A stretch of 39,928 nt of DNA. Origin: Pedosphaera sp. (GTDB lineage Bacteria > Verrucomicrobiota > Verrucomicrobiia > Limisphaerales > SIBH01). The stretch lies in the NCBI GenBank assembly GCA_031414955.1, contig JANOQV010000237.1, positions 1 through 39,928 of the forward strand, in the 5' to 3' direction. Below are positions 1-39,928 of the stretch, piece after piece; the stretch's first letter is position 1; the number at the start of each line of letters is the position of its first letter. Both the position numbers and the translations under genes were made by a program. The notes under the pieces were generated by a model. That model was not told where the DNA came from and made no database searches. It saw only the letters and a list, made by a program, of their open reading frames with translations.

Positions 1-680
1 AGTTCCCCAGCTTCGTGCCCGGATCGGCCAGCGTCGCCGTGATGGCGTAAGCCCCCACCGCACTGTTCGTCGTCGCCGCGCTCTCGAAACTCGCCGTGAT
101 GGCGTCGCCGTTCTGCACGCCGACCAGCGCCCCGGTGAAGATCGGGTTCACCGCGCCATACACCCGGTTCGTGCTGTTCACGTTCACCGCCAGCGCCGCC
201 GCCGCCACGGTCAACGTCCCGCCGTTGATCGTGAGCGAGTAGTTCCCCAGCTTCGCGCCGGGATCAACCAGCGTGGCCGTGATGGCGTAGCCGCCCACGG
301 GACTGTTGGTCGTGGCCAAGCTGCCAAGCGACTCCGTGATATTGTCGCCGTTCTGCAATCCCACCAACGCTCCGGTGAACGCTGGGTTGCCTGCGCCGTA
401 CGCGCGGTTCGTGCTGTTCACATTCACCGCCAGCGCCGCCGCCGTCACCGTGAGTGTCCCGCCATTGGTCGTAATTGTGTACTTGCCCAGCCGGCCATTC
501 GGATCGTTCAGGACTGGCACGATGGCGTAAGCACCCACCGAACTGTTCGTCGTCGCCGCAGTGGTAAAAGTCGCCGTGATGCCGTCGCCCGGTTGCACGC
601 CGGCCAGCGCACCGGTGAAGACCGGGTTGGCCGCGCCATAAGTGCGGTTCGTGCTGTCGATGCTGATGACCATGGGCACC
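1..680 (-). repeat. About three tandem ~240-nt (80 aa) MBG-like domain repeats
   Basis: agttccccagcttcg at 1 and 241, diverged copy at 481. Protein motif STNRxYGAxNPxFTGALxGxQxGDxITxxxxxxATTNSxVGxYAI is typical of MBG domains. Confidence 0.8.
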
Positions 681-3600
681 GGATTCACGGTCAGCACGAA
701 GGTGTCGTTCGCCGTCTCCACCCCGTCGCTCACCGTCACCGTGATGGTGGCGCTGCCGACCAGGTTTGAAGCGGGCGTAATCGTCACGGTGCGGTTCGAA
801 CCGGATCCGCCGAAGACGATGTTGTTGGTGGGCACGAGGGTGGGATTGGAGGAACCAGCCGTCAGCACCAGGTTGGTGGCGTTGGTCCGGGCACTGCCGA
901 GGGTGAAGGGAAGGGCCGCCGTCGGTGTGTTCACGGGCGTGGATTGATTCACGATGTCCGTGATGGTGGGCGCGTTGTTGGTGGACGCGGTGGAAATGGT
1001 CAGGCTCCAGCCGCCGTCGAGCGAGCCGGAAGAAAGCGCCACGGCGGAACCATCGGCCAGATAGAGGGACCAGTTGCCGTTGGCGGACTGCCCGTTGAAG
1101 GCGGACAACAAAGCCGGATAAGCCAGGCCGGGCGGGCGCGCGGGTGCCGGCGCGGGCAGCAAGGGATTGACGAAGCCGTTGGTATCGTTGAACTCCCAAT
1201 CCGCGCATCGGTAGTTCGTGGAGGTGAGCAGGATCGTGTTGGGAATGAAACTGGGCGCGCTGTCGGAGAAGGTCAGGGTCAGGTGGCTCAAGGCGCCGCC
1301 GCCGCCGATGCCGCTGAACAGGCCCACGAACTGTCCGCCGGGGCCGACCAGCACCGCCGCCGGATCGCGCGACCACTGGTGGTTCAGGTCATGCAATGTC
1401 ACGGTCACATTCGTCACCAATCCCACCATGTTCGAGACGTTGATGATGGAGGGATAAATCGAGGCCGCACCCGCCGCCGGAATCGTCAGCGCGGCCGCGT
1501 TGCTGAAAATCTTGGAGGCCGTGACCGTGAGCAGAAAACTGTCGCTCGCGCTGTTCGTCCCGTCGCTCACCGTCAAGGTGATGGTGGCCGATCCCAGCAG
1601 CCCCAAGGCCGGGGTGACGATCACGGTGCGATTGGAAGCCGAACCGCCGAAGACGATGTTGTTCGTCGGCACCAGCGCGGGGTTGGACGATCCTCCGCTC
1701 ACCGTCAGGCTCGAAGCCGACGACTCCTCGTCGCCCACGGTGAAGGCAATAGCCAGGGTTGCCGTGTCCACAGGCGTGGATTGATTGCCGACATTGCTGA
1801 TCGTCGGGGCCGCGTTCACTGCGTTGACCGTCAGGACGAAGCTGAAGTTCGTGCTCAACTGGCCGTCGCCCACCGTGACAGAAATGGTAGCCGTGCCGAT
1901 CTGGGCGATGGCCGGAGTGACCGTGACCGTGCGGTTCGAGCCGGACCCGCCGAAGACAATGTTGTTCGTCGGGACCAGCGTGGGGTTGGAGGAAGTCTTG
2001 GAGAGATTGAGATTCTCCGCCGCCGCTTCCCCGTCTCCCACGGTGAAGGCGAGCGGGCCGGTGGAGGTGTTCTTGTCAATCGACTGGTTCGCAACTCCCG
2101 CGGCCACCGGCGGCGTGTTCACCGTGCTGACCGTGACCACGAAAGTGTCGTTGGTGCTCTTGGCCCCATTGCTCACCGTAACCGTAATCGTGGACGTGCC
2201 GGTCTGCGGGGCTGTGGGTGTGATCGTGACCGTCCGGTTCGAACCGGACCCGCCGAAGACGATGTCATTGGTCGGCACCAACGCTGGGTTGGAGGAAGCT
2301 GCGCTCAGAGTCAGACTGGTCGCCGGAAAGTCCAGATCGCCGATGGTGAAGGGGATCGCCGGGGTGGCCAGGCCCGTGGTGGTGGATTGATGGGGGATGT
2401 CGCTGATCAGCGGCGCGCTCGCGCCATCCGTGGAGATCATCAGACTCCAACCGCCCACAATGGTGCCGAAGGAGGGCGCGTTCTCGTCGTAGATATAAAG
2501 CAGCCACTCGCCGTTGGCCGTGAGTCCGTTGAAGGCATTCTTGAAGCCGTTGGTCGGGGTCAAGGTCACGTACGGACCAGGCGGCGCCGGGGCTGGGAAG
2601 TGATTGGCCACGGGATTGTTCGTGTCGCTCGGCGCAAAATCACGCGGCCAGAATTGTTCCGACCAAAGCTCGAACCCATCGCTGGGCGGGAGCGGGAAGA
2701 AGGACGCATCAGTCAGCGTGGCGGTGATGTTGGTGACGGGACCGGCCGAGACGCGGGTGAACACCGGCACGGCCTGGCCGGAAGGACTCACCAGGAGCAT
2801 ATGGACGTCTCGAATCCATTGGTGGGAGATCTTGCTGATGGTCAGCGTGAGGTTGGTGATCACCCCGCCCAGCCCGGAGACGACGTTGGTCGAGGCATAA
2901 GGCGAGGCCGGCCCTCCGGCAGCGATGTTGATGAAATTGGTGTTGGCAAAACGCACGCCGCCGCCCGGAGGCGGACTGACCGTGAGCACAAAGTTCGTGG
3001 TCGTGACATTGGTTCCGTCGCTCACCTGCACGGTGTTCGTCGCGGTGCCGGTCTGGCCAAACGCCGGGACCAGGGTCAGGAACCAATGCTCTCCGTCCGG
3101 ATCGAAACGAAAATAACGGTACAAGGAGTTCTCCGTGGGGAAGAGCGTCGGGTTGGAGGATGAGAAACTGAGTTGCAAGTTGTTCGAGGACGTCTCCGCA
3201 TCGTAGAGATAGAACCGATACAGGGCCGGATGATCCACAAACACCGACGGGCCGGTGATGGCTTGCATGGCCTGGATGATGGGCGCGCTGCCCGCGCTCA
3301 CCGTGATATTGCTCGAGGTGACGGAGGTCAATCCCGCGCTGGTGAACTGGATGGTGATGTTCGTAATCGTCGGGTGCGCCAGGTTGGTGTAAGCGACCAC
3401 GCCGTTGACCGAGGTGAGGTTGGTCGTGCCGAGCAGGTTGCTCACCCCGGCGCTGCGGTGGGCGGAAACCACCAACGCATCATTGCTTCGGATGTTGTTG
3501 TACTGATCCTGGATGAAGATGACCGGCTGCGGCGCGAAAGGAATTCCCACGTAGGCGGTGGCGGAAGGCTGGGTGCCGATGGCCAGCTTGTTCGCGGCGG

Positions 3601-6600
3601 CCGGGTTTACGACCACGTTCGAGCCGGTCACCGGGACAATGTCCACATGCAGGATGTCATCCGCCGTGACCGTGCGGGCGCCGCTGGTCCGCAGCGTGAC
3701 GCTGAAGGCGCGCGTGCCGGCGATCAATGCGGCATTGGCGGGGAGGATGGCGTTGGTGTCGCTGGAGGTGATCGCAATGGTGTCCGGGACCGTGTTGACC
3801 ACGGCCCAGTTCGTATCCACCGCGTTGACGATGACGTTGAAGGCCGTGCCGGCGATCTGGGCGAAAGGCGTGCCCGTCCGCCCCGAGGGCGTGCCCGGCG
3901 CGTTGGTCTCGCCCGGCATCAGGATTTGCAATTTCGCAAACGGGTTCGTGCTCACCGTGATGACCGGGCTGGTGTTCGAGGTGATGGACGGATGCGTCAC
4001 GTTCCAGGCGGTGACGGTGCGGCTGCCGGCGGTGTTGAGCGTGACGTTGAAACTGCGCGTGCCGTTGGTAAGCGCGGCGTCAAAGGGCAAGGTCGCGCCC
4101 GCGTCGCTCGAAGTGATGTGAATCGTGTCGTTGGTGTTGATGACGTTCCAGTTGGTGTCGACGGCATTGACGATGACCGCGAAAGGCACACCCACGCCCT
4201 GCATGAGCGGCGTGCCGATCTTGCCCGAGGCGCTGCCGGGCGCGGCGATTTCATCCGGCACAATCAACTGCAACCGGGCAAACGTTCCGGCATTCACCGG
4301 GATCGACGGACTCACACTCGGAGCCATCGCGGCCGTATCAACATTGGTCACGGTCAGGGTCGCACTTCCGGCGGTCTTCAACGTCACGCTCTGAACGAGC
4401 GTGCCCGAAGTCAGGTTCGCCGAGGCCGGCAACGTGGCGTTGGTGTCGGAGGAGAGCAACCGCATCGAGAAGCTGGCCCCGCTGGCCGTGGGCACCAGGT
4501 TCCAGTTCGCATCCACACCGTTGATCGTGACGTTGAACGCCGTGCCCGCCGTGCGGCTGCTCGGAGAACCAGTCTTGCCAGAGCCAGTCCCGGCCACAGC
4601 GGTCTCGCCCGGAACCAGCAACTGCAACTGCACAAACGCGCCGGCGTCCACCGTGACGGCCACGAGGTCATTCGTCTTGCCGCCATCCGTCAGGTCGGTC
4701 GCCGTGACGGACTGGCTGCCTGCCGTCTTGAAGATGAGGTTGAAGGTGTTGCTGCCATTGGAGAGCGGTGCGTTCGCCGGGGCGATGGCGTTCGTGTCCG
4801 TGACGGTGAGCCCGACCGTGTCGGAAATGCCGCCGGCCACATTGAAGAAATTATCCGCCGCAATCACCAGCACCGGCGTGTTCGTGCCGGCGGTGGCGGT
4901 CGGCGTGCCGGTCTTGCCCGTGGCCGTACCGGGCGCGGAAGTTTCGCCGGGCAGCAGCGCGAGCAACTGAGTGAACGGCGCGGAAGTCACCGCTACCACG
5001 GCCGAGGTCGCCGCAGTGAGACTGCCACTGGAAAAACGCAGCGTAATGTTCGTGGCCACGCGATGGGACAGGTTCGTGAACGTAACCACGCCCGCCACGG
5101 CGGCGAGATTGGTGGTGCCGAGGAGGTTGCCACTGCCCGCGATCCGCGCCGCCGCCACGCTCAAGGTGTCGTTGCTGCGCACGTTGTTGAAGGCGTCCTG
5201 AATCTGGAGCACCGGCTGCTGGGCCAACGCGACGCCCGCCACGACCGTGGGCGAAGGTTGGGTGGCGATGACCAGCTTGCTGGCCACGGCCGGATTGATC
5301 ACGGCGAGGGAGCCGGTGTCCGGCGTCTTCGCGCCATCCGTGACGTCCGTGGCGGTGAAGCTCTGCGCGCCCGAAGTCTTGTTCGTGACCGCGATGGTCC
5401 GGGTGCCGGCCACCAGAGCCAGGTTGCCGGGCAAGGTCGCATTCGTGTCGGAGGAAGTGATCGCGATGAGGTCCGTGACCGTGCTGACGACGTTCCAGTT
5501 CGTGTCCACGGCGTTGACGATGAGGTTGAACGAAGCGCCCGCCGTCTGCGCCGTCGGTGTGCCCGTTTTGCCCGTCGGCGTGTTGGGCACCGCCGTTTCG
5601 CCGGGCATGAGGAGTTGCAGCCGGGCAAATGGTCCGGGGTTGACCGGGATGAGCGAACTCAGGTTCGTGGTGATGGCGGAGTGGGTCACGTTCGAGGCGG
5701 TGAAAGTGCGATTGCCGGGCGTGTTGAGCGCGACGCTAAAACTCTGGGAGCCGGCCGCCAGGGCGGCGTTGGGCGGCAGCACCGCCGCCGGGTCACTCGA
5801 GTAAAGGCGGACGGTGTCGTTGGTCTCGATCAGGTTCCAGGCCGAGTCCACGGAACGCACGATCACGTTGAAGGCTGTTCCCACATCCTGGGCCGTGGGC
5901 GTGCCGCTCTTGCCCGTGGCGCTGCCGGGAGCCGCCGTTTCGCCGGGCACCAGCACTTGCAGCTTGTTGAACGCGCCGAGATTCACGCCGATGACGGCGC
6001 TGGTGCCGGGGGTCTTCGCGCCGTCGTCCACGTCGGTGGCAGTGAAGGTGGCGCTGCCTGCGGTGCGCAGGGTGACGCTCATGATCACATCGCCCGAACT
6101 GAGGTTGGCGTCAGCCGGCAGGGTGGCGTTGGCGTCGGATGAAACAAGGTGCATCGTAAAGCCGCTGCCGTTGGCGCTGGTCACGAGATTCCAGTCCGAG
6201 TCCACGGCACGAACCGTCACGTTGAAGGCCGTACCCGCGGTCTGATTGGTGGCAAGGCCCGTCTTGCCTGTCGCCGTCCCCGGAGCCTCCGTCTCGCCGG
6301 GTGCGATCACCTGCAGCTTCACGAAGGGTCCCGTGTTCACCGTGATGGCGGGGCTGGTGTTGGGCGTCTTCGCGCCATCCGTAACGTCCGTGGCCGTGAG
6401 AGTCTGGCTGCCGGCGGTCTTGAACGTCACGTTGAAGAGGTTCGTGCCGTTGCTCAAAGCGGCATTGGCCGAAAGCACCGCGTTGGCATCAGAGGATGTC
6501 ACTCCCACAAGATCAGTCACCGGACTGATGACGTTCCAGTTGGTGTCCACCGCCCGGACGGCCACGCCGAAGGCAATTGAGTTGGTGCGCGCCGTGGGCG

Positions 6601-7918
6601 TGCCAGTCTTGCCGACGATCGTGCCCGGAGCCGCCGTCTCGCCCGGCACCAGCAATTGCAGCCGGGTGAACGGTCCGGCATTCACCGTGAGACTCGAACT
6701 CGGCACGGCCGTCACGCCGCTGGCACTCGCTGAAATCGTCGTGGTCTCCGCCGCGCGCAAGATGGTCGTAAGCGCCGTGGTCGATTCGCCGGCCGTGAAA
6801 TTCACCGAGGTCACATACGTGGCCGTGCCGGACGGTCCCGCATAAGCAATCGTCTTGGCCCCCGCGTAGCCGGTGGCGATATTCGTGAAGTTATCCACCG
6901 CAGTCAGGCGGGTGATGGTGAAGGGCGTGCCGGCAATCTGCGCGTTGGGCGAGTTTGAATTGCCCAGGCCCGCATAAAAAGTCTGGCCCGGCAGCGTGAC
7001 AAACAACTTTGTCGCCGCGCCCGCCGCCACCGTCAGCGTCCCGGAGTCGGTGGTCGGGAGCACGCCCGAGGTGGCGCGAATGGTGGCGGTGCCCACGATA
7101 TGGCCCGTGAAGGTGGCGCTCTTGCTATCACCCGCCGACACCAAATCGCCATCCACCACACCACTCGTTTTGGACGGCAGCGTCCATGAGTCGGCGGCCA
7201 CGTTGGCCACGAAATTGGAGAACGCGTCGCGCGTGATGGCGAAGACGTTCGTCGAGCCGCCGGCCGTGAGATTCAAGGACGGCACGACGACGCCAGTGCC
7301 GTCGGCCTTCGATTCGACGCGCACCATCGCCGCCGCGGCCGGCACTTCGTTCAGATCGCCAAAATTGCTCCCGCTCGAACCGTTCGCCGAGGTCGTCATG
7401 CCGCTCATGACGGCGCTGCCCCCGCCCGTGGTCGGGCGATACATGTGGTTGCCCGCTGCCAGGGGAGTCTTGGCAATCGGACGAACGCGAATGGGAGTGA
7501 CACCGCCGATGGTCAGCGAGTCGATCGCATTGTTGCCACCAACCGTGAGGGTGATGGTCAACGTGCTCGCATCCGTCACCGCCACCGAGGCCGAGGTGAT
7601 GTTCTGGCCTGCGGTAAAATCGGCGTCAGGCGTCGTCCCCGTGTCGAACTGAAAACCAGCGGGCACCTTCAGGACGAGAGTGACACCGGCCCCGGTCGAG
7701 AAATCGTTGTTGCCCCCTTCCGCAATGGTAATCGGTCCAAGCGTGGTCCAGGCGGGAGCGGGAGCGTTGGAAGCCGTCGCGGCCGAAATGGCTCCCCCGC
7801 CGGTGGCCGGCGTAATGGAGACCACGGCCTGCGCCACTTGCCACCCCAGCAGCAGGATCGCGGCGACAAGTGCCTGTGAGATGAAGGCTGTTTTCAGTGA
7901 ACGACGTGGCAGTGACAT
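1..7918 (-). CDS. Giant secreted repetitive surface protein/adhesin (>2639 aa, 3' end outside window): signal peptide, Ig-like repeats, 2 proprotein-convertase P-domain-like modules, cadherin/Ig-like repeats, MBG repeats
   Basis: ATG at 7918 with AGAGGA upstream. N-terminus MSLPRRSLKTAFISQALVAAILLLGWQVAQA-VVSITP looks like a Sec signal peptide. The same frame reads as sensible protein down to base 2 (..NSTNRVYGAVNPIFTGALVGVQNGDAITASF..KLGN). The long + strand ORFs 944-3163, 3173-6142, 6149-6580 and 7445-7879 are all its codon-register antisense shadow. The ORF track lists no minus ORF in this frame, consistent with no stop in the window. Confidence 0.92.
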   Translation of the reverse strand, partial: MSLPRRSLKTAFISQALVAAILLLGWQVAQAVVSITPATGGGAISAATASNAPAPAWTTLGPITIAEGGNNDFSTGAGVTLVLKVPAGFQFDTGTTPDADFTAGQNITSASVAVTDASTLTITLTVGGNNAIDSLTIGGVTPIRVRPIAKTPLAAGNHMYRPTTGGGSAVMSGMTTSANGSSGSNFGDLNEVPAAAAMVRVESKADGTGVVVPSLNLTAGGSTNVFAITRDAFSNFVANVAADSWTLPSKTSGVVDGDLVSAGDSKSATFTGHIVGTATIRATSGVLPTTDSGTLTVAAGAATKLFVTLPGQTFYAGLGNSNSPNAQIAGTPFTITRLTAVDNFTNIATGYAGAKTIAYAGPSGTATYVTSVNFTAGESTTALTTILRAAETTTISASASGVTAVPSSSLTVNAGPFTRLQLLVPGETAAPGTIVGKTGTPTARTNSIAFGVAVRAVDTNWNVISPVTDLVGVTSSDANAVLSANAALSNGTNLFNVTFKTAGSQTLTATDVTDGAKTPNTSPAITVNTGPFVKLQVIAPGETEAPGTATGKTGLATNQTAGTAFNVTVRAVDSDWNLVTSANGSGFTMHLVSSDANATLPADANLSSGDVIMSVTLRTAGSATFTATDVDDGAKTPGTSAVIGVNLGAFNKLQVLVPGETAAPGSATGKSGTPTAQDVGTAFNVIVRSVDSAWNLIETNDTVRLYSSDPAAVLPPNAALAAGSQSFSVALNTPGNRTFTASNVTHSAITTNLSSLIPVNPGPFARLQLLMPGETAVPNTPTGKTGTPTAQTAGASFNLIVNAVDTNWNVVSTVTDLIAITSSDTNATLPGNLALVAGTRTIAVTNKTSGAQSFTATDVTDGAKTPDTGSLAVINPAVASKLVIATQPSPTVVAGVALAQQPVLQIQDAFNNVRSNDTLSVAAARIAGSGNLLGTTNLAAVAGVVTFTNLSHRVATNITLRFSSGSLTAATSAVVAVTSAPFTQLLALLPGETSAPGTATGKTGTPTATAGTNTPVLVIAADNFFNVAGGISDTVGLTVTDTNAIAPANAPLSNGSNTFNLIFKTAGSQSVTATDLTDGGKTNDLVAVTVDAGAFVQLQLLVPGETAVAGTGSGKTGSPSSRTAGTAFNVTINGVDANWNLVPTASGASFSMRLLSSDTNATLPASANLTSGTLVQSVTLKTAGSATLTVTNVDTAAMAPSVSPSIPVNAGTFARLQLIVPDEIAAPGSASGKIGTPLMQGVGVPFAVIVNAVDTNWNVINTNDTIHITSSDAGATLPFDAALTNGTRSFNVTLNTAGSRTVTAWNVTHPSITSNTSPVITVSTNPFAKLQILMPGETNAPGTPSGRTGTPFAQIAGTAFNVIVNAVDTNWAVVNTVPDTIAITSSDTNAILPANAALIAGTRAFSVTLRTSGARTVTADDILHVDIVPVTGSNVVVNPAAANKLAIGTQPSATAYVGIPFAPQPVIFIQDQYNNIRSNDALVVSAHRSAGVSNLLGTTNLTSVNGVVAYTNLAHPTITNITIQFTSAGLTSVTSSNITVSAGSAPIIQAMQAITGPSVFVDHPALYRFYLYDAETSSNNLQLSFSSSNPTLFPTENSLYRYFRFDPDGEHWFLTLVPAFGQTGTATNTVQVSDGTNVTTTNFVLTVSPPPGGGVRFANTNFINIAAGGPASPYASTNVVSGLGGVITNLTLTISKISHQWIRDVHMLLVSPSGQAVPVFTRVSAGPVTNITATLTDASFFPLPPSDGFELWSEQFWPRDFAPSDTNNPVANHFPAPAPPGPYVTLTPTNGFKNAFNGLTANGEWLLYIYDENAPSFGTIVGGWSLMISTDGASAPLISDIPHQSTTTGLATPAIPFTIGDLDFPATSLTLSAASSNPALVPTNDIVFGGSGSNRTVTITPTAPQTGTSTITVTVSNGAKSTNDTFVVTVSTVNTPPVAAGVANQSIDKNTSTGPLAFTVGDGEAAAENLNLSKTSSNPTLVPTNNIVFGGSGSNRTVTVTPAIAQIGTATISVTVGDGQLSTNFSFVLTVNAVNAAPTISNVGNQSTPVDTATLAIAFTVGDEESSASSLTVSGGSSNPALVPTNNIVFGGSASNRTVIVTPALGLLGSATITLTVSDGTNSASDSFLLTVTASKIFSNAAALTIPAAGAASIYPSIINVSNMVGLVTNVTVTLHDLNHQWSRDPAAVLVGPGGQFVGLFSGIGGGGALSHLTLTFSDSAPSFIPNTILLTSTNYRCADWEFNDTNGFVNPLLPAPAPARPPGLAYPALLSAFNGQSANGNWSLYLADGSAVALSSGSLDGGWSLTISTASTNNAPTITDIVNQSTPVNTPTAALPFTLGSARTNATNLVLTAGSSNPTLVPTNNIVFGGSGSNRTVTITPASNLVGSATITVTVSDGVETANDTFVLTVNPVPMVISIDSTNRTYGAANPVFTGALAGVQPGDGITATFTTAATTNSSVGAYAIVPVLNDPNGRLGKYTITTNGGTLTVTAAALAVNVNSTNRAYGAGNPAFTGALVGLQNGDNITESLGSLATTNSPVGGYAITATLVDPGAKLGNYSLTINGGTLTVAAAALAVNVNSTNRVYGAVNPIFTGALVGVQNGDAITASFESAATTNSAVGAYAITATLADPGTKLGN
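680..3290 (-). repeat. Four close plus one diverged ~100-aa cadherin/Ig-like repeats interleaved with two P-domain-like modules
   Basis: Motif SSNPxLVPTNxIVFGGSxSNRTVxxTP recurs near 800-860, 1620-1690, 1920-1990 and 2220-2290, with a diverged copy near 3000-3290. P-domain-like modules (FNGxxANGxWxLYxxD...GGWSLxIST) lie at ~995-1510 and ~2430-2960. Confidence 0.75.
3300..7000 (-). repeat. Eight (plus one degenerate) ~115-aa repeats with a PGETxxxGxxxGKxGxP motif, arranged as a duplicated ~1689-nt block
   Basis: PGET/PDEI codons at 3905, 4247, 4601, 4940, 5594, 5936, 6290 and 6635, plus PGQT at 6980. Each is followed by FxVxxxAVDxxWNxV. Confidence 0.85.
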
Positions 7919-8330
7919 ATGATTCCTCTGGGGTGAATGAGTTGGGCCTGGCCACACGAGACCCAGCGGTCCCTGCGACAACGGAAACTCCCTGCTCCTT
8001 ACAGACTGCGATATCGATCTGATCATTTCGGTCGACGGATAGTTTGCTGCGGTGCGATGCGGGCATCAAATGTTGAAACCCTCGGAAACTTACCTTGCGT
8101 TACATCGTAGTTTTACGGGAAGACGCGTGGCCTTCCCGAAGGGGCCAGGCACTCCACGACCTGCAATCAAGGGTGGTTCAGCACTGCTTACGTTTGTTCA
8201 GGGTTTCCGACACTCGGGGCTTCTTATACCCGCCTTATGTGCCTAAATCAACTGCTTTGGAGCCACAGTGATACCTCCCTCGGAACGAAGGCCCATCCCG
8301 GGGCGACCGATGGCCGGAGCCGGCACCGAC

Positions 8331-8373
8331 AACAAAAGAGGCGCCGCAGCCGGTTGAACCGGTTGCGGCGCCT
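8331..8373 (-). terminator. Rho-independent terminator ending the polysaccharide operon
   Basis: Minus strand AGGCGCCGCAACCGGTTCAACCGGCTGCGGCGCCT forms a long GC-rich hairpin followed by CTTTTGTT, 25 nt after the stop at 8399. Confidence 0.85.
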
Positions 8374-8398
8374 GCAAAAGACGAACGAACGATCTATC

Positions 8399-9427
8399 TC
8401 ACGCCTCGCTCCAGAAGAATTTCGGGTCGATCTGTTGCGTCCTGATCAGATGCTCCAACTGTTTGAGCCGGGTGAAGGTCCGGAACTGGAAGGCCTCGGC
8501 CGTCATGTCGATCTTCTTGAACAGCGCGGCGAGCTGCTGCGCACCTCGGCGGGCGTCCCAGGCGCACTTGAAATTCGGCAGGTGCTTCTGGATTTTCGCG
8601 AAGGAGACGCGGTAGCTGCGGTTGTCGGAACTGGCGGTGCCAAAGCTCAGTTCACAGCCGGGGAACGCCTCGGCGACAATCTGGGCGATCTCCTTCACGC
8701 GATAATTATGCGCCGTGTCGCCCACGTTGAAAATCTGGTTGTGGATGGCTTCGCGGGGCGCTCCCAGCACCTCGATGATGGCCTGCGCGATGTCCAGGCC
8801 ATGCACCAGCGGACGCCACGGCGTGCCGTCGCTGGTCATCTGAATTTTCTTCGTCGTCCAGGCCAGACCGGAAAGATTGTTCAACACCACGTCGAAACGC
8901 ATGCCGGGCGACGCGCCATACGCGGTCGCATTGCGCATGAAGGTCGGTGAGAAACTGTCGCTGGCCATCGGCTGCACGTCGCGCTCCACATAGGTCTTGC
9001 ACTCCGCGTAGGCCGTCTGCGGATTCACCGGCGATTCCTCGGTGACATAATCCTGATCGGACACGCCATAAACACTGCACGAGGACATGTAAACGAAACG
9101 CTTCACGCCGGCTTTGCGGGCGATCTCGGCTAGACGCAACGAACCCTGGTGGTTGATCTCGTAGGTGATGGTCGGCGAAAGCTGGCCGGCGGGATCGTTG
9201 GAAAGCTCGGCCATGTGAACGATGGCGTCCACACCGCGCAAGTCGTCGGCCGTAACATCGCGCAGGTCTTTGACGATGGTGTAGGGATTGATCGCGTTGG
9301 TGCGATAGAGGAACCGCTCTTTATAGAAGCCAGTGTCGAGACCGATCACTTCGTGACCCTTCCTGATCAATTCCGGTGCCAGCAGCGAACCGAGATAGCC
9401 GTGATTACCCGTGACGAAAACACGCAT
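8399..9427 (-). CDS. NAD-dependent epimerase/dehydratase (extended SDR)
   Basis: TGNHGYLG nucleotide-binding motif, SSCSVYG, YxxxK (YAECK), RNATAYG. Confidence 0.9.
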   Translation of the reverse strand: MRVFVTGNHGYLGSLLAPELIRKGHEVIGLDTGFYKERFLYRTNAINPYTIVKDLRDVTADDLRGVDAIVHMAELSNDPAGQLSPTITYEINHQGSLRLAEIARKAGVKRFVYMSSCSVYGVSDQDYVTEESPVNPQTAYAECKTYVERDVQPMASDSFSPTFMRNATAYGASPGMRFDVVLNNLSGLAWTTKKIQMTSDGTPWRPLVHGLDIAQAIIEVLGAPREAIHNQIFNVGDTAHNYRVKEIAQIVAEAFPGCELSFGTASSDNRSYRVSFAKIQKHLPNFKCAWDARRGAQQLAALFKKIDMTAEAFQFRTFTRLKQLEHLIRTQQIDPKFFWSEA

Positions 9428-9484
9428 ATGATTTTTACAGACTGATGTGTTGCTTTGGTTGTGTGAAAAAATGAAACGGCGTGC

Positions 9485-10585
9485 TCAATGAGCGCAGTGG
9501 GCGGTTTCCTCGCAGCGCGGCGCATTGGTCACCTTGCCGGCTCCGGCCAGGCCTGGTTGCTCGACGCGTTCCAGCCAAAGTTCGCGCCAGTAGGAGTAAA
9601 TGGCCCGCGGGCAGAACATGCGGCAATCGCTGTAACGCGCCTTGCAGAAAACTCCCTCCAGAATGATGGACTCGTTCTTCATCTTGATGAGCTTGCCGGT
9701 CTTCTCATCGAGAATCTTGCTCACGCGGCTGTGGACGCGATAGGTGCCGCCGCAAAAGGGAACGGCCTCGGCATCGAAGTAGAGACCCTTGTTTTTGTTG
9801 TTCGTATCGACGGTGGCCAGGATGGCTTCATACGACTTCACGCGCACCAATTCACCGGGCTGGAGATTGAGCGGCGCGGCGGCCGGAGTCGGTTGCCCCG
9901 CCGGGATGCTTCCGATATGGCGAGGATAAGGCAGCCCGCCCCAAAGCGACTGGAAGAATGCGTAGAACCAGCGCATGGGCCTGCCGATGCCGATGCCCGC
10001 GCGGCTGAGGTTGTAATAGTTGGCGTAAATCAATCCGCGGAAAACCTGGCCCAAAGTGGCGTTGCCCGAAGTGAGGTCTTCGAGGTATTGTCGCAGATCC
10101 CACCACTTGAGCAGCACGGTGGACTTGGGAACCTGCGTGGCCTGGCAGACGTAATTGGGATCGGGATCGTTCTGCTGCCCCGGCGTGCGCGTTCCCGCCA
10201 GTACGTCCTGCTCGGAGCAGCCGCTGACACTCTTGACCGGCGTGCTGGGCGCGGAGGATTTGGCGTCGGAGACGGGGCCGCTCACCGGCTTGAGCCAGGT
10301 CTCTTTCCAGAAGAGCAAACAAGCCGCCTGACAGCCTCCGTAGGCCGCACCATCGCAGCGCAGTTCCAGATGAACGGTGTCCTTGACCCAGCGACCGCCC
10401 GTTTGATGCACGGTGTCGCAAGTCTTATGGGCGCGTTTGTACACTTGAAACCGCTTGCCGCAGTACTTGAACATCTGCGGCATGAAGGGCATGGCGTCCA
10501 ACTGGGCACGCTTGTCCAGCGTGGCCAGGATTTCCTCCTTGCTCCGAATCTCCACCCAATCTCCCGGACTTAGTTTCAGGCTCAT
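9485..10585 (-). CDS. Conserved hypothetical Cys-rich protein with an internally duplicated domain
   Basis: Start placed at ATG 10585 (MSLKLSPGDW), after the upstream GT2 stop at 10608. Two homologous halves: PGDWVEIRSKEEILATLD...CG..F.V...C...C...FWKETWL and PGELVRVKSYEAILATVD...CG..Y.V...C...C...YWRELWL. Confidence 0.85.
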   Translation of the reverse strand: MSLKLSPGDWVEIRSKEEILATLDKRAQLDAMPFMPQMFKYCGKRFQVYKRAHKTCDTVHQTGGRWVKDTVHLELRCDGAAYGGCQAACLLFWKETWLKPVSGPVSDAKSSAPSTPVKSVSGCSEQDVLAGTRTPGQQNDPDPNYVCQATQVPKSTVLLKWWDLRQYLEDLTSGNATLGQVFRGLIYANYYNLSRAGIGIGRPMRWFYAFFQSLWGGLPYPRHIGSIPAGQPTPAAAPLNLQPGELVRVKSYEAILATVDTNNKNKGLYFDAEAVPFCGGTYRVHSRVSKILDEKTGKLIKMKNESIILEGVFCKARYSDCRMFCPRAIYSYWRELWLERVEQPGLAGAGKVTNAPRCEETAHCAH

Positions 10586-10607
10586 CAGCTCAACAATGAT
10601 TTTGATT

Positions 10608-11537
10608 TCAACTTTCTTGGACCACGAAATTTTCGGCTGTCTTGTTCCGGCGTAATCCGAGGCGATGCCGCATCGGCCCGGTAAAGCGCAAGAGCCGGCG
10701 CCAGTAGGAAACCACCGGCACTGCCCCATAACAGAGCAGTCGATCCGAGGTGGTTAGCGGCACATGGGCGATTCCCTTGAGGTATTCGAGGTAAACCCGC
10801 TCCCAATGCGGCAGCCAGATGCGTTCGTTGGCCCGCTTCGGATCGTGCCAGGCGAGCAAGGCCTTGGCGGACTTGTTAATCTCGGTGGCGCAGCGCTCGT
10901 GCCGGCGCATTCGGTAAAGCGCCTCGGGGATTTCAATCATCGGCCCGAGCAAGGAGAGTTCGCCCAGCAGCACATGGTCCGCCTCCAGGCAGCCCATCAG
11001 CCGCGTCTTGCGCAGCGCCTCCGACTTGATCACGCCCCAGAGCGAGTGCGCATAGGAACTTGAATAGAGGACATGCGAGAGACGCTTCAGCGGGCTCGAG
11101 GCGGTGCAACCGATGGAGTCCGGCGAAAGGTGCTTCACCCGGCCCTGCTCATCGATGATCTCGGCCCGAGTAAACACCAGCACCGTCGAAGGCGGCGCGT
11201 CCTTGTAGGCCTCCAGGCAGCGACGGACGTGCGAGGGATGGCATTCGTCATCGTGCGAGGCCCAGCGGAAGAACTCGCCGTGGGAAAGTTGAAAGACCCG
11301 GTTGTAGTTGCCGGTCGCGCCGATATTCGTGTCGTTCCGGTGATAGCGGATGCGCTTGTCCCTGGCCGCAAACTCGCGGCACATCGCCTCGGTATTGTCG
11401 GTGGAAGCGTTGTCGGAGATGACCAACTCGAAGTCCTCGAAGTCCTGCTTGAGCAGCGAGCCAACGGCATTGGCCAGGTACTTCTCCCCGTTGTAAACGG
11501 GCAGTCCGATGCTCACCTTGGGTGGTCGTGTCTGCAT
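10608..11537 (-). CDS. Glycosyltransferase family 2
   Basis: VSIGLPVYNGE, ISDNASTD, NIGATGNYN and WASHDD motifs. Confidence 0.92.
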   Translation of the reverse strand: MQTRPPKVSIGLPVYNGEKYLANAVGSLLKQDFEDFELVISDNASTDNTEAMCREFAARDKRIRYHRNDTNIGATGNYNRVFQLSHGEFFRWASHDDECHPSHVRRCLEAYKDAPPSTVLVFTRAEIIDEQGRVKHLSPDSIGCTASSPLKRLSHVLYSSSYAHSLWGVIKSEALRKTRLMGCLEADHVLLGELSLLGPMIEIPEALYRMRRHERCATEINKSAKALLAWHDPKRANERIWLPHWERVYLEYLKGIAHVPLTTSDRLLCYGAVPVVSYWRRLLRFTGPMRHRLGLRRNKTAENFVVQES

Positions 11538-11538
11538 G

Positions 11539-13113
11539 TCAGCCTGCCTCCTCTTTCTTGCGGCGCTTACTCAAAGGCCAAACTCCCACCTCGCGCAAGA
11601 CTTCCGTATAGACCGCCTTCTGCTTGAAGATGAACAGCAGCGCGAGCAGATAGACCCCGAACAGAATCGTGCATTCCACGACCAGGCGTACGAACACCGG
11701 CTCGATCCCTTGCAACCACGGGCCGCAAGCCCAAGCCCCCAGGGCACCTGCCACCACTGAACTCACCGGCGTCATCACCGCCTTGAAGACGTCTCCTGTC
11801 GTGATCGAGGTGCCAAGCTTGGCCCAGAAAATCACCGGCAGAGCCAGAAACAACATGGCGAGGGAAAACCCCGCCGCCACGCCGCTGGCTCCCCACTTGA
11901 GGCCGATGGCGTAGCTGAGAATCACCACCGGGGCAATCATCAGCGCAATCTTCAGACTGCGGCCCGCCTTCCCGCCCGCCAGCATCAGCCAAGCAAACGG
12001 ATTGATCATCGCGAAGATCAGAATGGTCGGCGCCATCAGGCGAAACACGCCCGCCGCCCCGCCCCATTTCGGGCCGAGAAAAAACCGGATGATGTCCTCC
12101 GAGAACATCGCGCAGCTCATGGTGATGGGCACGACCAGGCCGAGGAACAGGCTGTAGCCCTTGAGAAAATAACTGCGCAGCCGCACCGGATCATTCTGCA
12201 CCCGGGACAAAGCCGGGAATGCGACGGCCCCGATGGTTGAGTTCAGATTCTCCGTGGGCAGGTTGCTGAGTTGATAGGCACGGCTGTAAACACCGAGCAC
12301 TTCCGCGCCCATGAATTTCCCGAGCAGCATCTTGTCGGCGTTGTAAGCCAGATAAACGATCAAGTTGTTCATCGTGACCGCGCCGCCGTAGGCCAGCATC
12401 GAGCGCACGCCTGACCCGCGACTCGGCTTGGCTGGAGTCCATCCGGCCACCATCCACACCGCCACCGTGTGAACCCCGTACAAGCCGACGGTCATCACGA
12501 CCAGCGCCCAATACTTCTGCCCGGCCATCGCCATGCCGATGGCCGCGCCGACGCTGATCAGCAGCGAAAGAATGTCGATGATGGCCAGCGTGCCGAAACG
12601 CATGCTGCGCTGAAGCATGGCGCGGTGCTGCCAGCCCGCGCCGTTGAGCACAAAGCCCAATCCCAGCGCCACCGTCATCCAGAACAGCCTCGGCTCCTTG
12701 TAAAACGCCACCAGCACCGGAGCGACTCCGGCGCAGAGCACCGCCAGCACGCCCCCCACCGCCAGGTTGATCCAAAACAGCGTCGAGGTCTGCGCATTGG
12801 TGATCGATTCGCGCTGCACGGTGGCGAGGGAAAGGCCCGCGTCCTTGAAGAGTCCGAGAAAGCCCGTGAACGCCGCGACCATGCCGAACAAACCAAAATC
12901 TTCCGGCACCAGCAGCCGCGCCATGATCATCATGGAGCCAGTGCGCAGAACCAGCATCACCATCTGCGCGCCCGTCGAGACCACGGCCCCGCGTGCCGTC
13001 TTGCGCTTCAGATCGCCCGGCTGCACATCCTTCACGGTCGCGTCGGTTACATCCATGACCACAGCCCCAGCAGTCAGGGCAACTTCTCCCGCTGGTGATT
13101 GGGACTGGCTCAT
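11539..13113 (-). CDS. wzx: Wzx-type polysaccharide flippase (WzxC-like)
   Basis: ARLLVPEDFGL, STLFWINL, DKMLLGK..GxYSRAY and FPALSRVQ motifs; many hydrophobic helices. ATGA overlap with the upstream GT2. Confidence 0.9.
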   Translation of the reverse strand: MSQSQSPAGEVALTAGAVVMDVTDATVKDVQPGDLKRKTARGAVVSTGAQMVMLVLRTGSMMIMARLLVPEDFGLFGMVAAFTGFLGLFKDAGLSLATVQRESITNAQTSTLFWINLAVGGVLAVLCAGVAPVLVAFYKEPRLFWMTVALGLGFVLNGAGWQHRAMLQRSMRFGTLAIIDILSLLISVGAAIGMAMAGQKYWALVVMTVGLYGVHTVAVWMVAGWTPAKPSRGSGVRSMLAYGGAVTMNNLIVYLAYNADKMLLGKFMGAEVLGVYSRAYQLSNLPTENLNSTIGAVAFPALSRVQNDPVRLRSYFLKGYSLFLGLVVPITMSCAMFSEDIIRFFLGPKWGGAAGVFRLMAPTILIFAMINPFAWLMLAGGKAGRSLKIALMIAPVVILSYAIGLKWGASGVAAGFSLAMLFLALPVIFWAKLGTSITTGDVFKAVMTPVSSVVAGALGAWACGPWLQGIEPVFVRLVVECTILFGVYLLALLFIFKQKAVYTEVLREVGVWPLSKRRKKEEAG

Positions 13114-14132
13114 GATGCGGTTTCCGTCCTTGGGCGGTCGAAGCGGTGAAGGGCACTATCCCAGGCGCGGAGGGCCGACCATTTCATTTGCGGCAGGGAG
13201 ATCTGGGCGCGACGCGCGAATTCCCAGCCAAAGAGATTTTGCAGCCAGGAGTATTTCCAGGAGAGCCGCGGCAGTTCCAACTTGCCACCCAGACTTGCGG
13301 CCAGTTCCTGCGCCTGCCCCACCAGATCCTTGCGCTCGGGATAAAAACTCGGCAGCCAGTTCTGCAAATAGCTCACGCAGGCGGCGCGCACGCGCTCGCT
13401 CTCCTCCAACGAACGGAGATAGCCGATGTGCAGCTTCATGGAAACCCACTGCGCCTCCATCTTGCGATCCGAGCGCCCGATGTAACTGAGCCGGCCGTAG
13501 CCTGACATGCGATACATGACCTGCGCTCCGGGGATGAAACGAACGCCCTCGCTCGCAAGCAGAATGCGGCAGAAGTATTCTCCGTCATCATCGCCCAGCA
13601 ACTGCGTGTTCCAAGGGCCGGCCGCCTCGGTCATCTCGCGGCTCACCAGCCAGGTCCCGGTCTGCATGTGTTGGTTCAAGCCCATCTTGCGCACCAACCA
13701 GTCGGCGCGCGACAGATCTTCCCAAAGCGGACCAGGCAAATATTTCGTGCGATGCGCCCGATACATGAAAGTTCCCCAGGCCGAAGAAAGCAGCGTGCGC
13801 TTCCCCGCCCCCTGCTCCACGGCCGCCATCTGCAACGCCACCTTGTCCGGCGACAGCAAATCATCCGCGTCCAGCCACTGGATGAAATCCCCCCGACTGA
13901 GCGAGTAGGCTTTGTTCCGGGTGGCCGCCGCACCTTCGTTCGACTTGGTGACGATCTGGACGTTCCTCGCCGCGAAGCGCTTCGCCACGGCCAGCGTTTG
14001 ATCCTTGGATCCGTCATCGACGACGATGATCTCCGTGTTGGGCCAGGTCTGGGCGACCGCCGACTCCAGAGTTTCGGCGATGAACTGCTCCGCGTTGTAA
14101 GCGGGGATGAGAATGGAAACGAGCGGCTTCAC
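13110..14132 (-). CDS. Glycosyltransferase family 2
   Basis: GTG start at 14132 overlaps the upstream TGA (GTGA). VSILIPAYN, VVDDGSKD, WLDADD motifs. Confidence 0.92.
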   Translation of the reverse strand: MKPLVSILIPAYNAEQFIAETLESAVAQTWPNTEIIVVDDGSKDQTLAVAKRFAARNVQIVTKSNEGAAATRNKAYSLSRGDFIQWLDADDLLSPDKVALQMAAVEQGAGKRTLLSSAWGTFMYRAHRTKYLPGPLWEDLSRADWLVRKMGLNQHMQTGTWLVSREMTEAAGPWNTQLLGDDDGEYFCRILLASEGVRFIPGAQVMYRMSGYGRLSYIGRSDRKMEAQWVSMKLHIGYLRSLEESERVRAACVSYLQNWLPSFYPERKDLVGQAQELAASLGGKLELPRLSWKYSWLQNLFGWEFARRAQISLPQMKWSALRAWDSALHRFDRPRTETAS

Positions 14133-15394
14133 GCGCGCGCCTTTTGCTCGCCGCACAGCGCGCCGTAAATCTGCCGCGTGACCCCGGCGGCCTGCGCCCA
14201 AGAATACTTCTCGTTGGCGAATTTCTGGATGTCGGCCCGGCGCGTTTCCAATTCGCGGAAGAGCGGACTGGAAAAATATTCCTGAATCTTCACCGCGAGA
14301 TCCGCAGCATCCATCGGACGGAAAACGAACCCGGTCCGGCCTTCCACGATGTCCTCGCGCAACGATCCGACATCAGCAGCCAGCACCGGCAGGCCGAAAC
14401 TGTAGCCGAGGAACAGGACGCCGCTCTGGAAGACGTGGGTGTAGGGCAGCACCAACACATCTGCCGCCTTGAAGTACCATTCGGTCTGCTCGTCGGGCAC
14501 AAACTCGATCTTCTCAATTATCCGATCGCGCGTGCCCGTGCGCTCGATGGTCCGCTGAATCTCGCTCCAGTAATCCTCACAGCCCTTGGGGCGACCGGCG
14601 ATGATCACCCGATAAGCTGGATCGAGGGCCATCACCGCAGCGAGGGCATCGACCAGATACTCCACCCCTTTGTACGGCGCGATGTTGCCGAAGAAGAGCA
14701 TCGTCTTGAGGTTCGGTCCCACGCCGGCCAGCTTGCGCGCCTCGCCGGTGGTGAGCCGAGTGTTAGGCACGGTGTTATTTATCCCGAAGGGAATAACCGT
14801 GACCTTGCTCCCGGCGATGCCGAACTCCGCCGCCAGTTCCTCCTTCATCTTCGCGGTGTGGACTAGAATATGATCGGCCAGGCGGTACTGGCATCTCAGC
14901 GAGCAGCGGTTGAGCACCCCGTCGTTACCGTCGCGCTTGCCGGCATTCACGTTGTGCGCGGTGAACACCACCTTCTTGCCCAGCAGCTTGTAGAAAAGCA
15001 TCAGCGCCGTCCGATCGAAGAACTCAAACTTGTTGTTCCACAGGATGTGAAACACGCGCGGCCGCGAGGTGGCGGCGTAGAAAAGCAGGCGCACGTAATA
15101 CACCAGCACGCGCCAGAGCTTGCGCCCCCGGCTGGCCTTCACGCTTTGATCGCCACGCAGGTTCAGGAAATGGATTTGCGAGGTGCCATGAAGTTCCGGG
15201 CCGTCGATGTCATCACTGCCGATGAAATCCACCACGATTCCCTCCGCCGCCAGCGACGGCGCGAGACCAAGCGCGTAGGGCTTGTCCGCGCCACCGGTCA
15301 GGAGTGCGACTTCGCACGGGCGACGGGGCACGCGCATGGTTTCACCTGTGTGCGTGCCCAAAGCCGGAGCAGTCTGAGCGTTGTCCGTTGTCAT
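14129..15394 (-). CDS. Glycosyltransferase family 4
   Basis: FFGNIAPYKG, AADVLVLPY...QSGV and PVLAADVGSLREDIVEGRTG motifs. ATG at 15394 overlaps the upstream stop (TGATG). Confidence 0.9.
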   Translation of the reverse strand: MTTDNAQTAPALGTHTGETMRVPRRPCEVALLTGGADKPYALGLAPSLAAEGIVVDFIGSDDIDGPELHGTSQIHFLNLRGDQSVKASRGRKLWRVLVYYVRLLFYAATSRPRVFHILWNNKFEFFDRTALMLFYKLLGKKVVFTAHNVNAGKRDGNDGVLNRCSLRCQYRLADHILVHTAKMKEELAAEFGIAGSKVTVIPFGINNTVPNTRLTTGEARKLAGVGPNLKTMLFFGNIAPYKGVEYLVDALAAVMALDPAYRVIIAGRPKGCEDYWSEIQRTIERTGTRDRIIEKIEFVPDEQTEWYFKAADVLVLPYTHVFQSGVLFLGYSFGLPVLAADVGSLREDIVEGRTGFVFRPMDAADLAVKIQEYFSSPLFRELETRRADIQKFANEKYSWAQAAGVTRQIYGALCGEQKARA

Positions 15395-16305
15395 CAAGCA
15401 GCCGCGAACGGACGGGCTTCCGCAGCGAGTTCCAACTGCTTCATCGTGGCCTCGAAGACTTCATCCACGCTGATGACCGTCGTGGCCCGCCGGTCGTAGC
15501 CACGCTTATAGAAGAATTCCTCCAAGAGAGGCGACACGATCTTGGTCTGTAATCCGTAATCGTGAATCTCCCAGGGACTGGTGCAGGTGAACAGGGTCAC
15601 GCAACGAACGCCCGTCCCAAGTCCGAGGTGCATCGGCAGACTGTCGCCACTGACCAGTACGCGGTGGTTACGAACGTCGCAAAGATGCTCGAGCAAGGAG
15701 GCGCGCTGCGGAAGTTTGTTCACCGTCAGACCCTGGGCTTCGAGTCGCTGCTTCAGTTCCTCGTAATAGACCCAGTTCTTCATCGGCCAGACCGGACCGC
15801 CCTCGGGCGAGATGGCGACATCACCCTTCAATCCCGTTTCGAGCGGTGTAGGCAGCACATAAGCGTCGTTATCGAAGCGCAAGCCGAGGCCACTAAAAAT
15901 GAGATCCTGATAGGTGCGACGGTTCTTCAACTTCAAGCGATCCGCCTCGGCGCGCCCGTGGACGCTGATCAGGCTCAGGTCGAACCACGCCTTCGCATCG
16001 TCCGTGTAGCGCATCTCACCACTGCCATTCAGATACGCGCCGAAGCGTTTGGCCGAGCCGAGCGAATCGGCGAACTGGCCTACATCCACGGTGTCTTCGA
16101 GATTGATAATGAGATCGTATTTGCGGTCGCGGGCGTGCTCGCGGTTCTCCCACGAGAAACAGCGCAAATCTTCGCGCATGTTTTCAAGCAGCACTGTGTT
16201 CTTCGCGGCAGTGATCCAGGTCACATGCCCCTGCAAGCGGTGCAACAACGTCGAGGTCCGCACCACGTCCCCAGTGGCGCCCAGCTTGGCAATTAATACA
16301 TTCAT
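15394..16305 (-). CDS. Glycosyltransferase family 9 (heptosyltransferase-like)
   Basis: Start at ATG 16305 (MNVLIAKLGATGDVVRT). WPMKNW and VSGDSLPMHLG...VTLF match the GT9 signature. Confidence 0.82.
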   Translation of the reverse strand: MNVLIAKLGATGDVVRTSTLLHRLQGHVTWITAAKNTVLLENMREDLRCFSWENREHARDRKYDLIINLEDTVDVGQFADSLGSAKRFGAYLNGSGEMRYTDDAKAWFDLSLISVHGRAEADRLKLKNRRTYQDLIFSGLGLRFDNDAYVLPTPLETGLKGDVAISPEGGPVWPMKNWVYYEELKQRLEAQGLTVNKLPQRASLLEHLCDVRNHRVLVSGDSLPMHLGLGTGVRCVTLFTCTSPWEIHDYGLQTKIVSPLLEEFFYKRGYDRRATTVISVDEVFEATMKQLELAAEARPFAAA

Positions 16306-16576
16306 GAAGTTGAAAGCGGTTGCGAACTGCCTGTCCCATCGCCCCGGACGCGCCTGAGCGTCAAGCACCGTTTCGCACTCCCCTACCTGCCATCGGCAAA
16401 AATCGACGCAAGTAAAGGAGATGGAATCAGTGGATGAAATGCGAACGGGTCAGAACACGGCGATGATAAATTGAAAGCTTGGGGCGCAAACTTGCGGCCG
16501 CCGGCTGGACGCCGACGGCCGCGCAACTGAACCCGACCGGCTGATGGCAAGTTGCCACCAACTCCCCATCACGCCA

Positions 16577-19480
16577 TTACAGCGACGTGGATCGAGGATT
16601 TGTCGGAGCGCCCGGCGCAGCCTGGCCCGTGACCGTCGTATTCTTGTCGATCAGGATTTGTGCGGGGTTCAAGGCGCGGTTGTAGATGCGCACTTCGTCA
16701 ATTCGCCCGGCCCAATACTGGGACGAGATGAGATCCCCACCGATGGTGAGAGGATCGGTGGAGGCGGCGATGTTGCCCGTCTGGGCGCGGCTGGCTACCT
16801 GCACGCCATTGACGTAGAGGCGAATCATCGCGCCATCGTAGGTTGCCGCCAGGTGGGACCAGGTGTTGAGCGGCAGGGCGTTGGTACCATACAAAGTCGC
16901 CGAACTGAAAGTGCCACCCACGCACGGAGCCAGGCCGGTGGGAGTGCAGCCCTCGAGGAAATAAATGTCGTTGGCCTTGTAAATGATGTCACGCCACCCG
17001 CCCAAGCTGGTCGGGTAAACCCAGGCTTCGAGCGTCATGGCCGTGGCCAGGGCGAGCGAGGGCGCATCGGCGACCGTCACCACCGTGCTGGTGCCATTGA
17101 ATTGAACCGCCTTGCCAAAGCGGCCCGTGGCCCAGATGCCGCCGACGATGACGCCGTGATTGCCGGCGCCCGACAAGTCGTTCAGCACGGTGCCAGCTCC
17201 TTCGTCGAAACTGTAAGCCGCGACCAGGCCGGTCGAGGGGTTGACCACGGAGATGACCACGGTGTTCGTCCCAGACTTGACGCCATCCGACACAATCAAA
17301 CGGGCCGTATAGACACCAATGGCGGAGTAAGTGTGACTGGGATTGGCCAGCGTGGAGTTGGCCGTGCCATCGCCGAAATTCCAATTGAAGGTCAGCGCAG
17401 CGCCTTCGGTATCCGAGGAACCCGCGCTGGAGAACGCCACCACGAAAGGCACCGTGCCGGAAGTCGGAGTGGCCGCAGCCACCGCCACCGGCGGTTGATT
17501 GCCCACCATGATGGCGATGTTGGTGCTGGAAAAGTTCGTGCCATCCGAGATCGTCAATTGCGCGGAGAAAGCCCCCTCCAGCACGTAATTGTGCGTTGGG
17601 TTCGCCGCCGTGGAATTGGCCGTGCCGTCGCCGAAATCCCAAACGTAGGTCAGCGCCGCGCCTTCCGGATCGGAGGAAAGCGCGCCCGCAAAAGTCACGA
17701 GCATGGGCGGCACACCCAGAACAGGATTGGCCGTGGCCCGCACGATGGGCACCAGGTTCACCGGCCCGGTGGGCGGCGGCGTGCCGAAGAAATGGCGGTA
17801 ACCCGCCGGGATGTTCGTGGCCACGGCCGTGAGTGGACTGGCCGGATCAATGGCCGGCCAGGGCCGGTTGCCAAACCAGACCGGTTTGTTGGCCAAATAA
17901 TAAGAGATGGGCATGGAGGCGAGCGTGTTCGCGCCCGCGTCCACAATGCTGTTGTTCACGGCGTCCCAGTTCAGCGTCCGCAGCGTATCGAGCACGGCGG
18001 GCGTGTCGTACCCACCGCCGAAGCCGCCGCCCCAGTTGACGTTGTAGCCCATCTTGTAAACGTAATAAGGGGGACCGGGGTTGGCCACGCTCGCCGTCGG
18101 AATGACTTCGTAAACGGTGTGAATCAGGCGCACGCCCAGCACGTTGCCCACCAGGTTGTTCTTGCGGTTGTAGCGCTCGATGCTCACCGGCGTCTGGTCC
18201 ATGCCGTTCTTGGTCGGATCCCAGCCTTCCACACGGTTGCGGAAATAGGTGTTCATGTAACCGCCGCTGCCGTGCGTGAAATCCGAGAGAATCTTGTTTT
18301 GGCAAAAATTGCCCTCGAACAGATTGCCCCACGCCAGATCGCCATGACAGCTCAAGGCCACCGTCTGCCCGCTGCCCGAAGGCACGCCTTGGGAATCGGA
18401 CCATCCGTCGATGATGTAGTTGTAGCCCACCACGCTGCTCGAGGTTCCGTAATTCAAGGTAATCGCGCCGTGAAGATGCTTGAGAATGTTGTTCTCGATC
18501 AGGAAGCCGGTGGCGAGATGGTAGAGCGCTATGCCGTAGGATCGGCCCGAGTCGTAATAATGCCCGTAGCCGAACCATGAGTCGCGGATTTCACACTTGT
18601 AGCTGAAGGCGGCGAAGACGTGGGAACCGCCGGGAACGTTCGTTGAGACGATGTTCTTGACCCAGCAACGGTCGGCATTCTCCATCACGATCATGTGCTC
18701 GCTCAGACCGCCGCCGTAGCGGCCCTCGATGGTGAAATCTTCCAGACCACAGAGAGTCAAAGGAGACCACACCGTGGAGTCGTAGGCCGACTTCGCGATC
18801 TGGGCCGTCTGGGACATCTTGAAGTTGAAATTAATCGGGTCTTCCGTCGTGATAGTCGTGCCACTGATCGCAACCACCCGAACCAACTGCCCCAAACCCC
18901 GCGCGCCATTGCCAGTCAGGTTGCGATAGATGGAACTCGTCTCCTGCCCGACACTCACGCAAATCGCCGGATCATCAAGCTGATCCACGATGTAAAGCTG
19001 GTTGGTCCGGATCCAAGCCGGCATCGGGCTGACGGTGAGAGTGTGGGTTCCTTTGACCGCGTCCGCCGTGAGGTTCGCATCGGTGCTCAAAGCCGACTCG
19101 CTGGCGTAACCGCGCATGTACATCGTGCCATTATTCAGCAGAATCTTGGTCACGCCCGGCCCGCTCCCCCGCAGCACCACGCCTGCCGCGACACCCTGCC
19201 AATCCAGACCGTTGATGTTGAAGGTGCCGGGACCCAGGCGCACCACGCGATTGGCCGGGGAACCATGCAGGGCCGAGGAAATCGCCGACGTGTCATCCCC
19301 GCCCGACGGCGAGATCGTGGTGTGAATCACCGCCGTGGCCGGTATGCCACCAGGAATGCCTACCCGCCCCTGCCAAGCGGCACGACGTTCGATCGGTATC
19401 GGATCAGCACCAAGCGCGGAAAAGCCGGTGGCAATCAACAACGCGATCGTGGTAAACAGATGCCGCTCAATATTCCTCAT
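16577..19480 (-). CDS. Secreted right-handed beta-helix (pectate-lyase-like fold) protein with two PKD domains and a C-terminal LamG/ConA-like domain
   Basis: Signal-like N-terminus MRNIERHLFTTIALLIATGFSALGA; start could also be 19495. Asn-ladder repeats ENNI/EGNF/FRNR/VGNVLG. Two PKD motifs (WDFGDG, WNFGDG..NPxHxY). LamG motifs (WSHLAATYDG..LYVNG..IDEVRIYNRAL). Confidence 0.85.
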   Translation of the reverse strand: MRNIERHLFTTIALLIATGFSALGADPIPIERRAAWQGRVGIPGGIPATAVIHTTISPSGGDDTSAISSALHGSPANRVVRLGPGTFNINGLDWQGVAAGVVLRGSGPGVTKILLNNGTMYMRGYASESALSTDANLTADAVKGTHTLTVSPMPAWIRTNQLYIVDQLDDPAICVSVGQETSSIYRNLTGNGARGLGQLVRVVAISGTTITTEDPINFNFKMSQTAQIAKSAYDSTVWSPLTLCGLEDFTIEGRYGGGLSEHMIVMENADRCWVKNIVSTNVPGGSHVFAAFSYKCEIRDSWFGYGHYYDSGRSYGIALYHLATGFLIENNILKHLHGAITLNYGTSSSVVGYNYIIDGWSDSQGVPSGSGQTVALSCHGDLAWGNLFEGNFCQNKILSDFTHGSGGYMNTYFRNRVEGWDPTKNGMDQTPVSIERYNRKNNLVGNVLGVRLIHTVYEVIPTASVANPGPPYYVYKMGYNVNWGGGFGGGYDTPAVLDTLRTLNWDAVNNSIVDAGANTLASMPISYYLANKPVWFGNRPWPAIDPASPLTAVATNIPAGYRHFFGTPPPTGPVNLVPIVRATANPVLGVPPMLVTFAGALSSDPEGAALTYVWDFGDGTANSTAANPTHNYVLEGAFSAQLTISDGTNFSSTNIAIMVGNQPPVAVAAATPTSGTVPFVVAFSSAGSSDTEGAALTFNWNFGDGTANSTLANPSHTYSAIGVYTARLIVSDGVKSGTNTVVISVVNPSTGLVAAYSFDEGAGTVLNDLSGAGNHGVIVGGIWATGRFGKAVQFNGTSTVVTVADAPSLALATAMTLEAWVYPTSLGGWRDIIYKANDIYFLEGCTPTGLAPCVGGTFSSATLYGTNALPLNTWSHLAATYDGAMIRLYVNGVQVASRAQTGNIAASTDPLTIGGDLISSQYWAGRIDEVRIYNRALNPAQILIDKNTTVTGQAAPGAPTNPRSTSL

Positions 19481-19489
19481 GCGGCGTAT

Positions 19490-19506
19490 TGGCATGTTCC
19501 ATGCCA
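19490..19506 (-). promoter_or_regulatory. Perfect palindrome TGGCATG-GAA-CATGCCA resembling a sigma-54 -24/-12 promoter or operator
   Basis: GG-N10-GC spacing on the minus strand. Standard spacing would put +1 at 19480, the A of the likely start codon. Confidence 0.3.
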
Positions 19507-19759
19507 GAGACCTCAGCAGCGGCTCCACTTCAATCTTCGCTAACCCACGAGTGGTTTTCATCATGCCCAACAGCTTGGTGGGAATGTGGCCTCCTGCAAT
19601 GGGGTGTTACCCTAACAAATAACTCAAACTGAGCCGCTGGAGCGTTTTGCGTCGATAAACTTGCCACCATCGGCTAATCATTCGAAATGCCCACTGTCCA
19701 TGAACTCGACTGTCCTGATTCACGCACGATTTCATGGACAAAACTGCTGGACAGCCCCA

Positions 19760-21151
19760 TCAACCACCCTCGGGAGCGGCCACCCAGCGCGGTTTCGATC
19801 GGCTGGCCTGCGGCTTGGGTTCGGTCAGACTGACCCGAGGGGCGCGTGGATATTCTATGAGGATTAGCAACATTCCGAACCACAGGAGATCGAGCCGGTC
19901 GAAGGTCGCCTCCGTCATGTTGTAGAACAGAGCGGGGATGAGGAACGCCAGACGCAGCGCTCCGAATGGTGCGCCGCTCAAGATGTCCCGCTTAATCGGC
20001 CGGAAGCTGAACGCAAACACCGCCACGAGCAGTCCCACGCCCAGATAGCCGTTGTTCAGATAGGTTTCGATGTAGCCGTTGTGGGCCTGGTTCAAATCAT
20101 AGAAGTAAGCCTCCGAAAGCCGATCCGTCCGGTCACCCAGCCAGAAACTGGAAAAACCGACCCCGAGGATCGGATTGATCTCCTCGCTCAACACCAGATC
20201 CCAGATCACCGTCCGCCCCGTGAACGTCATATCGCGCCCGACGAGTTGCACGAACGAAGCGCCGAGATCGACGACCGAATTCAGCAGCAGCAAAATAATC
20301 AACAACGCAGAGGTGTACAACCCGAACTTCCCCACCTTGCTCCGTATGGCCGGCAGTCGCAGCGCCAGCAGGATGGCTGCACCCAGAATCGTGCAGACCA
20401 GGGCGGTTGAGCTGTGTGCTTTGAACAGGAGCCAGCCGCACATCAGCAGCAGGAAACCATGCAGCGGCAGATCGAGCTTATCCGCGCCCCGGGCTTTGCG
20501 CCTATCCCATTGCCCGACCATCTTCCAGAACAGGAACAAGGTGCAGACGAAGAGCGACATCCCCATCGCGTTCTTGTTGCCCATGACCCCGCAATAATAC
20601 GGCTGGCCTGTCCATTGATCGTAATAGCGCCCCAGCGAAGGGATGTACTTCACGTAGACCACGGAGAAGGGAATCAACAGGTACCCGCAGCGAAGCAACA
20701 CGGCCTTGGCGGCGGTCACGGGGTCTTTCTCGCTCAGGATGACCAGCACCATCACGATGTTGCCGGCATCCTTGACCCAGCGCTTGATGGAAACGAACGG
20801 ATACTCGGACCACAAGCAACTGACGGCCAGGTAGCCGAAGTAAATGAACAGCCATTTGTTCTGGGAAAAGATTTTCCCCCACTGGAGACGCCGGGGCAGG
20901 AGCACCGCGATCCCGGCGGCGATGAGGGCCAGCAAAGCCGCGCGATCCAAGGGGCTGCCTTCCGAGAAATCCGAAGTCGCCTCTTCAATCCCCGAACCAA
21001 GCCAGGCCGAGACCGGCTTCGAGCCGATGACAATCACCCAGACCAACGGCAGCCAGAGACCCCAGGAAAACTTGGGCAACTGCTTGCTGTCCCGGGCGTA
21101 GAGCCAGAGGACGAACGACAGGCAAAGCAACTGGGCCAGCGTAGAGGACAT
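19760..21151 (-). CDS. wzy: Wzy polymerase / O-antigen ligase family membrane protein (Wzy_C)
   Basis: About 11-12 hydrophobic segments; GNKNAMG, TFTGRTVIW, NPILGVGFSSFW and QAHNGYIE motifs. Confidence 0.85.
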   Translation of the reverse strand: MSSTLAQLLCLSFVLWLYARDSKQLPKFSWGLWLPLVWVIVIGSKPVSAWLGSGIEEATSDFSEGSPLDRAALLALIAAGIAVLLPRRLQWGKIFSQNKWLFIYFGYLAVSCLWSEYPFVSIKRWVKDAGNIVMVLVILSEKDPVTAAKAVLLRCGYLLIPFSVVYVKYIPSLGRYYDQWTGQPYYCGVMGNKNAMGMSLFVCTLFLFWKMVGQWDRRKARGADKLDLPLHGFLLLMCGWLLFKAHSSTALVCTILGAAILLALRLPAIRSKVGKFGLYTSALLIILLLLNSVVDLGASFVQLVGRDMTFTGRTVIWDLVLSEEINPILGVGFSSFWLGDRTDRLSEAYFYDLNQAHNGYIETYLNNGYLGVGLLVAVFAFSFRPIKRDILSGAPFGALRLAFLIPALFYNMTEATFDRLDLLWFGMLLILIEYPRAPRVSLTEPKPQASRSKPRWVAAPEGG

Positions 21152-21208
21152 GTTGGCAGGGAGGGAAGGTGTGCTGGCTCTGGAAGCGAGCCGCGACCGG
21201 GGACGCGA

Positions 21209-22294
21209 TCAGCGCGGGCGCTGCCGCACCTGATCGAAGATCGAATCCATGATCCTCGAAGTGGCGAGGATTTCGCGGTAGGCGATGGGCGGAGGCCGCT
21301 GCTCGACGATCGACTGATAGAAACTCTCGATGAGATGCTTCATGCCCGCCTTCATGTGGAAATCACGGGCCAGGAACTGGCGCACATTGTGGACGGCGTT
21401 TCCGAAGTACTGTTTGGAAAAGGTCATCGGCGGCACGAATTGCTCCAAGTAGCTCTTGTGCCGGGCGCCACGCAGCTTGATCAGCGTCTCATTGTCCTGA
21501 TCCAGCAGCAATCCGTTCTTCGGACCGTAGATGCGAAACTGGTGCAGCGACGGGCGCATCTGGGAAGAGAACGTGAAGTAAGCCGTCATCCCGGAATCCT
21601 CCGATACGATCACGCGCAACTCATCCACCAGTTCCTCCTCGCCCAGGCGCTTGAGCAAGGGACTCACAAACCCATGCGCGATCACCCGCGGCGAATCGCT
21701 GCTCACAAACTCCGCGATGCGCGCGATGCCGTGGCTGATGATGTTGTGCAGCAGACCGCCCGGCAGCTTGCGCACCCAATGCTGCTTGTCCCCGAGCAGA
21801 GCTTTGGCGTAACCACCCGACTCGCCCAGTTCGTAGCAGTAATGGCTCTCCATGTGGACGGGCGCTCCGCCGAGATAACCATCAGCCACGAGGCTGCGCA
21901 TCCGGCGCGCGGCGTGGCGGAACTGGTCGTCGTGCCCTGCGGTGATCTTCAGACCCTTCGTCTGCGCCAGGGCGATCAGTTCCTCGGCGTCCTTGGTGTT
22001 CAGCGTGAAGGGCTTCTCAATGTAAACGTGGCAGCCGCGCTCCAGACATTGCCGCCCCAGATCGAAATGGCTTTGCGGCGGCGTGGTGATGTGAACCACG
22101 TCCGGCCGGGCCATCTTGAACATCTCGTCCAGATCGCTGAAGTGCTGCTTGATGGGAAAGCGATCGAACAACTGCCTGGCCATCAACTCCTCGCGATCAC
22201 ACACGCCCACGATCTCGCAGCCGGGAATCCGCTGGATCTGCGCGGCGTGGGAGTCGGAGATCTTGCCGCAACCGATGATGGCAACTTTGAGCAT
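21209..22294 (-). CDS. Gfo/Idh/MocA family oxidoreductase
   Basis: KVAIIGCGKI, HITTPPQSH and HVYIEKP motifs. Confidence 0.9.
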   Translation of the reverse strand: MLKVAIIGCGKISDSHAAQIQRIPGCEIVGVCDREELMARQLFDRFPIKQHFSDLDEMFKMARPDVVHITTPPQSHFDLGRQCLERGCHVYIEKPFTLNTKDAEELIALAQTKGLKITAGHDDQFRHAARRMRSLVADGYLGGAPVHMESHYCYELGESGGYAKALLGDKQHWVRKLPGGLLHNIISHGIARIAEFVSSDSPRVIAHGFVSPLLKRLGEEELVDELRVIVSEDSGMTAYFTFSSQMRPSLHQFRIYGPKNGLLLDQDNETLIKLRGARHKSYLEQFVPPMTFSKQYFGNAVHNVRQFLARDFHMKAGMKHLIESFYQSIVEQRPPPIAYREILATSRIMDSIFDQVRQRPR

Positions 22295-22314
22295 CTGGGA
22301 CTTCCTAAATCACT

Positions 22315-22920
22315 TCAGCGAAAGATGAGAATGAAATCATCGGAGCCGGGCGGAGAGAACCGCTCCACGACCTCAAAGTTTTCCTCCATCAGCGCGCGAT
22401 ACTTGTCGCCCTTGTTCGTGCCCCGCGTGCTGACATCGACGACGAACACACCGCCATCGCGGAGGTATTCACGGTAGCGAACCAGCACGCTTTTGAGCTT
22501 TACCAGCGGCACGTAATAGATGGATTCGCGGAACAGAATCACATCGTGCTTCTGCGCCGGGGCGAAGGTGATGATGTCCCCGACCACGTACTGGTTCTTG
22601 GGCCCGCGACCACTCTCCTGGCTGCGCTTGCCGGCCTTCTCCACCGCCACGGCGGAGATGTCCATGCCGGTATAGCTGCCGTAGCGATCCGCGTTCAGCT
22701 CATTGCCGGTGTTCCCCGAGCCACAGCCGAGATCGAGCACGCTGCCCTGGCGACAGTATTTTTCGACGCACTCGTAAACGTAGGCGCCGGGCGTGCGTTC
22801 GCAGTGGTCCCAACGCCCGCCGGCGTATTCCTGGTCCCACATTTTTGTCTTGGTTTCGGACGCGCCCCAGCGCTGCTTGAGCGCGCGGAGGACGTTCTGA
22901 AATCGTTTTTTCAAGCCCAT
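22315..22920 (-). CDS. Class I SAM-dependent methyltransferase
   Basis: VLDLGCGSG motif I, GMDIS, DVILFRESIYY. Confidence 0.88.
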   Translation of the reverse strand: MGLKKRFQNVLRALKQRWGASETKTKMWDQEYAGGRWDHCERTPGAYVYECVEKYCRQGSVLDLGCGSGNTGNELNADRYGSYTGMDISAVAVEKAGKRSQESGRGPKNQYVVGDIITFAPAQKHDVILFRESIYYVPLVKLKSVLVRYREYLRDGGVFVVDVSTRGTNKGDKYRALMEENFEVVERFSPPGSDDFILIFR

Positions 22921-22932
22921 GCGATGGTTCTC

Positions 22933-23994
22933 CTAGCGCCGCTTCTGCCGGCAGCTTTCAAAGTAGCGGTTGAACGCCTCACTCGCTGGAACCTTGGGTT
23001 TCCAACCCAGCCGGCTCTTGAGCTTCTCGTTGGTGTAACGCGACTTCTTCCAGTAGGCGTGCCATGCCTTGCGGTTGAAGGCCGGCGGCAACTGGCCCTC
23101 CGACCAGTCCGCGTATTTCTCCCAGAGGTGGCAGAGCAGATAGCTGGCAAATTTCGGCACGTAGATGGAACGGAACTTCTTCACGTTCTTTTTGTAGAGG
23201 CGCAGGAACCGGCGGCTGCTCGGCAGATCGTCATCCACCACATTGAAGATTTCCCCGTCCACGCCGGGCTGCAACCCGGCCAGCACAATCGCCTCCGCGC
23301 AGTTGTCCACGTAGCTGAACGGGATCGGATTGCTGCCGCCAAGGTGAAGGAAAATCCCGAATGTGCCCAAGCCGACGCGCCCCGTAATGCCTTCATTGCC
23401 CGGACCATAAACGAAGCCCGGCCGCAGAATCACGTAGGGGAGCTTGTGCTTCTTCCCATAATCCATCACCAACTCGTCCTGCTTGACCTTGGCGAAGCTG
23501 TAGGCATCGCCGCGCTGTTCGGGGCGTTTTTCCATCGGACAAGTCTCGTCGAGCAACCGGCCGTTGGGCTTATCGCTGTTGGAGTAGACCGAGAAGGAAC
23601 TGATGCTGACGATGCGCTTGAGGCAGCGATGCTCCACAACCGCGTCGAGCAGATTGCGCGTCGTGACCACGGAGTTCATGAAGGCGTCGGGGTAGGATTT
23701 CTCGCCCCGGCCCGCCGCCAGATGATAGATGACCGCGACCTCCTTGGTGATGGCGGCGCAATCCGGGCGCGAGAGCAGGTTGCCGCGAATGATTTCAATC
23801 CGCGCCGTGTCCCCGCACCGGCTCTTGATCGCTTCTAGCTTGCCCGTGTCGCCCGAAGGACGGGCCAGGCAGCGCAGATTGCGGAAGCCGCGCTCAATGA
23901 GGCTCTCCACCACGCGCGAACCGATGAACCCCGAGGCTCCGGTGATCAAAATCGGATCGTCCGCGTGGATGATGCTGTTGCCGTTGGGTGCCAT
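22933..23994 (-). CDS. NAD-dependent epimerase/dehydratase (SDR)
   Basis: Start placed at ATG 23994, since the longer ORF overlaps the upstream gene. ITGASGFIG, YSFAK and LRPGFVYG motifs. Confidence 0.88.
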   Translation of the reverse strand: MAPNGNSIIHADDPILITGASGFIGSRVVESLIERGFRNLRCLARPSGDTGKLEAIKSRCGDTARIEIIRGNLLSRPDCAAITKEVAVIYHLAAGRGEKSYPDAFMNSVVTTRNLLDAVVEHRCLKRIVSISSFSVYSNSDKPNGRLLDETCPMEKRPEQRGDAYSFAKVKQDELVMDYGKKHKLPYVILRPGFVYGPGNEGITGRVGLGTFGIFLHLGGSNPIPFSYVDNCAEAIVLAGLQPGVDGEIFNVVDDDLPSSRRFLRLYKKNVKKFRSIYVPKFASYLLCHLWEKYADWSEGQLPPAFNRKAWHAYWKKSRYTNEKLKSRLGWKPKVPASEAFNRYFESCRQKRR

Positions 23995-24038
23995 GTCTGA
24001 GTGAAGAGCCGTTGCGAATGCGAAGTCTCGGTGACGGA

Positions 24039-25874
24039 TCAATTCGCGTAACTCGCCTCGACCAGTTGCCGCTGGATGAGTTCGCTGGAGAGAATTTTGT
24101 GGATCTCGAGAGTGTAGTTCCGATAGCCGCCGAGATGGCCCTTGACCATTTCCTCGAGACGATGCCCCTGAAGGTACGGCCGGTTCCGCGTGCGCGGATC
24201 GAGCAGGATTTCCCGGACGTACTTCGCCCAATGGTCGCGGTAATAGACGCGAAAGTGATGGAACTTGTGCCGCCCCAGCCAGAGTCGCTCCAAATGCAGG
24301 GGCGAAAAACAATTGTCGAGACGCGCCAACCACTGCGGCATGCCGTAGTCGTAGGCGTATTCGGCCTTGAAGGTGAACTGCTGGAACTGATGCCAGGCCT
24401 GCATCACGCCGGGAATGGCGCGCACGGCCAGGCCGCGATCCGTGCCCACGGCGGCCAGCGCGGGATTTCCTTCCGAGATGAGCCGGAGCGCGGGGTCGTT
24501 GCTCTCGGCGATTTCCAGCGGCGCCTGATAGGAAAGCGCCACCAGTTCGTTGTCGAAGTAGGGCATCCGCAGGGTCAGGAACGAACGTTCCACCGAGAAC
24601 TTCGAACACATGTACCACGGGGTCTGTTTGAAGGCCGTGAAGGAGAGCTTGTGCCCCTGCAACTCGTGAAAGTAAGTCGTGGCGGCGGTGCGGGCGGACT
24701 CCTGCATTTCACCTTGCAGCAGCTCCGCCCCGTGGCTGGTCGGCTTGAAGGCCACGAGCCGGCGCAGGATTTCGCCGCCGTTGGTCCCGGTCACGCGCAC
24801 CGGTGCAATCTGCCGCGCCGCTCGTTGCACATAGAGATCGATGGCCCCGGTGACATCCATCGCGCCATCGCTGAGGTAAACCGTTTTCTCGGCGAGTGAT
24901 TGGAAGTCGGAGAGGAATTCCTTTTCGACGGCGATGACCTGGTGCGGCTGCTTGCAGATCCGCGCCACCTCCCGAGCCAGTTTCACATCCCGGCACTCGC
25001 GATACGGTCCGCCGAAAGTGTAGCAGGCAAGCGCGCCCTCCGGGACGGGCAGCCACGACAGAATCATCCGGCTGTCCACCCCGCCGGTCAGCGACAACCC
25101 CACCCGATCTTTGCCCCTGAAATAGCGCGGCAACACGCGGGCCCAGGTTTCCTTCAGCTTCGCGTAATAGTCCTCCGCGCCCAGCGCCGGCAGTTGTTCC
25201 CACAACTCCTTCCGGAAATAAGTTTCCTTGCGCACACGGTGGCCGGGCGCGAAGGACCAGACCGAGGCTCCCGGCAGCAACGAAACCCCGGCAAACAGCG
25301 TCCGGTTCTGGAGCGCGCAGCCGCAGGAGAAAAATTCGCCGAGGCTCGCGGTATCCAGCCGACGCAGTTCGGGCAGCACTTGCAGAAGCGCCTTGGCCTC
25401 GGAGGCGAAGAACACGCCCCGCTCATTCTCGTGGACGTAAAGCCGGTTCAGGCCGAAGCGATCATTGAAGATCAGGACCTTCTTTTCTCGCAGATCAACG
25501 ACCACGCCGGCGAAGCCGCCATTCAGCGTCTCCAGAAATCTGGCACCCTGTTCCTCGTAGAGATGAACGAGGTAGCTGGCGTTCTCCGGATCGAAGGAAT
25601 GCCCGCGCGCCCGCAACGCCTCGAGTTCCGCCGCATCGCGAAAGTCTTCGCCCGAAAAAATCAGGCAGACATCGCGCGTCTCGTTCCAGACCGGCTGGCA
25701 GTCCGCGAAAGTTTCCGCGTGCGACACCCAGCCCGCCCAAAGATTCAGCGCCGGGTTGACGTAGGTGCCGGGGCGATCAAATCGCTCATGCACCATGCGC
25801 CGCACCATCGCGTCCAGCATGGTGCCGTGCCCTTCACCCGTCCCCTGCCCTATGAATCCAACAATCCCAGCCAC
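24039..25874 (-). CDS. Asparagine synthetase B-like amidotransferase/amide ligase lacking the N-terminal Cys
   Basis: GTG start, MAGIVG. LNGGFA..NDRFG..LY..FFASEAKALL glutaminase-domain motifs; PP-loop SLTGGVDSR; LRMPYFDNELV. Confidence 0.88.
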   Translation of the reverse strand: MAGIVGFIGQGTGEGHGTMLDAMVRRMVHERFDRPGTYVNPALNLWAGWVSHAETFADCQPVWNETRDVCLIFSGEDFRDAAELEALRARGHSFDPENASYLVHLYEEQGARFLETLNGGFAGVVVDLREKKVLIFNDRFGLNRLYVHENERGVFFASEAKALLQVLPELRRLDTASLGEFFSCGCALQNRTLFAGVSLLPGASVWSFAPGHRVRKETYFRKELWEQLPALGAEDYYAKLKETWARVLPRYFRGKDRVGLSLTGGVDSRMILSWLPVPEGALACYTFGGPYRECRDVKLAREVARICKQPHQVIAVEKEFLSDFQSLAEKTVYLSDGAMDVTGAIDLYVQRAARQIAPVRVTGTNGGEILRRLVAFKPTSHGAELLQGEMQESARTAATTYFHELQGHKLSFTAFKQTPWYMCSKFSVERSFLTLRMPYFDNELVALSYQAPLEIAESNDPALRLISEGNPALAAVGTDRGLAVRAIPGVMQAWHQFQQFTFKAEYAYDYGMPQWLARLDNCFSPLHLERLWLGRHKFHHFRVYYRDHWAKYVREILLDPRTRNRPYLQGHRLEEMVKGHLGGYRNYTLEIHKILSSELIQRQLVEASYAN

Positions 25875-25923
25875 GAATTATTCCCTCGTCAGTTGTCCAT
25901 GTCCTGCCGCCCAAATCCCTGCT

Positions 25924-27600
25924 TCAGAACGAAGCATTGGTTCCGTACACGTAACGCCAGCCCGCCGGAAGGTTGGTCAGCGCCAGGGACGGAGAATTCA
26001 CGTTGAATGGCGGCCAGGGCATGCTGCCGAAAAACGCCGGCTTGCTTGTGAGGTAAAGCGAGGCCGGCAAGTCGTTGGTCGTGAAGCCGCCGTTGAGCAC
26101 GATGCCACTGTTCGTGGCGGTTACGGTGTCCCAGTTCACGACCAGCAAGGCGTCGGTGACGGCCGGAGTGTCGAACCGCGTGCTGAAACCGCAACCGTAG
26201 TTGACGAAATAACCAAACTTGAAAATCGGTCGTGACTCGTCCTGGCAAGTCTGCGTGGGAGCAAAGGCGTAGGTGTTGTGCCAGCCCGGATAGCCCAGGA
26301 CGTTGCCCACGATGTTGCAATGACGGTTGTAGTACTCGATCGACACCACGGTTTGATCCCGGATCAGGGGAGCCTGGTATCCGAGCACGCGATTGCGGAA
26401 CACCGTGTTATGTCCGCCACTGCCGTGACTCCAGTCGAAGAGCACCTTGTTCTGGCAATAGTTTCCTTCCCACAGGTTCATGTAAGCGTGAACGCCGTGC
26501 GTGGAGACGGATGGTGCCTGGCCCGAGATAGACACGCCGTCCAGGATGCAATTGTAGGCCATGACATTCCCGCTGGAGCCATACTGAACGGAGAGCGGCC
26601 CGTGCAGGTGCTTGAAGATGTTGTTCTCCACCAGACAGGCCGAAGTCACATGATAAAAACCGACGCCGTACCCCTGGCCGCTGCCGTAGTAGTGGGAATC
26701 CGTGAAGACGGAATCGCGAATTTCGCAACGGTAGGAGAACGCCGTGTGCAGGTGGATGGTGCCCGGGACATTGGTGAACACCATGTTCCTGATCCATGAA
26801 TTGTCACAGTTCTCCATGGTGACCATGTCGCCCGAGGCGTAGGCATAACTCGCTTCGAGGGTGAACGACTCCAGACCCGCCCTCCGCAACGGCCGAAACT
26901 GGGCGGGGTTGTAGCCGCATTGCGCGATCTGCGAGAGCCGGGAGGTCGGATAAAGATCGTAGGTCGGGATTTCGAGCGAGATGCTGTCCGCCGTTTTCGC
27001 CGTCACCTTCACGGTCTGTCCGCGGCCCCGCGGTCCGGCCCCGGCGATTTCCCGGTAGCTCCGCGCCGTCTCGTTCTCCGAGGTGTCCACCGCGTACACC
27101 TCGTTTGTGTCGTCGAGGGAATCCAGAATGTAAATGCCGCCCACCACAATCCAGGAAGGCATCTCGGCCAGATGCAGAACCGTCGAACCCTTGGCCGCAT
27201 CCTGGCTCAGGTTTACGGAATTGGTCAGCGCCTCCTCCCGGAACTGCTCCCCGCGCATGTAAATGTAGCCGTTGGTCAGGACCATTCGAGTCTGAGCCGG
27301 TGAGAAGCCGCGCATGATCTTGCCGCTTCCAATGTAGTTATAGTCGATGTCTCCGCCGACGATGAAAGTGCCGGGGCAGAGCATCACCACCTGGTTGCTC
27401 GGGCAGCGGCCCATCGCCTGACGAATCATGTCCCCATCGTCGCCGCCCGTCGGATAGAGGTTGGTGTAAATCGTCGTCACCGTGGGAATGCCGCCGGCCA
27501 CGCCCACGTTGCCCTGCCACGACACCCGTCGGCTGTCCGGAATAATCTGCGCCGCAAACGAGGTCAGGGCGCACAGAATAAGAGTGAGGATCAACTTCAT
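25924..27600 (-). CDS. Secreted right-handed beta-helix protein, paralog of the catalytic part of 16577-19480
   Basis: Signal peptide MKLILTLILCALTSFAA. Shared blocks: AFSYxCEIRDS, ENNIxKHLH, EGNxCQNK, HGSGG..NTxFRNRV, SIExYNR, PxSxYL..KP..FG..PWP. Confidence 0.85.
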   Translation of the reverse strand: MKLILTLILCALTSFAAQIIPDSRRVSWQGNVGVAGGIPTVTTIYTNLYPTGGDDGDMIRQAMGRCPSNQVVMLCPGTFIVGGDIDYNYIGSGKIMRGFSPAQTRMVLTNGYIYMRGEQFREEALTNSVNLSQDAAKGSTVLHLAEMPSWIVVGGIYILDSLDDTNEVYAVDTSENETARSYREIAGAGPRGRGQTVKVTAKTADSISLEIPTYDLYPTSRLSQIAQCGYNPAQFRPLRRAGLESFTLEASYAYASGDMVTMENCDNSWIRNMVFTNVPGTIHLHTAFSYRCEIRDSVFTDSHYYGSGQGYGVGFYHVTSACLVENNIFKHLHGPLSVQYGSSGNVMAYNCILDGVSISGQAPSVSTHGVHAYMNLWEGNYCQNKVLFDWSHGSGGHNTVFRNRVLGYQAPLIRDQTVVSIEYYNRHCNIVGNVLGYPGWHNTYAFAPTQTCQDESRPIFKFGYFVNYGCGFSTRFDTPAVTDALLVVNWDTVTATNSGIVLNGGFTTNDLPASLYLTSKPAFFGSMPWPPFNVNSPSLALTNLPAGWRYVYGTNASF

Positions 27601-27610
27601 AGGCTTTGCT

Positions 27611-28096
27611 TCAGGTGGAAGATAATTCCGTGCTCTTCATCCGCAACACCTTGTTGTGGCCGACCACCACGGAGTAAGCGGGCACGCTCTCGGTCACCAC
27701 GGCGTTCGCGCCAATGATGGACCATTCACCGATGGTGATGCGGCCCAGAATTTTGGCGCCCGGCCCCACATACACGCCTTCCTTCAAAATGGGATCGCCG
27801 TCATCCTTCATCACTCCGGCGTAGGGACTTTTGCACCCGAGAGTCACTTGTTGCAGGAGCACAACATCATTGGCCAGTTGCGCCTGTTCCCCCGTCACGA
27901 TGCCAAGCGGGTGCGGGATGAACAACCGCTTCGGGATCACGCAGGCGATCTGACATCCCAACAGGAGACCGATCAACTTGCCGGTCCGGCGCCACCCGCG
28001 CCGTAAACAACTCAGGTACAAGGCGGCGAGCTTGCCGTTCTTGATGCACGGGTTCTTGGGATATGACTTCCCATGATCTGATCCCTCTTCACGCAT
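27611..28096 (-). CDS. Hexapeptide-repeat (serine acetyltransferase-like) acetyltransferase
   Basis: IPHPLGIV, QQVTLG and VYVGPGAKILGRITIGEWSIIGANAVVTESVP left-handed beta-helix motifs. Start uncertain (ATG 28096 or GTG 28102). Confidence 0.82.
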   Translation of the reverse strand: MREEGSDHGKSYPKNPCIKNGKLAALYLSCLRRGWRRTGKLIGLLLGCQIACVIPKRLFIPHPLGIVTGEQAQLANDVVLLQQVTLGCKSPYAGVMKDDGDPILKEGVYVGPGAKILGRITIGEWSIIGANAVVTESVPAYSVVVGHNKVLRMKSTELSST

Positions 28097-28121
28097 AACC
28101 ACCGCCGATGACTGCTGGAAT

Positions 28122-28158
28122 CTGAAAGCCGGCCCCGGCCAAAGTGACCGGCCCGGCT
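28122..28158 (-). terminator. GC-rich hairpin just downstream of the tRNA-like gene (weak terminator or processing signal)
   Basis: Minus strand AGCCGG-G-CCGGTCA-CTT-TGGCCGG-GG-CCGGCT followed by TTCAG; the U-tract is short. Confidence 0.45.
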
Positions 28159-28169
28159 GATGTGATGAA

Positions 28170-28244
28170 TGGAGCCGGCGAGAGGGTTTGAACGCTCCAC
28201 CTTCCGATTACAGATCGGACGCTCTACTTTTGAGCTACACCGGC
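28170..28244 (-). tRNA. Non-canonical tRNA-Thr(UGU)-like gene with encoded CCA
   Basis: Minus strand GCCGGTG TA GCTC AAAAGTA GAGC G TCCGA TCTGTAA TCGGA AGGT GGAGCG TTCAAAC CCTCT CGCCGGC T CCA. It has a 7-bp acceptor stem, 4-bp D stem, perfect 5-bp anticodon stem, UGU anticodon, TTC loop and CCA. Deviations: no D-loop GG, C at position 33, bulged or mismatched T stem. Confidence 0.88.
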
Positions 28245-28266
28245 ATTAAGGAAAACGGGCGGCGAT

Positions 28267-28296
28267 GCTTTAGTTCACATCCAACGAACCCGTCAA
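28267..28296 (-). promoter_or_regulatory. Putative sigma-70 promoter for the tRNA-like gene
   Basis: TTGACG (28296-28291), 18-nt spacer, TAAAGC (28272-28267), then a GC-rich discriminator-like ATCGCCGCCC; ends 22 nt before the tRNA 5' end. The -10 is weak. Confidence 0.45.
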
Positions 28297-28329
28297 CGTC
28301 AGACTTCATCGGCAGCCCGCGATAAACCA

Positions 28330-29331
28330 TTAAGCTGATTTCGTTTCCGCCTGCTTGTTCTGCTCCACAGCCTCAGACGGTTCGGCCCCGGTTTTTTGAA
28401 CCGCCCCGGAGGCGAGCTTCGCCCGGATCTTGACCAAGAAGGCGGCCAGGCCCGGCGGCAGCAACTGCGTGAGGCTGCGATGCAACTTCAGCGTCAACGC
28501 GAGCCGGCCCTTGACTGTCAGCGGCACAAAGTAGCGCGGGAAGTTCATCTGCTCGAAGCCGTTGCGGCGCTTGAACTCGGCCAGGGGGGTGTTCGGATTG
28601 CTGCCGTAGCTGTACTTCCCGTAAACGAGGTGGGTGATGCCCTTCTGCGAGCAAACCTCCACGGCCTTGGCCAGCAACGCGTTCATGGGACGCTTGTCCT
28701 GGTGGCAATTCATCGAGAGGATTTGAACAATCTCCGCCACCTTGTCCACGTAGATGAGCTTGATGAAGCCAATGAGTTTTCCCTCGAAGAACGCGCCGAT
28801 GAAGTCACTGCGCTCCAGGTAGGTCGCGTTTTCCATCCGCACTGTTTCGAGATCCTTGCCGTAGTGCCAGAACTTCCGGCCCTGGCGGACAGGCGTCTCG
28901 TCGTAAATCGATTTGATGCCCTCGACGAATGCGGTGTTGAACTCCGCCACTTCCAACACCACGCCCCGCTTCGAGGCCCGGCGCGCATTCTTGCGGGACT
29001 CCTGCGGCAGCTTCTTCTCCCACCAGTCCGTGTAATCCACCGTGGAAACGACCGCCGCGTTGTCCCATTCAAAGTAGAGGTCGTGCCTGGGCTTCGTGTG
29101 CGGCACCTTCTGCGCGAAGCTGAGCAGGTCCGCGCCCAATGATCCGCCACGCACGCCTTGCACGAAAGCTTTGGGGTCGCGCACCGGTTCGCCTTCCACC
29201 AGTTCGTCGTCCTTGATCACGGCCAGCTTCAGCCACCGGCCCTTGACGATGACGGTGCGGCCTTCGACTTCGGCAGACACCGTCTTAATGGTTTTGCCCC
29301 GGATGCGGATCTCGGTTTGCTCGGATTTCAT
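28330..29331 (-). CDS. FemAB/GNAT-fold (Acetyltransf_6-like) protein, candidate aminoacyl-tRNA-dependent transferase
   Basis: WWEKKLPQESRKNARRASKRGV resembles the basic helix of Fem-like proteins; GAFFEGKLIGFI; PMNALLAKAVE; C-terminal LAEFKRRNGF matches the FK..xG motif. ATG at 29331. Confidence 0.72.
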   Translation of the reverse strand: MKSEQTEIRIRGKTIKTVSAEVEGRTVIVKGRWLKLAVIKDDELVEGEPVRDPKAFVQGVRGGSLGADLLSFAQKVPHTKPRHDLYFEWDNAAVVSTVDYTDWWEKKLPQESRKNARRASKRGVVLEVAEFNTAFVEGIKSIYDETPVRQGRKFWHYGKDLETVRMENATYLERSDFIGAFFEGKLIGFIKLIYVDKVAEIVQILSMNCHQDKRPMNALLAKAVEVCSQKGITHLVYGKYSYGSNPNTPLAEFKRRNGFEQMNFPRYFVPLTVKGRLALTLKLHRSLTQLLPPGLAAFLVKIRAKLASGAVQKTGAEPSEAVEQNKQAETKSA

Positions 29332-29335
29332 CAAA

Positions 29336-30073
29336 TTACAAAGCCGCGTACGGCGCGAGTCGGAGCCCGCTCATTGTCTGCTCGAACGTGTGGCTCAGCA
29401 GCCAGTTTTTTTCTGTCTCGTGGATGGGATGCGTCATCATCTCCACGTTGGCCGAGCGCGCACTCTCCACCACGCGATTGAGGCGATTGGCCTTCAGGCA
29501 TTCGCCGAGCGAGAAAAAATAATCCGTCAGGCGGTAACGCCGGGCCAGCCGCCGATCCATCCACCCCCGATACGTGCGGTTCAAGGCGCTCTTCTCGCCG
29601 GGCCAGAAGGAAAAGTTCCGACGCACTTTCGCGCCGTTGGGAATCACGTCACCGAAGAGAATATTCGCGCACAGGTGCCGATGCTGATGCCCATCGACGT
29701 GCGTCGGCTCATGACCGAAGAGCCGCACGTACTCGTCCCACTGCGACCGAAAGACGGTCAAAAAGTCCTCCTTCAATTCCGGCCGATAGAGCAGCACGGC
29801 GTACTTGGTCTTGTTCAAGTAGGCACAGAGGCGCTGATGCGCCTCCTCCGCCGCTCCGCCGGGACCGCGTCCGTCGTAGCGCTGGTTGAGATTCAAGTGC
29901 AGGCCGGCATCAACGCCGTGTTCCTTGGCCAATTCCGCCGCGCGTTCTGAATCCGCCATGAAGACCATCGCGCTCACCGAGGTAATCCTGCCGGCGCGAA
30001 AGCATTCCAGTTCCACGTCGGTCTCCGCGCGACAACGTCCCCAGTCGTCGGCGTTGATGATCAGCATGGCCAT
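29336..30073 (-). CDS. ChbG/HpnK (YdjC) family carbohydrate deacetylase
   Basis: LIINADDWG, TSVSAMV, GLHLNL, PTHVDGHQHRH and EMMTHP motifs. Confidence 0.9.
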   Translation of the reverse strand: MAMLIINADDWGRCRAETDVELECFRAGRITSVSAMVFMADSERAAELAKEHGVDAGLHLNLNQRYDGRGPGGAAEEAHQRLCAYLNKTKYAVLLYRPELKEDFLTVFRSQWDEYVRLFGHEPTHVDGHQHRHLCANILFGDVIPNGAKVRRNFSFWPGEKSALNRTYRGWMDRRLARRYRLTDYFFSLGECLKANRLNRVVESARSANVEMMTHPIHETEKNWLLSHTFEQTMSGLRLAPYAAL

Positions 30074-30081
30074 TGAGTGCT

Positions 30082-30981
30082 TCAGTGCGCGGAGGTGGCA
30101 GCCTGACCGCCGCCGAAGAACTTGTTCTTCAGGCGCTTCATTTGTTCATGGCGCCGGAACTTCACCAGTTCATCGGACACGGGACGCTTCTCACGACGCA
30201 GCGCCGACCAGAAGTACCCGGTGAAAATCAACAGGCCGCCGATGATGAACGGCGACTTGGTCATCTGATACGTCGCGCGGAAAATCTCCCAAAGCGGTGA
30301 ACCGCCCAGCGCGTAGTCGAGCTTGCCGACATTAAGCTTCATCTTGAGCGGGCTGTGCTTGGCCGCCCCCATCACACGGTGATGCTCGCAAAACTTCTCG
30401 GTGAAGGTCCGCGTCTGCCAGCCCTTCATGCGTGATGTGATGACCGCGACGTGATCCACTCCCCCGCCCTTCACCGGCACGTAGCCGCCGATATCCGCGA
30501 AGCACTGCCGTCGGAAAAACTGACACGCGCCCGAGACGTGCTCGATGCTGACGAAACGATAGTCATAGCTCTTGCCGTTCTCGCGGAACGGCGTGCCGAC
30601 CAGGCCAAACTTCGGGTTCTCCGCCATTTTCCCGAGCAGAAAGGCGAAATACTCACGGTCAAAGGTGATGTCCGCATCAAGGCTGGCCACGAATTCGTAG
30701 CCGAGGTTTTTCACGCGGTCGAACCCGGCGTTGAAGGCCAGAATTTTCCCGGCGAAATGGCGCTCCTTCCGCTCCGGCATCCGCACCAGTTCAATCCAGT
30801 CGTGCTGCGCCGCGTACTTTTTTACGATGTCATCCGTGCCGTCCGTCGAACCGTCGCTCACGATGACCCACTTCAGCGGCGGAATCGTCTGCGCGACCAT
30901 CGACTGGATGGTCTGCTCGATGAACGTCGCCTCATTGCGCGCGGGCGTAATGACCACGTAGGCATTGCTGGAAGTGCTCAT
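30082..30981 (-). CDS. Glycosyltransferase family 2
   Basis: VITPARNE, VSDGSTDGT, LDADITF and VSGACQFFRR motifs. Confidence 0.92.
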   Translation of the reverse strand: MSTSSNAYVVITPARNEATFIEQTIQSMVAQTIPPLKWVIVSDGSTDGTDDIVKKYAAQHDWIELVRMPERKERHFAGKILAFNAGFDRVKNLGYEFVASLDADITFDREYFAFLLGKMAENPKFGLVGTPFRENGKSYDYRFVSIEHVSGACQFFRRQCFADIGGYVPVKGGGVDHVAVITSRMKGWQTRTFTEKFCEHHRVMGAAKHSPLKMKLNVGKLDYALGGSPLWEIFRATYQMTKSPFIIGGLLIFTGYFWSALRREKRPVSDELVKFRRHEQMKRLKNKFFGGGQAATSAH

Positions 30982-30986
30982 GCGAA

Positions 30987-32201
30987 TCAGGCCGTCACGG
31001 CCTCACGAACCGGCGCGCGCTTCTCAGCAGCGACCAGTTCCTCCGCCAGCGTCGCCAGCGCGAGGAACATCCACGCCTGTGACCAGCGCATGTACGAAGT
31101 GCGAATCGTGCAGTAAGGCAGCTTGCGATAGTAAAAGAACCCGTGCTCGTCGCGCATGTGCTGCATCGCCCAGTCGAACACCGAGCGCGCCCGCGGCACT
31201 CCGCCAGAGTCGAGGTGCTTGAACTCAATCGGTGAAATGATGCTCTGCGCCACGCAATGCACGTCGATGGGATACGTGTTGTTGTGGAAGTAGCGCGGCG
31301 TGCCGTCTTCGAGAAAGAAATGCTTCCGGTAGAAATCATACCCGCGCCGGACCGCGGGCTTGAACTCGTCCGTGCCCGCGCATTCGCCGAGCACACGGAG
31401 GCCGGTCAGGTTGTAGGCCGTGTGAAAGTTGTCGATCCATTGCTGCTTGGGCAGTTCACCGTAGGGCCACGAACCGTCCACCGCCTGCTTCGAGGCCGAC
31501 CAGCGCGCGAGCTCGAGCGCTAGTTCCATGTGACTGCGGTTTCCGGAGAGCCTGGCCACACGCGCCAGCAGCGCCGCACCGAGGAAGTTCGCGTTGTGAA
31601 TTATCGACTTCAACGTGGGCAACGGATAGGCCACTGACGTCACGTCGCCGTCCGTCCAGACCAGCGTCGAAATGTAATCGGCCGCGCTCAAGGCCATGGC
31701 CAGCAGCCGTGGATCCTTCCGCACTTCGTAGAGATCTAGCACGGCGTTGGTGACGAAGATGGTGCAAACGATGTTCGGCGCTCCCACCGGCACGACGATG
31801 GTGCGCGTCTGCCACGGGAAGCTGTAGCCCCAGGCCCAATACGGAACGCCCGGAGAGCGCATTTCGACCAGGCGCTGGGCCATGTAATCGATCAGGCTTT
31901 CGTCTTTGAGCAGCCCGGCCTTCTGTAGCCGGATCAGCCCGAGGAGGAAGAGCGACAGCGCCTTCGAGTTCTGCGTCTTGGGGATGAGCAGCAGCGAACG
32001 CACATTCACCGGACTGCGCTTGAGCACTTGCGTCATCACCAACCGCGGCCAGCGCGAATCGAGGAAGGGCAGCGCCTTGAAGATGCGGCTGTTCAGCGCA
32101 TCATACGGATCGTGCCCGGCCCAGTCGTTGGCCTGGCAATAGGCCAGCAACTTGAGCGTCGCGGACGCCGGATCTTCGACTGTGGTTCGAGCTGAATTCA
32201 T
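30987..32201 (-). CDS. Conserved polysaccharide-locus protein, predicted (alpha/alpha)6 toroid (epimerase/hydrolase-like)
   Basis: DPYDALNS, WGYSFPWQTR, HNAN, DGSWPYGE, WIDNFHTAY, YPIDVH and YMRWSQAWM; helical repeats with aromatic loops. The fold is inferred. Confidence 0.75.
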   Translation of the reverse strand: MNSARTTVEDPASATLKLLAYCQANDWAGHDPYDALNSRIFKALPFLDSRWPRLVMTQVLKRSPVNVRSLLLIPKTQNSKALSLFLLGLIRLQKAGLLKDESLIDYMAQRLVEMRSPGVPYWAWGYSFPWQTRTIVVPVGAPNIVCTIFVTNAVLDLYEVRKDPRLLAMALSAADYISTLVWTDGDVTSVAYPLPTLKSIIHNANFLGAALLARVARLSGNRSHMELALELARWSASKQAVDGSWPYGELPKQQWIDNFHTAYNLTGLRVLGECAGTDEFKPAVRRGYDFYRKHFFLEDGTPRYFHNNTYPIDVHCVAQSIISPIEFKHLDSGGVPRARSVFDWAMQHMRDEHGFFYYRKLPYCTIRTSYMRWSQAWMFLALATLAEELVAAEKRAPVREAVTA

Positions 32202-32218
32202 CTGGTTGGAAACAAATC

Positions 32219-33466
32219 TCAGTGCGCGGCCGTGACCGGCTCGGCCAGTTGCGCGCCCGGCTCGGAAACCCGCACCGCATCGTGCCGAGTGATGTCCTCC
32301 ATCATCTTGAGGTAACGGTCCCTCATTACTTCCCAGCGGATGGGCACGTATTCCTGTTTCGCCTTCGCCGCGAGTTTCGCCTGCAAGGCCTTGTCCTGGT
32401 AAACGCGCACCATCTGCTTCGCCAGATCCGCCGACTGGTTGGGCTCGAAGAAGGCCAACCCCTCCTCACTGAAGTAATGGCGGATGGCCTTCAACCGCGA
32501 GCAGATGACGGCCTTGCCCATGATGATGTATTCGGAAAGCTTGTTGGAAAACGAGAAGTCGAGGAACACGTCGCGCCGGGTGGAGAGCACACCGACATCG
32601 CAGCGATGCAACCATTCCGGAACCGCCTCGGGCCGGACGCTGCCGACAAAACGCACGCGCCCGTCCAGTCCAAGCTTCTTCACCATCGCTTCCAATTCGG
32701 CTTTCTCGGGACCGCCGCCCAAAATCCAAAACTGCGCGCCGGGCATTTCCTTCTGCGCGAGTCCGAACGCCTCGATGGCAATGTCCAGCCCGTAGATGTG
32801 AGTCAGCGTGCCGTGATACATCATCACGAATTCTGGCTGCTCCTCGCCCGGCTTCGATGCTGGCGGCGCGTTCACGACCTTCTCGAAAATCGATTCATCG
32901 ACCGAGTTCATGATCTCAATGGATTTGCCGGGCGTCAGGCCGCGGCTGACCAGCAACTGAGTGATCGGCTCGTTGATGGTGATGACATGGTCCGCGAAAT
33001 CAAAGCTGATCCTCTCGATCCATTTGAGCAGGCCCACCACCAGCGAGTCCTCCTTGATGCCGTACTTTGAGATGTAGAACTCGGGCGTGATCTCGTGCAT
33101 GTCGAAGATGATCTTGGCCCCGCGCCACTTGGCATACAGGCCGGCAAAGACCAGGAAGTCAGGGAGATTGTTCACATCCACCACGGCGTACTGCCGTGAA
33201 CCCATGCGGGCGGACAGCTTGCAAAAGGCCCAGACGAGGAAGGCGAAGTACTCGTAAAAGTAACGGACCAGCGAGCCGCGCTTCTTGCCCAGCGCCACCG
33301 TCTCCACGTTCACGCCGCACAACGTAAAATTCTTGGACTTGGAGAAGGAGGATTCCAGCGCCAGCACATCGACGGTGTATCCGGCGGCGACCAGCGCCTC
33401 GGCCTTGCGCCGCACCCGAATGTCGATCTCGTAGTGGTTTTGCAGCAGTATGCAGACTGATTTCAT
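32219..33466 (-). CDS. Glycosyltransferase family 4
   Basis: Start ATG 33466 overlaps the upstream stop (ATGA). DIRVRRKAEAL, FDMHEITPE, YHGTLTHIYG and NKLSEYIIMGK motifs. Confidence 0.9.
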   Translation of the reverse strand: MKSVCILLQNHYEIDIRVRRKAEALVAAGYTVDVLALESSFSKSKNFTLCGVNVETVALGKKRGSLVRYFYEYFAFLVWAFCKLSARMGSRQYAVVDVNNLPDFLVFAGLYAKWRGAKIIFDMHEITPEFYISKYGIKEDSLVVGLLKWIERISFDFADHVITINEPITQLLVSRGLTPGKSIEIMNSVDESIFEKVVNAPPASKPGEEQPEFVMMYHGTLTHIYGLDIAIEAFGLAQKEMPGAQFWILGGGPEKAELEAMVKKLGLDGRVRFVGSVRPEAVPEWLHRCDVGVLSTRRDVFLDFSFSNKLSEYIIMGKAVICSRLKAIRHYFSEEGLAFFEPNQSADLAKQMVRVYQDKALQAKLAAKAKQEYVPIRWEVMRDRYLKMMEDITRHDAVRVSEPGAQLAEPVTAAH

Positions 33467-35124
33467 TTGCTTGTGGGCGCCTCTTCCAGCACCCGCCCCG
33501 TAGAAATACACAATTCGGAATCGCCCGTCCACGAGACATCTTCCGCCTCCCCGGCGGTGCCAAAGGCCGGCGGACGATGGACCCGCACGGTCAAGGGCGG
33601 ATCAAACCGCTCGCCGCGCGCTTGCAGCTTCACGCCGCCGTCCGCCGCATCGGAAACCGCGAACGTGACCGCGCGCCGCCGGCGAAACCAGCCGACAGCC
33701 TGCGCACCGGAGGCGAACCAGACGTTGAGGGTGCGGAGGTGGCCCACCAGGCGGGCGTAGAAATCCCCCCAGAACCTTTCCGGTCCGTGGCTGCGGTCGT
33801 GCCAGAGCAGGGTCAGCACGCCGCCAAATTTTTCGCTGTTCGCCATCATACGCTCGCAGAGCTTCCACGCCGCCTCGTCGGTCAATCCGAGCCGCTGCGG
33901 GTAGAACAAGGCGCCGTCCTGAATGTGCATCGGCAGTTCCAGCAGGGTGCGTGAGCCGAAAGGCCGGAAGGTCTGCGTGGTGCCGCTGCGATAACCGGGC
34001 GTTTCGTTGTAGCCGGTCGTGGAGTCGTAGGAGTAGCCGGATTCCTCCAGCACGCGAAAGGTGTTCTCGTCGCGCAACAGCCAGTGCATCCGGATGCCGA
34101 TCTGCTTTTCGCCGGTGACGGACGAGACGCGGCGCAATTCCTCGCGGCCCTTCATCACGCTGTGCCAGGCGTCGATGCCGTGAACGCCAATCTCGCAGCC
34201 CGCCTCCATCAACTTCGCCGTCCACTCGGGCATGTCGGTGATGTCGTAGGCGGTGGCGCGGCGCTCGGCGTGGTTCGCCGACACCTTGTCGCCGGCGCGG
34301 CGCTTGAAGGGGATGAGGTAATACGTCGCGGGCAAATCTTTCTCGACTTGCAAATACCACTCGAACGGAATCCAGAAATCTTTCGCCCAACCCAGATAAA
34401 CGAACGGCAGCGAAGCAGCAGCACGCCACACCTTGAGGAGCTTCGAAAAGGACATCCGCCCTTTGATCATTTCGCGCAGCGCGCCAACGGTCGAGCGATA
34501 CAGGAAGCCCCACATCGTGTGATCGAACTTGTGCTGGCGAATGCCAATGAAGTCGATGTCGTGCGTAAGACAGACCGTAAAATCCTTGCCGGCGGGCACG
34601 GGCGGAATTTCCACGAAGGAAATCCCGGCGGCGAGAATCCACTCGCGCAACATGGCGATGTGGATGTCCAGCGCGGGAACCTGCGCGTGCTCGACTGGCT
34701 GCCCGGTGGAGAGGAGGAAGCGGACTTCCTGAAACAAATCGTAACCAAGCCGCAGCACCGTCGAGTCCGGAGCCTGCATCCTGAGACCGGCGATTTCTGA
34801 ATTGCCAGCGAAGCAAACGGCGTCCTTCTTCGCGCCCACGAAAATCAACGCACGACCGTAGAGCGGGAGCGAACTTCCCTGATAATCAATGGCGACGCCG
34901 TGATCCTTGGAGCGTCCGGCCAGTTTGGCTTTGCGGTCCCAGGCGCTCAGTTCCGATCCGTAAACGAGCAGCAGCCGCGCCTCCACGGCGGGAACCTGAT
35001 CTCCGGCGGCGATGACGACATCATACAACCGGCCGGGGTGATAGAATTCCCACGGGGTCTTGAACAACTGGAAGAACTCCTCGACGACCGAGGTTTCGTC
35101 CGCTCTGGTGATGACGCCGATCAT
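33463..35124 (-). CDS. Polysaccharide deacetylase-like protein (CE4/NodB-like C-terminal domain)
   Basis: CLTHDID, EIGVHG, GIRMHWL, YSYDSTTGY, ELPMHIQDG and TLLWH motifs. Confidence 0.82.
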   Translation of the reverse strand: MIGVITRADETSVVEEFFQLFKTPWEFYHPGRLYDVVIAAGDQVPAVEARLLLVYGSELSAWDRKAKLAGRSKDHGVAIDYQGSSLPLYGRALIFVGAKKDAVCFAGNSEIAGLRMQAPDSTVLRLGYDLFQEVRFLLSTGQPVEHAQVPALDIHIAMLREWILAAGISFVEIPPVPAGKDFTVCLTHDIDFIGIRQHKFDHTMWGFLYRSTVGALREMIKGRMSFSKLLKVWRAAASLPFVYLGWAKDFWIPFEWYLQVEKDLPATYYLIPFKRRAGDKVSANHAERRATAYDITDMPEWTAKLMEAGCEIGVHGIDAWHSVMKGREELRRVSSVTGEKQIGIRMHWLLRDENTFRVLEESGYSYDSTTGYNETPGYRSGTTQTFRPFGSRTLLELPMHIQDGALFYPQRLGLTDEAAWKLCERMMANSEKFGGVLTLLWHDRSHGPERFWGDFYARLVGHLRTLNVWFASGAQAVGWFRRRRAVTFAVSDAADGGVKLQARGERFDPPLTVRVHRPPAFGTAGEAEDVSWTGDSELCISTGRVLEEAPTSK

Positions 35125-35129
35125 GCGAA

Positions 35130-35217
35130 GTCTTACGATCCAAGTTCAGCGCCAGTGGCCACGGGGCACGCCGATTGAAACAGCGGCGGCACGCCACCGT
35201 TCGCTGCATGGTTAGGC
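35130..35217 (-). other. attC-like recombination site (88 nt)
   Basis: R'' GCCTAAC, L''-like TGCAGCG, inner arms GGTGGC/GCCACT and GCCG/CGGC, L'-like CGCTGAA, R' GTAAGAC (one mismatch to GTTRRRY). The R''-L'' spacer looks a few nt too short. Confidence 0.7.
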
Positions 35218-35230
35218 GTTGCGGGTGTTG

Positions 35231-35713
35231 TCATTCGTCGTCCTCTGGTAATTCCGGTGTGACTAGATGGACAAGGCCGATAGCGTCGATAACCTTGATG
35301 CCGGGGAAGCGCTCTTGTGGCCGAATCTGACGGTCGATGGCGTTCTTGGTCTGTTCGGAGATGACAATGAGGTATCTGATAAAGTCCCCGGGCTCGTCGG
35401 CGAGTCGCTGCAAGTCGCGCTCGATAGCGCGCTTTTGGGGTCCGCGGAGTGCAACAGTTTCCGATGTGTGAGTTGCCTTGACCTCGGCGATGAGTCGCCG
35501 CGTGCCGTCTGACGCAAAACCCTGAATGTCGATGCCGCCTACGCCCGCTCCACCGTATCGCAAGTCGAGTTCGGGATGGAACGTGCGAAGCTTCTCGATG
35601 GCGATCCATGAAAGCTTATCGTGAATCCGGTTGTTCAGGATGCTCACTGCTTGCTTGAGTGAGATCAGGAACTCGAGTTCGTCCGTGTAAGTCTCAATGA
35701 GCGATTTGGCCAT
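35231..35713 (-). CDS. Cassette-borne hypothetical protein with a PD-(D/E)XK nuclease-like motif (160 aa)
   Basis: ATG 35713. GGIDIQG...LIAEVKAT matches D...ExK. Codon usage is visibly less GC-biased than in neighbouring genes, and it is unrelated to sugar metabolism. Confidence 0.7.
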   Translation of the reverse strand: MAKSLIETYTDELEFLISLKQAVSILNNRIHDKLSWIAIEKLRTFHPELDLRYGGAGVGGIDIQGFASDGTRRLIAEVKATHTSETVALRGPQKRAIERDLQRLADEPGDFIRYLIVISEQTKNAIDRQIRPQERFPGIKVIDAIGLVHLVTPELPEDDE

Positions 35714-35748
35714 ATTTGGAGAGCGCGCTAGCAACGCCTAACATCTGA

Positions 35749-36936
35749 TTAAGCCAACACCGGTTCCGCCTTCACCGCTGCCGGTTGCTTGAAGAAATTG
35801 CACACTGTTTCCACGACGTAGCGCGCCTGCGCTTCCTCCAGTTCCGGATAGACTGGCAGCGCCACCGTCTCCAGCGCCGCGCTTTCGCTGTGCGGGAAGG
35901 TGCCCTTGCCCTGGCCGAGGTAGGCGAAGCATTCCTGCAAGTGCATCGGCACCGGGTAGTAAATCTCCGTGGCGATGCCGGCCTTCTCCATCGCGTTCTT
36001 CAGCGCATCACGCCGCGAGGAGCGGATGATGTACTGGTTGAAGATGTGGCGGTTGGCCGCGGTCTTCGGCAGATAGAGGTCCACGCCATTGGAGCCGCGC
36101 TTGGCGAACTGCGAGCTGTCGGCGATCTTGATCCCGGACTCGGCGAAGAGCTGGTCGTAGCGCGCGGCGTTCTGCTGGCGCGCGGCCGTCCACTTGTCGA
36201 GGTGGCGCAGCTTCACCGAAACGATGGCGCCTTGCAGCGAGTCGAGGCGGAAGTTGCCGCCGATGACCTTGTGATAATACTTGGGCTTCGAGCCGTGGGC
36301 GCGCAGCAAGGCGAGCTTATCCGCGCGCGCGGCGTCGTTGGTCACGACCATGCCGCCGTCGCCGGCGCAGCCGAGATTCTTCGAGGGGAAGAACGAGAGG
36401 CAGCCATAGTGGCCGATGGAACCGGCCCGGCGGCCCTTGTCCTCCGCGCCGATGGCCTGCGCACCGTCCTCGATGACCACGAGATTGTGCTTCTTGGCCA
36501 CCGCCATCACGCCGTCCATGTCGGCCATCTGACCGTAGAGATGCACGGGAATGATGACTTTGGTGCGCGGCGTAATCTTCGCTTCGATCTGCGCCGGGTC
36601 GAGATTGTAGGTCGTGGGATCGATGTCCACGAAGACGGGCTTGGCGCCGAGCCGCGCAATGGCGCCGGCCGTGGCAAAAAACGTGTAGGGCGTGGTGATG
36701 ACTTCATCGCCCGGGCCGACACCCTCGGCCATGAGGCAGATGAGCAGCGCGTCGCTGCCGGACGAAACGCCGACGCCGTGCGCCGCGCCCGAGTATCTGG
36801 CGATGGCCTTTTCGCATTCGACCACCTTCGGCCCGAGAATGAAGTGCTGGGACTCCATGACCTCGGCCACCGCGGCGTCGATTTCCGCCTTGATGGTGTG
36901 GTACTGCGCTTTCAGATCGAGCAAGGGAACATTCAT
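35749..36936 (-). CDS. DegT/DnrJ/EryC1/StrS PLP-dependent sugar aminotransferase (WbpE-like)
   Basis: VPLLDLKAQY, IPVHLYGQ, IEDGAQAIG and SFFPSKNLG (PLP lysine) motifs. Confidence 0.93.
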   Translation of the reverse strand: MNVPLLDLKAQYHTIKAEIDAAVAEVMESQHFILGPKVVECEKAIARYSGAAHGVGVSSGSDALLICLMAEGVGPGDEVITTPYTFFATAGAIARLGAKPVFVDIDPTTYNLDPAQIEAKITPRTKVIIPVHLYGQMADMDGVMAVAKKHNLVVIEDGAQAIGAEDKGRRAGSIGHYGCLSFFPSKNLGCAGDGGMVVTNDAARADKLALLRAHGSKPKYYHKVIGGNFRLDSLQGAIVSVKLRHLDKWTAARQQNAARYDQLFAESGIKIADSSQFAKRGSNGVDLYLPKTAANRHIFNQYIIRSSRRDALKNAMEKAGIATEIYYPVPMHLQECFAYLGQGKGTFPHSESAALETVALPVYPELEEAQARYVVETVCNFFKQPAAVKAEPVLA

Positions 36937-38618
36937 CGATTCACTCCTGTGTTTTTCAATTCTCCGTAAGACACCGTGCCGCGGCTCAACTCGGCCGGCA
37001 GCTTTGCTTCTTCATCCAAATCCAGGCAACGCAACAAGCCCTTCTTTACTTCCTGGTAGCGATAGCCGGTCTCGGGGCACTTCATGATGCCGTCCGGGCC
37101 GGCGTGCAGCTTGTGGCCGTGGCGGCTCATCCAGCCGACCTGCTTGGCAGGATTGCCGACGACGAGCGCGTAGTCGGGAACATCCTTGGTCACCACCGCG
37201 CCCGCGCCGATGAAGGCGTAGCGCCCGATGGTCGTACCGCAAACGATGGTCGAGTTCGCGCCCACGGTGCAGCCGCGCTTGAGTCGGGTGGTTTCGTAAA
37301 GTGAGTGGCGGTTCACCTGCGAACGGGGATTGGTCACGTTGGTCAGCACGCAGGACGGGCCGAGGAACACGTCGTCCTCGATGATGGTGCCGGTATAGAC
37401 CGAGACGTTGTTCTGAATCTTGACGTTGTTCCCAATGGTCGTGCCGCCGTCGATGTTGACGTTCTGGCCGATGACGCAGCGCTCGCCGAGCTTCGCGCCT
37501 TTGATGATGTGGGCGAAATGCCAGACCTTGGTGCCCGCGCCGATTTCGGAGCCGGCGTCCACGCAGGCGGTCGGATGCGCGAAATAGGGCAGAGCCTTCT
37601 GCTCCGGGCTGGCGGATTCCAGTTCGACCGCCGTGCCCTTGTTGAGCAGCGAACGCTGGCAGGCATCAAGCACGTTCAGCACGCGCAAGCCTTCGCGACC
37701 GTCGGTGAGCGGTGCTTTGCGCGAACGCACACTGTCGATGAAATGCTGGCACTCGGTCTTGAGCGGCTCCTGCTTGTCGAGCGCGACCACCTCGCCCTTG
37801 GCCTTGATGGCGGTCGGGATGCGGTTCTTCCACTCCACCTTGTGCGGATAAAGCACGAGCTTGTCGTCGATGGTGTCGTCGAACACGGCCATCTTGTCCG
37901 AGCCGACCACGACGAGACGCTGCTCCTTCACCGGGTGCAACCAGCTCACATAGATGTGCGCCTGCACGCCGCTCGGGAAACTGAACTGGCTCATCGTCAC
38001 GTCGAAAATATCGCTGCTCAGATACGCGCCGCCCTGGCAGGTGATGCGGTTCGGAACTTCATTGAGCAGGGAGAGGATCACCGAGATGTCGTGCGGGGCG
38101 AAGCTCCAGAGAATGTTTTCCTCGGTGCGGATTTTCCCGATGTTGAGACGGTTCGAGTACAGGTAGTGAATTTTCCCCAACTCGCCCTTCTGGATCAGCT
38201 CCTGTAATTTCACCACCGCCGGATGATAGCGGAGAATGTGGCCGACCATGAGGATGCGACCGCGGGCCTCGGCGAGTTCCACGAGTTCCCTGCCCTGCTT
38301 CACTTCGATGGCGAGCGGCTTCTCGACATAGACATCCTTGCCCGCCTCGAGCGCGGCCTTCGCCATGTCGTAGTGGGTGACGGCGGGCGTGGAGAGCGCC
38401 ACGGCGTGGATGGACGGATCGGCCAGCACCTGCTTGTAGTCGCGGACGAAGCGGACGTTGCTGTACTGCGCCTTGTGGTCCGTCTCCACCGATTCACGCG
38501 AATCGCAGATGACCGAGAGCGCGCCCAGTTCGTGGAAGTTGCGCACGAGGTTTTTGCCCCAGTAGCCCATGCCGATCGCGGCGACGTTCACGCCCTGGTT
38601 GTTCGATTGGTTCTGCAT
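36933..38618 (-). CDS. Fused Gfo/Idh/MocA oxidoreductase (WbpB-like) and hexapeptide N-acetyltransferase (WbpD-like)
   Basis: ATG 38618 with GGAAAGAG upstream. N-half has GMGYWG, VEKP and WSFAPHD. C-half has HPTACVD..GTKVWHF, KIQNNVSVY, TNVTNPRS and VVGNPAKQVGW. Confidence 0.9.
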   Translation of the reverse strand: MQNQSNNQGVNVAAIGMGYWGKNLVRNFHELGALSVICDSRESVETDHKAQYSNVRFVRDYKQVLADPSIHAVALSTPAVTHYDMAKAALEAGKDVYVEKPLAIEVKQGRELVELAEARGRILMVGHILRYHPAVVKLQELIQKGELGKIHYLYSNRLNIGKIRTEENILWSFAPHDISVILSLLNEVPNRITCQGGAYLSSDIFDVTMSQFSFPSGVQAHIYVSWLHPVKEQRLVVVGSDKMAVFDDTIDDKLVLYPHKVEWKNRIPTAIKAKGEVVALDKQEPLKTECQHFIDSVRSRKAPLTDGREGLRVLNVLDACQRSLLNKGTAVELESASPEQKALPYFAHPTACVDAGSEIGAGTKVWHFAHIIKGAKLGERCVIGQNVNIDGGTTIGNNVKIQNNVSVYTGTIIEDDVFLGPSCVLTNVTNPRSQVNRHSLYETTRLKRGCTVGANSTIVCGTTIGRYAFIGAGAVVTKDVPDYALVVGNPAKQVGWMSRHGHKLHAGPDGIMKCPETGYRYQEVKKGLLRCLDLDEEAKLPAELSRGTVSYGELKNTGVNR

Positions 38619-38695
38619 TGTCGTCTCTTTCCACCGGCACAACGGCCGGTTTGCTCCGCTAACTCATCGTCTTGTCGTCAGAAAATCCTGAGCCG

Positions 38696-39748
38696 TTACT
38701 TCAGCAAAGCCACGCACTTGGCGGACACACAGCCTTCGCCGTAGAGCGCAGGGCGTGAAGCGGGCGGCGCGAAGGTGCGAATGCTGTTCACAATGGAATC
38801 ACGGTCAAAGCCGGCGAGCCTGTTCCATCCGCTCTCGACGGTTTCCACCCACTCGGTCTCGTCGCGCAGCGTCACGCACGGCACGCCCAGCCAGTAAGCC
38901 TCCTTCTGCAAGCCGCCGGAATCGGTGAGAACGAGACGGGCCGAGCCGGTCAGCGTCACCATGTCGAAATAGCCCAACGGCTCGATGAGTTTGATGTGCG
39001 GTTTGAGTTGGTGGCCGCCCTCGGCGAGCACCTTGCGGAAGCGCGGGTGCGCGGGAAACAGCACCGGCTCGTCCAGCGCGTTGAAGGCATTGAGAATGTT
39101 GACCAGGCGCTTGGGGTCATCGGTGTTCTCGCTGCGATGCACGGTGGCCATCAGGTAGCCGTTTTTCTTGAGACCCAGGCGACCGAGTGTTTCCGAAGCC
39201 TTGGGCGCGGAGCGTTCCCTGGCCCAGTTCAACACGTCGAGCATCACGTCGCCGACAAGGTGGACGCCTTTCGTGATGCCTTCGGAGGTGAGGTTCGTAA
39301 TCGCCGTCGAGCTGGGGCAGAGCAGCAGCGCCGAGAGATGATCCGCAATGACGCGATTCACTTCCTCCGGCATGCGACGGTTGAAGCTGCGCAGGCCGGC
39401 CTCCACATGGACGACCGGGATGTGGAGCTTCGAGGCCGCGAGCGCGCCGGCCAGCGTGGAATTGGTGTCGCCGTAGATCAGCACCCAGTCGGGCTTCTCC
39501 TGAATCATCACTTCCTCGACCGACTTCAGCATCGCGCCCGTCTGCGCACCGTGCGTACCGGAGCCGACGCCGAGATTGAAGTCGGGCGCGGGAATCTCCA
39601 ACCCGTCGAAGAACACGCCCGACATGGCGTAGTCATAGTGCTGCCCGGTGTGAACGAGCAGTTCCTTGTGATGCTTGCGCAACTCGCGGCTGACCGCCGC
39701 CGCCTTGATGAACTGCGGCCTCGCGCCAACTATGCTGACAATTTTCAT
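38696..39748 (-). CDS. wecB: UDP-N-acetylglucosamine 2-epimerase, non-hydrolysing (WecB/WbpI-like)
   Basis: Start ATG 39748. VGARPQFIK, HTGQHYD, GDTNST, HVEAGLRS, PEEVNR, TDSGGLQKEA and RDETEW motifs. Confidence 0.93.
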   Translation of the reverse strand: MKIVSIVGARPQFIKAAAVSRELRKHHKELLVHTGQHYDYAMSGVFFDGLEIPAPDFNLGVGSGTHGAQTGAMLKSVEEVMIQEKPDWVLIYGDTNSTLAGALAASKLHIPVVHVEAGLRSFNRRMPEEVNRVIADHLSALLLCPSSTAITNLTSEGITKGVHLVGDVMLDVLNWARERSAPKASETLGRLGLKKNGYLMATVHRSENTDDPKRLVNILNAFNALDEPVLFPAHPRFRKVLAEGGHQLKPHIKLIEPLGYFDMVTLTGSARLVLTDSGGLQKEAYWLGVPCVTLRDETEWVETVESGWNRLAGFDRDSIVNSIRTFAPPASRPALYGEGCVSAKCVALLK

Positions 39749-39849
39749 TCTGTTTCCCTGTCGGCTTCCCGGTTGAAAAGCCGCGTGCCGGTTGAACTCA
39801 AAATCTTGCCGCGTTCGAATCCCGATGGAGGCAACCAGGCCCAAACGCC

Positions 39850-39916
39850 GGAGCGCCGAGCATTGCTCGGCCTGAAGCGGTTTCCAGGCCCGCTGCCGAG
39901 CATTGCTCGGCGCTCC
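39850..39916. repeat. REP/REPIN-like doublet of palindromes
   Basis: GCCGAGCATTGCTCGGC at 39855-39871 and 39895-39911, bracketed by GGAGC (39850) and GCTCC (39916). Confidence 0.65.
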
Positions 39917-39928
39917 GTCCCGATACGC

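Follow-up and report, generated by a model that had tools for sequence, protein, structure and literature searches.

The window, a 39,928-nucleotide stretch of DNA from Pedosphaera sp. (assembly GCA_031414955.1, contig JANOQV010000237.1), carries on its minus strand a compact run of genes. In order these are a YdjC/ChbG-family deacetylase gene (29336-30073; PF04794, E 1e-29, with the ADDWG, HVDGHQH and MTHP motifs present), 4 nt, an open reading frame for a 333-aa predicted aminoacyl-tRNA-dependent transferase of the Fem/MprF fold (tandem GNAT; 28330-29331), 85 nt, an extra tRNA-Thr(UGU)-like gene (28170-28244), 67 nt, and a hexapeptide-repeat acetyltransferase gene (27611-28102) whose family profile matches are EpsC/CysE-like and below cut-off. 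The gene and reading-frame coordinates bear out the co-oriented order and the 4 nt and 85 nt gaps reported in the first-pass annotation. The same strand also encodes an AsnB-like protein that lacks the catalytic Cys at its N-terminus (24039-25874; Pfam GATase_7 and Asn_synthase, alignment), a 404-aa protein (30987-32201) that has no match in Pfam or NCBIfam and is known from Atlas look-alikes, and a candidate VimE-like deacetylase (33463-35124; NF053580, E 2.5e-14, 52.7 bits against a cut-off of 440), which is a second candidate deacetylase besides YdjC. Wbp-like amino-uronic-acid genes, assigned at the family level, occupy 35749-39844 (DegT aminotransferase, Gfo/Idh dehydrogenase-hexapeptide fusion and WecB-type 2-epimerase). 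For Wbp-, VimE- and AsnB-like genes the window has family-level matches, the VimE match lying far under its cut-off. A locus making di-N-acetylated sugars had been proposed; the Gfo/Idh-hexapeptide fusion, DegT, WecB and VimE-like matches agree with this by family, and most fall under curated NCBIfam cut-offs. The window's contig has no UDP-sugar dehydrogenase (PF03721), three of which occur elsewhere in the genome, and a promoter and terminator scan gave results at chance level. Several recurrent small open reading frames were rejected as wrong-frame shadows. Across the window and related loci, polysaccharide synthesis is the genomic context of the transferase.

The AlphaFold model of the transferase (pLDDT 89) has Sba18, Sbb17, MprF and FemX as its top Foldseek matches. 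In VIA-align it is closest to FemX (Z 18.8, rmsd 4.1, 259 residues aligned) and Sba18 (Z 18.3, rmsd 4.2, 240 aligned), followed by MprF/aaPGS domains (Z 14-16; third in Foldseek rank) and acyl-CoA tandem GNATs (Z 13-15), so that the best structural matches are aminoacyl-tRNA-dependent enzymes, and these span both GNAT domains. A basic helix opens domain 2 (residues 110-121, QESRKNARRASK); it includes R113, conserved family-wide, and by analogy with FemX is a putative tRNA-binding helix. The F253-K254 pair is near-invariant (at least 93% of 196 alignment rows), and by position and motif K254 is a candidate counterpart of the FemX catalytic Lys305. Acyl-CoA GNATs share a consensus Gly-containing pyrophosphate loop, motif A. 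This glycine-rich loop is absent here: PaiA HKKIGKT aligns to DKRPMNA, and D212, K213, P215 and N217 are conserved where PaiA has its CoA loop. The tandem GNAT fold, basic helix and missing CoA motif expected of a Fem-like gene by the first-pass annotation were thus all found, and the model matches acyl-CoA-dependent GNATs, the outcome that would have spoken against it, less well than FemX or Sba18. In a competing explanation the protein is nonetheless an acyl-CoA GNAT, with the tRNA-like piece acting as a processing or stability signal of the operon mRNA. A weak PF00583 match (E 9e-4) and sequence-only searches that return plain acetyltransferases of the PaiA type favor the first half of this proposal, against which stand the lower Z-scores of acyl-CoA tandem GNATs and the missing loop.

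Against Rfam RF00005 the window tRNA reaches 52 bits (gathering threshold 29), and it folds into a cloverleaf (z -2.6); default ARAGORN misses it and a 90% threshold finds it. Its identity is of the Thr type, with a bulged C in the T-stem, A51-U63, U73, C33, encoded CCA, a TTC T-loop and a D-loop with a single G and no GG, which substantiates the aberrant tRNA-Thr noted earlier. Ordinary tRNA-Thr genes (UGU, CGU and GGU) are present on other contigs, so the window copy is an extra one, and it shares 48-52 identical positions of about 75 with them. Its full cloverleaf with CCA would also suit a translational helper tRNA or, tRNA genes being common integration targets, the relic of an integration site. 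Against these stand the ordinary Thr set, the lack of any duplicated 3' half in the genome and the absence of integrase families from the 29 window reading frames scanned. The window tRNA further carries G49-U65, counted among tight EF-Tu pairs in the available text of PMC7826273.

To follow this element in relatives two custom models were built, as many family tRNAs escape ARAGORN and Rfam at default filter settings; the type-I model also matches ordinary tRNAs, which made its whole-genome search of five tRNA-less genomes uninformative. A look-alike tRNA accompanies the transferase in 68 of 80 related GTDB loci, under eight phylum labels, and 60 of these lie at -30 to 300 nt of the transferase stop. 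At the tRNA density of the window's genome, the chance of any same-strand tRNA within 330 nt is about 0.0014, as against the 60/80 observed. In an order-level sample, the tRNA is present in 31 of 39 other protein-positive genomes. A phylum-wide sample of 401 genomes yielded a strong match in the window's genome only. All 14 exact matches to a T-arm pattern among 401 genomes sit in protein-positive genomes. One locus (L048) has two transferase genes, each with its own tRNA behind it. In the cultured Horticoccus sp. 23ND18S-11, a CGU-type tRNA starts 16 nt behind the transferase gene, and the Cys-less AsnB is encoded as well. The link between tRNA and gene family is tight and reciprocal, where the first-pass annotation had allowed that none might exist; together with the Fem fold and the absence of a CoA loop, it means that neither of the contrary outcomes testable here occurred. 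No tRNA was found in 12 of the 80 loci, 9 of which have over 250 nt of downstream DNA, and a distant transferase clade is mostly without one, so the family does not depend on having a private tRNA. No convincing tRNA lies near two further PF13480 genes of the genome or near two remote matches, and no relatives were found in viral contigs or in the plasmids searched.

The 69 tRNA copies examined comprise 65 distinct sequences that retain the same defects: a bulged T-stem and U73 in all 69 and A51-U63 in 65. GG in the D-loop occurs in 8 of 69, as against 44/44 ordinary comparison tRNAs, of which 42 have a perfect T-stem. Pairing is upheld across the family (96% of cells paired, with double changes at 17 of 21 pairs). 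Anticodons are UGU in 45 copies, CGU in 18, AGU in 3 and UCC in 3; the wobble base drifts and G35-U36 is constant in 66/69. The survey of neighborhoods for anticodon variation proposed earlier therefore revealed variation at the wobble position, and the wider family is not bound to Thr, as loci of relatives hold Gly-, Val-, Ala- or Ser-type versions. Gly-type copies retain UCC and U73 (7/7). Ala-type copies have A73 (32/32), with GNRA or UUCG tetraloops instead of an anticodon in 20 and a perfect T-stem in 10 of 32, and Ser-type copies have G73 (11/12) and a long arm, 7 of them with GNRA loops. Ala and Ser types thus mostly swap the anticodon for tetraloops, whereas Thr and Gly types keep it. 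AlaRS and SerRS ignore the anticodon, and the patterns at position 73 and in the anticodon agree with published identity rules (PMC9976931). Retention of the anticodon in Thr and Gly types and its loss where the synthetase ignores it fits selection of the tRNA family for charging, not decoding, as read from these sequences. In almost every locus the element sits between two co-oriented genes, as a processing signal might, but with such a signal G35-U36 or UCC would not be retained while only the Ala and Ser types lose their anticodon, and we consider the combination of acyl-CoA GNAT and mRNA signal highly improbable. A translational helper or integration relic is harder still to credit, given that 65 distinct sequences share the same defects and that no anticodon can be read in the Ala and Ser types. 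The tRNA is very probably a private donor for the adjacent transferase.

Neighbor genes were counted within 6 kb among the 80 loci. The steadiest partner of the transferase is the Cys-less AsnB, found in 72/80 loci, in 53 of 54 full-length loci and in 34 of the 44 longer loci of a more distant set. Its N-terminus reads M-A-G-I (MPGI in the family), without the glutaminase Cys, and a TGGxD ATP-binding-type motif is retained. YdjC is present in 13/80 loci (6 directly upstream) and in 17 of the 44 longer distant loci, a VimE-like deacetylase in 8/80, and a close homolog of the hexapeptide acetyltransferase in 5/80, each immediately behind the tRNA; a recognized deacetylase of any kind (YdjC, CE4 or VimE-like) occurs in only 25/80. 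The four-gene unit of deacetylase, transferase, tRNA and acetyltransferase proposed initially is not sustained by these counts (YdjC 13/80, acetyltransferase 5/80). Its transferase-tRNA core stands, and the steady partner is the AsnB at 24039-25874, which had been omitted. The 404-aa protein is found in 50/80 loci and clusters with weak GH88/GH76-like matches. A 590-aa neighbor (18 loci) resembles a deacetylase by eye, matches no family or profile and was left out of the deacetylase counts.

By established AsnB chemistry, an enzyme lacking the glutaminase Cys should need an outside amine. With the same private donor, the Cys-less AsnB could instead adenylate the carboxyl of a uronic acid and join this carboxyl to the amine of the amino acid brought by the tRNA; the product would be an N-uronoyl amino acid or a cross-link, and the deacetylase would be incidental. 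The constancy of this partner and its missing Cys favor such a linkage, and amide-linked amino acids are known in O antigens (PMC7685785). Known Fem-fold enzymes, however, place the aminoacyl group on an amine or hydroxyl (available text of PMC12945691), a Cys-less AsnB might just use ammonia, and a Cys-bearing AsnB is additionally present in 35/80 loci; we give this linkage a small chance. Complex prediction for the transferase with the Cys-less AsnB gave no informative score (0.00). Alternatively, the product may be an MprF-like ester on a sugar hydroxyl or lipid, or an aminoacyl-sugar linker anchoring proteins in a Wbp/Vim-like manner, and not a polymer amide. The Foldseek rank of MprF/aaPGS, the frequent absence of deacetylases nearby, two exosortase-family genes in the genome and the Wbp- and VimE-like genes of the locus (compare the available text of PMC7468200) point this way, but FemX and Sba18 outscore MprF, the model contains no membrane flippase domain and the exosortase genes sit on other contigs, making this reading improbable.

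A precedent for a private tRNA exists in staphylococci, where, in the portion of PMC7826273 available, non-proteogenic tRNA-Gly NP1-3 serve with FmhB/FemA/FemB, are reported only from S. aureus and S. epidermidis, and supply cell-wall glycine in what was, as of 2020, the only reported use of dedicated non-translating tRNAs. Going by that text, both they and the window tRNA are extra copies with A51-U63, paired with a Fem-fold transferase and, if the inferred role is correct, an envelope polymer. The staphylococcal tRNAs are of Gly type only, with a TGC/TGT T-loop and a peptidoglycan acceptor, whereas the window tRNA is of Thr type, with a TTC T-loop in a polysaccharide locus. Unlike them, as there described, the window family has its gene beside the enzyme, a T-stem bulge, five identities and anticodon loss in Ala and Ser types. 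By analogy, the window tRNA may work like a staphylococcal non-proteogenic tRNA without being a member of that group. Transfer to a sugar amine also has precedent: Orf11 moves Gly from Gly-tRNA onto the amino sugar of streptothricin-type antibiotics (PMC12945691, available text), and Sba18 and Sbb17 (PDB 9wqy, 9wqx), the top structural matches, share 12-14% identity with the window transferase. The acceptor of these enzymes is a small-molecule antibiotic, and the available text of PMC12945691 mentions no dedicated tRNA or tRNA gene. In Porphyromonas and Tannerella, the VimA/VimE Wbp pathway makes a seryl or glycyl amino-uronic sugar and, like the window, combines a deacetylase, a FemAB-related transferase and an AsnB-like enzyme with Wbp genes; the word "tRNA" is absent from the text of PMC7468200 as available. 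The window transferase has no match to TIGR03019 (PEP-CTERM FemAB), which two relatives match weakly (19-25 bits against a cut-off of 260, with E 1e-5 at 25 bits). Allo-tRNAs and selC* tRNAs are likewise non-canonical bacterial tRNAs, some with bulged T-stems and some from Acidobacteria, but they have 8/4 or 9/3 arms and are used in translation, as against 7/5 in the window family, and polysaccharide is not mentioned in the accessible parts of these papers (PMC5389517, PMC7609411). Our literature search turned up no description of a polysaccharide locus that carries a tRNA of its own.

We consider it likely that the locus combines a private amino-acid carrier tRNA with a Fem-fold transferase that adds Thr to a polysaccharide precursor. 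The transferase-tRNA pair probably serves to attach amino acids to the sugar coat and not to make protein. Charging of the tRNA would fall to the cell's own threonyl-tRNA synthetase, as suggested by the kept acceptor stem and G35-U36, and the distorted T-stem and elbow would largely exclude the tRNA from EF-Tu and the ribosome. The Fem-fold enzyme would then bind the acceptor arm and pass Thr to a nucleophile on the precursor. The likeliest acceptor is a free amine, carried by an amino-uronic-acid nucleotide or by a lipid-linked repeat unit, and a deacetylase (VimE-like or YdjC) or aminotransferase may supply this amine; given a private donor, a sugar amine is somewhat better than an even bet. 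The Cys-less AsnB probably also works in this pathway, as an ATP-dependent amide ligase that takes its amine from outside. The cassette appears modular, other lineages pairing the enzyme with a Gly-, Val-, Ala- or Ser-type private tRNA and some having none. Counting against a private Thr carrier are the 12/80 tRNA-less loci, the deacetylase in only 25/80, the 10/32 perfect Ala-type T-stems and the G49-U65 of the window tRNA, as are the closeness of MprF, which forms lipid esters, in fold rank and the acetyltransferases returned by sequence searches. More tentatively, and with somewhat less than an even chance, a widespread, mobile enzyme and tRNA cassette would set the amino acid of surface polysaccharides by swapping the co-encoded tRNA. 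Ala and Ser types would be anticodon-less carriers outside translation, and clusters with two enzymes or two tRNAs would build short peptide side chains, linked or cross-linked by the Cys-less AsnB, in a peptidoglycan-like logic applied to capsule or exopolysaccharide.

If the private-carrier reading is true, the range of dedicated non-translating tRNAs would widen to take in, with five identities, the making of polysaccharides by soil and water bacteria. Losing the anticodon in those types whose synthetase ignores it would amount to a natural experiment on the rules of tRNA identity. This reading would also suggest the use of aminoacyl-tRNA by VimA-type transferases, and synthetic biology could make good use of charged tRNAs that evade EF-Tu. 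The tRNA would then reveal the likely amino acid on an uncharacterized glycan directly from the genome.

The YdjC/ChbG deacetylase (29336-30073), the 333-aa Fem-like transferase (28330-29331), the tRNA-like gene (28170-28244) and the hexapeptide acetyltransferase (27611-28102) lie on the minus strand in the places and with the gaps described in the first-pass annotation. The cluster around the tRNA encodes Wzx, Wzy, several glycosyltransferases, Wbp-like amino-uronate genes, a VimE-like deacetylase and an AsnB-like gene. The tRNA-like gene scores 52 bits against Rfam RF00005, its RNA is predicted to fold as a cloverleaf, and ARAGORN, which does not call it at default settings, reads it as Thr(UGU) at the 90% threshold. 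It has one G in the D-loop, C33, a C bulge between positions 52 and 53, A51-U63, U73 and CCA. Ordinary Thr genes (UGU, CGU, GGU) are present in the same genome and are identical to it at 48-52 of ~75 positions; a duplicated 3' half of the tRNA was not found in the genome. Outside the ordinary set, a 2-kb array (G000:C221:370-2479) comprises seven or more atypical tRNA genes, among them Gln, two Leu, Arg, Lys, a long Thr-CGU and Gly. Within the window, 264-6845 contains four long ORFs (370, 739, 989 and 199 aa) without a Pfam match, and a 167-aa ORF (35231-35734, minus strand), with no homolog found in 80 related loci, sits between DegT and VimE-like genes.

By sequence search, the transferase has at most a weak GNAT match, and its homologs, thousands of them (5100 of 8000 candidates scored), are unnamed. 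Foldseek comparison of its AlphaFold model (pLDDT 89) returned the aa-tRNA-dependent enzymes Sba18, Sbb17, MprF and FemX as best matches, as the proposed Fem likeness predicted. Structural alignment of both domains gave Z 18.8 for FemX and 18.3 for Sba18, with the acyl-CoA tandem GNATs below them at Z 13-15, and opposite PaiA's acetyl-CoA loop the aligned sequence reads DKRPMN, without Gly. The anticipated basic helix is modeled at residues 110-121, at the place of the Fem tRNA-binding helix, and the near-invariant Phe253-Lys254 is placed where Fem enzymes carry a catalytic Lys; the roles of both elements in Fem enzymes are described in the accessible text of PMC12945691. By position and motif, these residues are putative equivalents of their Fem counterparts. 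Cys227 is also near-invariant across the family, and the Fem mechanism is not known to account for it.

Among the best 80 of 175 GTDB loci, the neighborhood survey suggested at the outset found a similar, co-oriented tRNA in 68, and between -30 and 300 nt from the transferase stop in 60, with a chance expectation of ~0.0014 per locus. Of the 12 loci without it, three have <250 nt of downstream DNA. By record label, the tRNA accompanies 51/55 Verrucomicrobiota, 8/15 Acidobacteriota, 3/3 Pseudomonadota and 2/2 Actinomycetota loci, plus one in each of four further phyla; MAG labels may be wrong, and related loci are not independent. The transferase occurs in 40 of 401 genomes of the window's order, and, of the 39 besides the window's own, 31 have a private-type tRNA within the stretch covered, a set overlapping the 80. 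In the reverse search of the same 401 genomes with a T-arm pattern, 21 matched. All 14 exact matches come from genomes that also encode the transferase, in one case 8 kb away from it. The seven matches with one mismatch comprise three 3' fragments, two sequences that the tRNA model did not match, an ordinary tRNA-Gly and one tRNA beside the transferase gene. In a distant clade the tRNA was found in 33 of 80 metagenome loci (best 80 of 559; many contigs short), not counting two ordinary-looking tRNAs (L189, L223). The enzyme-tRNA association is real and conserved, and the tRNA-less loci show that some family members use the ordinary tRNA pool or an RNA missed by the models.

Neighbors were counted in 80 loci, up to 6 kb per side. 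Cys-less AsnB (24039-25874 in the window) occurs in 72, including 53 of 54 full-length loci, Cys-bearing AsnB in 35 and a Wzy-like gene in 34. The two AsnB classes were first sorted by presence of that Cys; the window's AsnB begins M-A-G-I, its family MPGI, and it is ~20% identical to the Cys-bearing class. YdjC is found in 13 loci (6 directly upstream), CE4 and VimE-like genes in 8 each, any of the three in 25, and a close homolog of the acetyltransferase in 5. Among the 44 longer loci in the distant set, 34 have Cys-less AsnB and 17 have YdjC. From these counts the conserved unit is therefore transferase, tRNA and Cys-less AsnB: the transferase-tRNA pair of the proposed four-gene module stands, while YdjC is a common but optional member and the acetyltransferase is inserted only occasionally. 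An unannotated 404-aa protein (30987-32201, minus strand), without Pfam or NCBIfam match, has homologs in 50 of the 80 loci; its Atlas clusters are auto-named 'delta-aminolevulinic acid dehydratase', yet show weak GH88/GH76-like matches. A conserved unannotated 590-aa protein with DDP and HGCDH motifs lies near the transferase in 18 loci (L018:866-2662 and 17 others); it looks deacetylase-like by eye, for which family and profile matches gave no support.

The tRNAs of the window's class (69 copies, one per locus plus the window's; 65 distinct) all have a fully paired acceptor stem, U73 and a bulged T-stem, with A51-U63 in 65, U33 in 56, A32 in 42 and GG in the D-loop in 8. The genome's 44 ordinary tRNAs, counted without the C221 array and without tRNAs lacking CCA, have GG and U33 in all 44 and a perfect T-stem in 42. 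In an alignment of 28 mixed sequences, pairing holds in 96% of cells, against 43-55% in slid controls, with double changes in 17 of 21 pairs. The exact Thr identity set comprises G35, U36 and C2-G71. As the first-pass annotation had wondered, the anticodon varies: UGU in 45 copies, CGU in 18, AGU in 3 and UCC in 3. A34 anticodons (AAC, AAA, AGU), rare in bacterial translation, occur in private tRNAs of seven loci (L096, L098, L100, L026, L058, L061, L134). Other identities are carried with more distant enzymes. The Gly type (7 distinct) has UCC and U73 in 7/7 and G3-C70 in 6/7; the Val type (2 distinct), the least secure assignment, has an AAC or AAA loop, one with C73. Ala-type tRNAs (32 distinct) were sorted by G3.U70, which makes that count circular; A73 is present in 32/32, the T-stem is imperfect in 22, and 20 have a GNRA or UUCG tetraloop as their anticodon loop, which is irregular in the rest. 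The Ser type (12 distinct) has a long variable arm, G73 in 11, a GNRA loop in 7 and an extra T-stem base in 11. In the accessible part of PMC9976931, identity determinants in the anticodon are given for Gly, Val and Thr and none for Ala, and Ser identity is described as independent of the anticodon. The anticodon is therefore retained in types whose synthetase recognizes it and lost in types whose synthetase ignores it, which fits a charged carrier, and not a decoder, relic or processing signal.

All five tRNA types belong with one enzyme family. Its FastTree tree has 196 rows, of which 121 carry a single label (70 Thr, 35 Ala, 8 Ser, 5 Gly, 3 Val; left out were 57 with none, 15 short and 3 double-labelled). 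Nine label changes are needed, compared with 39 or more in each of 200 shuffles, with labels partly hand-set and two rows later proving Ser-like; this clustering is not proof of co-evolution, since kin share labels. A single clade of the four Gly rows tested is rejected (p-AU 5e-6; 33 rows, the group named after the first tree), and L034, whose tRNA has the body of the Thr type but the anticodon UCC, falls within a Thr subclade. Enzyme columns differ most between types in the basic helix (109-118). One locus (L048) has two enzyme genes, each with its own tRNA behind it; Ala and Ser types are mixed in L136 and L139, and Ala and Gly in L177. In another (L140:3800-4270), five identical Ala-type tRNA genes in tandem, with a 99-nt period, directly follow the transferase gene.

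The staphylococcal non-proteogenic tRNA-Gly with Fem enzymes, which PMC7826273 reports from S. aureus and S. epidermidis alone, works alike, but the window system is not a member of it. No polysaccharide cluster equipped with a non-translating tRNA was found in the literature covered, which included few subscription papers, in line with the earlier remark that no described locus of this kind carrying a non-ribosomal tRNA was known. Given the observed fold, linkage, structural conservation, identity pattern and polysaccharide context, the tRNA very probably serves as a private aminoacyl donor. An ordinary synthetase would charge it, and its T-stem may let it escape EF-Tu, whose affinity is set by pairs 49-65 to 51-63 (PMC7826273, accessible text); the window tRNA has A51-U63 and the bulge, but also a tight G49-U65. 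By analogy with Orf11/Sba18 (PMC12945691) and VimE-VimA (PMC7468200), as far as their accessible text goes, Thr would be transferred to a sugar amine. Alternatively, a uronate carboxyl could be the site of linkage, with the AsnB partner as the enzyme, or the transferase could yield an ester or a linker that anchors proteins, the last in keeping with two exosortase-family genes elsewhere in the genome. Taken as a whole, a private Thr-tRNA donor from which a Fem-fold enzyme transfers Thr to a polysaccharide precursor is the likely role of this pair.

Follow-up and report, generated by a model that had tools for sequence, protein, structure and literature searches.

A conserved tRNA-Thr-like gene beside a predicted Fem-like aminoacyltransferase gene in a bacterial polysaccharide cluster

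What does a tRNA-like gene do inside a polysaccharide operon? The window (the whole 39,928-nt stretch of DNA that was analysed, to which all coordinates refer) carries on its minus strand a 75-nt non-canonical tRNA-Thr(UGU)-like gene at 28170..28244, supported by Rfam RF00005, by covariation and by R1, a covariance model built in this analysis for the odd tRNA. As a preliminary description of this DNA had it, the sequence forms a cloverleaf with intact acceptor (GCCGGUG/CGCCGGC, then U73 and an encoded CCA), D (GCUC/GAGC) and anticodon (UCCGA/UCGGA) stems. The 7-nt D loop, AAAAGUA, is without GG. The anticodon loop, U-C-U-G-U-A-A, places C33 before the anticodon UGU, and the T arm (GGAG-C-G/C-CUCU, with T loop UUCAAAC) has five pairs, with a single C bulging out between the fourth and the fifth (52-62 and 53-61). 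U33, G18G19 and an unbroken 5-bp T stem, the marks of a canonical elongator, are thus all lacking. Folding by minimum free energy also gives this bulged cloverleaf (-26.6 kcal/mol, z = -2.6); among 200 shuffled sequences, 2 fold equally well.

The element matches RF00005 end to end (model positions 1-71, 52.0 bits, E = 1.8e-8), apart from one extra base in the T stem, and passes the gathering score of 29. ARAGORN at default settings calls no tRNA anywhere in the window. The canonical tRNAs of the genome score 75.8 (Thr-UGU), 74.1 (Thr-CGU), 71.5 (Asn) and 70.4 bits (Gly-UCC), and the low score that had been anticipated is therefore seen. A separate canonical tRNA-Thr(UGU), for which a search had been suggested, lies at positions 6716-6790 of contig C204; such a gene coexists with the odd copy in 5/5 other checked genomes that have a UGU-type copy, or 6/6 with the host. 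The odd gene is consequently an extra isoacceptor with the same anticodon as its canonical counterpart, which is the arrangement of the staphylococcal-type non-proteogenic tRNAs. It is not a recent duplicate of the housekeeping Thr-UGU gene, from which its acceptor and anticodon stems differ throughout. R1 scores it at 90.3 bits, and the next best hit in the genome is the canonical Thr-CGU at 69.4; neither R1 nor a DNA search finds a second copy of the odd tRNA in this genome.

Thirty-four distinct homologues occur in Verrucomicrobiota, Proteobacteria, Acidobacteriota-type and Firmicutes MAGs. The carriers outside the first two groups are labelled Terriglobia and Oscillospiraceae. The low Rfam score, the silence of ARAGORN and the departures from universal features could suggest a decaying tRNA pseudogene or an integration-site remnant, a reading that covariation and synteny refute and that we find hardly credible. 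Across the 34 distinct sequences from several phyla, pairing is kept in 99.6% of 714 cells, 11 of 21 base pairs have changed on both sides, and 51 cells are compensated. On all five covariation measures the 500 shuffles fall short, and slid controls pair in 35-59%. The same T-stem bulge recurs in 31/34 homologues, and the position in the operon is fixed.

The conserved nucleotides point to aminoacylation. All 27 Thr-type copies have G1-C72, C2-G71, G4-C69, G5-C68, G35 and U36, which together with G34 make up the bacterial ThrRS identity set given in Table 1 of PMC9976931. The window copy has the full set except that G34 is replaced by U34, which the canonical Thr-UGU of the genome also has; judged by these elements, the odd tRNA has a threonine identity and charging is predicted. 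Six of the 34 copies, with anticodon Gly(UCC), instead have G3-C70, C35 C36 and U73, the bacterial GlyRS identity set of the same table. Pair 3-70 and anticodon positions 35-36 switch together with no exception (27 copies CG/GU and 6 GC/CC; one further copy has a 6-nt loop), and this co-switch between the Thr and Gly sets is a signature of selection for aminoacylation.

Elsewhere the scaffold is relaxed. Position 33 is U in 24 homologues, C in 6 and A in 4, and position 34 is U in 24, C in 7 and A in 3. The D-loop GG is present in 8/34 and absent in 26/34, A51-U63 occurs in 23/34, and CCA is encoded in 29/34, with U73 conserved. Most homologues retain the T-loop UUC, A37 and an anticodon loop of 7 nt; UGC replaces UUC in one Gly-type copy (L023/L025/L065), and Rfam at its gathering threshold misses the L023 and L025 copies. 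The proposal that synthetase elements are spared while translation elements are altered agrees with this pattern, with U33, position 34, G18G19 and T-stem geometry variable or lost. All three of the near-universal features said to be altered are so in the window copy, but C33 and the exact D-loop sequence are limited to its lineage.

A rather improbable explanation is that the gene is an ordinary translational isoacceptor, providing extra tRNA-Thr(UGU) capacity in a mobile polysaccharide cassette. Accessory tRNA genes do move on mobile DNA, and the element has a full cloverleaf above the Rfam gathering score, a 7-nt anticodon loop, A37, the T-loop UUC and CCA. However, the orthologues' anticodons are UGU, CGU (as in L022, the isolate Horticoccus sp. 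23ND18S-11) or AGU, and the codon read is therefore not the conserved feature. U33, which is near-universal in elongator tRNAs, is lost in 10/34 homologues and yet present in 47/47 ARAGORN tRNAs of this genome, contig C221 left out. The prevalence of the bulge, the coexisting canonical Thr-UGU and a tight link to one enzyme family, found in both search directions, also argue against this explanation.

The enzyme in question is encoded at 28330..29334 on the same strand, with its stop codon 85 nt upstream of the tRNA-like gene. This 334-aa protein, GNAT334, is a predicted aminoacyl-tRNA-dependent aminoacyltransferase with a tandem-GNAT (Fem/MprF-like) fold. Pfam (hmmscan, E <= 10) returns Acetyltransf_1 alone at a sub-threshold E of 9e-4, with no match to FemAB (PF02388) or Acetyltransf_6 (PF13480) and no convincing family, and NCBIfam returns nothing. 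A sequence search of the PDB gives weak single-GNAT matches (E about 0.003), and a fold search was therefore required. For the AlphaFold2 model (pLDDT 87.3, pTM 0.82), Foldseek ranks 1-10 are all aminoacyl-tRNA-dependent transferases, namely Sba18/Sbb17, FemX and MprF, and the Sba18/Sbb17 matches have E values from 7e-12 (Sba18, the best) to 4e-11 and TM scores of 0.52-0.64. VIA-align, which is independent of Foldseek, places FemX 6snr first (Z = 19.3), followed by Sbb17 (18.1), FemX-Wv (16.5), FemA (16.4) and MprF (15.3), with 225-261 residues aligned in these top five; MshD is also among its tandem-GNAT matches (Z = 12.9). The modelled fold, which the preliminary description had overlooked, is the strongest point in favor of a dedicated donor tRNA, and together with the linked tRNA gene it suggests an aminoacyl-tRNA as the acyl donor of GNAT334.

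At E <= 1e-5 the GNAT334 family extends to 3594 relatives, every one annotated as hypothetical; PF13480 is found on 20-25% of the members of the nearest Atlas clusters, and a paralogue search of this genome is empty, leaving GNAT334 single-copy. F253-K254 is invariant in 37/37 aligned homologues and aligns with the FK of a PF13480 protein from the same genome in a weak profile match (hhalign E = 0.0029, probability 10.6%). Catalytic sites are described at Lys305 of FemX and Phe328-Lys329 of DhpH-C in the available text of a review (PMC12945691), and the putative F253-K254 site of GNAT334 would match that position, where the review puts the catalytic Lys of Fem-type enzymes. A basic helix at 111-124 resembles the tRNA-binding helix that the same text describes for FemX. 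Residue 115 is K in 29/29 Thr-partnered enzymes and R (5) or N (1) in Gly-partnered ones, and residue 239 is G in 27/29 of the former and R, C or T in the latter. The Thr/Gly labels require three changes on the best tree, but the AU test does not reject one Gly clade (p = 0.362); these two residues may be clade markers and serve as a lead only.

Scanning downstream of GNAT334 homologues, as had been suggested, recovers the same tRNA gene with strong covariation, and nearly all of the 34 distinct tRNA copies sit directly downstream of such a homologue. Among genome contigs, it adjoins the homologue in 12/13 loci with at least 45% identity (on the same strand in 11, on the opposite strand in L020) and is found in 0/14 loci with at most 43%. 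Among metagenome contigs, 20/36 loci with at least 45% identity have the tRNA, 6 end less than 250 nt past the gene, and 10 have room and no match; the 44 loci with at most 44% give one strong and one weak match. In the other direction, R1 detects the odd tRNA in 12/151 genomes of the order, and a GNAT334 homologue lies inside the 3-kb locus in 9/10 of the loci newly found by R1. It is absent from the available flanking sequence of L014 and L138, both Gly-type, and the L138 tRNA adjoins a DegT gene. The enzyme family can do without the tRNA: 50/98 family-tree rows have no strong tRNA match (the sole match there, in L092, scores 30.8 bits) and 10 close GNAT334 homologues with enough downstream sequence lack it. 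Rfam at E <= 0.1 finds no tRNA in 13 tRNA-less loci with sufficient downstream sequence.

The neighboring genes all share the minus strand of the tRNA and have the polysaccharide character attributed to them earlier. Upstream of GNAT334 are a YdjC-family carbohydrate deacetylase (29336..30073; Pfam YdjC E = 1.2e-29, with weak NCBIfam matches to chitin disaccharide deacetylase and HpnK), a GT2 glycosyltransferase (30082..30981; Glycos_transf_2 E = 8e-22) and a conserved 404-aa protein with no Pfam or NCBIfam match (30987..32201). YdjC lies beside GNAT334 homologues in, for example, eleven related loci; GT2 is their commonest upstream neighbor by synteny, and by tblastn the 404-aa protein travels with GT2 and GNAT334 and is upstream of GNAT334 in many loci. 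Pfam and NCBIfam assign further upstream genes to GT4 (32219-33532), a VimE-like deacetylase (33463-35124), a DegT aminotransferase (35749-36936), a GFO/IDH-hexapeptide fusion (36933-38642) and WecB (38696-39844), and find no family for a 167-aa protein (35231-35734). Judged by these families, the cluster at 32219..39844 would be a toolkit for amino sugars and uronic acids.

The first gene past the tRNA encodes a hexapeptide-repeat acyltransferase (27611..28102; EpsC/CysE-like, Pfam Hexapep E = 8.7e-11, NCBIfam EpsC E = 9.6e-29 and below the curated cut-off). It follows the tRNA only in the window and in L042, a 92%-identical relative, and as a candidate for acetylating the added residue it is speculative. 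Next come a 558-aa protein of no known family with an N-terminal hydrophobic, signal-like segment (25924..27600; homologues in L042 and L024) and an AsnB-like glutamine amidotransferase or asparagine-synthase-type enzyme (24039..25874; Pfam GATase_7 and Asn_synthase), whose NCBIfam matches, asn_synth_AEB and the XrtA/PEP-CTERM amidotransferase, are both far under cut-off. Its gene directly follows GNAT334 or the tRNA in most related loci. As the usual downstream neighbor, the AsnB-like protein might be what a dedicated donor serves in place of GNAT334, or the enzyme might be encoded elsewhere, as the L138 tRNA beside DegT with no GNAT334 within 3 kb could suggest. This is very unlikely: we know of no AsnB-type enzyme that uses aminoacyl-tRNA, AsnB and GNAT334 stay paired just as consistently in the tRNA-less half of the family, and the predicted aminoacyl-tRNA transferase fold belongs to GNAT334.

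A GC-rich hairpin at 28127..28158 on the minus strand begins 12 nt past the tRNA 3' end and is followed by UUUC. The segment 28103-28169 folds at -23.4 kcal/mol (z = -2.15), and the hairpin could be a weak terminator or a structure that protects the 3' end. A promoter and terminator scan called nothing near the tRNA on this strand, including the hairpin. A search of sequencing runs returned 20 runs with matches, one of them an RNA library at a small share. In this soil metatranscriptome, short contigs from relatives partly cover GNAT334 and the hexapeptide gene, while a contig of 158 nt covers 28165-28199 and could be DNA carry-over; the signal as a whole is too weak to be read as transcription.

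This arrangement, with the element in a same-strand operon 85 nt past one gene and 67 nt ahead of the next ORF, no promoter-like site on its strand and a hairpin behind it, would also suit a tRNA-like element that acts in cis within the operon mRNA and donates no amino acid. Such an element might sense charging, or it might be RNase P/Z punctuation that divides the GNAT334 message from the one downstream. We think this unlikely. A processing signal requires just the acceptor and T arm, whereas G35 U36 (or C35 C36), U73 and CCA (29/34) are conserved here and 3-70 switches with the anticodon; furthermore, the closest folds of the partner enzyme all use aminoacyl-tRNA.

The closest precedent, by analogy, is the staphylococcal tRNA-Gly/FemXAB system, in which the non-proteogenic tRNA-Gly(UCC) species NP1-3 serve FmhB, FemA and FemB (Rietmeyer et al. 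2021, PMC7826273). According to the available text of that report, the NP tRNAs, like the odd tRNA, are extra isoacceptors beside canonical ones that keep their synthetase identity and are altered in the D and T regions (a T loop of UGC for UUC in staphylococci), and the partner is a tandem-GNAT aminoacyl-tRNA transferase, predicted in the case of the window. The same text describes weak T-stem pairs where the hallmark here is a bulge, and peptidoglycan cross-bridges where the setting here is a polysaccharide cluster; unlike the staphylococcal tRNA-Gly genes as presented there, the tRNA gene here physically forms a cassette with the enzyme gene. It also restricts the NP lineage to staphylococci and gives S. 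aureus and S. epidermidis as the only species in which such tRNAs had been seen. Six of the 34 homologues are themselves Gly(UCC), but the main identity here is Thr, and with another identity, other phyla and another scaffold the odd tRNAs fall outside the staphylococcal lineage, to which they have no kinship in sequence; they would work like its members without belonging to it.

The chemistry proposed for GNAT334 has a precedent in Orf11, which acylates the amino sugar of streptothrisamine with Gly taken from Gly-tRNA; Orf11, Sbb17 and Sba18 are Gly-tRNA-dependent amide synthases (PDB 9wqy, 9wqx and 9wqw; PMC12945691), and the available text of that paper mentions no dedicated tRNA. Sbb17 and Sba18 are the best Foldseek matches of GNAT334, and Sbb17 is second in VIA-align, although they share 12-15% sequence identity with it and belong to Streptomyces antibiotic pathways. 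FemX (Weissella viridescens and S. aureus), FemA and the C-domains of MprF/aa-PG synthases share the modelled fold (Z = 15-19), and FemX-Wv, at 335 aa, is similar in size. The Fem and MprF acceptors are a peptidoglycan precursor or phosphatidylglycerol, whereas that of GNAT334 is presumably a glycan.

In mycothiol (MshA/MshB/MshC/MshD) and hopanoid (HpnI/HpnK) synthesis, GlcNAc transfer is followed by deacetylation and amino-acid ligation. The order GT2, YdjC, aminoacyl transferase suggests a similar sequence, in which an N-acetyl sugar would be added, its amine exposed and then acylated with an amino acid, but membership of these pathways is not claimed, and MshC is an ATP-dependent CysRS homologue that does not use tRNA. 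FemAB-like and AsnB-like genes are paired in PEP-CTERM/exosortase exopolysaccharide loci (NCBIfam TIGR03019 and TIGR03108), and the window likewise has both a Fem-like protein and an AsnB-like amidotransferase in one exopolysaccharide locus. Its AsnB-like protein has a weak match to TIGR03108 (E = 2e-31; 109 bits, where the cut-off is 817), and GNAT334, unlike the FemAB-like proteins of those loci, matches no NCBIfam model. No description of a tRNA gene with PEP-CTERM loci was found in the literature searched, and the 2006 PEP-CTERM paper mentions neither FemAB, asparagine synthase nor tRNA (PMC1569441). Open-access papers and bioRxiv likewise gave no report of polysaccharide loci in which a tRNA gene accompanies a Fem-like gene.

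Every proposed test that was run supports a dedicated Thr donor over random decay. The odd tRNA and enzyme pair recurs in several phyla in a sugar-polymer cluster, and the element is therefore probably a private amino-acid supply for decorating surface polysaccharide and not for protein synthesis. The explanation that we favor, and hold with reasonable confidence, is a functional non-ribosomal tRNA-Thr that supplies a new Fem-like transferase for the aminoacylation of an amino sugar. The tRNA would probably be made and processed from the polysaccharide operon transcript and charged with Thr by the housekeeping ThrRS. GNAT334, a very divergent Fem/MprF tandem-GNAT transferase, would take the Thr and most likely join it by an amide bond to a sugar of the growing glycan that has a free amine. 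That acceptor is a guess from the neighboring genes: the adjacent YdjC deacetylase might expose the amine, or the DegT pathway might supply it.

The bulged T stem, GG-less D loop and relaxed anticodon loop would keep the charged tRNA off EF-Tu and the ribosome, mark it for the transferase, or both. We know of no published T-stem bulge that weakens EF-Tu binding, and the mostly retained T-loop UUC, A37 and 7-nt anticodon loop leave some room for ribosomal use; that the tRNA is unsuited to the ribosome, as first suggested, is accordingly something that we infer. A bolder reading, toward which we are drawn but on balance do not quite lean, is a two-part cassette, mobile by horizontal transfer, in which a new Fem-fold transferase family brings along a tRNA that avoids the ribosome. 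With its bulged T stem and invariant acceptor stem, this tRNA would then offer the enzyme a private handle and carry an EF-Tu anti-determinant, changes at 3-70 and 35-36 would have reprogrammed it between Thr and Gly, and N-aminoacyl groups (for example threonyl and glycyl amides, which have long been familiar from bacterial amino sugars) would be placed on surface polysaccharides in at least four phyla.

Natural polysaccharides bear N-(N-acetyl-L-threonyl)-FucN, N-acetylglycyl-Qui4N, N-acetylalanyl-Qui3N and amidated uronic acids, according to the available text of PMC3210612. The GNAT334 family is a candidate for filling a long-standing gap, the attachment of N-acetyl-threonyl, -glycyl and -alanyl groups to the amino sugars of O-antigens and capsules. 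For annotation, these genes are overlooked by ARAGORN and, in L023 and L025, by the Rfam gathering threshold. In switching between Thr and Gly on a single scaffold, nature has in effect run an identity-swap experiment, and the bulged-T-stem scaffold could serve engineering as a naturally orthogonal tRNA. If the favored explanation is true, the principle of the non-ribosomal tRNA would extend to Gram-negative and other phyla, to threonine, and to the chemistry of polysaccharide rather than peptidoglycan.

The odd tRNA is a 75-nt cloverleaf on the minus strand, read from 28244 to 28170. Its acceptor stem (GCCGGUG/CGCCGGC) is followed by U73 and an encoded CCA, and its D arm has a four-pair stem and the loop AAAAGUA. 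A five-pair anticodon stem closes the loop UCUGUAA, giving C33 and the anticodon UGU; the variable region has 4 nt, and the T arm (GGAG-C-G UUCAAAC C-CUCU) carries a single bulged C. The arms, C33, UGU, bulge and CCA are all as the preliminary description had them. The Rfam tRNA model aligns over the full length of the sequence (52.0 bits, 1-base insertion in the T stem) and gives canonical tRNAs of the same genome 70.4-75.8 bits. Thermodynamic folding of the single sequence returns the same bulged cloverleaf, and ARAGORN reports no tRNA over the window. A GC-rich hairpin (28127-28158, minus strand), with UUUC next, lies 3' of the tRNA end and overlaps the region just ahead of the first possible start codon of the hexapeptide acyltransferase gene.

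The assembly (6.55 Mb in 313 contigs, completeness 95.9%, contamination 5.8%) has 54 tRNAs called by ARAGORN, including Thr-CGU, Thr-GGU and the separate canonical Thr-UGU (contig C204, 6716-6790) whose presence had been proposed as a check. Canonical Thr-UGU also occurs in all five of the other genomes checked that have a UGU-type odd tRNA. The odd tRNA is not a recent copy of this canonical gene, because the two differ along both the acceptor and anticodon stems. No second copy of the odd tRNA or of the GNAT334 gene was found within the genome.

Homologous loci couple the odd tRNA to GNAT334, the 334-aa protein encoded at 28330-29334 (minus strand). A DNA search of 40 relatives finds full-length odd-tRNA homologues in three genomes, each with the order GT2-GNAT334-tRNA-AsnB. 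A protein-first search of one-genome-per-species contigs yields 27 GNAT334 loci, in Verrucomicrobiota and in MAGs labelled Methylocella, Alphaproteobacteria, Gammaproteobacteria, Syntrophobacteraceae, Oscillospiraceae and Terriglobia. With R1, a covariance model built from 13 odd-tRNA copies, the tRNA is found beside GNAT334 in 12 of 13 loci with a protein identity of at least 45%, which bears out the association anticipated for homologous loci, and in none of the 14 at 43% or less. Rfam at its gathering threshold recovers 10 of these 12 copies, missing L023 and L025. The metagenome set holds 80 loci. Among the 36 at 45% identity or more, 20 have the tRNA, 6 stop less than 250 nt past the gene, and 10 extend 400 nt or more past it with no R1 match; the 44 at 44% or less give one strong match (L073) and one weak one (L092, 30.8 bits). 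The distance from the end of the protein match to the tRNA start is 49-388 nt, and 684 nt in locus L026.

In a tree of 98 GNAT334 homologues, from which every short match and five rows containing in-frame stops had been removed, strong tRNA matches are confined to one half (48 rows, SH-aLRT 94). In the half without the tRNA, an AsnB-like gene directly follows GNAT334, often less than 100 nt away. The RNA-first search agrees: run on 151 genomes of the order, R1 detects the tRNA in 12 (E <= 1e-16), and a GNAT334 homologue lies within the 3-kb locus in 9 of the 10 new loci. The odd tRNA is not obligatory for the GNAT334 family, and no tRNA of any kind appears in 13 tRNA-less loci scanned with Rfam at E <= 0.1.

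Several copies depart from the usual arrangement. Two Gly-type odd tRNAs have no GNAT334 homologue in the available sequence: L014 (G006:C716:12567-12640), which follows a beta-lactamase-like ORF at the end of its contig, and L138 (G100:C6:17835-17909), after a DegT gene. One metagenome contig carries a second, indel-bearing copy 2.5 kb upstream on the opposite strand (L085:864-939, minus strand; 81 bits with R1). The weak L092 match (1096-1166) is a 71-nt tRNA-like sequence 33 nt past a distant (36%) GNAT334 homologue, with CCA and an acceptor stem of apparently just 4 bp.

Covariation across 34 distinct odd-tRNA sequences supports the fold. Pairing is kept in 99.6% of 714 pair cells, and 11 of the 21 pairs change on both sides (51 cells), a positive outcome for the covariation test that had been proposed. 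All 500 shuffles fall short of the real alignment on each of five measures, and pairing drops to 35-59% when the partners are slid. The bulged T-stem register is supported by the compensated changes GGAG/CUCC, GGGG/CCCC, GCGG/CCGC and GAGG/CCUC. The T-stem bulge is present in 31 of 34 sequences (U in 22, C in 9), as is a 7-nt D loop (31/34), with GG within the D loop in 8. The T loop starts with UUC in 28, and CCA is encoded in 29. Position 33 is U in 24, C in 6 and A in 4; position 34 is U in 24, C in 7 and A in 3; position 37 is A in 30 and U in 4. All 47 ARAGORN tRNAs of the genome outside contig C221 have U33.

The pairs G1-C72, C2-G71, G4-C69, G5-C68 and G7-C66 and the base U73 never vary among the homologues. 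All 27 copies with C3-G70 and a 7-nt anticodon loop have G35-U36, and six copies combine G3-C70 with C35-C36 and the anticodon UCC. The first pattern corresponds to the Thr set of bacteria (G1-C72, C2-G71, G4-C69, G5-C68, G35, U36) and the second to their Gly set (U73, G1-C72, C2-G71, G3-C70, C35, C36), as tabulated by Giege and Eriani (2023, Table 1, PMC9976931). Pair 3-70 and anticodon positions 35-36 switch jointly with zero exceptions. The claim that synthetase elements are spared and translation features altered is supported across the family, with the Thr set in 27/27 Thr-type copies and U33 in 24/34 sequences. Since pairing and the identity sets are kept and positions 33 and 34 vary, the alignment indicates that the fold, the acceptor stem and the synthetase-read elements are under selection and that the codon read is not.

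One sequence fits neither the Thr nor the Gly pattern. It is identical in a Methylocella-labelled MAG (L017:5272-5345) and a metagenome contig (L052:3772-3845), and has C3-G70 in a Thr-type acceptor stem with a 6-nt loop, AUCCAA. It may be a transitional or decaying form; the closest protein relatives of these loci, L057 and L061, both lack the tRNA. Three Gly-type copies beside Opitutaceae GNAT334 homologues (L023:4951-5025, L025:4951-5025, L065:3302-3376) have the T loop UGCAAAU, the same UUC-to-UGC change described for staphylococcal non-proteogenic tRNA-Gly (PMC7826273). L023 and L025, the two of these three that were scanned, are the copies missed by Rfam.

Contig C221 of the same genome (2483 bp) carries an array of seven odd tRNAs, all on the minus strand: Gln-UUG (370-443), Leu-GAG (578-652), Leu-CAG (1752-1827), Arg-UCG (1902-1977), Lys-CUU (2068-2143), Thr-CGU (2148-2235, 88 nt) and Gly-UCC (2403-2479). 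All have a U-G-C T loop, with G55 replacing U55, and no GG in the D loop. A long variable arm is missing from both Leu tRNAs and present in the Thr tRNA. Canonical counterparts are present elsewhere in the genome, and a prepilin-type ORF (971-1726, minus strand) lies mid-array. The array could be another non-translational tRNA set, or a mobile-element or contaminant contig.

Every gene from 24039 to 39844 is on the minus strand. The order is WecB, a GFO/IDH-hexapeptide fusion, DegT, a VimE-like deacetylase, GT4, a 404-aa unknown protein, GT2, YdjC, GNAT334, the odd tRNA, a hexapeptide acyltransferase, a 558-aa protein with a signal-like start and an AsnB-like amidotransferase. Farther along the window, an open frame (1-8026, minus strand) spans 2675 aa or more and continues beyond the window start, and a 997-aa protein (16577-19570, minus strand) contains PKD and Laminin_G_3 domains. 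Run searches for the window give DNA matches in sediment metagenomes. One soil RNA library contains short contigs from relatives, one over 28165-28199, which we do not count as transcription.

The sole Pfam match of GNAT334 is a sub-threshold GNAT; it fails the Pfam Fem models and matches nothing in NCBIfam. A total of 3594 relatives fall at E <= 1e-5, and none of the 120 best ones listed is named. An AlphaFold2 model from 37 sequences (pLDDT 87.3, pTM 0.82) was searched against the PDB. The Foldseek top ten are aminoacyl-tRNA-dependent transferases only (E 7e-12 to 3.5e-10), including streptothrisamine-bound Sba18 and Sbb17, Weissella FemX and MprF/aa-PG synthase domains. An independent all-against-representatives search gives S. 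aureus FemX (Z 19.3), Sbb17 (18.1), FemX-Wv (16.5), FemA (16.4) and MprF (15.3), with ordinary single and tandem GNATs ranking below them. Phe253-Lys254 is invariant across the family and aligns, in a weak profile comparison, with the FK of a PF13480 protein of the same genome. According to a 2026 review (PMC12945691), the catalytic lysines of FemX (Lys305) and DhpH-C (Phe328, Lys329) sit in such a Phe-Lys pair; the review also describes Orf11 as using Gly-tRNA to glycylate the amino sugar of streptothrisamine. K115 and G239 of GNAT334 track tRNA type, perhaps as clade markers, and the AU test does not reject a single Gly clade (p = 0.362).

These analyses establish that the RNA is structured and conserved, that it is linked to a Fem-fold protein and that synthetase identity sets are retained. 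The odd tRNA would be excised from the operon transcript, the host ThrRS (or GlyRS) would charge it, and GNAT334 would pass the aminoacyl group to a sugar amine. The order GT2-YdjC-GNAT334 suggests N-acetyl sugar addition, deacetylation and aminoacylation. The DegT branch might supply another amine, and the AsnB-like enzyme might amidate a uronic acid. The hexapeptide acyltransferase, which directly follows the tRNA only in the window lineage and L042, could acetylate the new amino group. Products of this kind are known (PMC3210612), among them N-(N-acetyl-L-threonyl)-fucosamine adjoining ManNAcA, N-acetylglycyl-Qui4N, and N-acetylalanyl-Qui3N adjoining a GalNAcA that is partly amidated. By analogy, the bulge and the GG-less D loop may reduce use by EF-Tu and the ribosome, or may flag the tRNA for the enzyme; PMC7826273 reports that both effects were demonstrated for the non-proteogenic tRNA-Gly of S. 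aureus and locates the determinants in its D and T arms.

A search of open-access full-text literature did not find a prior description of a polysaccharide-locus tRNA gene linked to a Fem-like gene, and PMC7826273 gives the reservation of tRNAs for non-ribosomal use as detected only in staphylococci as of 2021. On comparative sequence grounds, we consider the odd tRNA real, in all probability functional, and unusual. It would share with the staphylococcal system a spare isoacceptor set aside for a Fem-type transferase. What is new relative to staphylococci is the Thr identity (Gly in a variant), the scaffold with its bulged T stem, the physically coupled tRNA and enzyme genes, their spread across phyla, the polysaccharide setting and the enzyme family itself.
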